In this document: in pieces, positions 1 to 64,000 of the stretch
Layout: the number at the start of each line of letters is the position of its first letter
Numbering within the stretch: the stretch's first letter is position 1
Origin: Azolla caroliniana
Lineage: Eukaryota; Plantae; Polypodiophyta
DNA length: 64,000 nt
Assembly: GCA_043228905.1 (NCBI GenBank)
Contig: JBHGNT010000002.1
Location: 13,082,001-13,146,000, forward strand
Direction: 5' to 3'
Made by a program: the position numbers and the translations under genes
Notes under the pieces: model-generated
Told to the model about the DNA's origin: nothing
Seen by the model: the letters and a program-made list of their open reading frames with translations, nothing else
Database searches by the model: none

Positions 1-203
1 ACGCTTTTCATCCAAGCAAGTAAAATGAACTTGCAATGCTGTATTAGATTCTTCATATGAAGTGAATGCTTCTTCATAAGCGTTTGATAGGACATTTCTC
101 TTATTTAGCTTTATTTACTAATTTCAACACCATGTAAAGTGAGTGCCTCCTATAAATATTGCTTTTAGAAATGATCTAGTAATGCCATAGACTAGTTTGT
201 GGT

Positions 204-2480
204 TTAATGTTTCTCAGTTTTATTATACAATGTTGCATAGATATTGCTCATACATACATATGATGCAGTGTGACATTCATTTAATTGGATAATGTGTTTG
301 AACACGAGACTCCCAAGCTCCACATTTCCCCATTTATGGCAAGCACTTAACAAAGGAACCCAAATCAAGATATTATCGTCCGATGTGGCCACATTAGTGA
401 TCAATGTGAATGCTATATCCACTTGGCCAGATCGTCCAAAAAGATCAACCATACTGACATGATGTTGAATCGAAGGTATAATACCGTAAATTTTCATCAT
501 CGACTTGAAATATGTCTGTCCCTCATCAAGTAAACCAGTGTGGCTACAGACAGTCAACAAAAGGGAGAATGTTACAATGTCCGGCATCACACCCTGTCCT
601 ATCATTCTATTGCATAAGTTCATAACAGTCTCATATTTGCCCAATTGGGCATATCCAGTCATTAATGCATTCCACGAATCTACACTCTTGGCCAGGACCC
701 GATCGAACACTTGATGTGCACCTATGGCCTCACCACATTTCATATACATATCCACCAAAGCGTTGGCTACTATAGCCTCTTTGTCCAACAACCCTTGTGT
801 CAGGATTTCTGTGTGTGCTTCTTTCCCTTTATGAATAGATCCAATATCCCCACAAGCCTTCGCGATAGCAACAAAAGTGATGGCATTTGCTGGGATGCCT
901 TCGAGTTGCATTTGTTTCAAACACTGAAAGGCTTCCTCCATATGTCCATGCCGGACATATGCGGAGATCAAGGCTGTCCATGTGACTACATTCTCGACGG
1001 ATCTATGCTGTCCAAATAAATTTCGTACTTTTGTGAGTGCACCATGTTTCCCGAACATATCCATCAATGCAGTACTAATCATAATGTTTCCCATGAGAGA
1101 TTCATCATGCTCGATCTCAGTATATAATTTGTCACATTGAGATGTAGTTCCCATGATGCATCCACAGGCCTTCAAAACCGAAAGAAACGTAATTCTATCT
1201 GGAGAAAGGCCCTCATTTTGCATTTGTGAAAAGCAATGCAAAGCTTCTTCACCAAACCCATGTTCGGCATATCCAGTTATCAAGGCATTCCATACAACCA
1301 CATCCCGAACAAAAAGCTTGTTAAATACTTCTTTTGCTTTCACAAGTGCTCCGCATTTGGCATACATATCAACTAAAGCAGCCCCAAGCAAGACGTTTTT
1401 CTCAAGTAATCCTTCCATTATAACCTCCTTATGTATCGATTCGCCTTTGCAGATGTCCCTAACATGGCCACAAGCTTTTAAGATGCTGAGTGATGTGACT
1501 TCATTTGCTGAATGTCCATGCTTTTGCATTTCGTTGAAAGAATTGAACGCTTCCTTGAAACGCCTATGTTGAATATACCCACTGATCAGTGCATTCCAAG
1601 AAGCTGTGTCCTTCACCCGAAGCTCATCAAAAACCCTCTGAGATCTGCCAAGCATCCCATTTTTGGCGTACATATCCACCAATGCATAGCCAACGACAAT
1701 ATCTTTTTCAATCCATTTCTCAATGAAAATCGAAGCATGAAAGACTAGCCCCTTGTAATTCTCCTCTATGCTTCCACACGCTTTCAGTACACAAAGAAGT
1801 GTGATGGCATCAGGGAAGAGGCCCTCCGCTTGCATCTGGAAGAAGCACTGTAGCGCCTCTTCAGCATAGAAATGCTCAGAGTATGCATAAATGAGAGAAT
1901 TCCAGGAGATTGAGTCGGGGAAGTTGATCCTATCGAACGTATCTCGGGCATCGGAAAGTTGGCCAGCTTTGGCATACATATCAACCAATGCATTACAAAC
2001 AAGGAGGTTCTGCCGCTCCATATAACAACAAAACATAAGGAGGTTGGCATGAATTTCTCGACCTTTGAAGATTTGTCTCAAGTTACGACAAGTTTTCAGG
2101 ATACAAACGAAAGTGACATGATCAGGACAGAGGCAGCCCTCAGAGAGCATGTGTTGGAAACAGTTTAGGGCTTGGTCAGGCCGACCATGCCCGACATATG
2201 CACTGATAAGGGCATTCCAAGAGACCACATCCTGAACAAGAATATCTTCAAAGGTTTCTCGAGCTTTGGAAAGACAACCACATTTAGCATACATTGTGAT
2301 TAAGCTATTCCCAACAAAAGGGTCTCTTTGGTTCAGAAGAACACCACCATCCTGCTTGAGGATGCGAGCATGGATCCTAATACCTTCTTTCAGCTTCTTC
2401 TGTTTACCACAGTCCTTTACTAATTCTACAACTGTCCATCTTGTTGGCTTCTTATTTGCAACACTAACATTTGAGCTCAT
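204..2480 (-). CDS. PLS-class pentatricopeptide repeat protein with E domain and no DYW (putative organellar RNA-editing specificity factor)
   Basis: Uninterrupted 758-aa ORF with repeating P-L-S triplets (NSLITMYAKCG / VVSWNALISAY / PDHVTFVCILK), then S2 (HHVSMVDLFGRSG) and E-like motifs (IWVPLLSACHKWGNVELG...YVCMSNIYA). It stops before any DYW domain. Confidence 0.93.
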   Translation of the reverse strand: MSSNVSVANKKPTRWTVVELVKDCGKQKKLKEGIRIHARILKQDGGVLLNQRDPFVGNSLITMYAKCGCLSKARETFEDILVQDVVSWNALISAYVGHGRPDQALNCFQHMLSEGCLCPDHVTFVCILKTCRNLRQIFKGREIHANLLMFCCYMERQNLLVCNALVDMYAKAGQLSDARDTFDRINFPDSISWNSLIYAYSEHFYAEEALQCFFQMQAEGLFPDAITLLCVLKACGSIEENYKGLVFHASIFIEKWIEKDIVVGYALVDMYAKNGMLGRSQRVFDELRVKDTASWNALISGYIQHRRFKEAFNSFNEMQKHGHSANEVTSLSILKACGHVRDICKGESIHKEVIMEGLLEKNVLLGAALVDMYAKCGALVKAKEVFNKLFVRDVVVWNALITGYAEHGFGEEALHCFSQMQNEGLSPDRITFLSVLKACGCIMGTTSQCDKLYTEIEHDESLMGNIMISTALMDMFGKHGALTKVRNLFGQHRSVENVVTWTALISAYVRHGHMEEAFQCLKQMQLEGIPANAITFVAIAKACGDIGSIHKGKEAHTEILTQGLLDKEAIVANALVDMYMKCGEAIGAHQVFDRVLAKSVDSWNALMTGYAQLGKYETVMNLCNRMIGQGVMPDIVTFSLLLTVCSHTGLLDEGQTYFKSMMKIYGIIPSIQHHVSMVDLFGRSGQVDIAFTLITNVATSDDNILIWVPLLSACHKWGNVELGSLVFKHIIQLNECHTASYVCMSNIYATLYNKTEKH

Positions 2481-2734
2481 GATGTGTTGGTTGATCGGAG
2501 GAGATTAGCATGCAGGGGATTGGGCATGTGCTACCTTCCCTGCCTTATCTTTCTCTGTGTAACATTTTCTTTCACAGGCAGAGTTTTTTTGAAGTCAACT
2601 CCTACTCCTCATCGGTCTTAAGACCAACCAACCTTACTCCCATCACATCACATCTATTTCTTCTCCTCTTCTTCCTGCTACTACTCTAATGTAAGAAAGA
2701 AACCTCAATCGTTTACATTTACTCTGTGCTCTAT

Positions 2735-2800
2735 ATGCATGCATGCATGTATGCATGTATGTATGTATGTATGTATACTACTACTATATGTATGTATACA
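2735..2800. repeat. (ATGC)n(ATGT)n compound microsatellite upstream of the PPR gene
   Basis: atgcatgcatgcatgtatgcatgtatgtatgtatgtatgtat is directly visible. Confidence 0.85.
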
Positions 2801-3426
2801 TATTATGTACATCCTCGCACGAGAAAAGCCACACACGTGTGTTTGTCTTCACACAATATACCTGGGGCTCTAGAGTCTAATCCATGCGCACAATAATATT
2901 GAAGAGTCCAATCTACTCACTTTATTTACCATTGTCCAAGTACTCCATCAACCTCTTTCATCTCTCTTACTAATAATTACATGCTTGCCAAATAAACATG
3001 ATTATATTTACTTAAACTTTACTTAGAATCTGCCTTCCCATTAGTATTTGCTAAATCATATTTGTAGACCTTCACTACTTTCAATGGAGGTCCCCTTTTA
3101 CCATTTTGGTAAGCCCAGAAGTGTATGAGCATTGCAGCCACCTAAAGGAGAATGGAAACACCCATAATGAGAGCCACAAATCTAATAGTTCTTTGTGGAG
3201 TGTGGAGGACATGGAACCAAAATGGGGATCTCGACATGATTGTTAAGATCAAAGTGAACAAAAGGGTGTGGCCAAATCATTATAAGGATGGTCACCAGTT
3301 ATGCCTTCAATTTCAGCTCAAACTTGTAAAAGAATAGCATGTGGAAGCTAATACACAAGACACAGCCAACTGAATGGGAGACCTGTAGACACTTACGTAT
3401 TCATAGAAGATGGAGGATACACAATA

Positions 3427-3510
3427 GAGAGAGAGAGAGAGAGAAAGAGAAAGAAAGAGAAAGAAAGAAAGATATATTACCGTCTTCTAAGACCAAAATT
3501 GGCCCATGTT
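3427..3510 (-). mobile_element. Extremely 5'-truncated LINE copy (3' terminus plus (TTTC)n/(TC)n tail)
   Basis: 3471-3508 matches the LINE 3' end at 45845-45882 (3 mismatches in 38 nt). It is flanked by the direct repeat aggatacacaatagagagag (3414-3433 and 3511-3530). Confidence 0.8.
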
Positions 3511-3555
3511 AGGATACACAATAGAGAGAGTGAGAGAGAGAGAAAGAGGGCAAAC

Positions 3556-4485
3556 TGTTAGGATCGTGACCGGCCACAACCGGTTTCACTCTCAAATATT
3601 CGGGTGCAAAGAATCGACAATGACACAGACAAAAAAAACAGAAAACGAGAATGTACCGAGACACAAGATATTTAATGTGGAAAACTCGAAAGGGAAAAAC
3701 CACGGGGGTCCACAAACCCCAAGAAATAGAATCACTATAATCGAGAGAGGAATACAATGAGACTCGCAGGCACTGACCTCGAACTCGTTCTCGTCTAATA
3801 GACGGTAAATGAGTTACAACTCACACTCACTCTTGACTAGTTACAGAGGCTACTACCTTCTCTAACTATCTAACAACCAATAATACTACAACTCTCAGTA
3901 AAAGGTTTGCCCTAATTGTATATATACTTATACAACTTTTTGACTATATATAGGTATGCCCACCTGGGGCACATTTAGACTATTTACAAATATAGTCTCC
4001 CGAATCGGCTATGAAATCTATTCTTGATTACGATTTCGGCCTCGGCTTATTACCCACGTGTCTTCGATTCGGTTCGTTCTCTTCTTCCCATCTGGAGGGA
4101 CATGTTTTCCCAACAAACTACCCCTTCACTTTGGCATGGGGTACTTCACCAATCCAATCGACCCTCTGTCGACAATCGTTCAACTTTTTGGCCGACAACA
4201 CCTTCCTTAGCATGTCCGACCCGTTCTCTGTTGTATGAACCTTCACTAGAGCAAACTCCTTCTCTTATACTTGCTCTCAGAGCCAATGGTATCTTCTTTG
4301 GATATGTTTGGTCCTTGAGTGGTACTAGGCAACATTTTTCGCAAGGTGGATGGCACTCTGGTTATCGCAATGGAGTCGGAATTCCTCTTGCCAAATTCCC
4401 AACTCTTCGATGAACTCCCTCATCCAAATTACTTCCTTGCCGGCTTCCGTTGTGGCCATTTACTCGGCTTCTGTGGTCGATAGCG
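3556..4485 (-). mobile_element. Copia A fragment (Tnt1/Tork-like): 3' LTR 3556-4115, PPT and RNase H end
   Basis: TGTT...AACA LTR resembling the LTRs of D and E. PPT (rc tgaaggggtagtt) abuts the LTR. The degenerate RNase H ends ...IGLVKYPMPK*. Confidence 0.8.
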
Positions 4486-4489
4486 GAAG

Positions 4490-6980
4490 ATGTTAAACCA
4501 CTTTGATGGTGAAAAGCTCATCATACTCCAATCTTGTATTACATGTAATTCTTGCATCTAAGGTCTTACTAATACTAAGGAACAAGATGGACGTTTTCGG
4601 AGTATCAAATGTAAATCCATTGAAATGGATATGCCAAAACACTCAATACCAACATCCTCTATAACTCCAAAACAAGAGGTCAAATGTCTATCAACTATGT
4701 CTACCTTGGTAGAGGACTTTTGATAGATATGATTTCTAATCTTACTCACTAGGACATTAGTTGTAGGATCAATTCTAATACCACTATCTACTAAGGCATC
4801 CTTAATTAAAAGACCTTTAACAGTTACAGAAATAGTGGGTTGAATATCCTTTCGATATTTCATTTGCACAATCATCACATAATGTAATGTCTTTATACTT
4901 GGTTGTATACTCAATACACGTCCCCACTCCTTTTTTAGTGATGGAGAAAGTTGAAGAAGTTTTGGCCAAGTGATGCAAGGCTCACTAGAGATTAGTTCTT
5001 GCTTGAGATCGAGCGGTTCCACACCTTTCCCCATCGGCACATCATCAATTTTAATCTTTCTTCACACATGTTTCTTTCTAGGTCCATCCTCCAAGCTAGT
5101 CTCCTTAGACTACTTCTTTTGTTGAGATTTAATAGACGCTCCTTCCAACTCTTTATTTTTATGTCATGCACTAGATGTCTTAATATGTGCAACATCACAA
5201 TTTTCAGCTATATCATACACAAAGTCAATACGATTTACCTTAGGGGGAATTGTTGGATTTTGCACTAAAGTACTTTCCCCTCCTACCACATGGTTGTTGA
5301 GTTGGTGAAAGTTGTTGCTAGTGTTGTTTTGATTCCTCTGAAATTGATACATGCCTTGAACCCAAGCACCTTGTCGTCACGAAGGACATCGTGTAGATAT
5401 ATATCCCTCAACACCACATGTGTAGCACATGATCACTCTCCTTTGCCTTGGAACATCGTGAGTTTGACTTATAGTAAAATTTCCTTGCATGTTTTGTATT
5501 TGTCGAGTAATTTCATCAAGATGTTGATTAACTTGGTCTGAGAAACCTCCCACCTTAGGTTGAGTTGTTTTTTGCATCACTGGAATATTAGGTTGATATG
5601 TCGTAAAAACATTAGGGAATCCATGCATAATTGATGATTGTTGAAGAATAGGAGATTTAAATGTTACAATTGTTGAATCCGTTCTCGCTTGTAGAACTTG
5701 GATTTGTCTATTGTAGGCTTGACAAGTTCAGACTAGTGCTTGGAACGTTGTAGGATCCTTTAGATTTTCTTCCAATGCAAAGTGCAGACTTAATCCCACT
5801 TTAAAGAGGTCCATCTTAAACCATTCATCCTTTGTACCCCCACGTAATCGAATCCATGTAGTCCAAAGGTCAATAAACTCCCTCTCGTAATCGTTATACT
5901 TTGTTGTTGAGAACATCCGCAAACGAAAGAGTTCCTCTCACACTTCCATTGCATTACGACATCTAATATACTTTGCTTTAAATTGTTGCTCCAACAGTTG
6001 GTAATTAACTTGTTGGTTAGTTTGCAAGGATTCATACCAATCCCTTTGTCGTCCATAAAAAGTGGCCACCAATAGAGGCAACTTCTCCAAATTTGTCATC
6101 TTCCCTATTGATACTACATGATGTTCGAAGGCGGCCAAGAATGCTCCCGCATCTTGGACCCCATCACCTACAAAAGAAAATTGAAAAGCCATATTGGCTA
6201 AAAATAAGACTTTCCAATAATATAAAAATAATTTACCTTCCCTCTAATACGAAAAGAATCGACCTTCCGTGGGGTATAGAAAGAATCTACCCTCCGTGGG
6301 GTACGGAAAGACTCGACCCTCCCTGGAGCGCCAAAATGATGAGGAGAGATAGAAAAATGATAGAGAAGAGAATAGGAAGAGAAAAAAATGCTTCAATATA
6401 TTATTAGGAAAACAATATAATCTTCTTGGACTCTAAAAAGAACAACCCCACCAAAGAACTATGTTAATCTTAATGACCCTAATCAATAATAGTCTTTTCT
6501 TCTTCTCTCTTTCTTCTACTAAGATTCCTTTCACTTCTTCGATCCTTCTTATTCTTCCTCCTTTCTTCTTGTCGATCTTCTATTCTTCCTACCCCACATA
6601 TTTATAAGTTTTTAGTTGCGTTATTATTGCTTTTTTCTTTTCTTTTCTTTTTATATATCCTCGAGTTTATGTGATGTGTTTTTCATATCATTATTTTTGC
6701 TTTGAAATCCCAAATTTTCCATACAAGAAAGCTTTCTTTGTGATCTTTCTTATGAATCTTTTCTTTTGAAAATTGGATATGAGATGAAGAAGTTATGAGT
6801 TTTTTTCTCTACCTTGCTTTTTTTGCGTTTTTTCTTTTTTCTTTTTTCCTGCTTTTTCTACTTTTGAAAAATGCCTCTAATTTTATATCCCTTCAAGTTC
6901 CTTCCTCTATTAATACTTGATCCTTTCATATTGTGCTTTATTCTTATACGCCTTAGCTGCAATGTATTTGCCATGGTCTT
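4490..6980 (-). mobile_element. Degenerate Gypsy remnant: 5' LTR 'X' (6337-~6980), PBS (6321-6333), gag and protease; no RT
   Basis: Minus-strand fragments MAFQFSFVGDGVQDAGAFLAAFE (gag), CYTCGVEGYISTRC (zinc knuckle) and ALVDSG (aspartic protease). PBS TGGCGCTCCAGGG lies 3 nt inside the LTR end ...CATCA. Confidence 0.72.
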
Positions 6981-6981
6981 A

Positions 6982-9900
6982 CTCCCCCTTCTCTCCAGCA
7001 TAGAGTACTTCATCAAACCGACTCTCTATCGGCACACGTTTAGCTTTTCGGTTGACAACACCTTTGTCAGCATATCCGATCCGTTTTTGGCTGTGTCGAT
7101 CTTCACTAGAGCAAACTCCTTTTCTTCTACTCGCTCTTGGAGCCAATGATATCTTCTCTGGATGAGTTTGGTCCTCGAGTGGTAGGCAACATTTTTTGCA
7201 AGGTGGATGGAACTTTGGTTATCACAATGGAGTTGGAATTCCTGTTGCCGATTCCCAACTCACTGATAAACTCCTTCATCCATATGATTTCCTTGTCGGC
7301 TTCCGCTGCGGCCATATATTCGGCTTCCATGGTCGATAGTGCAGCGGCCTTCTACAGCTTCGACTGCCACGAAACAACTCCCCCTACATAAGTCATTACG
7401 TTCCCAGACATGGATCGGCTTGTATCCACATCAACCGACATGTCCGAGTCAGTATAACCTTCCAGTGTGGGGTTACCCAAACCGAAATGAAAACACACGT
7501 TCGAGGTGCCTTTTAGGTACTAAACTATCCACTTCACGGTGGCCCAACACTCTCTTCCGGGGTTGCTCATATATCGGCTAACCACGCCGACTACGTATCC
7601 TATGTCCGGCCTGGTACATATCATCGCATACATCAGGCTTCCAACCGTCAAGGCATAAGGTACTTTTGACATCTCGGCTTTTTTTGTTTTCGATTTTGGA
7701 CATTGTTCTTTGCTTAGCTTGCAGTTCGTTCGTAGTGTCGAGCAGACCGGTTTCGCGGTTTCCTTGCCAAATCTCTACCACCTTTGTCATATATTTTTCT
7801 TGTGATAGTCACAAGAATTTCTTTGTTCGATCCCGAACAATGTGCATCCCTAGGATTTGCTTTGTCGGGCCCATAACCTTCATCGAAAACGATCTGCTGA
7901 AGGCCTTCTTCAGCACTTGGATCTTCGTATGGTCCTGTTTGACAATCAGCATGTCGTCCACGTACAATAGGAGGATGAGGAAATCTCCCCCTTCAAATTT
8001 CTTTAAAAATACACAGTGATCAGCCTGTGTTTTGTGGTACCCGTTGTCGATCATGAAGGATTCGAATTTTCCGTACCATTGCCGAGGTTCTTGCTTCAAC
8101 CAATACAAGCTCTTCCTTAATTGGCATACCAGGTTCTCTTACCTTTCTCCACAAATCCTTCTAGCTGGTGCATATAGATCTCCTCTTCGAGATCACCGTG
8201 TAGAAATGTCGTCTTGACATCTAATTGCTCGACTTTGAGATCCATGTTGGCCGTGATGCTCAACACGGGTTGGATTGATGTCATCTTTATGACTGGGGAA
8301 AATATTTTGTCGAAATTGACACCCTTCTTCTGTTGTAAGCCTTTCAAGACGATTTGTGCTTTGTACCTGGGTGGATTTCCGCCATCTCCCGGTTTCAACT
8401 TGTATACCCATTTATTCCGAAGTGCCCTCTTTCCTCTTGGCAGTTCGGTCAGATCATATGTGTGGTTCTCATGCAATGAATCCATCTCCTCTTGCATGGC
8501 ACTCAACCACTTTCGGTTGTTGATATCCTCCTTAGCTTCTTCAAAGCTTTTTGGCTCCCCCTCATCGGTTAGCAGTACACACTCTTCATCCGGAAATCTT
8601 CGGGGGGTCCTCCTTTCTCTAAGGGGGTATCTTCGGCCTCCATTTGGCATGGTTAGTTCTTCTTCGGCTTCTTCGGCCGAGTCGGATTCGGTTCCCTGTT
8701 TGGTCGTTTCCCCTCGTTCTTCAGTCAGATCTCGATTTTGCTAAGTATTGAATCGGCTGACTAGCTCGGATTCGATTTCGATCGAATCGGCTTCTACTCG
8801 ATTCGGCCGAGTGTTGACTCAGTTCGATTCGGTAGTTGGAGACTTATTCTCAATCTCCCAGTCGACTATTGTCTTTTCCTCCATGAAGATAATGTCGCGG
8901 CTCCTAATCACTTTCTTCTCGCCTAAGTCCCATAGCCGATAGCCAAATTCATCATTGTCGTAGCCTAGAAATATGCATGATCGAGATTTCGGGTCCAACT
9001 TCCCCCTCTGGTCCTTTTCCACATGCACATAAGCAAGACAACCGAACACCCTCAAATGTCGATATGATACGTCTTTGCCACTCCATACCCTTTGTGGAAT
9101 ATCACCGTTCAAGGGTACTGAGGGTGATCGGTTTATCACGTACGCTGCCGTCATCAGTGCCTCAGCCCATAACGTCTTCGGTAACTTAGCATGTGCAAGC
9201 ATACTTCGGACCCTTTCCATTACGGTTCAGTTCATTCTCTCGGACAACCCATTGTATACTCGAGCCGGATTCCTTGATTTTGGCAGTATCCATCGAATGA
9301 TCCATGGTACTCTCCCCCATTGTCCACTCGGACTACCTTCAGTTTTCGGTCGGTTTCTCTCTCAGCCCTAGCGTGGAACTCTTTGAAGACAGATAACAGT
9401 TGATCCTTCGTCTTCAACACAGATGCCCACAACTTCCGGCTACAATCATCAATGAAGGTCACAAAATACTTGTGAACCACCATGCAACTTCGTGTCCACA
9501 TAGTATATGTCCGTATGCACGAGTTCCAACGACATTTTCGTCCTCATTGGGGGCCTTGCTCGGAAGGGTGTTCAATTCTACTTTCCAGCCAAGCAATCCG
9601 TGCACTTCTCAAGTTGCACGTTCTTCACCTTAGGAATGAGATTGTCATGGGCAATCTTTCGCATCCCCTTCTAGCTCATATGGCACAACCTCCTATGCCA
9701 CAATTCACCGACCGTGTCGGCTGCCACATTTGCTTCCCCTTGGCATGTTCGAGCATTCATTATGTACAATGTGTTCATTTTCTACTCGAGCCACGATCAG
9801 ACTTCCCTTGCAGAACTTCATGACATTGTTCCGGATGCTAGCCTTCATCATCTAGCCGACATACTGATATTAGGTTCAATCGAACCTCCGGAACATGTCG

Positions 9901-10856
9901 TACATCTCTCAACATGAGTCTACACCTGGTTGAGGTTTCCAAACACACATTTCCAATACCGACAATCCGGCATGCTCCTTCATTTCCCATCTTTACAGAT
10001 CCGAGATCTTCGGCTCTGTCAGATGAGAAGCACTTTCGGTTAGGGGTTCAGTGAAACAGCACACCCGAATCGATCACCCATGTCGATTCTTCGCCTACGA
10101 GACTGACTTCGTTTTGCTCAGTTATGAGCAACAAATCCTCCTCACATGCGGTGATTGCTGAGGTGTTCTTCCTGTCCGGGATTTTCTTTGGTTCTATACC
10201 ATCAATCCCCCCTTTGACCTTTAGAAAGTGTCGGCAGTTTTTCTGGAAGTGCCCCGGCTTCCCACAATAGAAGCACGTGGGCCTCCCCCTCGACTTTGAC
10301 CTGGTCCCCGACTTATCTCAATTCTGGGGACTTCGATTTCGGCCTCTTCCCCGAATCGTATCACCTTCCGTGACTAAGGTCTTCTGATCGGTATTGGACT
10401 CACGGTCCTTTCGGCGAGCTTCTTCATTCAACAAGCTCGACTTCCTCACTCTACGGATAGATGCTTCCCTTCAGGCCTGATGTTGCCCAAGGTGACAACG
10501 AGCGTCTCCCAGTTGTCTGGAAGGGATCCCAGCAACAGTAGTGCTAATACCTCGACGGCTAGAGGTACTTCTAGAGAGGTGTTTTGGTTCATCAATCGTT
10601 GGAAGGCATTAATGTGCTCCGCCATACTGGAGCCATCTTGATAATGGAGCATCGTGAATTTTTGAAATATTGAGACTCAGTTCATGATGTTCTTCTTTTT
10701 GAACATGACGTTGATCTTCTTCCATAGGACGGTTGCGTCTGTTTCTTTGCCAAAGTTGTTGTATGGACTCATGTCTATAAAACACCTTATATATGCGGCC
10801 ACCTTCAGATGCAACACTTCCCAAATCGTTGCATCGATCTTGTCTGGTCTTTTACC
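6982..10856 (-). mobile_element. Copia B internal region (Tnt1/Tork-like), degenerate gag-pol without its own LTRs or PBS
   Basis: Frameshifted gag (LLLGSLPDNWETLV), integrase (FVTFIDD...MERVRSML), RT (YVDDML) and RNase H (EAEYMAAAE). PPT at 6982-6991. Confidence 0.88.
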
Positions 10857-11013
10857 TCAATATATTATTAGGAAAACAATACAATCTTCTTGGAGTCTAA
10901 AAAGAACAACCCCACCAAAGAACTATGTTAACCTTAATGACTTTAATCGATAATAGTCTTTTCTTCTTCTCTCTTTCTTTTACTATGACTCCTCTTACTT
11001 CTTCTAGCCTTCC
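10857..11013. repeat. ~155-bp fragment of Gypsy LTR X
   Basis: Closely matches ~6393-6548 (tcaatatattattaggaaaacaat...aagaacaaccccaccaaagaactatg). Confidence 0.85.
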
Positions 11014-11832
11014 TATTGAGCAAAATCGGGCTCGGCCACAACTGAGTCTCAAACTCACGATGGAAGAAATAAACAGAAAATAGCAATGCACTTACACATG
11101 CAATAGAGATGACACCGAATGTTTATGTGGAAAACCCTAATCGGGAAAAACCACGGGAGCCCACAGACTCCAACTATCACTATGAGAGGAAGGGTACAAT
11201 GAGAGACTCCGAGGCAACAACCTCGAGCTCTATGTCTTTGCCAACCGGCGGTTACAACAGAGAATATGTTTTGTTTTTCTCTCGCTCTCTCTGCCTATCT
11301 CTATGTATATATCTCTGTACAGCGATAATGATAATGGCAACAACTATTACACACACACATGCTAAAAAACAATATGTTGAGAGACAACCTCAACATCGGC
11401 CGGATTGGCTGAAGAAGCCAAGGACCGGATCGATTGGGACCGATCGGTTAGGCTGAGTGCATAAACCGGGAGGCCGTTAGGAAAGATATTCCGAGAGGAA
11501 TATATTTGGGAGTTAGTGCAGGAGCTCTTGATGAGCATTGAAGTACTGTCAGTACTTCGGTCAGTCCTTCTAGGACTTGTATAAAAGTGCTCACTAAGCA
11601 CTTCTTATGTACAGACTTGAGTATTATTATTGAATATAGTTTTTTGTGTCTACTCTCTCTCTGTCTCTCCCGCGTATACCGTGTAAGCCCAAGCTCTCCA
11701 TTGAACCTGAGTTTCCTTCCTCTGTTCTGTCTTCATACCTGCTTCCGCACGCTACTTTCTACATGGTATTAGAGAGTGAGGGTTGAGAACCTCTCTGCAG
11801 CCGACATAGCTTGACGAAGAGGAACAAGAAGA

Positions 11833-14800
11833 ATGATGGATAAAGGCATGGTGAGCTCGCTTCCAACAGAGAAGCTCGACAGAACCAACTATGCGTCTTG
11901 GTCCTACAAGATGCACCAGTACTTGCTCGGGCACGACTACTGGAGTTATGTCGAAGGAGCTAATGACGCGGCACCCGAATCGACACACAGAGACTTCCCG
12001 TCGTGGGAGGAATCAGCGAGCAGGGTATTATACTGCTTCGCATCGTGTGTGGGCGAACAACTATTGAGCTATGTTCGGGATGCAAAGACACTGAAGGGTG
12101 CGTGGGAAAATCTGAAGAAGATTTTCGCCGGGAGCACAACAACCAGGAAGCTTCAGCTCCGACAGGAGTTGAGCAACCTACGACAACGCAACTTGTCGGT
12201 GGCGGACTATACCTCGAAGATCAAGGATATCTGCGACTCCCTCGCCTCCATAGGGGTGAACATCGAGGAGAGCGAGATGGTCTAGATCTGTCTCGGAGGT
12301 TTGGCGTCGAAGTTCGGAGCGTTCCGAACGGCTGTGTGTACCCGGGAGAATACGCTGTCCTTTTTCGACTTACAGTTGATGCTCCTGGTAGAGGAGAACC
12401 ACGCGGGTGCATCTACAAGCACGCACACCGACAGTAGAATGTTGTACACGAAGGGAGATAGGCCCCGTGGACGTGGAGGACGAGGCGAATCGGCACGCAA
12501 TGGAGGCGGCCGACGTGATCAAGAAAGAAGGCACCGAAGTGATGCCGACAGCAACTCCGAACCCTCCGGAAACAGGGGGAGTCGAAGCGATGAGAACCGG
12601 CAAGGGAAGTCCATCGCGGAGTGCTGGTACTATGGCAAGAAAGGCCATAGGGAAAGCGAGTGTTGGAAGAAGCGCGCCAATTCGGAGAGAACTGGTTCCA
12701 GGAACGGCTCCAGACATACCGACAAGGGAAATCGGCAGCGATCGCACTACGCCGAAGACTCCGGGAGAGCCGGAGAAGGGACTGCCTTCGTGACGAGACA
12801 CGAAGCAAACTCAATGAAGCAGACCACCCCGAGATCGGACGAGGTGTGGTACGTAGACTCCGGCGCGTCAAACCACATGACGAGCCATAAGGAGTGGTTC
12901 TTGTACCTTGAAAAGCCGATACAACTTGGAGTAGTCGCAACAGGAGACAACACTCCGCATCCGATCGCGAATGTCGGAGAAGATCCCCTTAGCCATGTCG
13001 GGCAGAAAGGGAAACTCATGAACGTGTTGCACGTCCCGACAATCACGAAAAACTTGGTCTCGGTCGGACAGATCGTCGACTAAGGGATGGAGGTTCGGTT
13101 TACACACCTCGGGTGCTTCATTGAGGAAGAAGGCCGTGTGATTGTGCAAGGGCGCAGAGACGGGAGGATGTTCATCCTCAACTCCACTGACGGTGGCACC
13201 GCAAGGTTCGCGAAGGGACAAAAGATCGAGTCGGACATCGACTGGTGGCACAAGCGGATAGGCCACGTCAACCACCAACGGCTTCAAGATCTGTAATCGA
13301 AACAGGTAGTGTTCGGATTGCCCAAATTTAGTGGCTGAAAGGCACAAATTTGTGAAGCCTGCTAGCTCGGGAAGCAACACCGACTTCCCTTCCCCAACGA
13401 GCGAAACCGGAGCCGGAACAAGCTCGACCTTATACACTCCGATGTATGGGGGTCGGCACAAAACGTTAGTCTTGGCGGGAGCCGATATTTCGTCTCGTTC
13501 ATCGACGACCACACGCGGCACACGTGGATCTACCTCATTGAGAGGAAGAGCGAAGTCTTTGATTGTTTCCGGGACCTCAAAGGGTTTGTGGAAGCCGAAA
13601 CGGGACGAAAGATCAAGTGCCTGCGGTCGGATGGCGGAAAAGAGTACTTTTCCGGTCAATTCAACGGTTACCTACAACAAATGGGAATTCGGCGCGAATT
13701 CAGTTGTAGATACACGCCAGAGCAGAACGACGTGGCCGAAAGAAAGAATCGGTCAGTTGTGGAAGCAACACGGGCGATGCTGGAGGAGAAGAGCTTGCCC
13801 AAGTTCTACTGGGCCGAGGCGGTAAGGACCGCGGTATACATCCAGAACCGGATCGGAGACAAAGTGTCTGCGAACGAGCTATATTTCGGAACGAAGCCGA
13901 ACTTGCGACACTTGAGGGTGTTCGGTAGCATTGCGTATGTGCATGTACCGAAGGAGAAAAGGAGGAAGCTGGACGCAAAGGCTGAGAAGTGCATCTTGGT
14001 CGGTTACTCGGACGAGCAGAAGGGTTATAAGTGTTATAACCCTCGCACCAAACAAGCGCGTGTCAGCCGCGACGTGGTGTTTGACGAGTCCGCGTCCTGG
14101 TACCTGCCACGGACTACGAACCTCGACTCCAATCCGAGCTCTAACGATGAGGTCAGGGAGGCCGAGATGCCTCCGAATGAGCCTGAAATCAAGACCCGCG
14201 AAGAGAGTCTGATTTCACTCCGGTTAAGTGGACCGATTGGACGACTGAGTCGGTGCGACCAGTCCGATGAGGAGCCGGTGAGTAGTGGAGACTCGGCCGT
14301 GCATTCCCTACGCAGTAAGCCGAGGAGATGGCTTACGCGCAAAGAGAAAGGGAAGAAGAAGGTGTCGGATTCCGGCACAGATAGGAACGAGTAAGACCGA
14401 CGTGAGTCCGACTCCGAGGGAACCGGTGACGGGTCTTTAAAGATGAAGACCGCATCGACCGAGAAGGCCTCAACATCGGCTAATGTGAGATTACGCCGAT
14501 CTACCCGCCAGAAGAACCCACTTGTGCGGTTCGGATACAACGAGTACATGGCGCATCATTATGCGTACATGACTCGTGTAGCGGAAGTGCGTGAGCCGGA
14601 GAGCTACGCAGAAGCGGCTAAAGACGCGAATTGGCGTGCCGCGATGGAGGAAGAGATGCACGCATTGGCGGAGAACGAGACTTGGGACCTGGTTGAAGCC
14701 GATCGGGTGTAGATGGGTGTACAAAGTCAAGTACAACACTGATGGCTCAGTCAACCGGTACAAGGCTCGGCTAGTGGCAAAGGGCTACGTGCAGAAACAC

Positions 14801-15573
14801 AGCATCGACTACGATGAGACGTTTGCACCAGTCGCGAAAATGACGACCGTCCGTGTTTTGCTCGCAGTAGCCGCGGCCAAGGGGTGGCACTTACATCAGA
14901 TGGATGTAAAGAATGCGTTCCTGCAAGGTGACCTTGAGGAACAAGTGTACATGGTACAGCCCCCCGGATTTCACTTTGGAACGAACTCCTCGGCAGTATG
15001 CCGACTGAAGAAGTCCCTTTACGGACTGAAGCAAGCCCCGCGTGCCTGGAACGCGAAGATCACACAACAACTGCGTCGGATGGGCTTCGTCACGTCAAAA
15101 TCGGACTCTTCCCTGTTCATCTGGAAAGGTCGACTCGTACCGGTTAGTATTTTACTATATGTTGATGACTTGGTCATCACCGGCACCGACCTCGGTGAAA
15201 TCGACCGCGTGAAGCTCCAACTTGCGGCATCGTTCGACATGAAGGATCTGGGTGACCTTCATTACTTCCTTGGGATCAAAGTGATCCGTACCCCCGAAGG
15301 CATATTGATTAGCCAACATCATTATGTGCTGAGTATGCTCTTCAAACTCGGGATGGCCGACTGTAAGTCCGTCTTGACTCCTCTGGACAGAACCATCAAG
15401 CTTCGTCCCGATACGGGAAAGGTATGCGACCCGACAAGGTTCCGACAAATTGTCGGAAGCCTCATATACTTGACCATCACCCGACCCGACCTCAGTTATC
15501 TGGTCGGGGTGATCAGTCAGTTCATGGCGCGACCTACCGAGGAGCACCTTCAGTGTGCGCAACGCATACTTCG
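11833..15573 (+). pseudogene. Copia C gag-pol, 5' part (gag, protease, integrase, RT)
   Basis: Motifs WYVDSGASNHM, LRSDGGKEY, YKARLVAKGY and YVDDL, with in-frame stops and frameshifts. It resumes at 24206 after Copia D. Confidence 0.92.
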
Positions 15574-16034
15574 TGTTGAGAACTCGAAGTTCCTTATGTC
15601 CGACGCTCGGCCACAACCGAGATTCTTTTCATACACAGAAAAACAGGTAATGAAACGCGACACAAAAGCAAGAGAGGAGAAATGGTACACAAGAGGTATA
15701 CGTGGAAAACCCCAAAATAGGGGAAAAAACCACGGCAGCCCACAAGCTGCAAACTGTCACTATGCAGAAATATACAACAGTGAGATCACCGAGGCAACGA
15801 CCTCGTGCTCTCAGATCTTCGCCACAGGCGGCGGTTATAACAAAGGCAACGACCTCGTCTCTCTCTCTCTCTCTCTCCGTCTCTCTATACAGTTACGCGC
15901 TCTGATTTCTTCTTGCACACAACAAGAAAGGAAAAATAACATGAATAACAACAACTAACTAAAAGTTTCCCCTAAGTCATATTTATACTAATATGACTTT
16001 TCGGCTATTTACAAAAATGTAGCCTTGATGGGCT

Positions 16035-16220
16035 TCATCCGGCTCTCCGCAGTCAGGCCTACACCATCCGACTCTCCGCAGTCGGGTACTCCTCATCCGG
16101 CTTTCTGCAGTCGGGCCTTCACCATCCGACTCTCCGCAGTCGGGTACTCCTCATCCGGTTCATACCGGGCGGGCCTACACCATCCGACTCTCCGAAGTCG
16201 GGTTCTCCCCATCCGGTTCA
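16035..16220. repeat. Tandem ~27-30-bp U3 repeats in the Copia D LTR (also 23940-24125)
   Basis: Repeated catccgactctccgcagtcggg units, each containing the inverted repeat CCGACT-N6-AGTCGG. Confidence 0.85.
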
Positions 16221-16307
16221 TACCATTTCAACACTGTTCGTTTGTTCGTCGGCACTGTTCTTCTCCCTTCCCATCCGGAGGGACCTGTCTACCAACAAAC
16301 TCCCACT

Positions 16308-19109
16308 TCACTCCGGCATGGGGTGTCTTTCCAGCCCGATCCTCTTTCGGCATGCGTCCAGCTTGTCGGATGTCAGCACTTTGGTCAGCATATCTGACCC
16401 GTTCTCGGCCGTGTGAATCTTCGCTAGTGCGAACTCCTGGTCATCTACCCTTTCCCGGATCCAGTGATACCTCCGCTGGATATGCTTCATCCGAGAATGG
16501 TAGGCCGCATTCTTAGCAAGGTGGATGGCACTTTGACTGTCGCAGTAGAGTCGGTATTCCTCTTGTCGGATACCGAGCTCTCCGATGAAGTCCTTCATCC
16601 TTAATATTTCCTTGCCGGCTTCTACAGCCGCCATGTACTCCGCCTCTGTGGTTGATAATGCAACCGTCTTCTGCAGCCTCGACTGCCATGAAACAGCTCC
16701 CCCTGCATATGTCATCACATACCCGGATGTAGACCGGCTGGTATCCACATCAGCCGACATGTCCGAATCGGTGAAACCGTCCAGTTGAGGTTTCCCGGAG
16801 CCGAATCGGAGACACATATTTGAAGTGCCCTTCAAATACCGGAGTATCCACTTGACCGCATTCCAATGCTCCTTGCCGGGATTGCTCATAAACCAGCTCA
16901 CCACTCCGACTGCGTATCCAATGTCCGGTTGGGTACAAACCATTGCGTACATCAAGCTCCCGACGGCAGAGGCATATGGGATCTTCATCATATCTGCCTT
17001 CTCTCCTTTTGTCTTCGGGCTTTGCTTGCCGGACAACTTGCAGTTTGCCGGAAGTGTCGATCCGACCGATTTTGCATCTGACATGTTGAACCGGTGAAGC
17101 ACCTTTGTCACATACTTCTCCTGTGACAGCCATAGTTGCTTCACTGACCGGTCCCGAATGATGTGCATCCCCAACATTTGTCTTGCCGGACCCAGGTCTT
17201 TCATTGAGAAGGTCCGGTTGAGAGCCTTCTTCAGCATCCGAATTTTGCCTTTGTCTCGTCCGACGATCAACATGTCATCCACGTACAGGAGGAGTATCAG
17301 GAAGTCCCCTCCTTCGAACTTCTTCACAAACACGCAGTGATCGGCCTGCGTCTTGTGGTACCCTTGATCGGTCATGAAGGAGTCAAACTTCCGGTACCAT
17401 TGCCGGGGAGCCTGCTTCAGTCCGTACAGGCTCTTCTTCAACCGGCATACCAGGTGCTCCTTCCCTTTCTCCACAAATCCTTCCGGTTGCTGCATGTAGA
17501 TCTCCTCTTCGAGGTCGCCGTGAAGGAATGCCATCTTCACGTCCAGCTGCTCTACCTCAAGATCCATGCTTGCTGCTATACTCAGCACCGTCCGGATGGA
17601 GGTCATCTTTACTACCGGGGCGAATATTTCGTCGAAGTCCACGCCCTTCTTCTGCTGGAACCCCTTCACCACGATCCTGGCTTTGTATCTCGGGGGGTTG
17701 CCGGCATCTCCCGGTTTCAACTTGAATACCCACTTGTTTCGGAGTGCCCGCTTTCCTTTCGGCAGCTCCACCAATTCGTACGTATGGTTCTCATGCAGGG
17801 AATCCATCTCATCCTGCATGGCACTTAACCATTTTCGGCTGTGGGTGTCAACCTTCGCTTCTTCGAAGCTTTCCGGCTCCCCCTCATCGGTTAGCAGGAC
17901 ATGCTCTGCATCCGGAAATCTCCGGGGCGCCCTTCTCTCTCTCAGAGGATATCTACGTCTTCGGGCTTCGGTAATCGGTTCCTCCATTTGCTCTTCATCC
18001 GAATCTGATTCGGGGTCTTGACCGGTTCCGGTCTCAGCTTCCTCTACTTCTTCTTCTGCCGGTTCGGTATCCTCACCGTAACCGGCTGGTTCTTCGAGTG
18101 CTAACCGGTCTCTTGCCGGTTGGGTCTGCTCATTGTAGAGTCTATCCTTACTGGTCGACTCGGAGTTCACTATCTTCTTCTCCGACTCCCAGTCGGCGAG
18201 CGTCTTGTCCTCCATGAAGATAATATCTCGACTCCGGAATACCTTCTTGTCGATCGGGTCCCACACTCGGTAGCCGAACTCATCGTCACCGTAACCGAGG
18301 AATATGCATGGCCGGGTCTTTGGATCTAGCTTTCCTCTCCGGTCCTGTGCTACATGCACGTACGCGAGACACCCGAACACCCTCAGATGCCGGTAGGACA
18401 CTTCCTTACCGGTCCATACTCTCTGTGGCGTGTCTCCGTCCAAGGGTACTGAGGGTGATTTGTTTATCACATATGTCGTCGTCGACAGTGCCTCAGCCCA
18501 AAACTTCTTGGGTAGTTTTGCATGCGCTAGCATACTCCGGACCCTCTCCATTATGGTCCGGTTCATCCTCTCGGCCAGTCCGTTTAGCTCCAGCGTCTTT
18601 GGCACGGTAAATTCGAGCCGGATTCCCTTCGAGCGGCAGTACTCCTCGAACTGCCCCCGGTACTCACCTCCGTTATCTGCTCGAACCGCCTTCAGCTTCC
18701 GGCCGGTTTCTCTTTCCACTCTCGCGTGGAGCTCTTTGAAGACGGATAACACCTGATCCTTTGTCTTCAGCGGTGTGGCCCACAGCTTCCGGCTGTGGTC
18801 ATCTATGAACGTCACGAAGTACTGCGCTCCGGCATGTGACTTCGTGTCTACTTGACAAACATCCGTATGCACCAACTCCAGTGGTGCATTACGTCTCATC
18901 GGTGGCCTTGGTCGGAAGGAGGTCCGGTTCTGCTTACCGGCCAGACAATCAGTGCACTTCTCTAAATGCACGTTCTTCACTGGGATGAGGTTGTCGTCTG
19001 CAAGCCTCTTCATCCCCTTCTCACTCATGTGACATAGCCTCTTGTGCCACAGCTCACCGGCAGTGTCGGAAGCCACGTTCACTTCTTCCGGACATAACCG
19101 GGTATTCAT
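16308..19109 (-). CDS. Copia D pol (GAG-pre-integrase, integrase, RT, RNase H); reading frame intact
   Basis: 933-aa ORF with LWHKRLCH...CTDC, D,D35E, YVDDML and FTDSD motifs. The frame continues with 22794-23641 (IVARAR|KVNT) when N1 is removed. Confidence 0.92.
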   Translation of the reverse strand: MNTRLCPEEVNVASDTAGELWHKRLCHMSEKGMKRLADDNLIPVKNVHLEKCTDCLAGKQNRTSFRPRPPMRRNAPLELVHTDVCQVDTKSHAGAQYFVTFIDDHSRKLWATPLKTKDQVLSVFKELHARVERETGRKLKAVRADNGGEYRGQFEEYCRSKGIRLEFTVPKTLELNGLAERMNRTIMERVRSMLAHAKLPKKFWAEALSTTTYVINKSPSVPLDGDTPQRVWTGKEVSYRHLRVFGCLAYVHVAQDRRGKLDPKTRPCIFLGYGDDEFGYRVWDPIDKKVFRSRDIIFMEDKTLADWESEKKIVNSESTSKDRLYNEQTQPARDRLALEEPAGYGEDTEPAEEEVEEAETGTGQDPESDSDEEQMEEPITEARRRRYPLRERRAPRRFPDAEHVLLTDEGEPESFEEAKVDTHSRKWLSAMQDEMDSLHENHTYELVELPKGKRALRNKWVFKLKPGDAGNPPRYKARIVVKGFQQKKGVDFDEIFAPVVKMTSIRTVLSIAASMDLEVEQLDVKMAFLHGDLEEEIYMQQPEGFVEKGKEHLVCRLKKSLYGLKQAPRQWYRKFDSFMTDQGYHKTQADHCVFVKKFEGGDFLILLLYVDDMLIVGRDKGKIRMLKKALNRTFSMKDLGPARQMLGMHIIRDRSVKQLWLSQEKYVTKVLHRFNMSDAKSVGSTLPANCKLSGKQSPKTKGEKADMMKIPYASAVGSLMYAMVCTQPDIGYAVGVVSWFMSNPGKEHWNAVKWILRYLKGTSNMCLRFGSGKPQLDGFTDSDMSADVDTSRSTSGYVMTYAGGAVSWQSRLQKTVALSTTEAEYMAAVEAGKEILRMKDFIGELGIRQEEYRLYCDSQSAIHLAKNAAYHSRMKHIQRRYHWIRERVDDQEFALAKIHTAENGSDMLTKVLTSDKLDACRKRIGLERHPMPE

Positions 19110-19239
19110 CAGGTACAGTGTGTTTACCTTCCGGTGTCGTAGTGTATTTCGTACACTACGTGAAAAAGTAAAAATAATATAACCGATTTAATTACATATA
19201 AATAAATAAAATAATATATCAAGATATTTATCACGTGCA

Positions 19240-19308
19240 TAGGGCAAGATTCGAACCTTGTACCTCCACGTAACCAAACCTCAACTTTACCATTATGCTA
19301 CCTTATCT
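19240..19308 (-). ncRNA. tRNA-like Pol III cassette in N-family LTR (also ~22109-22177 and ~59805-59873)
   Basis: The minus strand reads GATAAGG TAGCATAATGG (box A) ...GGAGGTACAA GGTTCGAATC (box B) TTGCCCTA, with a 32-nt A-B spacer and T-runs ~30 nt downstream. Confidence 0.6.
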
Positions 19309-19862
19309 TTAGTGTTTTATAAATAGATTTAATAACTATAAGTGCTTTATTTGCGCCTACCTTTATTAAAAGGTAAATCATGTATTTTTAGAGTGCGTGA
19401 ATATTTTATAGGAAAACGCAAGCAACTAAAAAGTGACTCATGCACATCTAGCGTGCATGAGCACTATATTTAGCAAATAAAAGCAAGGATTAGAAAAGCA
19501 TCACATGCACATTTAGTGTGCATGAACATATTAGAAAAAAAGCATGTAGCTATGCTTAGTCTCTCCCATCACTATATAAGGATGGGGAGCACATTGTAGT
19601 TTTTGTTGATTATTTTTCTATAATGATCAATCAATCTAAAATATTCGTGGGATTCACGAATTTGCTAAAATAATTTTCTCTTACTACCTAAATATTGACT
19701 AAATATACTAAACTCGTGGGATTCACGAGATTTTTATCTTATAACTCTTTATACCTATTCTTTACTAGCCTTATTTGTATTTTTCTTTTCTCCTAGTCCA
19801 AAACCCCGGTGGTTCCCACCTGACTCACGCAAACGATCCGGAGCCGAAAGGCACGACACAGT

Positions 19863-19880
19863 TGGTGAACCCGATGTGAA
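19863..19880 (+). promoter_or_regulatory. Primer-binding site complementary to tRNA-Trp (also 60429-60446)
   Basis: TGGTGAACCCGATGTGAA versus the complement of the plant tRNA-Trp(CCA) 3' end as I recall it (TGGTGAACCCGACGTGAA): 17/18, and the mismatch allows G:U. Confidence 0.8.
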
Positions 19881-19896
19881 GGCGGGTGGCAAGGAG

Positions 19897-20931
19897 ATGG
19901 AGAATCAACAAGATGCAATGAGCATAACGATGATTATGATGTTCGAGCGGATGCTACAAGAACAACGAGTGATGTCGGAGATCACGGGGGCAGTAAAGCG
20001 GCTCGTGCGACGAAACGGGGAATTCAACGGTAAGGGTGTGTCACGCTACCTACGTGAATATAAGGCGGAGATGATGCAATATCGGATACCGGAAGGATTG
20101 CAAGTGATATCCTTTAGTCGGGTGGCCTCGGACGAACTACAAGAGAGAATCCACAAGATACAACAACAAAACTCGACATGGGAGTCCTTTGAAGAAGCTT
20201 TACGGGAGACATATGACTATGAGAGATGGACGGGACGAGATCGACGAGAATTCGACGAATGGGTGGCGTCGGAGAAGACTCACCGAAGTGCAACGCAAGC
20301 GTTCCTAGAGTTCGAGCATCGTTTTGCTCGACTCTCGGAGCGGGAACGAAGATTGGTGGGAGAAGATAAAGTCTTAATGTTCGTAAGATCGATCGATCGG
20401 AAAGAAAGGATGGACATTGGGATCGAACTCGAAGATGATGACGGTGCGAATGGTCTTACCGAAGATTGGGCCGAAGTCCAAAGGGTATGCCGGAGACATG
20501 ATGAGAGGAAGATGAGAATCTTGTCAACGACATGGCCAATGAAGGATGGTCGATTGAAGACAAACGATGGAGCCGATATGAAGGCCGAAATACAACATGA
20601 TGGTGTGACGGAAGAGGGTGTAAAACAAGCTACCCTCTTGTCTTGCGAAAGAACGACGGCGAAGGATAAGGCCGATAACCCAAGTGTAGAAGAAGATTTC
20701 GGAATACAAGTGTCCGAAACATCGGGTGAAAAAGGGGTAAGCATAATTGATGTTTGCATAATTGATGCAGTGAAAGAGAGCAAGGAGGACTTGATTGAGG
20801 AGGTCGCCACGAAAGATGACATCGAATCGAAGGTGGCTGGCTATGGACGAATCAACGACGGATGGCCATATCGAGACTTCCCCACCACTGATTCTAGAGA
20901 CTCCGGCGGTTGCGTTCGAAAGGCAACGTGA
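19897..20931 (+). CDS. Gag-like (capsid) protein of N1
   Basis: First ATG at 19897. GEFNGKGVSRYLREY...TWESFEEALRETY resembles Gypsy gag capsid. A near-identical ORF starts at 60463. Confidence 0.65.
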   Translation: MENQQDAMSITMIMMFERMLQEQRVMSEITGAVKRLVRRNGEFNGKGVSRYLREYKAEMMQYRIPEGLQVISFSRVASDELQERIHKIQQQNSTWESFEEALRETYDYERWTGRDRREFDEWVASEKTHRSATQAFLEFEHRFARLSERERRLVGEDKVLMFVRSIDRKERMDIGIELEDDDGANGLTEDWAEVQRVCRRHDERKMRILSTTWPMKDGRLKTNDGADMKAEIQHDGVTEEGVKQATLLSCERTTAKDKADNPSVEEDFGIQVSETSGEKGVSIIDVCIIDAVKESKEDLIEEVATKDDIESKVAGYGRINDGWPYRDFPTTDSRDSGGCVRKAT

Positions 20932-21300
20932 GACCGAAGAGACGGAAGGTGGCGGAGAGAAAACAAAGGTCGAAGTCGATGCATACGACGGAGAGATAGC
21001 CGAGAATATGGCTATGGGTGAAACAATGGAGGATGATAATACCGAGGATTCCTACCCACTAATCCTAGAGACTCCGGCGGTTGCGATCGAAAGGCAACGT
21101 GAGACCGAAGAGACGGAAGGTGGCGGAGAGAAATCAAAGGTTGAAGCTGATGCGTATGACGGAGAGACAACCGAGAATATGGCTATGGGTGAAACAACGG
21201 AGGATGATAATACCGAGGATTCCTACCCACTAATTCTAGAGACTTCGGCGGTTGTGTCCGAGAACCAACGTGAAACCGGAGAGACGGGAGGTGGCAGCAA
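20885..21300 (+). repeat. 171-bp tandem repeat (~2.5 copies) encoding a 57-aa acidic unit
   Basis: PLILETPAVA.ERQRETEETEGGGEK.KVE.DAYDGE..ENMAMGET.EDDNTEDSY is repeated in ORF 20795-21454. Confidence 0.9.
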
Positions 21301-22793
21301 GAAAGGTAAAGTCGGAAGCCGGTTCGGATGGAAGGTGATCCGGACGGGATTCCGATCCGAAAGAAAGCCGAACCGGGCGAATGAGGATTCGGCCGAAAGA
21401 CGACCCAAAAGAAAGCCGACCCGAAAAGGGGTCGACTCGGTCAAAACCGATTGACTGAGTCTGACTTGGCCGAACGCGAATATGGATGGAGGCCGACCTA
21501 GCCGAAAGCCGATCGGACGAGACCGATCCAAAAAGAAGCTAATCCGACTCAACCGGAGGTTGGACCGGTCGAGGCTGGTGAAAACGAGGAAAAGAAAGCC
21601 AACCGAAACCGAAACCGATAGATCGAAACCGGGGCGGAAGGAGACCGACTCAATCGAAACCGAACAACCGATTCCGATTCGGCCGAATATGAATCCGATC
21701 GGACGCCGATCAAACCGAAAGTCGATCGGACGAGAGCGATCCGGAAAAAAGTCAAGGTTGATGAAGACAACAAAGAGGCCAGTAAAAGACACTACCACGA
21801 ATGACAAGGGCCAAGAATATGACGAGAGAGAACAAAGAATATGGTGGATCGGATGGCGACAATGGTTCGGGTGGAAAGAATGGGTCTACTCAAAATGGAG
21901 AGACAAAGTTAACATAGCGGGACAAACGGAGGATGAAGGGGAGACAACGAGCATTGGCAACTTCGGCACATACCGGAGGATGTGCGGGTTCGGAGGGGGC
22001 GAGTGTCGTAGTGTATTTCGTACACTACGTGAAAAAGTAAAAATAATATAACCGATTTAATTACATATAAATAAATAAAATAATATATCAAGATATTTAT
22101 CACGTGCATAGGGCAAGATTCGAACCTTGTACCTCCACGTAGCCAAACCTCAACTTTACCATTATGCTACCTTATCTTTAGTGTTCTATAAATAGATTTA
22201 ATAACTATAAGTGCTTTATTTGCGCCTACCTTTATTAAAAGGTAAATCATGTATTTTTAGAGTGCGTGAATATTTTATAGGAAAACGCAAGCAACTAAAA
22301 AGTGACTCATGCACATCTAGCGTGCATGAGCACTATATTTAGCAAATAAAAGCAAGGATTAGAAAAGCATCACATGCACATTTAGTGTGCATGAACATAT
22401 GAGAAAAAGCATGTAGCTATGCTTAGTCTCTCCCATCACTACATAAGGATGGGGAGCACAATGTAATAGGTGTGTGAAATATTTGGAAATTGGATATATT
22501 TCCGAAAACACCAACCGATTAATATAATCGTGGGATTCACGAAAATAATATAATCTATACTTGTGGGATTCACAAGTTTCTTATATCTTTCTTTCAATCT
22601 AAATACATATTCTTATCTAAATATTGATTAATCGATTACAATACACTCGTGGGATTCACGAGATTCTTATCTTATAACTCTTTATACCTATTCTTTACTA
22701 GCCTTATTTGTATTCTTCTTTCTCCTAGTCCAAAACCTCGGCGGTTCCCACCCGACTCACGCAACGATCCGGAGCCGAAAGGCACGACACCGG

Positions 22794-23641
22794 GCCCGAG
22801 CCACAATCAGGCTCCCTTTGCTGAACTTCATGACACCGTTCTGGATGCTACCCGTGTAGCCTTCATCATCTAGCCGACCGGCTGATATCAGGTTCAGACG
22901 AACTTCCGGAACGTGTCGGACATCTTTCAACAGCAGTTTGCATCCGGTTGGTGTTGTCAGCCACACGTCTCCTATGCCGACAATTCGACATGTTCCTTCA
23001 TTCCCCATCCGGACACAGCCGTGATCACCGGCTGAGTAGGATGAGAAGCATTTCCGGTCCGGGGTAAGGTGGAACGACGCTCCGGAGTTTACCACCCAGG
23101 TCATCTCATCGCCGACATGGTTTATCTCACTCTCATCGGTGATGAGCATCAACTCCTCTTCACTTGCCGCAATTGCCGTCGTTCCCTTCCGGTCCGGCCC
23201 CCTCCGGTCTTTACCGTTCCGGTCTGTACCGTTTTGGTTCGGGGTTTGCTTCGAATCGGTACTGTCGGTTTCCTTGTCTTTACGGAAATGCCGACAGTTC
23301 TTTTGGAAGTGTCCCGGCTTGCCGCAATAGAAGCAAGTAGGCCTCCCCCTTGACTTTGATCGTGTCCCCGACTTCTCCCGGTTCTGGGGACTACGGTTTC
23401 TTTGTCTTCCGCGTTCCGATTCGGTAAGGAGCGCTTTGGAGTCGGAGCTCGTATCTTTGTCTTTCCGACGAGCCTCCTCATCTAGCAAGCTCGACTTTCC
23501 TCTTGCTAGGGATAGCCGTTTTCCTTCCGGCCCGGCGTTGCCCAAAGTAACAACCAACGTCTCCCAGCTATCCGGGAGGGAACCGAGCAGGAGTAGCGCT
23601 AGGACCTCATCGGCAAGAGGTACTTCCAATGACGTTGACTT
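22794..23641 (-). pseudogene. Copia D gag C-terminus, zinc knuckle and protease
   Basis: Motifs LLLGSLPDSWETLV, CFYCGKPGHFQKNC and WVVNSGASFHL (catalytic D appears as N). Confidence 0.88.
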
Positions 23642-24205
23642 CCACAAGCTGCAAACTGTCACTATGCAGAAATATACAACAGTGAGATCACCGAGGCAAC
23701 GACCTCGTGCTCTCAGATCTTCGCCACAGGCGGCGGTTATAACAGAGGCAACGACCTCGTCTCTCTCTCTCTCTCTCTCTCTCCGTCTCTCTATACAGTT
23801 ACGCGCTCTGATTTCTTCTTGCACACAACAAGAAAGGAAAAATAACATGAATGACAACAACTAACTAAAAGTTTGCCCTAAGTCATATTTATACTAATAT
23901 GACTTTTCGGCTATTTACAAAAATGTAGCCTTGATGGGCTTCATCCGGCTCTCCGCAGTCGGGCCTACACCATCCGACTCTCCGCAGTCGGGGTACTCCT
24001 CATCCGGCTTTCCGCAGTCGGGCCTTCACCATTCGACTCTCCGCAGTCGGGTACTCCTCATCCGGTTCATACCGGGCCTACACCATCCGACTCTCCGAAG
24101 TCGGGTTCTCCCCATCCGGTTCATACCGTTTCAACACTGTTCGTTTGTTCGTCGGCACTGTTCTTCTCCCTTCCCATCCGGAGGGACCTGTCTACCAACA
24201 CTTCG

Positions 24206-25247
24206 GTATGTCAACGGCACTAAGGACCAGGGACTGCTATATCGGACCGGTGCAGCCACACGGTTAGTTGGCTACACCGATGCTGATTGGGCTGGCAACG
24301 ACGCCGATCGCCGATCCACGTCTGGATACACGTTCTCCCTCGGGAGTGCCGCGATCGCGTGGAGCAGTAAGATGCAGCCGACAGTTGCACTGTCGAGCAC
24401 CGAAGCTGAGTACCGAGGAGCGGCTGTCGCGACATGCGAAGCCATATGGTTGAAGTGGCTACTTAAGGACCTGCGAGAGGAGATGTCAGATCCGACGACG
24501 ATCTACTGTGACAACCTCAACAACATCCAGCTCGTGAAGAACCCCGTCTTCCACACACGGACCAAACACATTGAGGTGCACTACCATTTTGTCCGTGAGC
24601 GTGTCCTTTCCGGTGAAGTCGAACTTCAGTACGTTCCGACGGATCAACAGACTACCGACATCTTCACAAAGCCTCTTGGTCTAGACAAGTTGCGGCAATT
24701 CTCAGGTGCGCTCGGGTTGCATCACCTCGACGTGCCGAACTTGAGGGGGAGAACAGTCCCGAACGACCAAGCAAGGCAGCAGGAAAGGAGCGGTGACCAT
24801 GACACCGAGTTGGTTGACTCGTTTGTTGACTCGGTTGAAGACGGATCGGTTGAAGAAGCCGAGGGCGACTTCGGATCGGCTGAAGAAGCCGAGGGCGGAC
24901 CCGCGGAAAAGTTCGAAAGAGGACAAAAGGGGAGCAACCGAAGGAGAGAGCCGAAGCCAACCATGCATGAGGAAGATGACGCAATCGAGGACGAGAAGAC
25001 CGAAGACGAGTTGGAGACAGCCAACTCGGATGAGAGCGAAAACCGATCGGAAGTAGCCGAGCCGGTTCGGATGTTTGATTCAGACACGCTGAATCAACCG
25101 AGGCCCAAGTGGAAGAAAAGGCAGCAGAAGAAGCGTCAACACCGCAACAACAGAAGAGCTGATGAGGGCCACATGAGCAGACAAGCCGACCGGAATGGTC
25201 GAAGCGCGCGGAGTCGAACAGGTCGAGGAGCGCGAGCGAGGCGTTAA
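24206..25247 (+). pseudogene. Copia C RNase H plus acidic/basic C-terminal extension
   Basis: YTDADWAG...STEAEY...TDIFTKPL continues in frame from ...AQRILR at 15573 once Copia D is removed. Confidence 0.88.
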
Positions 25248-26380
25248 GCCTGGAGGAACAAGAGCTGTGAGCCCGAGGATCCCGAAGAGCCTCAAGTTGA
25301 GCTTGAGGGGAGTGTTGAGAGACAAGCTCAACATCAGCCGGATCGGCTGAAGAAGCCGAGGACCGGATCGGTTGGGACCGATTGGTTAGGCCGAGTGCAT
25401 AAACTGAGAGGCCGTTAGGAAAGATATTCCGAGAGGAATATATTTGGGAGTTAGTGTAGGAGCTCTTGATGAGCATTGAAGTACTATCAGTACTTCGGTC
25501 AGTCCTTCTAGGACTTGTATAAAAGTGCTCACTGAGCACTTCTTATGTACAGACTTGAGTATTATTATTGAATATAGTTTTTTGTGTCTACTCTCTCTTT
25601 GTCTCTCCCGCGTATACCGTGTAAGCCCAAGCTCTCCATTGAACCTGAGTTTCCTTCCTCTGTTCTGTCTTCATACCTGCTTCCGCACGCTACTTTCTAC
25701 ACAATATTGCCCTAGTTATATTTATACTTATATAACTTTGGGGCTATTTACAAATATGACCTCAATGGTCACGTTTGAACATATTTACTAATATGTTCCT
25801 ATTTATTGGTTCATACTAGATCCGACCGAACTCCTTCCACAATCATCCGATACGGTATTCCTATATCTTCTAGACCCATCTGGTCCGGTTCATTGCTTCG
25901 TGTTACTGGCCGGCAAAGGAGTCTAGAGTGTGAAACGAAGGAGTTATTTAGGAAGGGTTGTAAGTGAGCTATTAGTGTGAACGGACGGACCGGAATCGGT
26001 ATGCCGTTCCGGATCCGGACCGATCCCGAATAGGTGCGGATGGCACCGTTTTGTACTACAAACCGGAAACCTATTTAAATGCCTGGATACAATGTAATGA
26101 GCAGCGGATAATTAATGAAGCTTAGTGTTTTTATCTCTCTGTGTTAATTGCCGTTCTGCATTCATTGTTATATCTTACGCGTGTGATTATTAAGGACGAT
26201 CTTGCTAAGTAACCTAATTAAGTCAGATTAATCGTTGAGCCTACTCCTCTTGCTGTAACACCCCTTTGGTGAAGTGTCTTCCATAGACACCCTGTGTTAG
26301 GCCATTGTCCGGCCCTAAGAGTTAACACAGTTTTTGGCGACCACGATTCCTGTTTTTGCAGCGAACGACGGCATGAATGG

Positions 26381-29300
26381 ATGACTAGATCAACGCACGA
26401 CCTGGTTATAGATCGAACTCAACGCCTTGCCGAAAGGCAAAGGAGACGTGAGGCTTTCCAACAAGCGACGCAGGAAATTACAGCGGATCGCTCGTTTTCC
26501 AACGTAATCTGGAGAGTAGCGGAGGAGTCCCTCCGGTTACAGCAAACATCGCACCCGGACGATGACAACAGCCTAATAAGCCTTCGGGAAACCAAATCCC
26601 TTCTCCAGGCGTTGGCAAGCGGAGAAGGCGAAGCAAAAGCCTTTTCAGCGTATGAATCAGATTCCGAAGGGGGATACAACATGCACACGAACTACCGTAG
26701 CAGCAACGACACCCCGGGTGGACCGGAGGACGAAGGATCGGACACCTTACCGACACCGGAACCGGAAGTGCTAAGGCTAGAACCTCCAGAACCAGAAGCA
26801 GAGGAAGAGCGACCTCCGACACCAGAAGTCGAGGAGGAGAGGCCTCCGTCACCAAAAGAAGAGGAAAGACCACCGACGCCGGAGAAAATCCAGGAACGAC
26901 CACCAACACCACTAGCCCGCGCACCGATACCGGACGACGACATGCCTTTCCAGTACTCCAAGTATAGAGATGATCTAGACACGGAAGCTCATGTTCACGC
27001 CTTTGAACAGACATGGGAAGCAAACCATGTATCCCAACGATTGACCCCGGAGGAAGAGGAACGCTCTAAGATAGTGGAATTTGGCGTCACATTGGAAGGA
27101 CCGGCAGCAAGATGGCGCCGGACGTAGGACCCGTCTACCATCACCACCTTTGCATATTTAAAAGCTAAATTCTTGCATTTTTTCCAAAAGGAGGTGGACC
27201 AGACAGTAATGGTGGGCTTGTTTTATACCATCCGACAGGAGGCAGGGGAGAGCATTCCCCAGTTTGTCATTCGGTTTCAACGGATGCATAGTCAGCTTGT
27301 CCGCGCACCCCTGGAGGAGGAATTACGGACTATATTCCTAAATGCGCTCCAGGAACCCCTACGTACGGTTTGTACGGTAATTGACTTCCGCGCAAGTACC
27401 ATCGACCAGGTCATTGACCGGGTGAGAGAGATGGAAAAGACAAGATCCTGGCTCACACTGGGAGCACTCCAATGGGCGTTACCGTCCGATGAAGACCTCC
27501 GGTTTCGGCAAGCAATACAGTGCACAACCTGCTTGAATTCCGAACACTCGGCACTAGAATGCATGATGAGGACGCAATGTGTAATCTGTCAATCCAAGGG
27601 CCATACGACGGATAGGTGCGAGTATAATCTATTGAACCGGCAAGCACCGCCCGTCCGACAAATAGAGCCACACAGCAGCCGGGATGAAGAAGAGGAAAGC
27701 TGGCGGCGAATGGACCGATACCGACCGGCACAGGATGTCCGGTATGGCAATCGACGGGAGAATGATGTCCGGTACGGTGATCGGCGGGATAACTACGACC
27801 GGGACGATAGATATGATCGGTACCGGGATTACAATAGGCGATACGAACATTACGACTGGGAGCACTCCCCCGGGTATCGTCAACAACGGGAGGAATACGG
27901 CAGATATAACGACCAACCTCGTCAAGAGTACCGCAATAAGAAGAACTATAACAAAAAATGGCATTTCAAAAAAGGAGGCCACCCACGGATCCGGAACAAG
28001 GAGCTTCATGCAGCCAACCGACCCAAAACCCCGCGCTTACCACAGGACCTGCCCCGGGTACAAAAAACAATGCCGAATCCAGCAATACCCGGAAAGCCTA
28101 CTGCTACTACTACCGACAGGAAGGCCATTATAGTAATCAATGCCCGGCGAAGAGCTATGACAAACGACCGACAGTAAATATGGTAGTCCCTGAAGTGGCA
28201 GATCTGCAGCAGGTGACCACAAGGTCGAAGGGCATGGCCAAGGAATGGGAGACGCAGGAGACCATCCGGAAGCAAGTGACGGAATGGGTGAAGAAAGCAA
28301 ACGAGCAAAACGTAACAGACTTAGAGCGGCAAAAGGATAACACCATAGGGCTTGCCGGCGGTAGTCACTCTGAGAACAAGACATGGCAGGCGTTGCAAGA
28401 ATGCCACGCTGCAACTAGGAAGACTCCTACAGCTGGTGCCGAGATTCACGGAAGGACTGAAGACAACCATGACGGAAGGGGAACCATCACCGGCACCGGT
28501 ACTCTTCTCGAATCCGGAGGAGGGACCAACGGTGGTGGACACCAACAGTCCGGTAATTACTGCCATTGTAAAAGGGAAAGAACTCCCCGGCACAGTAATA
28601 GACGGAGGCTCCGGTGTGAATGTAATAAGCCTCTGGACGTGTGATGCCCTGGGAATCCACGAGTGGGAGCCGTGTCCGTTCTGGTTACGGATGGCCAATA
28701 CAAGCTTAGTGCGGACGACAAGATTAATACAAAAATTAGAAGTCACCATTGGCGGTCATACATTTCACATCTCAGCAGTAGTGCTACAATTACAGGCACA
28801 AGGCACGTACCCGCTATTGCTGGGGCGGCCGTGGTTAAAAACGACACATATTAAACAGAATTGGAGGAAAAATATAATTACCTTCCGGCGAGGAAAAGCC
28901 AAGGTACGTGTACCAACACAGCCAAGGATGAGCACTAGCAAGGAATGTACACCGTTGTATGCAGAGTGCGTCAACATGCTAGAAGAGTTAGCTGACGAAG
29001 AAGAAGCACAGTACTTGCAGGAAAACCCGAAGATCGTACCCCTCTTCGAAATTGACATTGCCGAAGCAGTAGCACCATACTTACCGCAGCCAGAAGAGAC
29101 TGAAGCAGAACCGGATAAGGACGCAATCTGAGAGTTACGACAAGCCCAAGAAGCGTTGGAACGGGAAATGGTTGTTTCACAGCGCGTAAAAGCGTCGCAA
29201 CTTGAAGAGGTGAACCTAGGGACCACGGACGAAGCAAAACTGGTTGTTTCACAGCGCGTAAAAGCGTCGCAACTTGAAGAGGTGAACCTAGGGACCACGG

Positions 29301-32000
29301 ACGAAGCAAAACTGGTGCACATCGCCAAGGAGATGAGGTCCGAAGACAAAACGGCGATGATCACACTTCTCACGGAATTTCGCGACGTGTTTGCCTGGTC
29401 ATACGAAGACATGCGAGGGCTCGACCCTCAGTTATACCAGCATCAGATTCACTTGAGCAAGGACGCAAAACCAGTGGCACAAAGACGGTACTGGATGAAT
29501 CCAAATTATGCCGCCAAAGTCAAGGAGGAAATTGATAAACTGCTAAGAGTTGGCTTTATCCGTCCGGTAAAGAAAGCGACATGGCTGAGCCCGATCGTAG
29601 TCGTACCGAAGAAGAACGGAAAAATTCGAGTTTGTGTGGACTACTGGAAACTCAATGCGGCTACAGTAACGGATGCGTTTCCACTTTCGTTCACAGATGG
29701 AGTGTTGGATGCCGTCGCCGGCCATGAGGTCTATAGCTTTCTAGACCGATTCAGCGGGTATAATCAGATCCGGATGCACCCCGACGACCAAGAGAAAATG
29801 GCTTTCGTCACCGAATGGGGGGTGTTTGTGGCCATGGTGATGATGTTCGGACTCAAAACGGCACCGGCAATATTTCAACGAATCATCATGGAAATCTTTG
29901 GTGAATATATCCCGGCTTTTATGCAGGTTTTCCTTGACGATTTCGCCGTCTATTGTCTATAGCCGGGAAGAGGATCATTTGTAGCACCTCCGTCTTTGTC
30001 TAGAAAAGTGTAGAGCGTACCGGCTAAGCTTGAATCCGGCGAAGTGTGTATTTGGCGTGTCCAGTGGAACCCTACTAGGACATATTGTGAGCAAGGAAGG
30101 CATTGTAGTCAATTCGGACAAAGTGAAAGCCATATTAGAAGCACCGACGCCGGCAACGGCAAAGGCATTGAACCGGTTCTTAGGCCAGATCCGGTGGCAC
30201 AGCCGGATGCTCCGATACTTGGCCGACCTGGCTACACCGTTGCATGCCGCACTACATCGAACACCATTCCAGTGGACCGACACCGAGGATAGGGCGTATA
30301 GGGCCCTCAAGGTACTATTGTCGTAAGCACCGGTAGTGCAGCCACCGGATTGGAGTAAAGAATTTCATGTGTTCGTGGACGCCTCTGACATCGTAATCGG
30401 AAGCGCACTGATGTAGCTTACGGAGCCAAAGTGGTACCGGCCAGTTTACTATGCCAGCCGAAAGCTATCCCAAGCGGAACGGAACTACTGTACCACGGAA
30501 CGAGAAGCTCTAGGGATGATCTACAGTGTGACAAAGTTTCAGCATTATTTATTGGGAAGAAGTTTTCCTTCCATGTAGATCATTCGGCACTCCTCTACCT
30601 GGGGTCCAAGGCGTCACTCACCGGTAAGTTGGCCCGGTGGACCTTACTATTACAGGAATTCAAGTTCGAAATATTCCACCAACCCGGTATACAGCATGCC
30701 GTAGCGGATTATTTAAGCTGACTATCGGACGAGTTTCCGGATGCGGAGCTGTTTCGAGTCACTACGGAAACGGCAACAGATGAGACGGTGGCACAGGAAG
30801 ACAAGTGGCTCACAAATATGCACCAGTTTCTGAGCATAGGACTGCCTCCGGAGGAGGAGACCCGAGACGAAAGGAAACGCCTGGCGGTGCAAAGCCGACA
30901 TTTCTGCTCACTACGAGACACACTTTACCACAAGGGCGCAGACGGCATATGGAGACGGGTTGTGCACAGCGATGAAAAGGACCTCATACTGAGGGAAGCC
31001 CACTGCGGAGTTGCCGGAGGTCACTATGCCGGAGATGCGACGGCCAAGAAAATATGGCAAAGTGGCCTATGGTGGCCAACTACATTAAGAGATGTTGTAT
31101 GGTACGCAAAAGAATGTGACCTATGCCAGAGAATGGGCCAGCCAACGGAGCAAGCTCGGATGCCACACCAGCCTGTACTACCACTCGAACCATTCTAGAA
31201 GTGGGGGTTGGACTTTGTTGGACCGTTCAAATCACCGGCAATGAGAACGGGTAATCGATACGTCATCGTCGCAACGGATTATTGCACGAAATGGGTGGAG
31301 GCCAAAGCCTTAAGAGACAACACCGCTACGTCAATGGAAAAATTTCTATATGAATACATCTGGTGCCGTTATGGTTGCCCAATCGAATTAATAAGCGACC
31401 AAGGGGGGCACTTTCTCGGCCAAGTAGTTGAAAGCCTGACGACATTCTATGTCGTTGTCCATAAACGGAGCACACCCTACTATCCGCAAGCAAACGGGTT
31501 AGCTGAGTCGACGAACAAAACGCTCCAGAATATCCTCCAGAAGATCGTCAACGAAAACCGAACGGATTGGGATACCAAGCTACATAGTGCGCTTTGGGCA
31601 TACCGGACAACATACAAAACGAGCATCCGAACAACACCGTTCCGATTAGCATTCGGACTAGAGGCGGTCATGTCGGTGGAATTCCAAGTACCAAGCTAAC
31701 GGATCCAGCTACGGGAACGGCTAAACAAGGAGTTGGAGGCAATACGGTTAATAGCGCTGTGTGAACTCGAGGAACAACGACTCGCAAGCATCCTGCACTT
31801 AGAATTGGAACAACGGTGATGGAAAGCATTTGTCGACCGGCACAGGAAAGGAAATGAAAAAATGTTCGAAATCGGCAACCCGGTGTTAGTATTTCAGACC
31901 CGGATGGGCAAGATGCCGGGTAAACTACAGCTAAGATGGACCGGCCCGTATTGGCTGACACGTGAGTATAATGGGTCCTACCAGTGCAGAAATGGCCAAA
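26381..32000 (+). pseudogene. Gypsy H gag-pol
   Basis: Three CCHC-type knuckles, VIDGGSGVN (protease), FLDDF (RT), RNase H and HHCC + D,D35E integrase. Multiple stops and frameshifts. No chromodomain seen. Confidence 0.9.
29170..29313 (+). repeat. 72-bp in-frame tandem duplication upstream of the Gypsy H RT
   Basis: VVSQRVKASQLEEVNLGTTDEAKL occurs twice. Confidence 0.92.
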
Positions 32001-32981
32001 ATGGCCTTAACGGCAACATAGATCCAAGCACCGGTGACTTCAGTATGTGTACAAAATAAAGAAACAGACCAACCTGTACATATTAATAAGACCCCGACAA
32101 TGGAAACCGTTCCAGAGAGAGATGCGGCGCAAGCCCAGGAGCTTGCGGAATTGAGAGATGAACTTGCCGCACAAGAAGCGCTAAGGAGCCGTGAACGGGA
32201 ATTGAAGACAACTGCCGAAGCAGAATTAAAGAAGACTGCTGAGAACCTCCGCTGGGCAGAGGAGAGCCTCTAGAAAGGCCATCAAGCGTACGACCGGCTA
32301 AGGGAGGAAAAAGACAAAGTGCTGCAAGAAAAGGACAAGCTGCGGAAGACGGCGAAAACGGAAATTGAACGGCTAAAGGAGGAGCTCCGCCAGCAAAAGG
32401 ACCGCGAGGACCGGGCCCGTCAACAGATCAACGTACGGCTCAAGTAAAAGACAGATGATTTTGAGCACTTGCATCGGGACTACAAACAGCTGGAAACGGA
32501 GCATAAGGAATGGATGGCCGAGCTCCGGCAGGAAGTTGATCAGGCCGCAACGGCGCTCGCCGACGAACGAACGGAAAATACAAGACAGTTGGACGAGGCG
32601 GAGAAGGTCCGGATGGAGCTCCAAAGGAAGCAGCAGGAAGAAAGGGAGAGAGCGTCAACGGTATTACAAAAATTACAAAGCACATATCAAGGGCAATTGA
32701 CGCATTACAGGGAGCAGGCGGAAGACAACATCATAATCATCAAGCAATTGAAGGAGGAACGACAAGCTGTGGAGATCAAATCGTAGATGGGAACGGGCCG
32801 GATTCAGTGCATCCTCCGGGCATGGCTGAATCAAACAAAACGCTTGATTGACGAAAGCTCCGTAAGATGGTGGACAAAGTGGGCACAAAATACGGCGGAA
32901 CTCCAATTGCTATGGGCAGACGTGGAAAACTGGCGGAAGGAAGGAGATGATTGTTACACGTTGACTTCCGAGGACTTCACC

Positions 32982-33272
32982 TATCATGATATGGCAAGAC
33001 TCGAACCCATGACCTTATGCTACATGGGTCGAGCTCTTGACCATTAAAATATACATTGTAATACGTAGAATATTATTTTCATTTATGTTTTATTATAGAA
33101 AATTGATGTATATTCCAGATTTCTCTAGAACATTCTAGAAACTTCAGGAGTATTCCTTAGAACACTATAAAAGGAGGCACGAGGCATTATTTTGAACCAA
33201 ATCGGTTCAACACCAGTCTTAAGCCTCCTAGCTACTACTGTACATTCTCTTCACATAATATATATCTTTTCT

Positions 33273-33309
<37 letters not shown>

Positions 33310-36300
33310 CCTCTCACTCACTCTTTCCTTCTCTCGAGAGTTCTTCACCTCTCTTAGTACTAATACTTCTTTTAGTACTAATTCCTTCTCTGTCTTAGTA
33401 CTGTTCCTGACAGTTTGAACCGATTTGGATCGATCTTCCTTTCCTCCTTTTCCTTTTATCTTCTTATTAATCCTCTTATCCTCCCTAGTAAAATGGAAAC
33501 TGTTAGCGCTCAGGAATACCAATCTGTTTTCTCGGAGCTCCAATGCTTAAAAGAGAAATTTGTAGCACTAGAACAAGAAAATCATCGCTTGTTGAGGGAT
33601 CTTCAACAAATAGCGCTGGAAAAACAACAACAACATGGGGAGCTAACACTACGTGTACAACAACTCGAAGCAACTATCATATCATTACAACAACAAGGAT
33701 CAAGCACTCAAGGGATTCACAAAGAACCCAAGATCAGTCTTCCTGCAAAATTTGATGGGACCCGATCACAGTTTAGAGGGTTTTTGAATTAGGTACGTTT
33801 AGCGATACAAATGCATCCTTCTCGATATCCCACCGATGCATCACGAGTGGGACTAGTAGGCACTCTCCTTAGTGGCTCAACGTTAGCATGGTTTGCTCCA
33901 TTGTTGGAAAAGGATTCTCCATTATTAAACAGTTTTGAAGAATTTATAAGTGAGTTTAAGGCCTGTTTTGGAGATACTGACAGCATAAGGACTACAATCA
34001 ACAAAATTCGGCGATTACGCCAAGGTGATCATCCAGCTTCCGCATATGCTGCAGATTTCCGCCTACTCGCTGCCGATATCCCTTGGGATGATCACGCATT
34101 GATGGAGCAATTCCGTTCTGGCTTACGCAACAATCTCAAGGATTTACTCTTGACCTTCCCCGAAGAGCCAAAGTCATTAACAGAAGCAATTAGTCGCGCC
34201 GTGAGACACGACGTTCGGAATGACAATTCCAGATTCCGAGGGCAAGATCAGAGCCTACTTATGCCTCAGTGGTAGCGAAACCTTTTCCGAGGGAGTCATA
34301 TAATGCGCCTCCAACAAGTACTCCAACTCCGATGGAAATTGACACCACACGTCGTCGTGGACCGCTATCGGAAGAAGAAAAGCAACGACGTCGAGCAAAC
34401 CGACTATGTCTTTATTGCAGTGGACCAGGGCATATCGCGGTAAACTGTCCCCATAGGCCAAGAAGGCAGGTAAACCAAATAGTTGCTAGTTCTGATTGTA
34501 CTAAACTCGAGTCTATTTCAGTAGGGATATCTAATAGTCCTAATAGTACTAATAGCCCAAATCTAACGAACAAATTTGATGTCCTTAGTCAGTTAGAAGA
34601 AGAGTTAAACGACTAAGTCCAGCCAAAATAGGAGCCGTTTGGTTGGACAGCCGTAGATCTGTGCAGCCCATTAGTGGTTCCATTCCCTCTAAGCAAATTA
34701 GCAATGTGTTCGTAGCCCAAGTAATAGTTAGTACTAAAAGTACTCCTCCAGTACATGTCTTAGCACTTCTAGATTCCGGAGCTAATTCTTGCTTCATGGA
34801 TAGGAAATTGGCCCAAGCTCATCAGATATCTCTCAGAAAACTCCCGTGTCCTACCCTTGTAGTAGTCGTCGATGGTCGTCCCATTGCCTCAGGAAATATC
34901 ATAGAAGAGTCAGAGCTCGTTAATGTTGTCCTAGATAATCTAGCATGTGTCATATCATTTAATATAATTAGCATCCCAGAACACCCCATTGTCTTAGGAT
35001 AACCATGGTTCGAATTACATAACCCAGACATAGATTGGCGGACAAGAGAAATCCGGCATCGAAAAGCCCGAGGGTCTACTCATGAGATTGCAACGATTTC
35101 ACTACATCAGTTGCGTGAGGAAGGATGCAAGGAAGAAATGTTCCTCTTCGCAATATCAGTAAACCCCTGCAGCACCACTAAAGAGGATTCCACCGTTCAA
35201 CTTCCAGAGAAGTATCATCAGTATGCCGATGTGTTTGATAAAGTACAAGCCAGTACGCTTCCTCACCATCGACCATATGATTGCCCCATTGATTTACAAC
35301 CGGGGAAAGAGCCACCTTGGGGACTGATCTACAATTTGTCACCAACCGAACTGGAAGTCCTTCGAGCCTATATAGAGGAGAATTTGGATAATGGTTTCAT
35401 ACGACATTCGAAATCTCCAGCCGGCGCACCCATTTTCTTCGTCAAGAAAAAGGATGGCTCACTTCGGCTCGTTGTAGATTACCGTGGCTTGAATAAGGTT
35501 ACAATCCGAAATAGGTATGCACTCCCCCTTATCTCAAGTCTTTTAGAATGGATCAATGGTGCAAGGTTCTTCATGAAGATTGACTTACGGGGGAGCCTAT
35601 AACCTCGTACGGATCCGACCAGGAGATGAATGGAAGACCGCGTTCCGCACCAAATATGGGCACTTCGAGTATACGGTCATGCCGTTCGGCCTCACTAATG
35701 TGCCAGCAGTCTTCCAGCACATGGCAAATGATATTTTCCGAGATCTCTTGGATGTGTGTCTAATCATCTATTTGGATGATCTACTGGTTTACTCGAAGAC
35801 CCAAGAAGAGCATGATTCTCATGTACTGTTAGTACTAAAACGACTTCGAGAACATGGTCTCTATGCAAAGCTAGAAAAATGTAGTTTCGGGTGCAACCGG
35901 GTGGAATTTCTTGGCTATGTCATTTCCTCAGAAGGCATCTCCATGGACCCAACTAAGGTCAAAACGGTGGTAGAATGGAAGACTCCGCGTTCGGTGCGGG
36001 ATGTGCAATGCTTTCTAGGCTTTGCCAATTTTTACCGGAAGTTTATAAAGGATTACTCAAAGCTCGTTTTGCCTCTTACACAACTTACTAGGAAGGGACA
36101 ATCGTTCGTTTGGTCTAAAGAAGCGGACATGGCTTTTGAGAATCTTAAACAGGCATTTACATCGGCTCTGATTCTAGCTCACGTTGATCCAGAAAAACCA
36201 TTCATCATTGAAGCGGACGCATCGGATTTTGCATTGGGAAGCATTCTATCACAACGAGGTAATGATGAAAAGCTACATCATGTGGCTTTTCACTCACACA

Positions 36301-38649
36301 AGTTTGACGCCGCCGAAATCAACTACGAAATTCATGATAAAGAGCTATTGGCTATAATGGACTCTTTTATGCAATGGAGGCATTTTCTAGAGGGATCTTC
36401 TCATCAAGTCACTGTATTCAGTGACCACAAAAACCTCGCCTATTTTCAAGACGCTCGTGTGTTAAATCGAATTCAAGCTCGGTGGGCCCATTTTCTCACG
36501 CGTTTCGACTTCAAGATTACATATCGACCTGGGAAACATCAAGGGAAAGCAGATGCATTATCACGACGTTCGTACCTAGCACCGCGTCCCGGCGAGCCAA
36601 CTTTCGATAACCAAAAGCAAGTAATCTTGGGACCGGCACAATTGCAAGCAACACAAGTCTTTGGCATGCCCATGGATTCCCACGTTATCGATATAATACA
36701 TGTGGACCTGAAGACAGATGCTTTCGCCCAAGCTATACTAGCACAAATTGATCCCTCTCGAGCGTCGTGTTCACAGCCGCAACCACCAGGTACGGACTAT
36801 CGGCAATTCAAATACCATGATGGATTACACTTCTTTAAAGAACTTTTGTATGTTCCTAATGGTTCTTCCCGCCTTCAAGTAGTACAAAACTGTCATGACA
36901 CATATACAGCTGGGCATTTTGGTAGTACTAAAACATTAGATTTAGTACAACGATCATTCTAGTGGCCCCATATGCGACAATTTGTCGAAGATTTTGTTCG
37001 GACTTGTGACACATGCTGCAGAGCGAAAATGCCAAGGCATCATCCATATGGTTCATTAGAACCATTACCAATTCCAAGCAAGCCGTGGCAATCCATTGCT
37101 CTAGACTTCATCACAGATCTTCCAGTCTCTAAGGGGTTCAATGCGATTCTAACAGTGGTAGATCGATATACGAAGATGGCTCATTTTTTGCCATGTACTA
37201 AGGAAATCTCCAGTGAAGACACCGCCGAAATTGTCATGCGTGAAGTATGTCGGCATCATGGACTTCCCGATAGTATCGTCAGCGACCGTGGACCCCAGTT
37301 CGTGTCAAAATTCTGGAAGCACCTTTTTAAAATGCTCAAGGTCACTTGTAACCTCTCCTCTGGCTACCACCCACAAACCAACGGCCAAGCCGAACGGACA
37401 AATCAAACGCTGGAGCAGTACCTGCAGTGCTTTCTCAGCTATCATCAGGATGACTGGGCAGATATTCTCCACTTCGCCGAATTTGCCTATAATAACTCTA
37501 TCCATGCATCGACTAAAGTTATGCCATTTTATGCTGATACGGGATGTTAGCCCTGGTGGTGTGTACTTCAAACACTGGAGCAGTACCTGCGGTGCTTTCT
37601 CAGCTATCATCAGGATGACTGGGCAAATATTCTCCACTTCGCCGAATTTGCCTATAATAACTCTATCCATGCATCGACTAAAGTTACGCCATTTTATGCT
37701 TATACGGGATGTCAGCCCCGGTGGTGTGTACTTGAAACCCCAGAGGTGTCCACAAATCCTTGCGCGGAGGATCGTTTGGAGCGGTTACGCAAGATACAAG
37801 CAGATTTATCTACTCATCTCCAACAAGCTCAGCAAACACACAAGGTTTATGTGGATCGTCATCGACTCCCATCCAGTTTTAACATTGGAGATCGGGTATG
37901 GCTACTCCGACGACACATCAAGACTACTCGCCCATGTGAGAAGTTGGATTATCGGCGATTAGGTCCTTTCTGTATCATAGGAAAGATTAATGATGTCGCT
38001 TTTCGTCTCGATCTACCTCCACAACTTCGGATACATCCGGTGTTTCATAGTTCTCTCCTTTAACCCTATCAAGAGAGCACCATCCCAGGATGTATTACAC
38101 AGCCTCCACCCCCGATTGAGCTTGAAGATGGACCTGAGTACGAGGTTACCGCCATCCTTGATTCCAAGATTGTTCGCAACAAGCTCTACTATCTAGTCGA
38201 TTGGCTAGGATATAGTCCTAGTGAGCGTACTTGGGAACCGATAGAGAATGTCACCAATGCTCGTGCACTTCTTGAAGACTTCCATCATCAATATCCAGAC
38301 AAACCGGGTCCTCAATCCAAAACGACTCGTTACACTCTTCGTTTTAAAGGGAGGATAGCGTCATGATATGGCAAGACTCAAACCCATGACCTTATGCTAC
38401 ATGGGTTGAGCTCTTGACCATTAGACTATACATTGTAATATGTAGAATATTATTTTCATTTATGTTTTATTATAGAAAATTGATGTATATTCCAGATTTC
38501 TCTAGAACATTCTAGAAACTTTAGGAGTATTCCTTAGAACACTATAAAAGGAGGCACGAGGCATTATTTCGAACCAAATCGGTTCAACGCCAGTCTTAAG
38601 CCTCCTAGCTACTACTGTACATTCTCTTCACATAATATATATCTTTTCT

Positions 38650-38693
<44 letters not shown>

Positions 38694-38797
38694 TCCTCTC
38701 ACTCATTCTTTCCTTCTCTCGAGAGTTCTTCACCTCTCTTAGTACTAATACTTCTTTTAGTACTAATTCCTTCTCTGTCTTAGTATTGTTCCTGACA
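32982..38797 (+). mobile_element. Chromovirus G1 (degenerate): LTRs 32982-33412 and 38359-38797, TSD TCACC
   Basis: tcacc at 32977-32981 and 38798-38802. gag, LLDSGA, YLDD, integrase and chromodomain fragments. PPT aaagggaggatag. Confidence 0.94.
37404..37735 (+). repeat. ~165-bp tandem duplication in the G1 integrase
   Basis: caaac(g/a)ctggagcagtacctgc...ggtggtgtgtactt occurs twice (37404 and 37569). Confidence 0.88.
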
Positions 38798-41700
38798 TCA
38801 CCGCCATACGGGACGAGCTGGCTGAAGACTTCCAAGTCCTGGCGGATGAACAGCTGGTGCTGGTCCGGCAACTCATAGCTCAGCTAGACGATGATAGGTT
38901 GGACGCTCAAATCTAGTTTGAGAGCTACGAGCAGTCCCGGGTTCGGGAAGAAAAAGCACGGGAAGCGGCAACGGTTAACCTTAGTGATGAGGAACCGTCG
39001 CCGGCCGAGGGCTAGGCCAGAACCAGTCAACAGGAGACCACTACGATGGAGGGAGCAACGACGGAAACGCCGGTGTCAGAGCAACAAACGGAGGATTAGC
39101 CACAGCAGCCACCAAAGGACCAGTCGCAGCAGCAATCAACGAAGCAGCAACAACAACAACAACAACAACAACAACAACCAATTCCAGATGAACCATTGGA
39201 GACTCTTGAACAAAGCATTCTGGATATTTTGGACGAAGAATAGCAAGGGTGGGATGGTGGATTCGACGTACAAGGTACTGTCCCACGGGCGTGCCATGTG
39301 TTACTGGCCGGCAAAGGAGTCCAGAGTGTGAAACGAAGGAGTTATTTAGGAAGGGTTGTAAGTGAGCTATTAGTGTGGACAGACGGACCGGAATCGGTAT
39401 GCCGTTCCGGATCCGGACCGATCCCGAACAGGTGCGGATGGCACCATTTTGTACTACAAACCGGAAACCTATTTAAAGGCCCGGATACAATGTAATGAGC
39501 AGCGGATAATTAATGAAGCTTAGTGTTTTTATCTCTCTGTGTTAATTGTCGTTCTGCATTCATTGTTATATCTTACGCGTGTGATTATTAAGGAAGATCT
39601 TGCTAAGTAACCTAATTAAGTCGGATTAATCGTTGAGCCTACTCCCCTTGCCGTAACACCCCTTTGGTGAAGTGTCTTCCGTAGACACCCTGTGTTAGGC
39701 CATTGTCCGGCCCTAAGAGTTAACACTTCGTCCCATCTTCCGGCTCATCTGGTTCTCATCCGGAGGGACTTGTTTCCAAACAAAATCCCCCTTCACTGGA
39801 GTCCGATCTGTCTTCGGCATGTGTCCAGTTTGTCGGCTAACAACATCTTGGTCAGCATGTCCGACCCGTTCTCCTCCGTATGGATCTTCGTCTGCAAGAA
39901 CTCTTTATCTTCTACCTTCTCCTGGAGCCAGTGGTATCTCCTCTGGATGTGTTTGGTCCGAGAGTGGTACTTATCGTTCTTCGCGAGGTGAATGACACTC
40001 TGATTGTCGCAATAGAGCCAGAATTCCTCCTGCTGGATCCCAAGCTCTCCGATGAAGTCCTTCATCCAAATTATCTCTTTGTCGGCTTGCACGGCTGCCA
40101 TATACTCTGATTTCGTTGTTGACAATGCAATGGACTTCTACAGCCTCGACTGTCACAATACAGCTGCCCTTGCATAAGTCATATGACATATCCGGATGTA
40201 GAACGGTTGGTATCCGCATCAACCGACGATTCTGAATCCGTGAATCCTTCAAGTTGGGGTTTCCTGAGCCGAATCAGAGACACATGCTCAAGGTGCCTTT
40301 CAGGTACACGAGTATCCACTTGATCGCGGCCCAATGTTCTCTTCTCGGATGGCTCTGAACCGGCTCACCACCCCGACTATATATCCAATATCTAGCCTAG
40401 TACACACCATTGCATACATTAAGCTTCCGACGGCAAAGGCATATGGTATCTTCATCATCCCCGACTTCTCTATCTTGGTCTTCGGGCTTTGTTTCCTGAA
40501 AACCTTGCAATTTTCCGAGAGTATTGATCCAACCGGCTTCGCCTCCGAAATGTTGAACCTTTGAAGCACCTTTGTCATGTACTTCTCCTGTGACAACCAC
40601 AACAATTTTTTCGTCCGGTTCCGGATTATATGCATCCCCAATATCTGTCTCCCTGGACCAAGATCTTTCATTGAGAAGGACCAGCTCAAGGCCTTCTTCA
40701 GATTCCCGATTTTGGTTCGGTCCGGTCCGACGATTACCATGTTGTCCAGATACAGTGGGAGTATTAGGAAGTCGCCTCCGTTGAATTTCTTCAAAAACAC
40801 GCAGTGGTCGGCCTGCGTCTTGTGGTATCCTTAGTCGGTCATGAAGGAATCGAACTTTCGGTACCATTGTCGGGGAGCTTGCTTTAGTCCGTATAAGCTC
40901 TTCTTCAATTGGCACACTAGTTGCTCCTTCCCTTTCTTGACAAATCCCTCCGGTTGTTGCATGTAGATCTCTTCTTCAAGGTCACCGTGCAGGAACGCCG
41001 TATTGACGTCTAGTTGTTCGACCTCGAGGTCCATGCTTGTTGCTATGCTCAACACCATCCGGATGGCTGTCATCTTTACTACCAAGGCAAAGATCTCGTC
41101 AAAATACACTCCCTTCTTCTGTTGAAACCCTTTCACCATGATCCGTGCTTTGTACCTAGGTGGATTTCCGACATCTCCTGGTTTTAGCTTGTACACCCAC
41201 TTGTTCCGGAGTGCTCTCTTTCCTTTCGGCTACTCCATCAATTCATAGGTGTGTTTCTCATGTAGAGAATCCATCTTGTCCTGCAAGGAACTTAACCACT
41301 TGCGGCTGTAGGTGTCTTTGTTTGTTTCTTCGAAGCTTTTCAGCTCCCCCTCGTTGGTCAATAAGACATGCTCTGCATTCAGAAATATCTGGGGGGCCTT
41401 TCTCTCTCTAAGATGATATCCCCGTCCTTGGTTTCCAACCACTGGTTCCTCCATCTAATCTTCATTTGAATCTAATTTGAGATCTTGTCCGGTTCCGGTG
41501 TGCGATTCTTCTTCTTTGGTTGATTTGGTTCTTTGTCCGAATCCGGCTGGTTCTTCGAGTGTTGTCCAGTGTCCGGCCGGATGGGTCCTTGCATCTTTCG
41601 ACTGATCTCTATCGGTCGTCCCGGAGTCCGCTACCTTCTTCTCTGACTCCTAGTCGGCAATGGTCTTGTCTTCCATGAAGACTATGTCTCGACCAAGTCC

Positions 41701-42086
41701 AACACTCGATAGTTGAACTCATAATTTCCGTATCGAAGGAAGAGGCATGGTCGGGACTTCGGATAAAATTTCTCTCTCTTGTCCTTTGCAACATGCATGT
41801 AGGTGAGACAATCGAACACTCTCAGATGCTGGTAAGACACGTCTTTACCGGTCAATACTCTCTGTGGTGTGTCTCCGTCCAAGGATGCCAAGGTTGATCT
41901 GTTTATCATGTACATCACCGTCATCAACACCTCGGCCCAAAACTTCTTGGACAACTTAGCATATGCAAGCATGTTGCGGACTCTCTCCATTACGGTCTGG
42001 TTCATCCTTTTGGCCAATCCGTTTAGCTTCAATGTCTTCGGCATGGTAAATTCAAACCAGATTCCCTTCGATCAACAGTACTCCTC

Positions 42087-43033
42087 TGTGAAAGTTAGCG
42101 TGTAGAAGCTTGATAAAAACGGTTTAGCCGGGTAGCGACAGAGAATAAACATAGGTTCAATGGAAGCTTGACAGTACTTAGCATACATGGGAGAGACAGA
42201 AGGAGAGAGCAGAACATAAACTCAATTCAAAAATAATAACACTCTCTGTACATAGAATGTGCTCTGAGAGCACTTTACACAAGTCCATAAAGGACTGACA
42301 CGTACTTCAATGTTCATACGAGTGACTAACACTGACCCCCAAAACTACCGCCTGTGTATTGGGCTAGATCCATAGGCCTCTAACAGCCTACTGGTTTCAA
42401 ACCTTGTGTGTTGGCTCCGATGCTACCTCGTTTGTTCCTTCCACATAGCTCCAATATCCATGCCCCAACACGTACTGGTGCATTTTATACAACCAGGACA
42501 CATAGTTGCTACGGTCAAGATTTTCTGTGGGAAGCGAACTTGCCATGCCTTTGTCCATCTCGATCCTCTTCTGCCTTAGGAGTTGTCTTCGAAAGCGTCT
42601 GTTAGCTGTAGAGGAGTCTCAACCCTCGCGCTTTGATACCATGTGAAAGTTAGCGTGTGGAAGCTTGATAAAAACGGTTTAGCCGGGTAGCCACAGAGAA
42701 TAAACACTAGTTCAATGGAAGCTTGAGAGTACATAGCATACAAGGGAGAGACAGAGGGAGAGAGCAAAAAGAAAACTCAATTAAAAAATAATAACACTCT
42801 CTGTACATAGAACGTGCTTAGAGAGCACTTTATAAAAGTCCATAAAGGACTGACAGGTACTTCAATGCTCATACGAATGACTGACACTAACTCCCAAAAC
42901 AATGCCTACGTACTAGGCTAGATTCATAGGCCTCGTTCCGATCCGGCTCCTCGTTCCGGATACAATTCCGGACATCGATCTAGCTCTGGCTTATTCATCC
43001 GATTCAGATCCGGTTGAGCTTGCTCACTGAACA
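42087..43033 (-). mobile_element. Internally deleted Copia (C-related) in the Copia E integrase; TSD TCCTC
   Basis: 5' LTR 42642-43033, PBS tggtatcaaagc (rc 42630-42641), gag start MDKGMASSLPTENLDRSNY...EPTHKV fused to a partial 3' LTR (42087-~42395). tcctc at 42082-42086 and 43034-43038. Confidence 0.88.
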
Positions 43034-43845
43034 TCCTCAAATTGTCCCCGGTATTCGCCTTCGTTGTCCGTTCGAATCACCTTCAGCTCCCGGCCGGTTT
43101 CCCTTTCCACTCTCTCATGGAACTCTTTGAAGAGGCTCAGTACCTGATCCTTTGTCTTTAGTGGTGAGACCCACAACCTCCGGTTGTCGTCGTCTATGAG
43201 CATCACGAAGTACTGAGATCCAGCATGTGACTTCATGTCCACTTGACATACATTGGTATGCACAAGCTCTAGCGGTGCATTCCGTCTCATCGGTAGTCTT
43301 GTCCAGAATGAGGTTCGGTTTTGTAGCCAGCCATACAATTGGTGCTCTTCTCAAGCTGCACATCTTTCACCTCCGGAATTAGGTTGTCCTCAACAAGTCT
43401 TTGCATCTCTTTCTGGCTTATTCATCCGATTCAGATCCGGTTGAGCTTGCTCACTGAACATCCTCAAACTGCCCCCGGTATTCGCCTCCGTTGTCCGTTC
43501 GAATCACCTTCAGCTCCCGGCCGGTTTCCCTTTCCACTCTCTCATGGAACTCTTTGAAGAGGCTCAGTACCTGATCCTTTGTCTTTAGTGGTGAGACCCA
43601 CAACCTCCAGTTGTCGTCGTCTATGAGCATCACGAAGTACTGAGATCCAGCATGTGACTTCATGTCCACTTGACATACATTGGTATGCACAAGCTCTAGC
43701 GGTAAATTCCATCTCATCGGTAGTCTTGTCCGGAATGAGGTCCGGTTTTGTTGCCGGCCATACAATTGGTGCTCTTCTCAAGCTGCACATCTTTCACCTC
43801 CGGAATTAGGTTGTCCTCAACAAGTCTTTGCATCTCTTTCTGGCT
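42985..43845. repeat. 427-bp tandem duplication spanning the deleted-Copia/Copia E junction
   Basis: Near-identical ORFs 43024-43338 and 43451-43765. tctggct microhomology at the breakpoints. Confidence 0.9.
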
Positions 43846-45754
43846 CATGTGACACAATCTCTTGTGCCACAACTCACCGGCAGTGTCGGATACCATGTTC
43901 ACTGGCATATCCGAGCATGCATCAGGTACAGTGTGTTGATCTTCCGGGCTTGAGCCACGATTAGGCTTCCTTTGCAAAACGTCATAACTCCATTCCGGAT
44001 GCTACCCGAGTAGCCTTCATCATCTAGCTGACCGACTGATATCAGGTTCAACCATACCTCCGAAACATGTCGTACATCTTTCAACAGCAACTTGCACCCG
44101 GTTGACCTTGTCAAACACACATCTCTGATGCTGACAATCCGGCATGCACCTTCATTTCCCATCCGGACACAACCATGATCTCCGGCTCTGTAGGATGTGA
44201 AGCATTTTCAGTCTGGGGTCAAATGGAACGATGTTACGGAGTGGACCACCCATGTCATCTTGTCGCTGACAAGATGCAGCTCATTTTCCTCAGTGATGAG
44301 CAACAACTCTTCTTCTCTTGTCATGATTGCCATCTTTCCTTTCCGATTCGAACTCCTCCAGTTTGGACCCTTCCTCGAGTTGGCATTGTTGGTTTCTTTC
44401 TCCTTCTGGAAGTGTCTGCAATTCTTCTGGAAGTGCCCCGACTTTCCGCAATAAAAGCAAGTGGGCCTCCTCCTTGAGTTCGACCTCGTCCCCAATTTTT
44501 TCCCAATTCTACGGACTCCGATTCCGGCTTCTTCCCTGGTTATGGTCGTCTTCCGTAACCAAGGCCTTCGAATCGGTTCCAGACTCCCAGTCCTTTCGGC
44601 GAGCTTCTTCATCCAACAAGCTTGATTTCACCCTTGCTAGGGATAAGTGTTTTAATTCCGGTCTGGCGTTGCTCAAAGTGACAACTAGCATCTCCCAACT
44701 ATCCGGGAGGGAACCGAGAAGTAGTAGTGCAAGTACCTCATGGACTAGAGGTACTCCCAATGAGGTTGTTTGGTTTATTAGCCCCTAGAAGGTATTCATG
44801 TGCTCTACCATACTGGATCCGTCTTTTGTACCGAAGCCTCACTAACTTCTGGAATTCTGAGACCTGATTCACAACATTTTTACTCTCCAGCATGGTACCA
44901 ATTTTCTCCGAAAGCACATGAGCCTTACTTTCTTTGTTGAAGTTGTTGTACAGGCTCATGTCAATGAAACATCTTATGTATGCCATCGTTTTCATGTGCA
45001 TTATCTCCCAAGTCGCGACATCGATCTTGTACGGTCTTTTGTCCCCAAGCAGTACCGGTAGCTAGAGATCTTTGACCACCAACATGTCCCTCATCTTCGA
45101 CTTCCACATTGGGTAGTTGGGGCCGGTGAGCATGAACATGCCGCCGAATGGATCTTCCATGCTCTGTTGAATGGAATTGCGCTCGGCCACAATCGAGTCT
45201 CAAACTCACGATGGAAGAAATAAACAGAAAATAGCAATGCATTTACACATGTAACAGAGACCACATCGAATGTTTACATGGAAAACCCTAATCGGGAAAA
45301 ACCACAGGAGGCCACAGACTCCAACTATCACTGTGAGAGGAAGGGTACAATGAGAGACTCGGAGGCAACGACCTCAAGCTCTATGTCTTCGCCAACCAAG
45401 GGTTAAAACAGAGAACACGTTCTGTTTTTCTCTCGCTCTCTCTGCCTGTCTCTTTGTATATATATCTCTGTACAACGATAATGATAGTAGCAACAACTAT
45501 TACACACACACACGCTAAAATATAGTATTTCCCTAGTTATATTTATACTTATATAACTTTGGAGCTATTTACAAATATGACCTCAATGGTCACATCTGAA
45601 CATATTTACTAATATTTACCTATTTGCTAGTTCATACCGGATCCGGTCGGACTCCTCCCGTATCCATCTAATCTGGTATCCGGATACCTTCTAGACCCAT
45701 CAGGTCCGGTTCCTTCCTTTGTCTTGTTTTCCGGCTCGTCCGGATCCCATATGG

Positions 45755-45819
45755 TGTCAAGAACACTACTAAGACAAAGATGAGGATGAGGATTAGTACG
45801 AGAGAGAGAGAGAGAGAGA
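45755..45819 (-). mobile_element. Chromovirus G4 LTR, left part (continues at ~63840-64000 and beyond the window)
   Basis: tgtcaagaacactactaagacaaaga...gattagtac(GA)n matches the LTR start at 52582. Its continuation gaacgatgataacaa...gaagagaatatacaagaatagctaggagg is at the window end. Confidence 0.8.
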
Positions 45820-47490
45820 AAGAGAGAAGAAAGAAAGAAAGAAAGATATATTAACGTCTTCTAAGGCCAAATTTGGCCCATGAGACAAATAGGTTACAAC
45901 AAAAGATGAGTGTTTATCCAATCATCAAAACTAAAAATAAAAGAAAATAGCTTAAGCTAAGAAAGTTCTAGTAGTGTACAAAACTTTGCACCAAGCCTAA
46001 TCTCATTTCCACCCAAGTCTCTCAAAAAGAAGTGGGAGGTCAAAAGTTTTTGGTGTGGGTGTGACCCATGGTCCCGATGCATAGAGTGCCCTAGCCATGG
46101 CTTCTAGGCGGTGTAGTTCACGTTCCCTTATTTTCTTTATTGCTTCTACATCTCGTCGAGTTGCTTTGAAACCCGGCATCCGAGGGCGTTTGGTTCTTCT
46201 TTGATTTTCTGCTTCATCAAGGAGAAGTCCGAGTGGTGCAGGTGTGTCGACATTCATTGTCTCCCCCTGTTCCTGAAAAACTTCATTTGTTATATGTTGG
46301 TAAACATTAGCAACATTATTATCAACGTTTTGTAATTTGTTCTCTCTGTGGTGTTTCAATTCTAAGATGTATCTACCTAATTTCTTTATATCTAGTGTAT
46401 CTAATAGTTTAGGGAGGGTGGGAGAGGAACCAAGTATGTCTTGGTATTTTGCCCTTATCTCGGCATAGGTGGGGCATTTGCATGTAAAATGGTACTCATC
46501 CTCTATCTCTATGTGGCATAACCTACATATCCTTTCCTCCCTAGGGACTCCATTAGTACGTCCATTCTCAATCTCAAGTTGGTGAGATGATATTCTAAGT
46601 TGACCAATGGCAACCCTTAGTGCATGTGGTAAGAATACATCTAGATATTTTGGGCGCGTGATAAAACCTAACTCAGAGAAGTGCATAAAGTGTTCCTTAT
46701 AGTACGACATTTTAGATGGGAGTGGCTCTAGTGGGGTGATCCATTTATACCGGGTATAAATTTGCCATATTTCTTGGCGTATTACTTTATTACGGTCCTC
46801 ATGAGAGAGTAAAGTGTTATCATTCGTGTGGTCGTACTTAAGGGGGGGGAGGTTAGTAATGTCTAGACCGTTGGCAAGAAGCCAACTCACCATCATGCCA
46901 TACCATGAGCTAGTATAGCCGGACTCATACAATGCTCGAGAAGCCTTAAAGGCTTGGTGGGATATTCTATCAAGTGGTTGGTTATGTATCCTGTGTATAA
47001 AGACTACCAGTTGAAAAAGTGCTTCTACTAACATAGGGGGTAGAGTGAACTCAGCCCTAATAATGTCATGTGGGACCGACGATTTGCTTCGGAGTTGGCG
47101 TGATAACATCATCACCAATGGTCTCTCTAATTGCGTCCACATGAAAGATGGTAGTCCTGGGGCCCAAACCGCTGATGCATACATGAGAGAGGGAGTCACT
47201 AATGAGTCAAAGAGCCACCCTTTAGTTCGTGGCTCTTGGAAGTATGCTTGGTGGCATTGTCTCTCGAGGAGTGAGAGGGATGCATGTCCTCTTGTAAGTC
47301 TATCCTTCGCTGCTTGTGTCATCGAAAATTTACCTGAGCGGGCACTGAAAGTGACTCCGAGATAGACATATGATCCAACCACCTCAACTGGGCTATGGGA
47401 GATAGTTAGGTGACACTTAGCCCTAACTTGGGCCGACGTGTGGAAGATAAGGACTTTAGTTTTCCCTAGATTCACTACCAATCCTCGTCG
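45820..47490 (-). mobile_element. LINE 3' part: tail, 3' UTR and ORF2 C-terminus (ORF 46003-47481)
   Basis: VNLGKTKVLIF...YVYLGV (end of RT) and LRISSHQLEIENGR...CRLCHIEIEDEYHFTCKC (C-terminal Cys/His motif). (TTTC)n(TC)n tail. Confidence 0.9.
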
Positions 47491-47492
47491 TG

Positions 47493-50400
47493 TGATAATA
47501 ACAAAAGATATGTATTATGTTAAGAGAATAGACAATAGTAGCTAGGAAGCTTGGCATTGAACCGATTTGGTTCGAAATAATACCTTGTGCCTCCTTTTAT
47601 AGTGTTCTCAAGAGTACTCCTGAAGTTTCTAGAATGTTCCAGAGAAACTTGGAATATACCTCAATTTTCTATAGTAAAATTTAAATGAAAATAATATCTT
47701 TTGTATTACAACGTATAGTCTAATCGTCAAGAGCTCGATCCATGTAACATAAGGTCATGGGTTCGAGTCTTGCCATATCATGACACTATCCCTCTTTTAA
47801 AACGATGAGTGTCACGAGTTGTTTTGGATTGAGGACCCGGTTTGTCTGGATATTGATGATGGAAGTCTTCAAGAAGAGCACGAGCATTGGTCACATTCTC
47901 TATTGGTTCCCAAGTACGCTCGTTGGGACTATATCCTAGCCAATCGACTAAACAGTAGAGCTTGTTGCGAACAATCTTGGAATCGAGGATGGCGACAACC
48001 TTGTACTCAGGTTCATCTTCAAGTTCGATCGGGGGTGGAGGTTGTTTAGTACGACCTAGGATGGTGCTGTCTTGATAGGGTTCGAGGAGAGAACTATAAA
48101 ACACCGGATGTATGTATCTCAATTAGTAAGGCTGTCGAATGGATACCATGAGTTCATGGCTTTAACCCCTACATTTTAGACTAAATGCAAATAATATCCT
48201 TTGTATTACAACATATAGTTTAATGGTCAAGAGCTCGACCCGTGTAACATAACATCATGGGTTCGAGTCTTGCCATATCATGACACTATCCCCTTTTTAA
48301 AACGACGAGTGTCACGAGTCGTTTTGGATTGAGGACCTGGTTTGTCTGAATATTGATGATGGAAGTCTTCAAGAAGAGCACGAGCATTGGTCACATTCTC
48401 TATTGGTTCCCCCAAGTACGCTCGCTGGGACTATATCCTAGCCAATTGACTAAATAGTAAAGCTTGTTTCGAACAATCTTGGAATCAAGGATGGCGGCAA
48501 CCTCGTACTCAAGTCCATCTTCAAGCTCGATCGGGGGTGGAAGTTGGTTAATATGACCTAGGATGGTGCTGTCTTGATAGGGTTCGAGGAGAGAACTATA
48601 AAACACCGGATGTATCCGAAGTTGTTGAGGTAGATCGAGATGAAAATCGACATCATTAATTTTCCTGATAATACGAAAAGAACCTAATCGCCGGTAATCC
48701 AACTTGTCGCATGGTGAGTAGTCTTGATGTGTCATCGTAGTAGTCACACCCGATCTCCATTGTCAAAATTGGATGGAAGCCGATGACGATCTGCATAAAC
48801 CTTGTGTGTTTGTTAAGCTTGCTGTAGATGAGTAGAAAAATCAGCTTGTATCTTTTGCCGCTCCAAACGATCCTCTACACAAGGATTTATGGGTAACTCT
48901 GGGGTTTTAAATACAGACCACCGAGGGTGATAGCCCGTGTAAGCATAAAATGGTGTCACCTTTGTCGATGAGTGGACAGAGTTATTATACGCAAATTCGG
49001 CGAACTGGAGAATATCCGCCCAATCATCTTGATGATAGCTTAAAAAGGATCGAAGATACTGCTCAAGCGTTTGATCTGTTCGTTCTGCTTGGCCGTCTAT
49101 TTGCAGGTGGTAGCCGGAGGAGAGGTTACAAGTGACCATAAGCATTTTAAAGAGGTGCTTCCAGAACTTTGAGACGAACTAGGGTCCACGGTAGCTGATG
49201 ATACTATCAGGAAGGCCATGATGCCGACATACTTCACGCATGATAATTTTGGCGGTTTCTTCACTGGAGATTTCCTTAGTACATGGCAGGAAATGGGCCA
49301 TCTTCGTATATCGATCTACTACTGTTAAGATCGCATTGAATCCCTTAGAGACCAGAAGATCTATGATGAAATCTAGGGCAATGGACTCCCATGGCTTCCT
49401 TGGAATTGGTAATGGTTCTAATAAACCATATGGATGATGCCTTGGCAGTTTTGCTCTGCAACATGTATCACAAGTCCAAACAAAATCTTCGACAAATTGT
49501 CGCATATGGGGCCAACAGAAGGATCATTGTACTAAATCTAGTGTTTTCGTACTACCAAAATGCCCAGCTAGAAAATGCCTCCATTGTGTAAAAGAGTCCA
49601 CTATTGCTAATAGCTCCTTATCATGAGTTTCATAGTTGATTTGGCAGCGTCAAACTTGTGTAAGTGGAAAGCCACAAGATGTAGCTTTTCATCATCGCCT
49701 TGTTGTGACAGAGTGCTACCCAAGGCGAAATCTAACGCGTTTGCTTCGATGATTAATGGTTTTTCCGGATCAACATGAGCTAGAATAGGAGCTTATGTAA
49801 ATGCCTTCTTAAGACTCTCAAAAGCCATGTCTGCTTCTTCAGTACAAACGAACGATTGTCCCTTCCTTGTAAGTTGTGTGAGAGGCAGAACAAGCTTTGA
49901 GTAATCCTGTATAAACTTGCAATAGAAATTGGCAAAGCTGAAAAAGCATTGCACATCTTGTATCGAACGTTGAGTCTGCCACTCTACCACTGTTTTGGCC
50001 TTAGCTGGATCCATGAAGATGCCTTCCGAAGAAATGACATAGCCCAGAAATTCTACTTGGTTGCACTCGAAACGACATTTTTCCAGCTTTGCATAAAGAC
50101 CATGTTCTTGAAGTCGTTTTAGTACTAACAGTACATGAGAATCATGCTCTTCTTGGGTCTTCGAATAAACCAGTAGATCATCCAAATAGATGATCAAACA
50201 AACATCCAAGAGATCTCGAAATATATCATTTGCCTTGTGTTGGAAGACTGTTGGTGCATTAGTGAGGCCAAATTGCATGACCGTATACTCGAAGTGCCCA
50301 TATCTGGTGCGAAACACGGTCTTCCATTCATCTCGTGATCGGATCCGTACGAGGTTATATGCTCCTCGTAAGTCCATCTTTGTAAAGAACCTTGCACCAT

Positions 50401-52965
50401 TGATCCGTTCCAAAAGACTTAAGATAAGGGGAACTGCATACCTATTCCTGATGGTGACCTTATTCAAGCCACAATAATCTATGAAGAGACGAAGTGATCC
50501 ATCCTTTTTCTTGACGAAGAAAATGGGTGCGCCCGTTGGAGATTTTGAATGTTGAATGAAACCATTTGCCAAATTCTACTCAATATAGGCTCGAAGGAAT
50601 TCTAGCTTGGTTGATGAAAAATTGTAGATCAGTCCCCATGGTAGCTCTTTTCCCGGTTGTAAATCAATGGGACAATCATATGGTCGATGGTGAGGAAGTG
50701 CATTGGCTTGTACTTTATCGAGCACATCGGCATAGTGACGATACTTCTCTGGAAGTTGCAAGATGGACTCCTCTTTAGTGGTGTTGGAGGGTTTTACTAA
50801 TATTGTGAAAAGAAACATTTCTTCCTCGCGTCCTTCCTCACACAATTGATGTAGCGAAATGGCCGCAATCTTATGAGTAGATTCTCGGGTTCGTCGATAC
50901 AAGATTTCTCTTGTTCTCCAATCTATGTCTAGGTTATGTAATTTGAACCATGGTAATCCCAAAACAATGGGATGTTCTAGGATACTAATTATATTAAAGG
51001 ATACTACACACGTTAAATTATCTAGGACAATATTAATGGTCTCTAACTCTTTTATGATATTTCTGGAAGCAATGGGATGACCATCAATGACTACTACAAA
51101 GGCTAGACTAGGGAGTTTTCTTAGGGATATCTGATGAGCTTGGGAAAAATTCCTATCCATGAAGCAGGAATTAGCTCTAGAATCTAGGAGTGCTAAGACA
51201 TGTAACGGAGAGGTACTTTTAGTACTAACTGTTACTTGGGCTAAGAACACATTGCTAACTTGCTTAGAGGGAATGGAACCACTAATGGGTTGCACAGATC
51301 TAGGTCTGTCCAACCAAACGGCTCCTATTTTGGCTTGACTTAGTCATTTAACTCTTCTTCTAACTGACTAAGGACATCAAATTTGTTCAACAGATTTGGG
51401 TTATTAGTACTATTAAGACTATTAGATATTCCTACTGAAATAGACACAGGTTTAGTACAATTAGAACTAGCAAATTTTTGGTTTACCTTTCTTCTTGGCC
51501 TATGGGGACAGTTCACTGCAATATGCCCTAGTCCACCGCAATAAAGACATAGTCGATTTGCTCGGCGTCGATGCTTTTCTTCTTCCGGTAATGGTCCAAG
51601 GTGATGTGTAGTGTCAATTTCCATCGGAGTTGGAGTATTCACTAGAGATGCATTATATGACTCCCTTGGTAAAGGTTTAGCTACAACAGAGGTGTAGGTG
51701 GGCTCTGATCTTGCCCTTGGCATCTGGAACTGACGTTCGGAACGTCGTTCGAAAAGACGGTTGCCGCATCTCAGCGTGTGACTGATTGCTTCTGTCAATG
51801 ACTTTGGTTCTTCGGGGAAGGTCAAGAGTAAATCCATCGTTACGTAGACCATAACGAAATTGCTCCATTAGTGCTTGGTCATCCCAAGGGATATCGGAGG
51901 CGAGTAGGCGGAAATCTACAACGTATGCGGAGGCTGGACAATCACCTCGACATAATTGTCGGATTTTGTTGATTGATGTCCTTATGCTGTCAGTATGTCC
52001 AAAACAAGCTTTAAACTCACTTAAAAACTCTTCAAATTTTTTTAGTAAAGGAGATTCCTTTTCTAACAACGGAGCGAACCATGCCAAAGCTGAGCCAGTT
52101 AACAACGTGCCTACTAAACCCATTCGTGATGCATCAGTGGGATATCGGGAAGGATGCATTTGAATGACTAGTCATACCAGATTAAGGAATCCTCTAAACT
52201 ATGATCGCGTTCCATTGAATTTCATGGGAAGGCCGATCTTGGGTTCTTTATTAATCCCTTGCATATTGGGTCCTTGTTGTTGCATCGGTACTATGGTTGC
52301 TTCGAGCTGTTGCATGCGTAACACTAGTTCTCCATGTTTTTGTCGCGTCTGTTGCTTCTCTAAGGAGATTTGTTGAAGCTCCCCCAACAGTTGTTGATTT
52401 TCTTGTTCCAATGCGAGAAAATTCTCTTTCAAGCATTGCAACTCCGAGAAAACGGATTGATATTCTTGAGCGCTAACAATGACCATAGTATGAGAGAAAA
52501 GAGGAATAAGAGATTAGTATGAAGGGAGTAGGAAGTAAGAAGTTAAGGAAGAGAAGGAAGGAGACTAAAATCGGTTCAAACTGTCAGGAACAGTACTAAG
52601 ACAAAGAAGGAATTAGTACTAAAAGATGAGGATTAGTAAGAGAGAGAAATCAAGAGAGAGAGAGAATGATGATAACAAAAGATATATATTATGTTAAGAG
52701 AATATACAATAACAGTTAAGAGGCTTAAGACTGACGTTGAACCGATTTGGTTTGAAATAATGCCTTGTGCCTCCTTTTATAGTGTTCTTAGGAGTACTCC
52801 TTAAGTTTCTAGAATGTTCTAGAGAAATCTGGACCATACCTCAATTTTCTATAGTAAAACTTAAATGAAAATAATATCTTTTATATTACAACGTATAGTC
52901 TAATAGTCAAGAGCTCGACCCATGTAACATAATGTCATGGGTCCGAGGCTTGCAATATCATGATA
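47493..52965 (-). mobile_element. Chromovirus G2 (degenerate): 5' LTR 52582-52965, partial 3' LTRs 47493-47785 and 48182-48285
   Basis: Fragments homologous to G3 gag and pol. RNase H-integrase deletion near 49570. Duplicated chromodomain + LTR end. No TSD recoverable. Confidence 0.88.
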
Positions 52966-53430
52966 TTTGGAAGGACTTCTTTCCCAACACCTATTCCTCC
53001 TCCCCTCTTCTTGTCCATGTTCTATTCTTCCTACCCCACATATTTATAGGTTTTTAATTGCGTTATTGTTACTTTTTTATTTTTTTTTCTTTTTACATAT
53101 CCTCGAGGTTATGTGATGCGTTTTTCATATCATTATTTCTGCTTTCTCATCCCAAATTTTGTCAGACAAGAAAGTTCTCTTTGTCACCTTCTTACAAATC
53201 TTTTCTTTTGAAATTTGGATATGAGATGATAAAGTTATGCGCTTTTTCTCTACCTTGCTTTTTTTGCGTTTTTTTCTTTATTCTTATTTCATGGTTTTTA
53301 TACTTTTGAAAAACAGCTCTAGCTTTATATCCCTTCAAGTTCCTTCCTCTGTTAATACTTGATCCTTTCATATTGTGCTTTATTCTTATACACCTTAGCT
53401 CCAATATATTTTCCACAGTCTTTTCTTACG
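52966..53430. repeat. Partial LTR X copy
   Basis: ~53020-53420 aligns with ~6580-6980 (ttctattcttcctaccccacatatttata...ccttagct). Confidence 0.8.
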
Positions 53431-53571
53431 ATGGTATATGTCAGGAACTCTATTAAGGCAGAGAAGGAATTAGTACTAAAAGAAGGATTAGTACTATTGT
53501 TGGGGAATAGTACTAAGACAGAGAAGGATTAGTACTATGAGAGGTGTCGAACTTTGAGAGAAGGAATGAGT

Positions 53572-53615
<44 letters not shown>

Positions 53616-53835
53616 TGATGCGAAAGATATATGTATTATATGAAGGAAGATATACAACAGTAGTTAGAAGGCTTAAGACTGGCGTTGAACCGATTTGGTT
53701 CGAACTAATGCCTTGCGCCTCCTTTTATAGTGTCTTCAGGAATACTCCTGAAGTTTCTAGAATGTTCCAGAGAAATCTGGAATATACATCAATTTCCCAA
53801 TAAAACCTAAATGAAAATAATATCCTTCAAATTAC

Positions 53836-53905
53836 AATTCATAACCTAATGGTAAAGTCTCGACCCGTGTAACAAAAGGTTATGGGTTCGAGTCTAGTTA
53901 TGACA
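53836..53905 (+). ncRNA. tRNA-like Pol III cassette at the U3 edge of G-family LTRs, antisense to the element
   Basis: Box A taacctaatgg at 53842-53852 (TAGTCTAATGG in the G1 3' LTR) and box B ggttcgagtc at 53885-53894, with a 32-nt spacer. G1/G2 copies read AAGGTCATGGGTTCGAGTC, like a tRNA variable loop + T arm. Confidence 0.6.
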
Positions 53906-56900
53906 CTATCCCCCCTTTAAAACGACGAGTTCCACGAGTCGTTTTGGATTGAGGACCCGGTTTCTCGGGATATCGTCGATGGAAGTCTTCTAGAAGAGCA
54001 CGAGCATTGGTCACATTCTCGATCGGTTCCCAAGTACGCTCGCTGGGACTATATCCTAGCCAATCGACTAGATAGTAGAGCTTGTTGCGAACAATCTTGG
54101 AATCGAGGATGGCAGCGACCTCATACTCAGGTCCATCTTCGAGCTCGATAGGAGGTGGTGGTTGTATAGTACGTCCTGGGATAGTGCTCTCGTGATAGGG
54201 TTCGAGGAGAGAACTATGAAACACCGGATGTATCCGAAGTTGCGGAGGTAGCTCGAGACGAAAAGCGACATCATTAATCTTCCCGATAATACGGAAAGGA
54301 CCTAATCGCCTATAATCCAACTTCTCACATGGGCGAGTAGTCTTGATGTGTCGTCGTAGTAGCCACACCCGATCTCCAATGTTAAAACTGGATGGAAGTC
54401 GATGACGATCTGCGTAGTCCTTGTGTGATTGTTGAGCTTGCTGGAGTTGAGTAGATAAATCTGCTTGTATCTTGCGTAATCGCTCCAAACGATCCTCCGC
54501 GCAAGGATTTGTGGACACTTCTGGGGTTTCAAGGACACACCACCGGGGATGATATCCCATATAAGCGTAGAATGACGTGACTTTAGTCGATGCGTGGATA
54601 GCGTTATTATAGGCAAATTCGGCAAACTGAAGAATATCTGCCCAGTCATTCTGATGATAGTTGAGAAAGCACCGCAGATACTGCTCCAGTGTTTGATTTG
54701 TTCGTTCGGCTTGACCGTCGGTTTGTGGGTGGTAGCCGGAGGAGAGGTTACAAGTGACCTTCAGCATTTTAAAAAGGTGCTTCCAGAATTTTGACACAAA
54801 CTGGGGTCCACGATCGCTGATGATATTATCAAGGAGTCCATGATGCCGACATACTTCCCGCATGACAATTTCGGCGGTGTCTTCACTAGATATTTCTTTA
54901 GTACATGGTAAGAAATGAGCCATCTTCGTATATCGATCCACCACTGTGAGAATCGCACTGAATCCCTTAGAGACTGGAAGATCTGTAATGAAGTCAAGAG
55001 CAATGGATTGCCATGGCTTGCTTGGAATTGGTAATGGTTCTAATAAACCATATGGATGATGTCTTGGCATTTTCGCTCTGCAGCATGTATCGCAAGTCCG
55101 AACAAAATCTTCGACAAATTGTCGCATATGGGGCCACCAGAATGATCGTTGTACTAAATCTAATGTTTTAGTACTACCAAAATGTCCTGCTGTATATGTG
55201 TCATGGCAGTTTTGTACTACTCGAAGGCGGCAAGAACCATTAGGAACATACAAAAGTTCTTTAAAGAAGAGTAATCCATCACAGTATTTGAATTGCCGAT
55301 AATCCGTACCTGGTGATTGTGATTGTGAACATGACGCTCGAGAGGGGTCAATTTGTGCTAGTATAGCTTGGGCGAAAGCATCAGTCTTCAAGTCCTCACG
55401 TATAGTATTGGTAATGTCGGAATCCACGGGCATGTCAAAGACCTGTGCTGCTTGCAGTCGTGCTGGACCCAAGATTACTTGCTTCTGGTTATCGAAAGCT
55501 GGCTCACCGGGACGTGGTGTTAGATACGAACGCCGTGATAATGCATCTGCCTTCCCTTGGTGCTTCCCCGGACGATATGTAATTTTGAAGTCGAAGCGTG
55601 TGAGGAAGTGGGCCCACCGAGCTTGACGTCGATTCAGTACACGAGCATCTTGAAAGTAGGCAAGGTTCTTGTGGTCACTGAATACAGTGACCTGATGAGG
55701 AGATCCCTCCAGGAAATGCCTCCATTGCATAAAAGAATCAACTATTGCTAATAGCTCTTTATCATGAATTTCGTAGTTGATTTCGGCGGCGTCAAACTTA
55801 CGGGAGTGGAAAGCCACAGGATGTAGCTTCTCGTCGTTACCCTGTTGTGACAGAATGCTCCCCAATGCGAAATCCGATGCGTCAGCTTCGATAATGAATG
55901 GTTTTTCCGGATCCACATGACCTAAAATTGGAGCTGATGTAAACGCCTTCTTAAGACTCTCGAAAGCCATGTCCGTCTCTTTAGACCAAATGAATGATTG
56001 TCCCTTCCTCGTGAGCTGTGTGAGAGGCAGCACAATTTTTGAGTAATTTTGTATGAACTTCCGGTAAAAATTTGCAAAGCCTAGGAAGCATTGCACATCC
56101 CGCACCGAACGCGGAGTGTGCCATTCTATCACCGTTTTGACCTTGGCTGGGTCCATAGATATGCCTTCTGAGGAGATGACATAGCCGAGAAATTCCACTT
56201 GGTTGCACCCGAAACTACATTTCTCTAACTTTGCATACAGACCATGTTCTCGAAGTCGTTTTAGTACTAATAGTACATGAGAATCATGTTCTTCTTGGGT
56301 CTTTGAATAAACCAGTAGATCATCCAAATAGATGATCAAAAAATCATCCAAGAGATCTCGAAATATATCATTCACCATGTGCTGGAAGACTGCCGGCGCA
56401 TTAGTGAGTCCGAACGGCATGACCGTATACTCGAAGTGCCCATATCTGGTGCGAAACGCGGTCTTCCATTCATCTCCTGGTCGGATCCGTACGAGGTTAT
56501 AGGCTCCTCGTAAGTCGATCTTCGTGAAGAACCTGGCACCGTTGATCCGTTCTAAAAGACTTGAGATAAGGGGAAGAGCATACCTATTTCTTACTGTGAC
56601 CTTATTCAAGCCACGGTAATCTACAACGAGTCGAAGCGAGCCATCTTTTTTCTTGACGAAGAAAATGGGTGCGCCGGCTGGAGATTTCGAATGCCGAATG
56701 AAACCGTTCTCCAAATTCTCCTCTATATAGGCTCGAAGGACTTCTAGCTCGGTTGGTGACAAATTGTAGATCGGCCCCCATGGCGGCTCTTTTCCCGGTT
56801 GTAAGTCGATGGCGCAATCGTACGGCCGATGATGAGGAAGTGTGTTGGCTTGTACTTTATCGAACACATTAGCATACTGACGATACTTCTCGGGAAGTTG

Positions 56901-57494
56901 AACGGTGGACTCCTCTTTGGTGGTGCTGGAGGGTTGTACTGATATTGCGAAGAGAAACATTTCCTCCTTGCGCCCTTCCTCACGCAACTGACGTAGCGAA
57001 ATGGTTGCAACCTTCTGGGTAGATCCTTGGGTTTGTCGCAACCGGATTTCCCTTGTCCTCCAATCTATGTCTGGGTTATGTAACTCGAACCATGGTAATC
57101 CTAAAACTATGGGATGTTCTGGAATACTAATAATATTAAATGATACTACACATGTTAAGTTATCTAGGACAATATTAACGGGTTCCGACTCTTCTATGAT
57201 ATTACCAGAAGCAATGGGACGACCATCAATGACTACTACTGAGGCTGGACATGGGAGCTTTCTGAGAGATATCTGATGAGCTCGGGCAAAATTCCTATCC
57301 ATGAAGCAAGAATTAGCTCCGGAATCTAGAAGGGCTAAGGTATGTACTGGAGGGGTACTTTTAGTACTAACTGCTACTTGGGCTACGAACACATCACTAA
57401 CTTGCTTAGAGGGAATGGAACCACTAATGGGCTGCACAGATCTAGGGCTGTCCAACCAAACGGCTCCTATTTTGGCTGGACTTAGTCGTTTAAC
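53898..57494 (-). CDS. G3 Pol (protease, RT, RNase H, integrase, chromodomain), probably expressed by -1 frameshift from gag
   Basis: >1185-codon open frame with no 5' ATG. Motifs LLDSGA, YLDD, EADASD, HHCC/D,D35E, GPF and YEVAAILDS...YLVDWLGY...TWEP (chromodomain). Confidence 0.93.
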   Translation of the reverse strand, partial: VKRLSPAKIGAVWLDSPRSVQPISGSIPSKQVSDVFVAQVAVSTKSTPPVHTLALLDSGANSCFMDRNFARAHQISLRKLPCPASVVVIDGRPIASGNIIEESEPVNIVLDNLTCVVSFNIISIPEHPIVLGLPWFELHNPDIDWRTREIRLRQTQGSTQKVATISLRQLREEGRKEEMFLFAISVQPSSTTKEESTVQLPEKYRQYANVFDKVQANTLPHHRPYDCAIDLQPGKEPPWGPIYNLSPTELEVLRAYIEENLENGFIRHSKSPAGAPIFFVKKKDGSLRLVVDYRGLNKVTVRNRYALPLISSLLERINGARFFTKIDLRGAYNLVRIRPGDEWKTAFRTRYGHFEYTVMPFGLTNAPAVFQHMVNDIFRDLLDDFLIIYLDDLLVYSKTQEEHDSHVLLVLKRLREHGLYAKLEKCSFGCNQVEFLGYVISSEGISMDPAKVKTVIEWHTPRSVRDVQCFLGFANFYRKFIQNYSKIVLPLTQLTRKGQSFIWSKETDMAFESLKKAFTSAPILGHVDPEKPFIIEADASDFALGSILSQQGNDEKLHPVAFHSRKFDAAEINYEIHDKELLAIVDSFMQWRHFLEGSPHQVTVFSDHKNLAYFQDARVLNRRQARWAHFLTRFDFKITYRPGKHQGKADALSRRSYLTPRPGEPAFDNQKQVILGPARLQAAQVFDMPVDSDITNTIREDLKTDAFAQAILAQIDPSRASCSQSQSPGTDYRQFKYCDGLLFFKELLYVPNGSCRLRVVQNCHDTYTAGHFGSTKTLDLVQRSFWWPHMRQFVEDFVRTCDTCCRAKMPRHHPYGLLEPLPIPSKPWQSIALDFITDLPVSKGFSAILTVVDRYTKMAHFLPCTKEISSEDTAEIVMREVCRHHGLLDNIISDRGPQFVSKFWKHLFKMLKVTCNLSSGYHPQTDGQAERTNQTLEQYLRCFLNYHQNDWADILQFAEFAYNNAIHASTKVTSFYAYMGYHPRWCVLETPEVSTNPCAEDRLERLRKIQADLSTQLQQAQQSHKDYADRHRLPSSFNIGDRVWLLRRHIKTTRPCEKLDYRRLGPFRIIGKINDVAFRLELPPQLRIHPVFHSSLLEPYHESTIPGRTIQPPPPIELEDGPEYEVAAILDSKIVRNKLYYLVDWLGYSPSERTWEPIENVTNARALLEDFHRRYPEKPGPQSKTTRGTRRFKGGIVS

Positions 57495-58651
57495 TCTTCT
57501 TCTAATTGGCTAAGGACATCAAATTTGTTTGCGAGATTCGGACTATTAGTACTATTAGGACTATTATGACTATGAGGACTATCAGAGATTCCTACTGAAA
57601 TAGACTCGGGTTTAGTATAGTCAGAACTAACAACGACTTGGTTTACCTGCCTTCTTGGTCTATGGGGACAGTTTATCGCGATATGCCCTGGTCCACCGCA
57701 ATAAAGGCATAATCGGTTTGTTCGGCGTCGTTGCTTTTCCTCCTCCGATAGCGGCCCACGACGACGTGTAGTGTCAATTTCCATTGGAGTTGGAGTACTT
57801 ACTGGAGGCGCATTATGTGACTCCCTTTGAAAAGGTTTCGCTACCACTGAGGCATAGGTAGGCTCGGATCTTGCCCTCGGCATCTGAAATTGTCGTTCCG
57901 AACGTCGCTCGAAGAGGCGGTTGTCACATCTGACCGCTCGACTGATTGCTTCTGTTAATGATTTTGGCTCTTCAGGGAAGGTCAAGAGTAAATCCTTGAC
58001 ATCGTTGCGTAGACCATAGCGGAACTGCTCCATCAATGCTTGATCATCCCAGGGGATATCGGCGGCGAGTAGGCGGAAATCTGCAGCATATGCGGAGGCT
58101 GGACGGTCACCTTGGCGTAATCGCCGGATTTTGTTGATTGCAGTCCTTATGCTGTCAGTATCTCCAAAACATGCTTTAAACTCACTTATGAATTCTTCAA
58201 AATTATTTAGTACTGGAGATTCCTTTTCTAGTAGCGGAGCGAACCATGCTAATGCTGAGCCATTTAACAACGTGCCTACTAAACCCACTCGTGATGCATC
58301 GGTGGGATATCGGGACGGATGCATTTGAATAACTAACCGTACCTGGTTAAGAAACCCTCTAAACTGCGATCGCGTTCCATCGAACTTCGTGGGAAGGCCA
58401 ATCTTGGGTTCTTTATGAATCCCTTGTGCTCCGTGCCCTTGTTGTTGCATTGCTACGATGGTTGCTTCGAGTTGTTGCACGCGTAACGCAAGTTCCCCAT
58501 GCTGTTGTTGCGTTTGCTGCTTTTCTAAGGAAATTTGCTGAAGATCCCCCAACAAGCGTTGATTTTCTTGTTCCAAAGCATGAAACTTCTCTTTCAAGCA
58601 TTGAAATTCCGAGAAAACGGATTGATACTCTTCAGCGCTAACGGTGGCCAT
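57482..58651 (-). CDS. G3 Gag (coiled coil, capsid, CCHC knuckle)
   Basis: 389-aa ORF with PTKFDGTRSQFRGFLNQ, LRQGDRPASAYAADF and CLYCGGPGHIAINC. Confidence 0.93.
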   Translation of the reverse strand: MATVSAEEYQSVFSEFQCLKEKFHALEQENQRLLGDLQQISLEKQQTQQQHGELALRVQQLEATIVAMQQQGHGAQGIHKEPKIGLPTKFDGTRSQFRGFLNQVRLVIQMHPSRYPTDASRVGLVGTLLNGSALAWFAPLLEKESPVLNNFEEFISEFKACFGDTDSIRTAINKIRRLRQGDRPASAYAADFRLLAADIPWDDQALMEQFRYGLRNDVKDLLLTFPEEPKSLTEAISRAVRCDNRLFERRSERQFQMPRARSEPTYASVVAKPFQRESHNAPPVSTPTPMEIDTTRRRGPLSEEEKQRRRTNRLCLYCGGPGHIAINCPHRPRRQVNQVVVSSDYTKPESISVGISDSPHSHNSPNSTNSPNLANKFDVLSQLEEELND

Positions 58652-58885
58652 GGGATGAAGGAAAAGGGAAATAAGAGACTAGTAGGAAAGGAGGGAGACA
58701 GAAGGAAGAGGGAGAGAAAAGACCAGACAGGCACCCAGAAATCGGTTCAAACTGTCAGGAACTCTATTAAGGCAGAGAAGGAATTAGTACTAAAAGAAGG
58801 ATTAGTACTATTGTTGGGGAATAGTACTAAGACAGAGAAGGATTAGTACTATGAGAGGTGTCGAACTTTGAGAGAAGGAATGAGT

Positions 58886-58925
<40 letters not shown>

Positions 58926-59220
58926 TGATGCGAAAGATATATGTATTATATGAAGGAAGATATACAACAGTAGTTAGAAGGCTTAAGACTGGCGTTGAAC
59001 CGATTTGGTTCGAACTAATGCCTTGCGCCTCCTTTTATAGTGTCTTCAGGAATACTCCTGAAGTTTCTAGAATGTTCCAGAGAAATCTGGAATATACATC
59101 AATTTCCCAATAAAACCTAAATGAAAATAATATCCTTCAAATTACAATTCATAACCTAATGGTAAAGTCTCGACCCGTGTAACAAAAGGTTATGGGTTCG
59201 TGTCTAGTTATGACAGTATA

Positions 59221-61691
59221 GTCCCCCGATTTTCAATCCGGAGAGAACAGCTCGACGGTATGCCGACTGAAAAAGTCCCTCTATGGACTAAAACAAGCCT
59301 CTGCACGTGGAACACGAAGATCACGTAGCGCCTGCATCACTGGGTTTCCGATGTCCAAATCAGACTCTTCATTGTTCGTCCGGTAAGGTTGACATGGACC
59401 GGTTAGTATTTTACTTTATGTTTATGATTTAGTCATCGTCATCACTGACCTAGATGAAATTGGCCAAGTAAAGTCCCAGCTCGTGGCATCATTCTACATG
59501 AAGGAACTAGGGAACCTTCATTACTTCCTAGGGATCGAAGGGATCTGCACCCCCGAAGGCATACTGATCAGCCAACGACATTACGTGTTGCATATGCTCT
59601 TCAAGTTTGAGATGGCAGACTGTAAGTCTATCTCAACTCCTTTGGACAGAAATGTCAAGCTTCGCCGAGATTCGGGAAAGGTGTGCGACCCGACACGGTG
59701 TCGTAGTGTATTTCGTACACTACGTGAAAAAGTAAAAATAATATAACTGATTTAATTACATATAAATAAGTACAATAAGAATATCAAGATATTTATCACG
59801 TGCATAGGGCAAGATTCGAACCTTGTACCTCCACGTAGCCAAATCTCAGCTTTACCATTATGCTACCTTATCTTTAGTGTTCTATAAATAGATTTAATAA
59901 CTATAAGTGCTTTATTTGCGCCTACCTTTATTAAAAGGTAAATCATGTATTTTTAGAGTGCGTGAATATTTTATAGAAAAAACGCAAGCGACTAAAAAGT
60001 GACTCATGCACATCTAGCGTGCATGAGCACTATATTTAGCAAATAAAAGCAAGGATTAGAAAAGCATCACATGCACATTTAGTGTGCATGAACATATTAG
60101 AAAAAAAGCATGTAGCTATGCTTAGTCTCTCCCATCACTATATAAGGATGGGGAGCACATTGTAGTTTTTGTTGATTATTTTTCTATAATGATCAATCAA
60201 TCTAAAATATTCGTGGGATTCACGAATTTGCTAAAATAATTTTCTCTTACTACCTAAATATTGACTAAATATACTAAACTCGTGGGATTCACGAGATTTT
60301 TATCTTATAACTCTTTATACCTATTCTTTACTAGCCTTATTTGTATTTTTCTTTTCTCCTAGTCCAAAACCCCGGTGGTTCCCACCTGACTCACGCAAAC
60401 GATCCGGAGCCGAAAGGCACGACACAGTTGGTGAACCCGATGTGAAGGCGGGTGGCAAGGAGATGGAGAATCAACAAGATGCAATGAGCATAACGATGAT
60501 TATGATGTTCGAGCGGATGCTACAAGAACAACGAGTGATGTCGGAGATCACGGGGGCAGTAAAGCGGCTCGTGCGACGAAACGGGGAATTCAACGGTAAG
60601 GGTGTGTCACGCTACCTACGTGAATATAAGGCGGAGATGATGCAATATCGGATACCGGAAGGATTGCAAGTGATATCCTTTAGTCGGGTGGCCTCGGACG
60701 AACTACAAGAGAGAATCCACAAGATACAACAACAAAACTCGACATGGGAGTCCTTTGAAGAAGCTTTACGGGACGCATATGACTATGAGAGATGGACGGG
60801 ACGAGATCGACGAGAATTCGACGAATGGGTGACGTCGGAGAAGACTCACCGAAGTGCAACGCAAGCGTTCCTAGAGTTCGAGCATCGTTTTGCTCGACTC
60901 TCGGAGCGGGAACGAAGATTGGTGGGAGGAGATAAAGTCTTAATGTTCGTAAGATCGATCGATCGAAAAGAAAGGATGGACATTGGGATCGAACTCGAAG
61001 ATGATGATGGTGCAAATGGTCTTACCGAAGATTGGGCCGAAGTCCAAAGGGTATGCCGGAGACATGATGAGAGGAAGATGAGAATCTTGTCAACGACATG
61101 GCCGATGAAGGATGGTCGATTGAAGACAAACGATCCGGAGCCGAAAGGCACGACAACGGTTCCGAAAGATTGTCCACAGCCTAATTTATTTGATGATGAC
61201 TCGGCCAGATCCCAGTTACCCAGTCGGCCTAATCAGTCAATTTATGTTGTAGCCCACGACCGAACACCTTCAGTGCACGCAAAGGATATTGCGCTATGTC
61301 CGTGGCACTAAGGATGGGGTGTTGCTATATCGGGTAGGAGTAGCCGAGTAGCTAGTCCATTATATGGATGCCAATTGGGCCGAAAATGCCGGCAATTGCA
61401 GATCAACATCTGGATATGCATCTTCATTGGGAAGTGCAGTGATCACATGGAGCAGTATAAAACAGTCAATAGTGGTGTATAATAGACTGGTTGCGTAAAC
61501 TGGGTACGCAACGAGAGGCCATAGTGGTGTATAATAGAGGTTTGGAATAGAGTTTTCTGTGTTCTGCTCTCTCTGTCTCTCCCGCGTACGTTGTGCTGAT
61601 TAAGCTTTCCATTAAACCTTCCTTGTCTCTTTGTCTTTTGTTTGTTGTTACCCGGTTGTATCTGTTAAGCTTCCGCACGTATTCTTTTACA
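59221..61691 (+). mobile_element. Copia F remnant (C-related): RT/RNase H pieces 59221-59698 and 61160-~61465, partial 3' LTR ending 61691
   Basis: VCRLKKSLYGLKQA and LHYFLGIE motifs; CDPTR|FRKIV across N2. LTR end gcttccgcacgtattcttttaca resembles the Copia C LTR end. Confidence 0.8.
59699..61155 (+). mobile_element. N2: deleted N-family copy (5' LTR 59699-60424, PBS, gag 5' part, last ~27 bp of the 3' LTR); 4-bp TSD ACGG
   Basis: acgg at 59695-59698 and 61156-61159. The deletion joins internal aaacgat(ggagccga) to LTR aacgat(ccggagccga). Confidence 0.92.
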
Positions 61692-62871
61692 TAAACCTTT
61701 TATACTCATGCAAATGCTTTTGGTAATTCTCTTTATCCTTTACTACATCCAAAACCATAAGTCACTTTCCAGCTTCACGACATTCTTTATCAAACCATTT
61801 TTCCCTAAGTTTCTTGGTGCATTTCCAAGATGTGCGGTTGGTCAAAAAACATTTTTTTGTACAAGAGAGAATGACTTTCTTGAAAGCTTCCCATTTGCAT
61901 TCTAGCGTGGCACCATGTTGTATCTTTGTCACTTGTAACATATCCTCAACCATCTTGGAATACATGGGCGCTCGCTTAAGGTTCATGCTCAAGTGCAGTT
62001 GTTTATTATCTTCCATAGCCTTCTCACAATCAAACTGATGCATACATTTGAGATCAATACATAAAGGCCTATGATCGGGTTCTAGTGTCCATTCACCAAG
62101 TGAGAATTTATGTATACGATCCAAAATACCTTCGGAAAGTAACACATAGTCAATCACACTATTTCCGTTGTGTTTTCTACATGTAAAACCATTAGTGTTG
62201 GGCCATAAGGAAATACCATTTGCAATAAGCAATCCGGTACTATTGCACATTTGTAGGAGTAACTTCCCAAATGGGTCTGGATCGTTTTCATCGCTAGAAG
62301 AGCAGCTATACATTTGCATATTCTCTTGCATCCTTGAGATATATGGCATGAAAGATTCTTGTGAATCAAGTTGGAAATTTCTTTTACGAGCATTCATGTC
62401 ACCAAAGACAATAACTTCCCCTTTGGATTTGAAATAAGCAATATCATCTTCTAGATTGGCAAAAGGTTGACCTTTATCCAAACAAGCATAAAAGTTAGAA
62501 TCTTGATGAGGAATGTAACATCCAACTACAAAAGTGAGCAAATCATTAGGTGTTTCTATTTTGAGCCATATGTAGCATTTATGTTCATCATTTTTTATGA
62601 TTGACACATATTTCTCTATTTCCTTCTTAATCAAACATGCCACCCCTCCTTGTCCTCTTCTTTTTCTTGGATTTTTCTTCCATATCAAAGAGTGTACATT
62701 ATAGTTTCCTAAACCTTGAATCCTTTGAGTATCATGCTCCCATGTTTCAACAAGAAGTGTGATATCCGAGTCATCGGTGAACTCCTCTATGCCAAATCCC
62801 GCATTCCATGGGTATCCATTGCAATTCCAAAAGCATAGTCGTAAAAGGCGTGGGTTAGTCTCATAGATCAC
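61692..62871 (-). pseudogene. LINE ORF2 N-terminus (AP endonuclease)
   Basis: Motifs WNCNG, LVETW, GQGGVACL, CYIPH, GDMNA, SVIDYV and PDHRPL. Confidence 0.9.
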
Positions 62872-62877
62872 GTGTCC

Positions 62878-63634
62878 CTATTTGCCGATATTTTCATCTT
62901 TAGGCACATCCTTAACCTTGTTTTTCAATCTTTCTTCATATGCTTTACAACGAGCATTTTGTTGTGAGATAGTACGATCTTCACTCACAAAGCATTGTGT
63001 ACCTTTGAGGTATACCCAACTATTTTCGAGTATGATCCACCGCTTTGTATCATCTGTCATTGTGCATACAAAGGACTTTCTCCGGAGCGAGTAACACCAT
63101 GTTTCCCAACTCGGTGTGCCCCATATACATTCACATCTGACATCCCATAATGTATGCTAAAAAATTCACCAATGGCCTTTCCAAGGGATGCGGGTGTTTC
63201 AATACTCTCTTCTTTAATCCCACGGACGACAATGTTCTTTGATCGTCGTTCACGTTCTTTCAATTCTCGGACATCTATGTTTTCTATATTCTTCTCGCCT
63301 CCTCGTGTCCAATTTTTCTTCTTTTTAATGCTTCCTTTAACTCAATCCTGTTAAGGCGCTCATTTGTTTCAAAAGAAGCTCTTTTATATTCTTAAATCTC
63401 TTCTTCAAGTTTTTGCTTAAGACTTTCATTCTCAATGACAACAATTTGGAGCTTTGCATTCTCTTTCATTAACGTCCTAATCTCTTCACCTTGCTTGTTT
63501 ATGGTTTCATGAAGAGAAATCAAGTGACTCATAAGAATTTTTTCCATTTCATTGGAATTGAGATTTGTTGGTGACCTCGGCTCATTATCAATCATACCCC
63601 CGAACTTTGCAGTGACTTTACGAGTGTTTGCCAT
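62878..63634 (-). pseudogene. LINE ORF1 (coiled coil + Transposase_22/L1-ORF1p-like RRM), frameshifted
   Basis: Heptad-like N-terminus, then ERERRSKNIVVRGIKE...AHRVGK and FVSEDRT. Confidence 0.7.
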
Positions 63635-63839
63635 TGTAGGGGCAAACCCTACGGGAAAAAGAGAGATGAAGCGGGCGGGAGAGAGAATGTACCTTTCACT
63701 CTATTTAGGATTTCAAAATTTACCTTGCTTTTGATGAATGGTGGGGCAAAGATGGTTCCGGATGAAAATGCTCATAAGTTTTCGTCACGGTAACAGAATT
63801 CAGTAAATGAACATTCTTTAGAAAGCTCTCTTAAAGAAA

Positions 63840-63900
63840 GAACGATGATAACAAGGGGGGGGGGGGGGGAGGGGGGCGAACGATGATAACAAGGGGGAGG

Positions 63901-63942
<42 letters not shown>

Positions 63943-64000
63943 TGATAACAATATATATATATATATTATATGAAGAGAATATACAAGAATAGCTAGGAGG
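63840..64000 (-). repeat. LINE 5' junction and resumed G4 LTR, with triplicated gaacgatgataacaa and G/GA runs
   Basis: The motif occurs at 63840, 63878 and 63937. The following sequence matches G-family LTRs downstream of their GA tract. Confidence 0.75.

What the first reader, a model, noticed from the sequence alone, without database searches (positions are those of the whole stretch)
19135..22789. Gag-only LTR element with tRNA-Trp priming and 4-bp NCGG target duplications
Seen: N1 and N2 have TGTCGT...ACGACA ends, a 17/18-nt tRNA-Trp PBS and only a gag-like ORF; N1 also has a PPT and acidic and basic repeat ORFs. Both TSDs are 4 bp (CCGG, ACGG), whereas every other LTR-element TSD in the window is 5 bp, and both copies sit in Copia pol. 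Established: most plant LTR elements make 5-bp TSDs and Met priming is the most common; gag-only TR-GAG elements exist. Inference: N is a parasite of an unseen autonomous lineage whose integrase prefers CGG sites. My recollection that Ginger1/Gmr1-type integrases make GC-rich 4-bp TSDs needs checking. A CG/CHG preference would steer it into other TEs.
Basis: partly seen in the sequence, partly recalled or inferred. Interest (0 to 1): 0.72.

Follow-up and report, generated by a model that had tools for sequence, protein, structure and literature searches.

The report
CG-targeting parasite retrotransposon with hybrid capsid
This is one of about 800 insertions of a plant jumping gene that encodes only a capsid-type protein, lands almost only on CG dinucleotides, and likely borrows its copying enzymes from a full-size relative in the same genome, from whose lineage it likely took its end repeats and half of its capsid gene.

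Summary
The target rule is NCGN, not NCGG: 54 of 54 perfect 4-bp duplications and 765 of 829 non-internal LTR starts genome-wide have a central CG. N1's three ORF pieces are one broken ~680-codon ORF, whole in 22 of 35 relatives. The 4-bp NCGN/tRNA-Trp signature is published for Phygy Ty3/gypsy elements (PMC6317226). The 'unseen' helper is in the same genome: 7.3 kb, gag-PR plus RT-RH-INT, with the same LTR end, PBS, PPT and NCGN sites. It is not Gmr1/Ginger-type. New here: the protein folds as a two-lobed capsid, lacks the zinc knuckle, carries an acidic/basic/tryptophan-rich tail, and is under purifying selection (capsid C-lobe dN/dS 0.13-0.30). It is a chimera: LTR and N-lobe come from the helper clade, C-lobe and tail from an old pol-less lineage that includes a second family, NB. 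The switch lies next to the lobe hinge. CG preference alone explains nesting in other TEs. Closest precedent: wheat Quinta/Cereba. Expression and co-assembly are untested. Earlier scan notes did not report this family.

The parts
19131..19134 (+). Left target-site duplication CCGG (4 bp)
19135..19858 (+). N1 5' LTR (724 bp); 80-81% identical over its full length to LTRs of autonomous helper-clade sublineages X2/X5; 3' end shared with helper A
19247..19300 (-). tRNA-like A-box/B-box pair in U3, antisense; similar segment in helper-clade LTRs; not a tRNA gene; weak
   Evidence: negative
19863..19880 (+). Primer-binding site, 17/18 to host tRNA-Trp(CCA), after a 4-nt CAGT spacer as in helper A (18/18)
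19897..20202 (+). Gag codons 1-102: N-terminal helix plus capsid N-lobe, from the helper clade (67% aa to A, 29% to NB)
20203..20511 (+). Gag codons 103-205: capsid C-lobe of the pol-less lineage (36% aa to A, 68% to NB; dN/dS 0.13-0.30)
20512..21454 (+). Acidic, predicted disordered region in place of the helper's zinc knuckle and protease; three 171-bp repeats at 20838-21350; N1 is frameshifted here and has a stop at 21452-21454
21455..22051 (+). Basic region and conserved Trp-rich motif (RIWWIGWxxWFGWKEW, about 21836-21890); same ORF as gag in intact copies
21992..22003 (+). Polypurine tract; the ~77 bp around it are 91% identical to helper A
22004..22789 (+). N1 3' LTR (786 bp); upstream part nearly identical to the 5' LTR, downstream part of another subfamily type
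22790..22793 (+). Right target-site duplication CCGG
16308..23860 (-). Host Copia gag-pol, interrupted by N1 between protease and pre-integrase
59699..61155 (+). N2: 5' LTR (59699-60424), PBS, 5' gag, microhomology deletion to the last ~27 nt of the LTR; TSD ACGG; inside a decayed Copia RT

Best explanation
N is a high-copy LTR retrotransposon family without pol that inserts at CG dinucleotides and is likely copied and integrated by the enzymes of a Phygy-like Ty3/gypsy helper in the same genome, while its own capsid-fold protein likely joins the helper's particles. Shown: shared LTR termini, tRNA-Trp PBS, PPT and 4-bp NCGN duplications with helper A; no pol; one long ORF in most copies; purifying selection on the capsid part; a mosaic gag whose LTR-to-N-lobe block groups with the helper clade and whose C-lobe and tail group with an older pol-less lineage. 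Predicted: two-lobed capsid fold, disordered tail. Inferred: N RNA is primed by tRNA-Trp, copied by the helper RT from the shared PBS/PPT and inserted by the helper integrase, which reads a CG core and cuts with a 4-bp stagger. The mosaic arose by template switching between co-packaged helper and satellite RNAs near codon 100. The helper-type N-lobe lets N Gag co-assemble with helper Gag/Gag-Pol, and the basic tail replaces the zinc knuckle as RNA binder. Because TE-coding DNA is CG-rich here, the CG rule alone makes N nest in other TEs.
For: TSD: 54 of 62 N outer-end pairs are perfect 4-bp, 0 are 5- or 6-bp, 54 of 54 have CG; helper 19 of 22, 19 of 19 with CG. Genome-wide: 1306 N LTR starts, 477 after a PPT, 765 after CGN; 528 A-type starts. 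Helper found through P0030 (51% to N gag); domains RT-RH-INT, DUF4100, protease. Single ORF in 22 of 35 copies, and no pol apart from a 38-aa match to the pol end at the PPT in 3 of 35. Fold: residues 38-108 match the Arc N-lobe (Z 8.2, rmsd 2.0, 69 aligned) and 112-207 the Arc C-lobe (Z 8.6, rmsd 2.9, 81 aligned); ranks 1-32 are all capsid-type. Mosaic: informative sites favour A 101:22 in codons 1-102 and NB 127:28 in codons 103-205, Fisher p=6e-28; N-lobe tree N+A 96*, C-lobe tree N+NB 99*, N+A rejected p-AU 0.0004. dN/dS for the C-lobe between pol-less families 0.13-0.30; Trp motif pS 0.80 vs pN 0.22. Mosaic LTR pairs in N1, L068, L074, L172 and L176 show ongoing exchange.
Against: No expression or particle data. 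The N-lobe tree does not reject N+NB by topology (p-AU 0.34 and 0.40), so the swap rests on distances, site counts and the C-lobe test. NB, with no helper-type N-lobe and an LTR unlike the nine autonomous copies compared (one weak 79-bp match), also has young copies (15 of 18 LTR pairs at 99.5-100%), so a matched N-lobe is not required. The acidic region evolves near neutrality (dN/dS 0.57-0.91 within N and against NB L209). Several short copies have lost the C-lobe (L161, L170, L175) yet have near-identical LTRs. Foldseek gave no match at E<=0.001, and Z near 8 is modest for helical folds. N's LTR is closer to sublineages X2/X5 (80-81%) than to the young A copies (75%), so the exact donor and the current mobiliser may differ. 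Phygy membership by RT phylogeny was not testable.
Confidence: 0.8

Rival explanations
1. N is a pure passenger: its RNA is packaged in particles made only of helper Gag. Its own protein is kept for another job, for example RNA localisation or anti-silencing through the Trp/GW-rich motif. The N-lobe came along with the LTR by linkage.
For: NB thrives without a helper-type N-lobe. C-lobe-less short copies are young. LTR, PBS and N-lobe are contiguous, so one crossover moves all three. The Trp motif holds GW dipeptides and is conserved at protein level.
Against: Both capsid lobes keep their fold and are under purifying selection in pol-less families (N-lobe dN/dS 0.2-0.47, C-lobe 0.13-0.30), which suits an assembly role. 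The crossover lies close to the lobe hinge.
Confidence: 0.12
2. N Gag is a competitor or restriction factor like the Ty1 p22 capsid fragment: it poisons or redirects helper assembly so that N RNA is favoured, as virus satellites do.
For: N LTR starts outnumber A-type starts 1306 to 528. The C-lobe sits on a long stem (1.27) away from all helpers. This is compatible with the best explanation and differs only in who benefits.
Against: Young A copies are abundant and intact. No functional data. Only one helper sublineage was counted.
Confidence: 0.2
3. N is mobilised mainly by another Phygy-like family of this genome (Y or Z), not by the A/X clade.
For: Y and Z share the TGTCG start and the PPT-proximal motif, and N-like cores occur with Y2-type LTRs (L257, L264, L266).
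Against: N's LTR, LTR end, PBS spacer and N-lobe match only A/X. The Y and Z copies sampled are mostly broken, whereas A is young.
Confidence: 0.08
4. One reading: a parasite of an unseen lineage with a Ginger1/Gmr1-type integrase that prefers CGG or CHG.
For: Both window copies have CGG. Ginger1 makes 4-bp TSDs (PMC6839031, passages).
Against: The helper was found and is RT-RH-INT. G at TSD position 4 is 26 of 100 against 29.5% background.
Confidence: 0.02

Closest known systems
Phygy clade, non-chromovirus Ty3/gypsy (Neumann et al. 2019, PMC6317226; passages and supplementary file 3 read)
   Same: 4-bp TSD (100%, NCGN), tRNA-Trp PBS (81%), no extra domain or extra ORF, polyprotein filling the internal part. 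The helper found here has all of these.
   Different: Described from Physcomitrella as autonomous elements of 7.7-10.0 kb; helper A is 7.2-7.4 kb. Elements lacking the polyprotein were filtered out of that survey, so no pol-less partner is described there. RT placement against REXdb was not testable.
RLG_Quinta / RLG_Cereba of wheat (PMC11302176; abstract and passages read)
   Same: Non-autonomous partner with GAG plus a domain of unknown function, sharing LTR termini, PBS and PPT with the helper; old lineage; recombination involving gag; proposed to contribute GAG to particles.
   Different: Centromeric clade with chromatin targeting; the reported exchange concerns the gag region between Quinta A and B. 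Here the crossover is inside the capsid, between satellite and helper clade, the zinc knuckle is gone, and targeting is a CG sequence rule.
RLG_Sabrina/WHAM/Wilma and RLC_Angela of wheat (PMC9744471; passages read)
   Same: Semi-autonomous gag-encoding families that co-evolve with helpers; 'host switches' by LTR transfer are proposed.
   Different: Sabrina/WHAM keep the protease; Angela non-autonomous forms have degenerate coding sequence. No capsid-lobe swap in the passages seen.
TR-GAG elements (search listing and passages of PMC13570524 only; original description recalled, not read)
   Same: LTRs, PBS, PPT and a gag ORF without pol.
   Different: A structural label, not a lineage; here the helper and the target rule are identified.
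Helenus/TRIMp3 (PMC10886601; abstract and passages read)
   Same: tRNA-like A/B boxes inside the LTR.
   Different: Helenus elements are 0.3-1.3 kb non-coding TRIMs. Here the boxes are antisense, degenerate and also in autonomous elements.

Membership tests
Phygy (helper A and its partner N) | 4-bp TSD with NCGN | tested here: met
   N 54/54 and A 19/19 perfect TSDs have CG; 765/829 genome-wide
Phygy (helper A and its partner N) | tRNA-Trp PBS | tested here: met
   A 18/18, N1 and N2 17/18 to the genome's tRNA-Trp
Phygy (helper A and its partner N) | Ty3/gypsy order RT-RH-INT, no chromodomain, no aRH, coding region fills the internal part | tested here: met
   Pfam scan of both helper ORFs; ORF map; RH-INT linker inspected
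Phygy (helper A and its partner N) | RT/RH/INT group with the REXdb Phygy clade | not testable with these tools
   No REXdb or labelled Phygy sequence available. Nearest named relatives are Riccia sorocarpa polyproteins (RT 76-78%) against 24-35% to the window's other Gypsy RTs. Filed as Phygy-like.
Phygy (helper A and its partner N) | Length 7656-9968 bp (descriptive range) | tested here: inconclusive
   A is 7.2-7.4 kb, slightly below the range of one species
TatI (4-bp TSD, tRNA-Trp) | Archaeal-type RNase H (aRH) domain | tested here: not met
   One RH only in Pfam; no room or motif between RH and INT
Gmr1 / Ginger1 | Integrase upstream of RT (Gmr1, recalled), or TIR DNA transposon without RT (Ginger1) | tested here: not met
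   Helper order RT-RH-INT within LTRs
Gag-encoding non-autonomous partner (Quinta / TR-GAG type) | LTRs, PBS, PPT, gag ORF, no RT/INT | tested here: met
Gag-encoding non-autonomous partner (Quinta / TR-GAG type) | LTR termini, PBS and PPT shared with an autonomous family of the same genome | tested here: met
Gag-encoding non-autonomous partner (Quinta / TR-GAG type) | Gag is expressed and enters particles | not testable with these tools
   No RNA holder listed
Helenus / TRIMp3 | tRNA-derived Pol III promoter in the LTR | tested here: inconclusive
   A/B boxes 43 nt apart, antisense; ARAGORN and Rfam negative; alignment to tRNA-Trp reached by 83 of 1000 shuffles; 3 similar hits in 200 kb of background, both strands
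Helenus / TRIMp3 | Short non-coding TRIM (<1.3 kb) | tested here: not met
   3.1-4.4 kb with a long ORF

The most novel reading that the evidence does not exclude
An ancient satellite lineage of Phygy-like retrotransposons hijacks helper particles the way virus satellites do. It keeps its own capsid C-lobe and a zinc-knuckle-free basic/Trp-rich tail that selects satellite RNA, and it re-tunes to whichever helper is active by swapping in that helper's LTR plus capsid N-lobe at the lobe hinge. This would be a natural domain-swap test of what sets particle compatibility between LTR elements, coupled to a strictly CG-reading integrase.
Probability: 0.3. Interest if true: 0.68.

Novelty: new variant of a known kind. 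Interest (0 to 1): 0.42.

Why it matters
How non-autonomous LTR elements pick and switch helpers is an open question that has been argued mostly from LTR similarity. This family gives a natural contrast in one genome: N (helper-type LTR and N-lobe, about 830 outer LTR starts), NB (own LTR and N-lobe, 141 LTR-PBS junctions) and an intact helper. It also gives the published Phygy NCGN rule hundreds of sites and a null test: CG reading alone accounts for nesting in TEs. A plant integrase with a near-absolute CG requirement is a direct test case for whether methylation attracts or blocks integration. The headline traits (4-bp CG TSD, Trp priming, gag-only design) are each already known, which caps the score.

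Tried and rejected
NCGG/CHG preference: rejected. Targeting beyond CG: none seen; flank GC, CpG density and TE-coding fraction equal random CG sites (p=0.25, 0.71, 0.64). Limits of that test: 20 hand-picked 10-kb background stretches, overlapping control flanks, and a TE protein library of 15 ORFs from this window and helper A. One-off deletion: rejected for N1; true for N2. Pfam found nothing in N proteins. ESM Atlas gave Retrotrans_gag at 0.89 for the full protein, a lead only, and no usable hit for the tail. The full-length fold was low-confidence (mean pLDDT 41.5) with no folded tail domain. Expression: no RNA holder listed; the two laid runs are contigs, one probably DNA, one of unknown kind, no evidence either way. 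In run X2 the internal region is covered and the mid-LTR is not, which proves nothing. A helper with NB's own LTR: none among 30 of 141 junction loci inspected or among 9 autonomous copies compared; the search was not exhaustive. Cluster look-up gave no accessions or organisms. The profile search returned 884 unnamed, mostly fragmentary hits, so the host range of the satellite is unknown. A complex prediction of N capsid with helper capsid was not obtained. Literature: searches listed no paper on a pol-less partner of Phygy; (Gmr1 + Ginger1 + TSD) found 0 papers. PMC7466625 has no occurrence of 'non-autonomous' or 'gag' in its main text. Neumann's per-element table was not read, and Repbase and subscription papers are not searched, so a library entry for such a family may exist. 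Rows dropped: NY_L266 from N-lobe trees (the hit was another element on the other strand); Y_L263 (47% filled) and P0064, P0137, P0151 (too short), which used 29 representative rows.
Full report
1. Observation. N1 spans 19135-22789: 5' LTR 19135-19858, a 4-nt spacer, PBS 19863-19880, internal region, PPT 21992-22003 and 3' LTR 22004-22789, flanked by CCGG on both sides. N2 (59699-61155, ACGG on both sides) has the same 5' LTR, PBS and 5' gag (98.5% identical), then jumps at a shared 'caaacgat' word to the last ~27 nt of the LTR. It has no PPT and is most likely a post-insertion deletion (inference). The PBS matches a tRNA-Trp(CCA) gene of the same genome at 17 of 18 nt. Both copies interrupt Copia pol. 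The four other window elements with a readable TSD have 5 bp. The host is a plant; an earlier scan note calls it likely a fern, which I did not test.

2. Family size and target rule. The genome holds 1306 exact N-type LTR starts. Of these, 477 follow a PPT and 765 follow CGN, so 765 of the 829 non-internal starts (92%) have the CG core. The other 64 were not inspected and may include PPT variants and decayed CpGs. Among 62 outer-end pairs in fetched loci, 54 are perfect 4-bp duplications, none are 5- or 6-bp, and all 54 have CG in the middle. Of the 8 misses, five end at an internal LTR end, two differ by one base and one is unmatched. Position 1 avoids T (3 of 54, 17 expected) and position 4 avoids A and favours T (34 of 54), so the rule is V-CG-B with ACGT commonest. 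NCGG was a two-sample accident. Of 85 upstream flanks, 82 have CG. Their GC and CpG content equal those of random CG sites, and 38 of 85 lie in TE-coding DNA against 250 of 600 random CG sites and 155 of 600 random positions. The CG rule thus steers N into TEs and no further targeting is needed to explain it, within the limits of a 200-kb background.

3. The helper. A search for longer relatives of N gag gave P0030, a gag-zinc knuckle-DUF4100-protease protein, 51% identical over residues 1-215. It found 63 scored copies in this genome. Twenty were fetched; most are 7.2-7.4 kb elements with the same LTR 3' end, the same CAGT+PBS and nearly the same PPT context as N, ORF1 of 712 codons and an overlapping ORF2 of 1241 codons with RT, RH and INT in that order, without chromodomain or aRH. 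Of 22 A-type end pairs, 19 have perfect 4-bp duplications, all with CG; two of the three misses are spurious starts. There are 528 A-type LTR starts, and further autonomous sublineages (X, pol 78-95% to A; Y and Z, about 55-63%). N's LTR is closest to X2/X5 (80-81% full length). Neumann et al. 2019 (PMC6317226; passages and supplementary file 3) give Phygy as 4-bp TSD in 100% with NCGN and tRNA-Trp in 81%, and call it the one plant lineage with a sequence preference. Phygy is also reported from a liverwort (PMC12885004, passages), and the helper RT is 76-78% identical to Riccia sorocarpa RTs. Without REXdb the helper is filed as Phygy-like.

4. The N protein. In 22 of 35 full-length copies one ORF runs from the start codon to a Trp-rich motif near the PPT (12 of 18 chosen by similarity to N1, 10 of 17 chosen by genome order), and none has pol. 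N1 itself is broken by a frameshift and a stop. Residues 1-208 fold with mean pLDDT 83.9 as two helical domains hinged at 109-112. The lobes match Arc/Ty3-type capsid N- and C-lobes (Foldseek's top ten are the same class but with E>0.001). There is no CCHC knuckle. An acidic stretch and then a strongly basic stretch follow, predicted disordered, ending in RIWWIGWxxWFGWKEW.

5. Mosaic origin and selection. A second pol-less family, NB, has an unrelated 645-bp LTR, the same PBS and NCGN duplications, and the same C-lobe, acidic repeats and Trp motif. N1 is 67% identical to A and 29% to NB over residues 1-102, and 36% and 68% over 103-205. Informative nucleotide sites switch from 101:22 to 28:127 near codon 100 (p=6e-28), in the last helix of the N-lobe. 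With Riccia outgroups, the N-lobe tree joins N with A/X (96*), the C-lobe tree joins N with NB (99*) on a long stem, and N+A is rejected for the C-lobe (p-AU 0.0004). N+NB is not rejected for the N-lobe (p-AU 0.40), so topology alone does not prove the swap (quick trees, short alignments). Between pol-less families the C-lobe has dN/dS 0.13-0.30 and the Trp motif has saturated synonymous but low non-synonymous change, while the acidic part is near neutral (Nei-Gojobori counts on pairs). The protein was therefore maintained after pol was lost.

6. Mechanism. Shown: shared cis signals, shared target rule, lack of pol, selection, mosaic structure. From established retrotransposon biology (my own knowledge): N RNA must enter a particle that holds helper RT and integrase, is primed by tRNA-Trp and the PPT, and is inserted by the integrase, whose 4-bp stagger yields the TSD; template switching between co-packaged RNAs makes mosaics. 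Inferred and untested: N Gag co-assembles with helper Gag, the helper-type N-lobe eases this, and the basic tail binds N RNA in place of the knuckle. NB and the C-lobe-less short copies show that neither lobe match is strictly required. The larger copy number of N may as well come from the captured LTR promoter.

7. Comparison and verdict. The design matches wheat Quinta/Cereba (GAG plus unknown domain, shared LTR ends, PBS and PPT, recombination in gag; PMC11302176, passages) and the semi-autonomous and host-switch cases in PMC9744471 (passages). PMC6911290 (passages) notes Phygy nesting in Tcn1 elements. Seven searches listed no report of a pol-less Phygy partner or of a capsid-lobe swap; Repbase, subscription papers and Neumann's per-element table were not seen. 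Earlier scan notes did not describe this family; one files nested elements of this genome under Phygy. Verdict: a real, young, high-copy satellite of a Phygy-like element. Its TSD and primer are known traits. The hybrid capsid under selection is the new and testable part. Interest 0.42.

Noticed in passing
window 25901-39725, esp. 39275-39298: A Gypsy element (5-bp TSD CTTCG) has no purine tract before its 3' LTR; the sequence there ends in a tRNA-like ...GGGCGTGCCA. It looks like the dual-tRNA-site lineage in earlier scan notes (e1-10598290 and others).
   Followed up: partly
window 19135-19858 vs 22004-22789; L068, L074, L172, L176: Five of 35 N elements compared have mosaic LTR pairs. In N1 the split before the TATA region holds 2 differences in 299 sites, the rest 31 substitutions and 74 gap columns. 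This fits intermolecular strand transfer or conversion; LTR dating of such copies is unsafe.
   Followed up: partly
window 19247-19300 (-); L081, L251-L258, L270: Antisense tRNA-like A-box/B-box pair in U3 of N and of autonomous A/X LTRs; a 23-bp piece is also shared with the otherwise unrelated NB LTR. A similar element occurs in background DNA.
   Followed up: partly
G000:C18:6694419-6709127; C9:7033000-7044181; C12:3269417-3278683; C5:13229547-13233081: Tandem LTR-internal-LTR arrays of N with up to six units.
   Followed up: no
L201-L220 (e.g. G000:C13:3981400-3987400): Second pol-less family NB: 3.5 kb, 645-bp LTR, Trp PBS, 14 of 18 resolved copies with perfect 4-bp CG duplications, 682-741-codon ORF in most; no helper with its LTR found.
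   Followed up: yes
L257, L264, L266: Decayed N-like cores attached to Y2-type LTRs, suggesting the satellite lineage paired with more than one helper clade.
   Followed up: partly
G000 genome-wide: 5561 exact matches to the 17-nt tRNA-Trp PBS, far more than N, NB and A explain, so further Trp-primed families exist. tRNA-Trp-like gene arrays lie at C8:17.80 Mb and C16:5.0 Mb.
   Followed up: no
L081 1361-3496 and 3376-7098: In the helper the protease is in ORF1 with gag, and RT-RH-INT is in an overlapping second frame; the gag frame is open from inside the LTR through the PBS.
   Followed up: no
window 204-2504 (-) and 61762-62877 (-): A PPR gene and a LINE endonuclease fragment flank the TE nest.
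   Followed up: no

Follow-up and report, generated by a model that had tools for sequence, protein, structure and literature searches.

A 70-mer in the LTR of element N carries tRNA-type A and B boxes in antisense, and comparison across families indicates that it is likely a TFIIIC-bound cassette fixed in many moss-type Phygy and Tcn1 LTR families. Judged by its letters and spacing, the cassette is very probably a promoter of the tRNA/SINE type, and we think it probable that the elements which carry it keep it under selection. The feature is real and more widespread than the original prediction had it, and the comparisons make a good case for cassette function. As to how it works, we give an even chance to a DNA-bound chromatin element rather than action through an RNA.

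The cassette in elements N and G3

The window, the whole 64-kb stretch of DNA that was analysed, is a nest of LTR retrotransposons. Element N occupies 19135-22789 within the region 19131-22793, is flanked by target-site duplications (TSDs) and is itself nested in a Ty1/copia element, whose pol lies at 16308-19187 (minus strand) and whose gag lies at 22757-23860. Read on the plus strand, N consists of a 724-bp 5' LTR of the form TG...CA (19135-19858), a Gag-like frame open from stop to stop (19699-20931), a polypurine tract (21992-22003) and a 786-bp 3' LTR (22004-22789), between 4-bp CCGG duplications (19131-19134 and 22790-22793) of the NCGN kind that is a Phygy hallmark. The sequence TGGTGAACCCGA after the LTR (19863-19879) is, we take it, a primer-binding site (PBS) of tRNA-Trp type, and a TATA-like motif at 19572-19581 may mark the Pol II promoter of the LTR. 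A second, truncated copy of N begins with a 5' LTR at 59699-60424, again on the plus strand. The two LTRs of the first N are ~99% alike in U3, but one block of R/U5 sets them apart (724 vs 786 bp), pointing to template switching between subfamilies. N also occurs in tandem, as arrays with three or four LTRs spaced at 2.7-2.85 kb. The window further holds a PPR protein frame (204-2504, minus strand), a LINE-type endonuclease frame (61762-62877, minus strand) and a gypsy element of another lineage (25901-26327 and 39299-39725), which has no cassette, is missing the purine tract before its 3' LTR and has a tRNA 3'-end-like sequence there.

N is 3.66 kb long with its Gag-like frame, and a Pfam search found neither reverse transcriptase nor integrase in it; its sisters of ~6.5-8.2 kb, which share ~81% of U3 and 42-50% of Gag with it, carry pol. 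The TSD is 4 bp long and CG-centred (NCGN) in 24/24 two-LTR N elements. For the Phygy clade, described from Physcomitrella, the portion of Neumann et al. (2019, PMC6317226) used here gives a 4-bp NCGN TSD (100%) and a tRNA-Trp PBS (81%). Given these criteria and the uniform TSD, we infer that N is a non-autonomous, pol-less Phygy derivative, which shares the TSD and presumably the Trp-type PBS with the published elements but is ~3.7 kb or less and without pol, against their mean of 8.6 kb. The host would on this reading be moss-like. In G3, reverse transcriptase, integrase and a chromodomain were found, and we read it as a Tcn1-type chromovirus; both it and Tcn1, as that portion of the paper describes the clade, are chromodomain-bearing gypsy elements without a tRNA-type PBS. 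The same portion mentions an LTR cassette for neither Phygy nor Tcn1.

The original prediction had read, on the minus strand, an A box, a 32-nt spacer and a B box, intact in all three N LTRs, and the letters bear this out. The A box TAGCATAATGG (19290-19300) and the B box GGTTCGAATC (19248-19257) of the 5' LTR, together spanning 19248-19300, have intact counterparts at 22117-22169 in the 3' LTR and at 59813-59865 in the truncated copy, each on the minus strand and antisense to the element. The cassettes of G3 are also antisense, as had been predicted. In one element, which itself lies on the minus strand, they occupy 53842-53894 (3' LTR) and 59152-59204 (5' LTR) on the plus strand; in another they occupy 32998-33051 (5' LTR) and 38375-38428 (3' LTR) on the minus strand. 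A shared position in the LTR, also predicted, is not found: the cassette takes up LTR nucleotides 114-166 of 724 in N vs a place within the first ~64 of 467 in G3. A TATA-like motif lies downstream of it in both. The 12-mer TAATGGTAAAGT, thought to be common to the two families, occurs in two of the three N LTRs and in one G3 element (53847 and 59157), but the other G3 LTRs read TAATGGTCAAGA or TAATAGTCAAGA.

This geometry bears on the idea that the cassette is the Pol III promoter of the element's genomic RNA, as has been proposed for Helenus and shown for Cassandra. The boxes are of the same tRNA-derived kind and likewise sit in LTRs (PMC10886601, in part), but in N and G3 the cassette faces away from the PBS, whereas it is in sense in Helenus-1_SMo, and the elements are 3-8 kb long, many with pol. 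We regard such a role as extremely improbable.

Scored with a host-tRNA-gene matrix, the N LTR reaches 23.3, vs a maximum of 20.0 over both strands of 500 dinucleotide shuffles, none of which (0/500) attains the N score; six copia and other-gypsy LTRs of the window stay below 12 on both strands with the same matrix. A test for a type 2 Pol III promoter found the A and B consensus at tRNA spacing. The cassette as a tRNA gene was rejected: ARAGORN reports 0 tRNA genes there, Rfam gives no tRNA match, and the stems pair at chance level. The first T4 run, a possible Pol III terminator (19208-19211, minus strand), is met 36 nt past the B box, ~96 nt from the equivalent of tRNA +1, in keeping with the predicted T-run ~30 nt on and span of ~100 nt; it is unconserved between families. 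As for the predicted T-arm hairpin, the CAAG/CTTG pairing is present but encloses an 8-nt loop and lies one base out of tRNA register.

Distribution and ancestry

Across the genome the flanks of the N cassette are separated by 64-70 nt at 678 places, and a search for gaps of 0-30 nt between them found no place. A TSD-flanked SINE inserted sporadically in some N copies only is ruled out by this contrast of 0 empty and 678 full-length sites, and the tRNA/SINE-like module is fixed, as anticipated, with its motifs kept in divergent families. The intact-box pattern, whose flank requirement differs from that of the 678 count, occurs at 549 places. Among 105 LTRs chosen from full-length sites (74 stretches), the cassette is missing from none and has a gap of any kind in three. 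A generic A+B pattern, whose count is inflated by repeats and includes some true tRNA genes, has 6,744 matches genome-wide vs 0 for a reversed control; together with the shuffles this speaks against motif pairs at chance frequency. A dozen spacer types are found among the first 100 of these matches listed, and in 20 fetched stretches all elements that could be oriented are Phygy or Tcn1-type, with the cassette in the LTR and antisense. L115:4981-5033 and L116:5089-5141 hold a further tRNA-like repeat head, whose spacer is different and around which neither an LTR nor a protein was seen.

Cassette-bearing families may have a Gag merely 25-35% identical to that of N and still hold the boxes in exact tRNA register with a 32/33-nt spacer; the averages of this cross-family comparison are lowered by one row, a second match in L004 that falls outside the LTR. 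Among distinct loci selected by their Trp-type PBS, 4/29 have the cassette, all in AT-rich LTRs, and 25/29 are without it, nearly all in GC-richer LTRs. On a Gag tree of 45 rows (7/52 Gag pieces, shorter than 140 aa, were excluded) the cassette label needs five changes, at least three of them forced by well-supported branches; the cassette families make up at least four deep Phygy lineages, with two cassette-less GC-rich clades nested among them. This is most simply read as an old module of Phygy that was lost or replaced twice, and LTR swapping could also produce such a tree. Because at least four deep Gag lineages share the cassette, N would have inherited it from an older Phygy ancestor, and the capture by N itself that was first proposed is not upheld.

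Outside these lineages, 30 Met-PBS loci gave three matches of at least 16 bits (two weak, and one a SINE-like copy 938 nt away), none of which is repeated within a family. An SH3_Tf2-1 search returned mainly a different chromovirus clade, used as a negative set; 30 of its loci also gave three matches, namely one SINE-like copy and two weak ones. In metagenomes, 64 relatives were found through the G3 C-terminus and 58 were scored, six being excluded because the match fell short of the C-terminal part or ended at a contig end. At 59% identity or more, 17/25 score at least 16 bits, 16 of these within 40 nt of the match end, where the LTR starts; this set includes several new spacers and three more cassettes recognisable under the 16-bit cut-off. 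At 58% or less, 1/33 reaches 16 bits, away from any LTR start. A scan of viral contigs with Phygy integrase found nothing.

At three loci (L176, L124:4600-5500 and L125:4600-5600) the Phygy LTRs hold two tandem antisense cassettes; closer to the LTR 3' end they also hold an A/B-like cassette on the sense strand, intact in the first two and partly deleted in L125. The GC-rich Phygy LTRs L144, L145, L155, L160 and L174 have no antisense cassette; near their 3' end, ~108 nt before the PBS, a B-box-like GGTTCGAG stands in sense, accompanied by a poor A box.

Spacers of Phygy and Tcn1 cassettes are 0.27 identical outside positions 43-47, against 0.25 +/- 0.02 when shuffled, and 0.33 identical to tRNAs. 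The N-G3 exchange that had been suggested is rejected, as this identity is about the shuffled level; the two cassettes may be convergent or may go back to an old homology that drift has since erased. The donor search called for in the prediction covered a partial set of host tRNAs (25 types from 161 ARAGORN hits, plus tRNA-Ala), among which none stands out, and a SINE-like head, which ranked first of 17 for one N-family spacer (11/21, p 0.007 uncorrected, 23 spacers tested). The latter match is too weak, and we therefore name no donor for N. The host genes for tRNA-Lys/Asn, Ile and Arg form tandem arrays in which many copies are degenerate (L031, L048-L050, L104).

The SINE-like head belongs to a ~210-bp repeat (L305-L334, e.g. 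L324:1490-1730) with a tRNA-Ala-like 5' start, usually found in (GA)n tracts, and it has on its other strand a further A/B-like cassette, which faces the first; its search pattern has 1,027 matches, and the first 30 listed comprise 26 copies of the repeat and 4 tRNA-Ala genes. Over ~75 nt the head aligns closely with the antisense LTR-start cassette of a second chromovirus family (L335, L336, L338, L339, L347-L350), whose Pol is ~49-54% identical to that of G3. In this family the cassette is in both LTRs of L335, with a core of 16.5/20, and subfamilies retain different lengths of post-head sequence. The alignment shows that heads move, in one direction or the other, between LTRs and the SINE-like repeat, with place and orientation as in G3. 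The cassette is likely tRNA/SINE-derived.

Conservation across families and selection at the B-box CpG

Six LTRs were picked by their 3' end and not by the boxes. Among these, identity is 0.88 in the B box, 0.76 in the A box and 0.93 at positions 43-47, whereas the spacer core has 0.65 and U3 outside these parts has 0.50. The B box ranks in the top 3% of U3 10-mers and the A box is unexceptional (22%). Positions 44-47 are A, G, G and T in 17, 17, 18 and 17 of 18 family representatives; because the box pattern served to pick 14/18 of these, conservation in their box columns is circular, and positions 44-47, which in N are the AGGT at 19262-19265 (minus strand), had no part in the selection. In yeast, TFIIIC WH3 contacts position 47 base-specifically and positions 44-47 influence transcription (10.1101/2024.08.28.610035, in part).

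These motifs could instead now serve as Pol II transcription-factor sites, that is as an enhancer, whether or not they came from a tRNA. They do lie in U3, where further palindromic motifs are conserved too, and the B box is equalled in conservation by 3% of U3 10-mers. However, two motifs at exact tRNA spacing together with positions 44-47 match the TFIIIC footprint, a geometry that a Pol II factor does not need, and we consider an enhancer very unlikely.

Pairing in the cassette stems is 0.39 (acceptor), 0.57 (D), 0.40 (anticodon) and 0.64 (T), in each case about that of cross-family pairings, whereas 15 host tRNAs give 0.85-0.98 (acceptor 0.95, anticodon 0.85); the first T4 is 1 to >40 nt past the B box across families, and several Tcn1 LTRs end ahead of any terminator. 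A conserved tRNA-like RNA, as the prediction had implied, is thus not what families share. Such conservation befits a protein-binding DNA element and not a structured RNA.

The main rival to the chromatin reading is nevertheless a functional short antisense RNA (~96 nt in N), made by Pol III, with a role in regulating the element or in supplying small-RNA pathways. Both boxes are kept at full tRNA spacing, which sites bound by TFIIIC only do not strictly need, the orientation is fixed in three lineages, and N has its T4 within 36 nt of the B box. In addition, simian foamy virus provides a precedent with Pol III miRNA genes in U3 (PMC3993851, in part), and the SINE-like repeat that shares a head with chromovirus LTRs could derive from such a transcript. 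Against this, families have neither a fold nor a spacer sequence in common, terminators are as erratic as described above, and the RNA fold in N itself has a z of only -1.85, equalled by 11/200 shuffles. We hold the RNA explanation to be unlikely.

The N copies also bear on selection. When an LTR retrotransposon makes a new copy, a single parental LTR supplies the U3 of its two LTRs, so that a change common to both LTRs is inherited. The B-box CpG (19251-19252) is the most mutated CpG of the N U3, intact in 15/51 unpaired LTRs vs 32-49 for the ten other U3 CpGs, and this speaks against its being steadily protected in most copies. Of its two transitions, C56T should damage the B box and G57A remains within the consensus, with which host tRNAs agree. 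Among 27 fetched N pairs, inherited G57A outnumbers inherited C56T by 12:3, vs 14:22 in unpaired LTRs, and the other ten CpGs of U3 give 6:10 inherited and 22:46 unpaired (Fisher tests on the G57A/C56T contrasts, 0.03 and 0.013). Genome-wide there are 262 N-type sites with C56T and 320 with G57A, which weakens the case. Among the matches listed, which are the first 100 of each, concordant pairs 1.5-4 kb apart in the common span number 26 for G57A vs 4 for C56T; a freshly examined span gives 15 vs 2 (p 0.002), and distances up to 8.6 kb give 29 vs 8. This biased inheritance, together with the conservation of the motifs, makes the cassette probably a functional module, as first proposed.

The same data bear on a neutral relic, an old SINE head carried along in ancestral LTRs whose conservation reflects shared ancestry and few founders. 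Successful families without the cassette fit this, as does a test of inherited against private changes at 15 critical positions in N, which is not significant (p 0.45). The N copy tree is poorly resolved (47/68 forks open), and founder effects could therefore contribute. The pol-bearing sister of N fits as well, with a weaker A box and with C56T in both LTRs of young copies, namely 4/6 copies hand-picked for a mutated B box; three of these four pairs are at least 99% identical. Since one such round of inheritance is expected even if the change is lethal, the sister pairs weaken the signal of selection without cancelling it. However, the boxes, their spacing and AGGT persist across deep lineages in which spacer and flanks are near random, the hypermutable C56 is intact in the eight deepest-coverage metagenome contigs (L241-L247, L249), and the G57A bias was replicated in the fresh span among the matches listed. 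A relic thus appears quite unlikely to us.

Proposed mechanism and comparison with known systems

In the chromatin reading, TFIIIC would bind the antisense A and B boxes and would set TFIIIB on the side that faces the TATA-like motif, 110-270 bp away. The bound factors could then act as a nucleosome-poor barrier or opener, and where insertion sites are methylated and dense in repeats, the open patch might help the Pol II promoter of the LTR. The antisense orientation would spare that promoter from Pol III firing into it, and any short antisense RNA would be a by-product. Barrier and insulator activity of TFIIIC and tDNAs is established in yeast (PMC4228148, in part), and nesting of Phygy in Tcn1 is reported in P. 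patens (PMC6911290, in part).

Two considerations temper this reading. The cassette-less GC-rich Phygy clades, which are the commoner ones, LTRs with a Met-type PBS and the other chromovirus clade have also multiplied, which weakens it, and a strict roadblock fits badly because the element's own Pol II transcript crosses the 3'-LTR cassette. A search of sequencing runs listed no RNA run as a holder. In three poly(A) runs from a related organism, 46-74 reads fall on the N region, where those over the cassette are all sense and come in from one flank, and G3 has 19-24 reads; such libraries lose a ~100-nt U-tailed RNA, and the reads are therefore silent on Pol III output. A broader proposal is that at least three moss-type gypsy lineages would each have armed their LTRs with an antisense head, using TFIIIC as a portable anti-silencing barrier, with selection removing from the B box a CpG that can be methylated but sparing the consensus, and with LTR cassettes and the SINE-like repeat trading heads. 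This is possible but, in our view, rather doubtful.

If the chromatin reading is true, autonomous plant retrotransposons would bring their own TFIIIC site to stay active in methylated, repeat-dense DNA, and thousands of sites (6,744 pattern matches) would be candidate boundaries or Pol III starts genome-wide. Gene targeting is feasible in mosses. There, a Tcn1-type element, RLG1, is the most expressed element of Physcomitrium patens, according to the portion of PMC7466625 used here, which has no mention of tRNA or polymerase III. In the open literature searched, antisense A/B boxes in moss LTRs or gypsy elements did not turn up, and subscription papers, Repbase entries or bioRxiv supplements may mention the motif.

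The closest likeness is to the Helenus TRIMs (TRIMp3), in which tRNA-derived A and B boxes are fixed in both LTRs, as they are here. According to the part of Kojima (2024, PMC10886601) drawn on, the Helenus boxes are thought to come from a SINE that landed in the LTR, their tRNA product is mostly non-functional, and "not a few" Repbase LTRs contain tRNA-like parts; the sole plant family given for Helenus is from Selaginella, and that text has no mention of moss. Helenus elements are non-coding and 311-1,263 bp long, whereas the cassette elements described here are 3-8 kb with gag or gag-pol, and the boxes of Helenus-1_SMo are in sense and drive the template RNA, whereas those here are antisense and upstream of a TATA-like motif. 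N therefore has boxes in both LTRs in common with Helenus/TRIMp3, but neither the sense orientation nor the miniature (<~1.3 kb), non-coding form. Cassandra TRIMs similarly have the Pol III promoter of a small-RNA gene under selection in plant LTRs; theirs, however, is a 5S-derived type 1 promoter that starts the element RNA, in a non-coding miniature (PMC10886601, in part). The cassette would widen the Helenus and Cassandra idea from a promoter of template RNA to an antisense regulatory module.

Simian foamy virus offers another parallel: it is an autonomous retroelement with a Pol II promoter, and its U3 contains A/B-box Pol III units. Its units have conserved hairpins, terminators and demonstrated RNAs, whereas the cassette has no conserved fold or terminator and is known from its sequence (PMC3993851, in part). 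N belongs neither to Helenus nor to the foamy-virus U3 units. The tDNA and ETC sites at which yeast TFIIIC binds resemble the action proposed for the cassette, in that they influence nearby Pol II promoters and chromatin independently of any product; those sites are host loci, whereas the candidate site described here would be carried by a plant retrotransposon (PMC4228148, in part).

Follow-up and report, generated by a model that had tools for sequence, protein, structure and literature searches.

A tRNA-derived box A/box B cassette recurs, mostly antisense, in the LTRs of two retrotransposon lineages of Azolla caroliniana

The LTRs of two distant groups of retrotransposons in Azolla caroliniana, one Tcn1-like and one Phygy-like, contain a tRNA-derived pair of Pol III boxes A and B, mostly antisense to the element and situated between the LTR start and the TATA box. 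Judged from its sequence, this cassette is selected at the level of the element family and is broader in distribution than first described, with a predicted role as a TFIIIC/Pol III site at the DNA level. Our preferred reading, to which we give slightly less than an even chance, is that the box pair works as DNA, being a predicted site for TFIIIC (probably together with TFIIIB) that would shield or open the Pol II promoter of those copies that transpose.

The Cassette in the G3 LTR

The whole stretch analyzed, hereafter the window, spans 64 kb (C2:13,082,001-13,146,000 of the 523-Mb assembly) and holds one host gene, a PPR gene (204..2504, minus strand) with its best named relatives in Adiantum and Ceratopteris, the remainder being nested retrotransposons. 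A TA/GTAT microsatellite at 2726-2813 gave spurious Rfam miRNA matches. The carrier element G3 occupies 53439-59215 on the minus strand (5,777 bp) within a 5-bp duplication, GTATA, and has open gag (57482..58678) and pol (53898..57509) frames, the latter encoding protease, RT, RNase H, integrase, and a chromodomain (PF00385, E 2e-14). Its 3′ LTR (53439..53905, TG..CA ends) is paired with a 5′ LTR at 58753..59215, and its polypurine tract lies at 53906..53920. The pol frame crosses this tract and stops at 53898-53900, 6-8 nt into U3 and just behind box B. The G3 family is young, since the two LTRs are near-identical and the best 40 of 1,554 G3 candidates genome-wide are identical over 170 nt.

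G3 lacks a tRNA primer-binding site. In its place stands a 12-nt leader (58739..58750, minus strand) that complements the transcript's predicted 5′ end, where a predicted self-primer stretch (58995..59008, minus strand; 3′ LTR copy 53685-53698) follows 33 nt behind the TATA-like box of the 5′ LTR (59031-59040, minus strand), and this pattern of self-priming is the one given for the Tcn1 clade in PMC6317226. The TATA-like box of the 3′ LTR (53721..53730, minus strand), a putative promoter element, is located 111 nt from box A and back to back with the cassette. With a chromodomain-bearing Ty3 pol and self-priming, G3 is by its sequence features a Tcn1-like chromovirus, the RT tree containing no named Tcn1 reference. 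Tf1-type self-priming complementarity was seen in families G, T56, and T66. In SM-Tcn1 of Selaginella the leader also complements, by eye, a stretch behind the TATA box, though PMC2864245 reports that no evidence of this was found. Ten G3 LTRs are clustered at C2:12,246,800-12,277,800 (L251-L254); four of them repeat in tandem at intervals of 3,190 nt, and another was inserted at the leader of a further copy.

The cassette of the G3 3′ LTR lies at 53835..53905 on the plus strand, antisense to the element, and corresponds to tRNA positions 1-72, with position 72 at the LTR terminus. Scored with a matrix built from 13 tRNAs of this genome, box A (TAACCTAATGG, 53842..53852) reached 10.7 bits and box B (GGTTCGAGTC, 53885..53894) 17.4 bits, both on the plus strand. 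The 32-nt spacer (53853..53884, plus strand) ends in AGGT, a variable-loop remnant, while its anticodon stem retains 1/5 pairs. A box A and a box B conforming to GWTCRANNC, the consensus given in PMC4228148, are thus combined at a workable type-2 Pol III promoter spacing. That 32 nt is a tRNA spacing, as the first-pass annotation had it, is confirmed by this genome's own tRNA-Lys, -Trp, -Gln, -Cys, and -His (nuclear and organelle-type), and its tRNA-Asn, -Ile, -Arg, -Asp, and -Met have 33 nt. In the 5′ LTR, the cassette (59145..59215, plus strand; box A 59152-59162, box B 59195-59204) carries A>T at 59201 and departs from GWTCRANNC at one position. The substitution between the two G3 LTRs does fall in box B, as had been noted (A at 53891, T at 59201), yet it is accompanied by a 4-nt indel (GA repeat); it is one event and carries no weight.

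All seven G-family LTR ends of the window carry the cassette, four of them with a damaged box. In addition to the two of G3, these are the 5′ LTR of G1 (32982..33058, minus strand; spacing 33, the site at 33051 having a changed box A) and its 3′ LTR (38359..38435, minus strand; the site at 38375 lacking the invariant box-B C), together with three of G2 on the plus strand, namely one LTR at 47709..47785 (the site at 47716 missing a G of box A), a truncated LTR at 48209..48285, and a degraded cassette in a 5′ LTR at 52889..52965 (both boxes damaged, 52896-52949). Several details of the original description need adjustment. A 32-nt spacing had been ascribed to every G end, but in G1 and G2 it is 33; the distance from box B to the terminal TGACA, put at about 10 nt, is 6 nt in G3 and 11 nt in G1/G2; and the variable loop given as AAGGTC reads AAGGTT in G3. 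The cassette was also said to point out of the element, which is true of 5′ LTR copies, where it faces the flank, but the copy singled out belongs to the 3′ LTR and aims inward at the polypurine tract and the end of pol.

Distribution across LTR Retrotransposons

To choose LTRs by protein alone, chromodomain tblastn matches of at least 60% identity were used as anchors, and a site was called where antisense boxes A and B of at least 18 bits lay within 400 nt. Among 25 chromodomain-anchored 3′ LTRs of this genome, 20 had the cassette antisense and none had it sense. Three of the five misses belong to family T63 and the other two have no detectable LTR start. In T63 a box B remains within an inverted repeat, 5 nt short of the LTR end, and box A is poor and lies at a distance of 39 nt. 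The T63 LTR (L204:8095, L235:5475, L242:2376) opens with a perfect 7-8 bp inverted repeat of which box B forms the loop. In metagenome and IMG/VR sequences, no cassette was found at any of 72 chromodomain matches below 60% identity (52 with at least 300 nt to scan), among them L102 at 54%, and both matches at or above 60% (L101, L125) were carriers. Inspection by eye of the SM-Tcn1 LTR from Selaginella revealed no cassette.

In the 464 kb around the window, 36 LTRs were classified by tblastn to the window proteins and by reading of primer sites, and 11 had an antisense cassette (spacing 32-33, 16.6-29.2 bits), comprising seven Tcn1-like LTRs and four of a second, Phygy-like lineage. The others scored below 16 bits, with no cassette in 15 Copia, five Athila/Tat-like, two tRNA-Met-primed chromovirus, and three unclassified LTRs. 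The claim that the cassette stands at the edge of every chromovirus LTR is therefore untenable, given the two tRNA-Met-primed LTRs, the 72 distant chromoviruses, and T63 with box B only. Nor does the suggested link with the chromodomain survive, as Phygy-like non-chromoviruses carry the cassette and other chromoviruses are without it. In one Athila/Tat-like family (window 25901-39725, junction near 39298; L077, L078-L079), a tRNA-3′-end-like stretch replaces the polypurine tract, 2-3 nt before the 3′ LTR.

The second lineage is represented in the window by family H. One element (19135..22789, plus strand), with no RT or integrase match, has TSD CCGG, a tRNA-Trp primer-binding site, and a polypurine tract, and carries the cassette on the minus strand in its 5′ LTR (19248..19300, box B 114 nt inside the LTR start) and its 3′ LTR (22117..22169). 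A third H LTR, running from 59699 onward, has it at 59813..59865, also on the minus strand. H elements measure 3.1-3.7 kb; the interior of this one (19699-22051) looks noncoding and contains a 171-nt tandem repeat at 20838-21350 and A-rich open frames, and 19699-20931 has no Pfam match. A 7.5-kb coding relative has the cassette in both LTRs. Members of the lineage show 4-bp NCGN TSDs (CCGG, ACGG, GCGG) and a primer site complementary to this genome's tRNA-Trp, which are the marks of Phygy according to PMC6317226. From these sequence marks, H and its kin are Phygy-like, and in an RT tree without a Phygy reference the lineage forms a long separate Ty3 branch. Not all Phygy-like places have the cassette, which was missing from 4/9 anchored by integrase and 1/5 anchored by primer site. 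Sense cassettes were found only in families M, with one or two antisense cassettes before the TATA box and one sense cassette behind it, and N, with a sense cassette before the TATA box. A Phygy-like solo LTR, L207 (C8:7,701,963-7,703,016; TSD GCGG), has three A/B units, two antisense and one sense, and sits in the gag of a Tcn1-like element.

In an RT-RNase H tree (68 rows, with 18 hand-chosen loci offered out of 90 foreign ones, and long branches meeting near the root), the Phygy-like branch was far from the chromoviruses, with noncarriers between. G, T66, and L101 formed a clade (100/99) whose sister was the noncarrier L102, and T63 fell outside with weak support. This distance between carriers implies two or more gains of the cassette, or a single gain followed by transfer between lineages in this host. 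Its recurrence in two lineages and its absence from chromovirus relatives of other hosts suggest a host-specific gain. By eye, G and H cassettes have similar letters behind box B. Around the units inspected, no tail and TSD of their own, a SINE2 feature, were seen. A facing A/B pair 180 nt apart (L242:5688 and L242:5870; C2b 55688, 55870) was not assigned to any LTR and may represent free SINE heads.

Abundance and Conservation

Across 1.064 Mb, consisting of the window with 400 kb of adjacent sequence and three 200-kb tracts selected because they contain G3 copies, the tRNA-based matrix detected 64 sites of at least 22 bits, compared with 0-2 in five shuffles. Genome-wide, TRRTGGT-N30-32-GGTTCRARTC had 8,007 matches and its backward-read control 2; true tRNA genes are included in a number not separated, and many of the first 100 matches are recognizable LTR families. 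At gap lengths off the tRNA value, 122 matches occurred at 33-40 nt and 139 at 22-29 nt (eight lengths each). A further 1,474 sites are without the invariant box-B C, and in some cases both LTRs of a single element seem to be affected.

Among 18 family representatives, mean pairwise identity was 0.81 in box B, 0.68 in box A, and 0.61 in the last nine spacer letters (the AGGT remnant), versus 0.32 in mid-spacer and 0.36 and 0.38 in the flanks, which agrees with the earlier expectation that the boxes are better conserved than the spacer. The box values are inflated because the representatives were picked by the box matrix, and the unbiased test is the protein-anchored LTR tally rather than these 18 rows. 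Spacing was 31-33 in all 18. In blastn between G, T66, and T56 LTRs, only box B or the self-priming stretch aligned. Where a TATA-like box was found, it lay 111-227 nt from box A, and box B was situated 5-70 nt from the cDNA end in Tcn1-like families and 45-500 nt inside in Phygy-like ones. Box identity, tight spacing, and recovery by protein-only LTR choice uphold the first-pass interpretation of a tRNA-derived, putative type-2 Pol III promoter under selection. The variable-loop AGGT (alignment columns 49-52), outside both boxes, is also kept in at least 90% of 33 rows.

A Possible RNA Product

The covariance analysis proposed at the outset went against a tRNA, with none detected by ARAGORN or Rfam (RF00005) in the 64-kb window and no common fold across families, a combination that fits a promoter rather than an RNA. 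In G3, paired positions number 2/7 in the acceptor stem, 3/4 in the D stem, 1/5 in the anticodon stem, and 4/5 in the T stem. Over the 18 representatives, the acceptor stem has 0-5/7 and the anticodon stem 1-4/5 pairs, both being broken in all, and the anticodon position shifts.

The foremost alternative to a DNA site, which we nevertheless consider unlikely, is a working Pol III gene with a useful RNA that would tune the element or act as a decoy for silencing, being either a short antisense transcript that starts in the 3′ LTR and crosses the polypurine tract into the end of pol, or a hairpin processed to small RNAs like that of foamy-virus LTRs. It accords with the retention of box A and of the spacing, as transcription requires, and SFV miRNAs arise from U3 Pol III units, as reported in PMC3993851. 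The folding data are divided. A stable rod is predicted for the G lineage alone (z -2.3 to -5.8, 4/4), but the upstream U3 of G3, G5, and G2 folds nearly as well (z -3.2 to -4.1), and the mean fold z of -1.1 equals that of the upstream U3 stretch (-1.1). RNAalifold returned 0 shared pairs for 33 rows. The T-arm was paired in 72% of cells, which is near the level expected from relatedness, given 68% in shuffles (17/500 as high) and 70% (69.7%) after a one-column slide.

Termination is similarly divided, as a T4 run lies 36 nt beyond the G3 LTR end in 28/30 fetched copies, while across families the first T4 run is 0-143 nt behind box B and missing in 2/19. Orientation varies as well, and transcripts from 5′ LTRs would enter arbitrary flank. 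Without a shared fold or a constant terminator position, no RNA product is kept across families. Together with the boxes and their spacing, AT-rich upstream DNA is retained across families, AT content at -45..-8 being 71-87% in 17/19, in a U3 that is AT-rich anyway. Poly(A) libraries of a related organism, which are unsuited to short Pol III RNA, gave matches in 108, 85, and 135 of ~12 million reads each in three runs and in seven contigs of one run, none 99% alike and in both directions. Matches in a sigma-70 scan were at chance level.

CpG Decay and the Origin of the Boxes

Of 2,665 copies of G1, G2, and G5, 425 (15.9%) have lost the box-B CpG and 396 (14.9%) the spacer CpG, both CpGs being embedded in TCGA. 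Between the members of 14 LTR pairs, CpG positions differed at 4/24 in box B, 5/32 in the spacer, and 15/114 upstream, and A/T positions hardly differed. The CpG near the start site was lost in 240/991 (24%), a value from another copy subset that is not comparable with the box-B figure. Decay looked strand-biased in the first 100 copies, with TG:CA ~3:1 on the cassette strand at both sites. Loci L001-L030 are nearly all 3′ LTRs. As the box-B CpG decays like its neighbors, inserted copies are likely methylated across the cassette, and any benefit is confined to young or source copies. The equal decay in and around box B weakens the case for a lasting barrier.

This decay is what would be expected if the boxes were neutral, that is, if heads of tRNA-type SINEs or tRNA copies had fallen into the U3 of several founders and been carried along, an explanation we judge somewhat less probable than an RNA product. 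The patchy presence of the cassette and the persistence of the non-box AGGT are consistent with such a relic, and SINE insertion into LTRs has been proposed as the origin of Helenus and Cassandra in PMC10886601. Against it, the boxes and their spacing have outlasted a U3 that no longer aligns, despite loss of the box-B CpG in ~16% of copies, and the position upstream of the TATA box recurs in two lineages. The spacers are also far from any of 12 tRNAs of this genome (best z 5.6), so the captures would be old. As to a donor, best z values against these 12 tRNAs, an incomplete set, ranged from 0.8 to 5.6 and the top match shifted among Trp, Ile, Asn, Arg, Lys, Asp, and Gln; because of this change from spacer to spacer, no donor tRNA is named.

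Possible Action on cDNA or as a tRNA

The boxes could instead act on unintegrated cDNA, where TFIIIC would aid nuclear positioning or target choice, or a terminal hairpin would aid plus-strand priming or integrase loading. The closeness of the Tcn1-like box B to the cDNA end invites this idea, as does the targeting of Ty1 and Ty3 through the Pol III machinery described in PMC4228148 and PMC12786077, but the Phygy-like boxes are set well inside and no hairpin is shared. Moreover, a single weak ARAGORN call was made in the 1.064 Mb, which hold 18 G3 LTRs, so G3 copies are not clustered at tRNA genes there, and we regard action on cDNA as improbable. That the cassette is a functional tRNA or a primer can be largely dismissed, since its length and box positions fit tRNA numbering exactly but neither program called a tRNA in the window, the stems are broken, and priming is explained by self-priming in G and by tRNA-Trp in H.

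A Predicted TFIIIC Site

Under the preferred reading of a box pair acting as DNA, the cassette would descend from a tRNA or a tRNA-type SINE, by two or more captures or by a single one followed by transfer between lineages. TFIIIC would bind the boxes, with TFIIIB probably placed on the AT-rich DNA on the side toward the TATA box. The bound factors would phase nucleosomes, maintain an open Pol II promoter, and block silencing or read-through entering from the flank for long enough that new copies could form. Young copies would gain a full-length transcript, which would be the only level of selection, after which inserted copies would decay. TFIIIC binding and all downstream steps are extrapolated from work in yeast and mouse. 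The orientation flips in M and N and the T63 box B with its poor box A are expected of a binding site. Box A and the exact spacing exceed the needs of a B-box barrier. Also counting against the TFIIIC site are the retention of the non-box AGGT and the 1,474 sites without the invariant box-B C. Successful Copia and Athila/Tat-like families, moreover, and several Phygy-like LTRs do without the cassette. Product-independent boundary, nucleosome-phasing, and roadblock effects are described for yeast tDNA and ETC sites in PMC4228148. We found no published demonstration of a TFIIIC barrier in plants, and for this subject the relevant part of PMC13578239 cites yeast work.

The boldest form of this explanation holds that two distant coding LTR clades converged on their own tDNA-type TFIIIC boundary as an anti-silencing device, which would seed the 523-Mb genome with ~8,000-9,500 Pol III boxes and amount to the first plant Pol III insulator and a new cis-acting counter-defense; we consider this possible but doubtful. 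If the cassette does form a TFIIIC boundary, its carriers would have a cis-acting means of escaping silencing, and plant tDNA insulators could be tested with thousands of natural polymorphic copies.

Comparison with Known Systems

The closest likeness is with Helenus TRIMs and TRIMp3, in which both LTRs contain a tRNA-derived sequence that keeps boxes A and B but is neither a functional tRNA nor the primer (Kojima 2024, PMC10886601). In the same account Helenus has one plant member, in Selaginella. Helenus elements are noncoding and shorter than 1.3 kb, unlike the fern carriers, which include coding elements of 5.7-7.5 kb with a TATA box. The Helenus cassette is sense (4/4 LTRs inspected in the supplement of PMC10886601) and is proposed there to transcribe the element, whereas the fern cassette is mostly antisense and hence cannot make genomic RNA. 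According to PMC10886601, tRNA-like parts occur in "not a few LTRs" of Repbase, and only TRIMs were analyzed in that account; comparable LTRs may therefore sit undescribed in Repbase, and a partial precedent may exist.

Cassandra and Ajax TRIMs likewise have the Pol III promoter of a small-RNA gene inside plant LTRs, but it is 5S-derived, drives their own transcript, and belongs to nonautonomous elements (PMC10886601, PMC12786077). The U3 miRNA units of foamy viruses share an A/B-box Pol III promoter within an autonomous, Pol II-driven LTR element; as described in PMC3993851, a hairpin RNA and a terminator are central to them, while the fern cassette keeps neither across families and has tRNA geometry. 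Yeast tDNA and ETC sites and mouse B2 SINE boundaries are TFIIIC sites that act independently of a product on Pol II promoters or chromatin, as predicted for the fern cassette, and mouse B2, itself mobile, also has a TATA box for Pol II on its other strand; these boundaries lie outside LTRs and were shown in yeast and mouse (PMC4228148, PMC8136502).

As for the carriers, G resembles the Tcn1 clade in its gag-pol with a chromodomain, length of ~5.7 kb, 5-bp TSD, and self-priming (PMC6317226, PMC2864245), and H and its kin resemble the Phygy clade in their 4-bp NCGN TSD and tRNA-Trp primer site (PMC6317226). Descriptions of the two clades come from mosses and, for Tcn1, also from Selaginella, and no LTR cassette is mentioned in the sections of PMC6317226 and PMC2864245 that describe them. 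In the open-access literature, we found no report of coding LTR elements from plants with A/B boxes in antisense. Pol III promoters in plant LTRs are otherwise known only from miniature noncoding elements, which use them for their own transcription.

Should the boxes prove neutral, their thousands of copies could still titrate TFIIIC, and they can mislead the annotation of tRNAs and SINEs. Elsewhere in the assembly, tandem clusters of tRNA-Lys/Asn, tRNA-Trp, and tRNA-Ile, some of them degenerate, were observed at C5:17.99 Mb, C8:17.80-17.82 Mb, C16:4.99-5.11 Mb, and C2:20.11 Mb.
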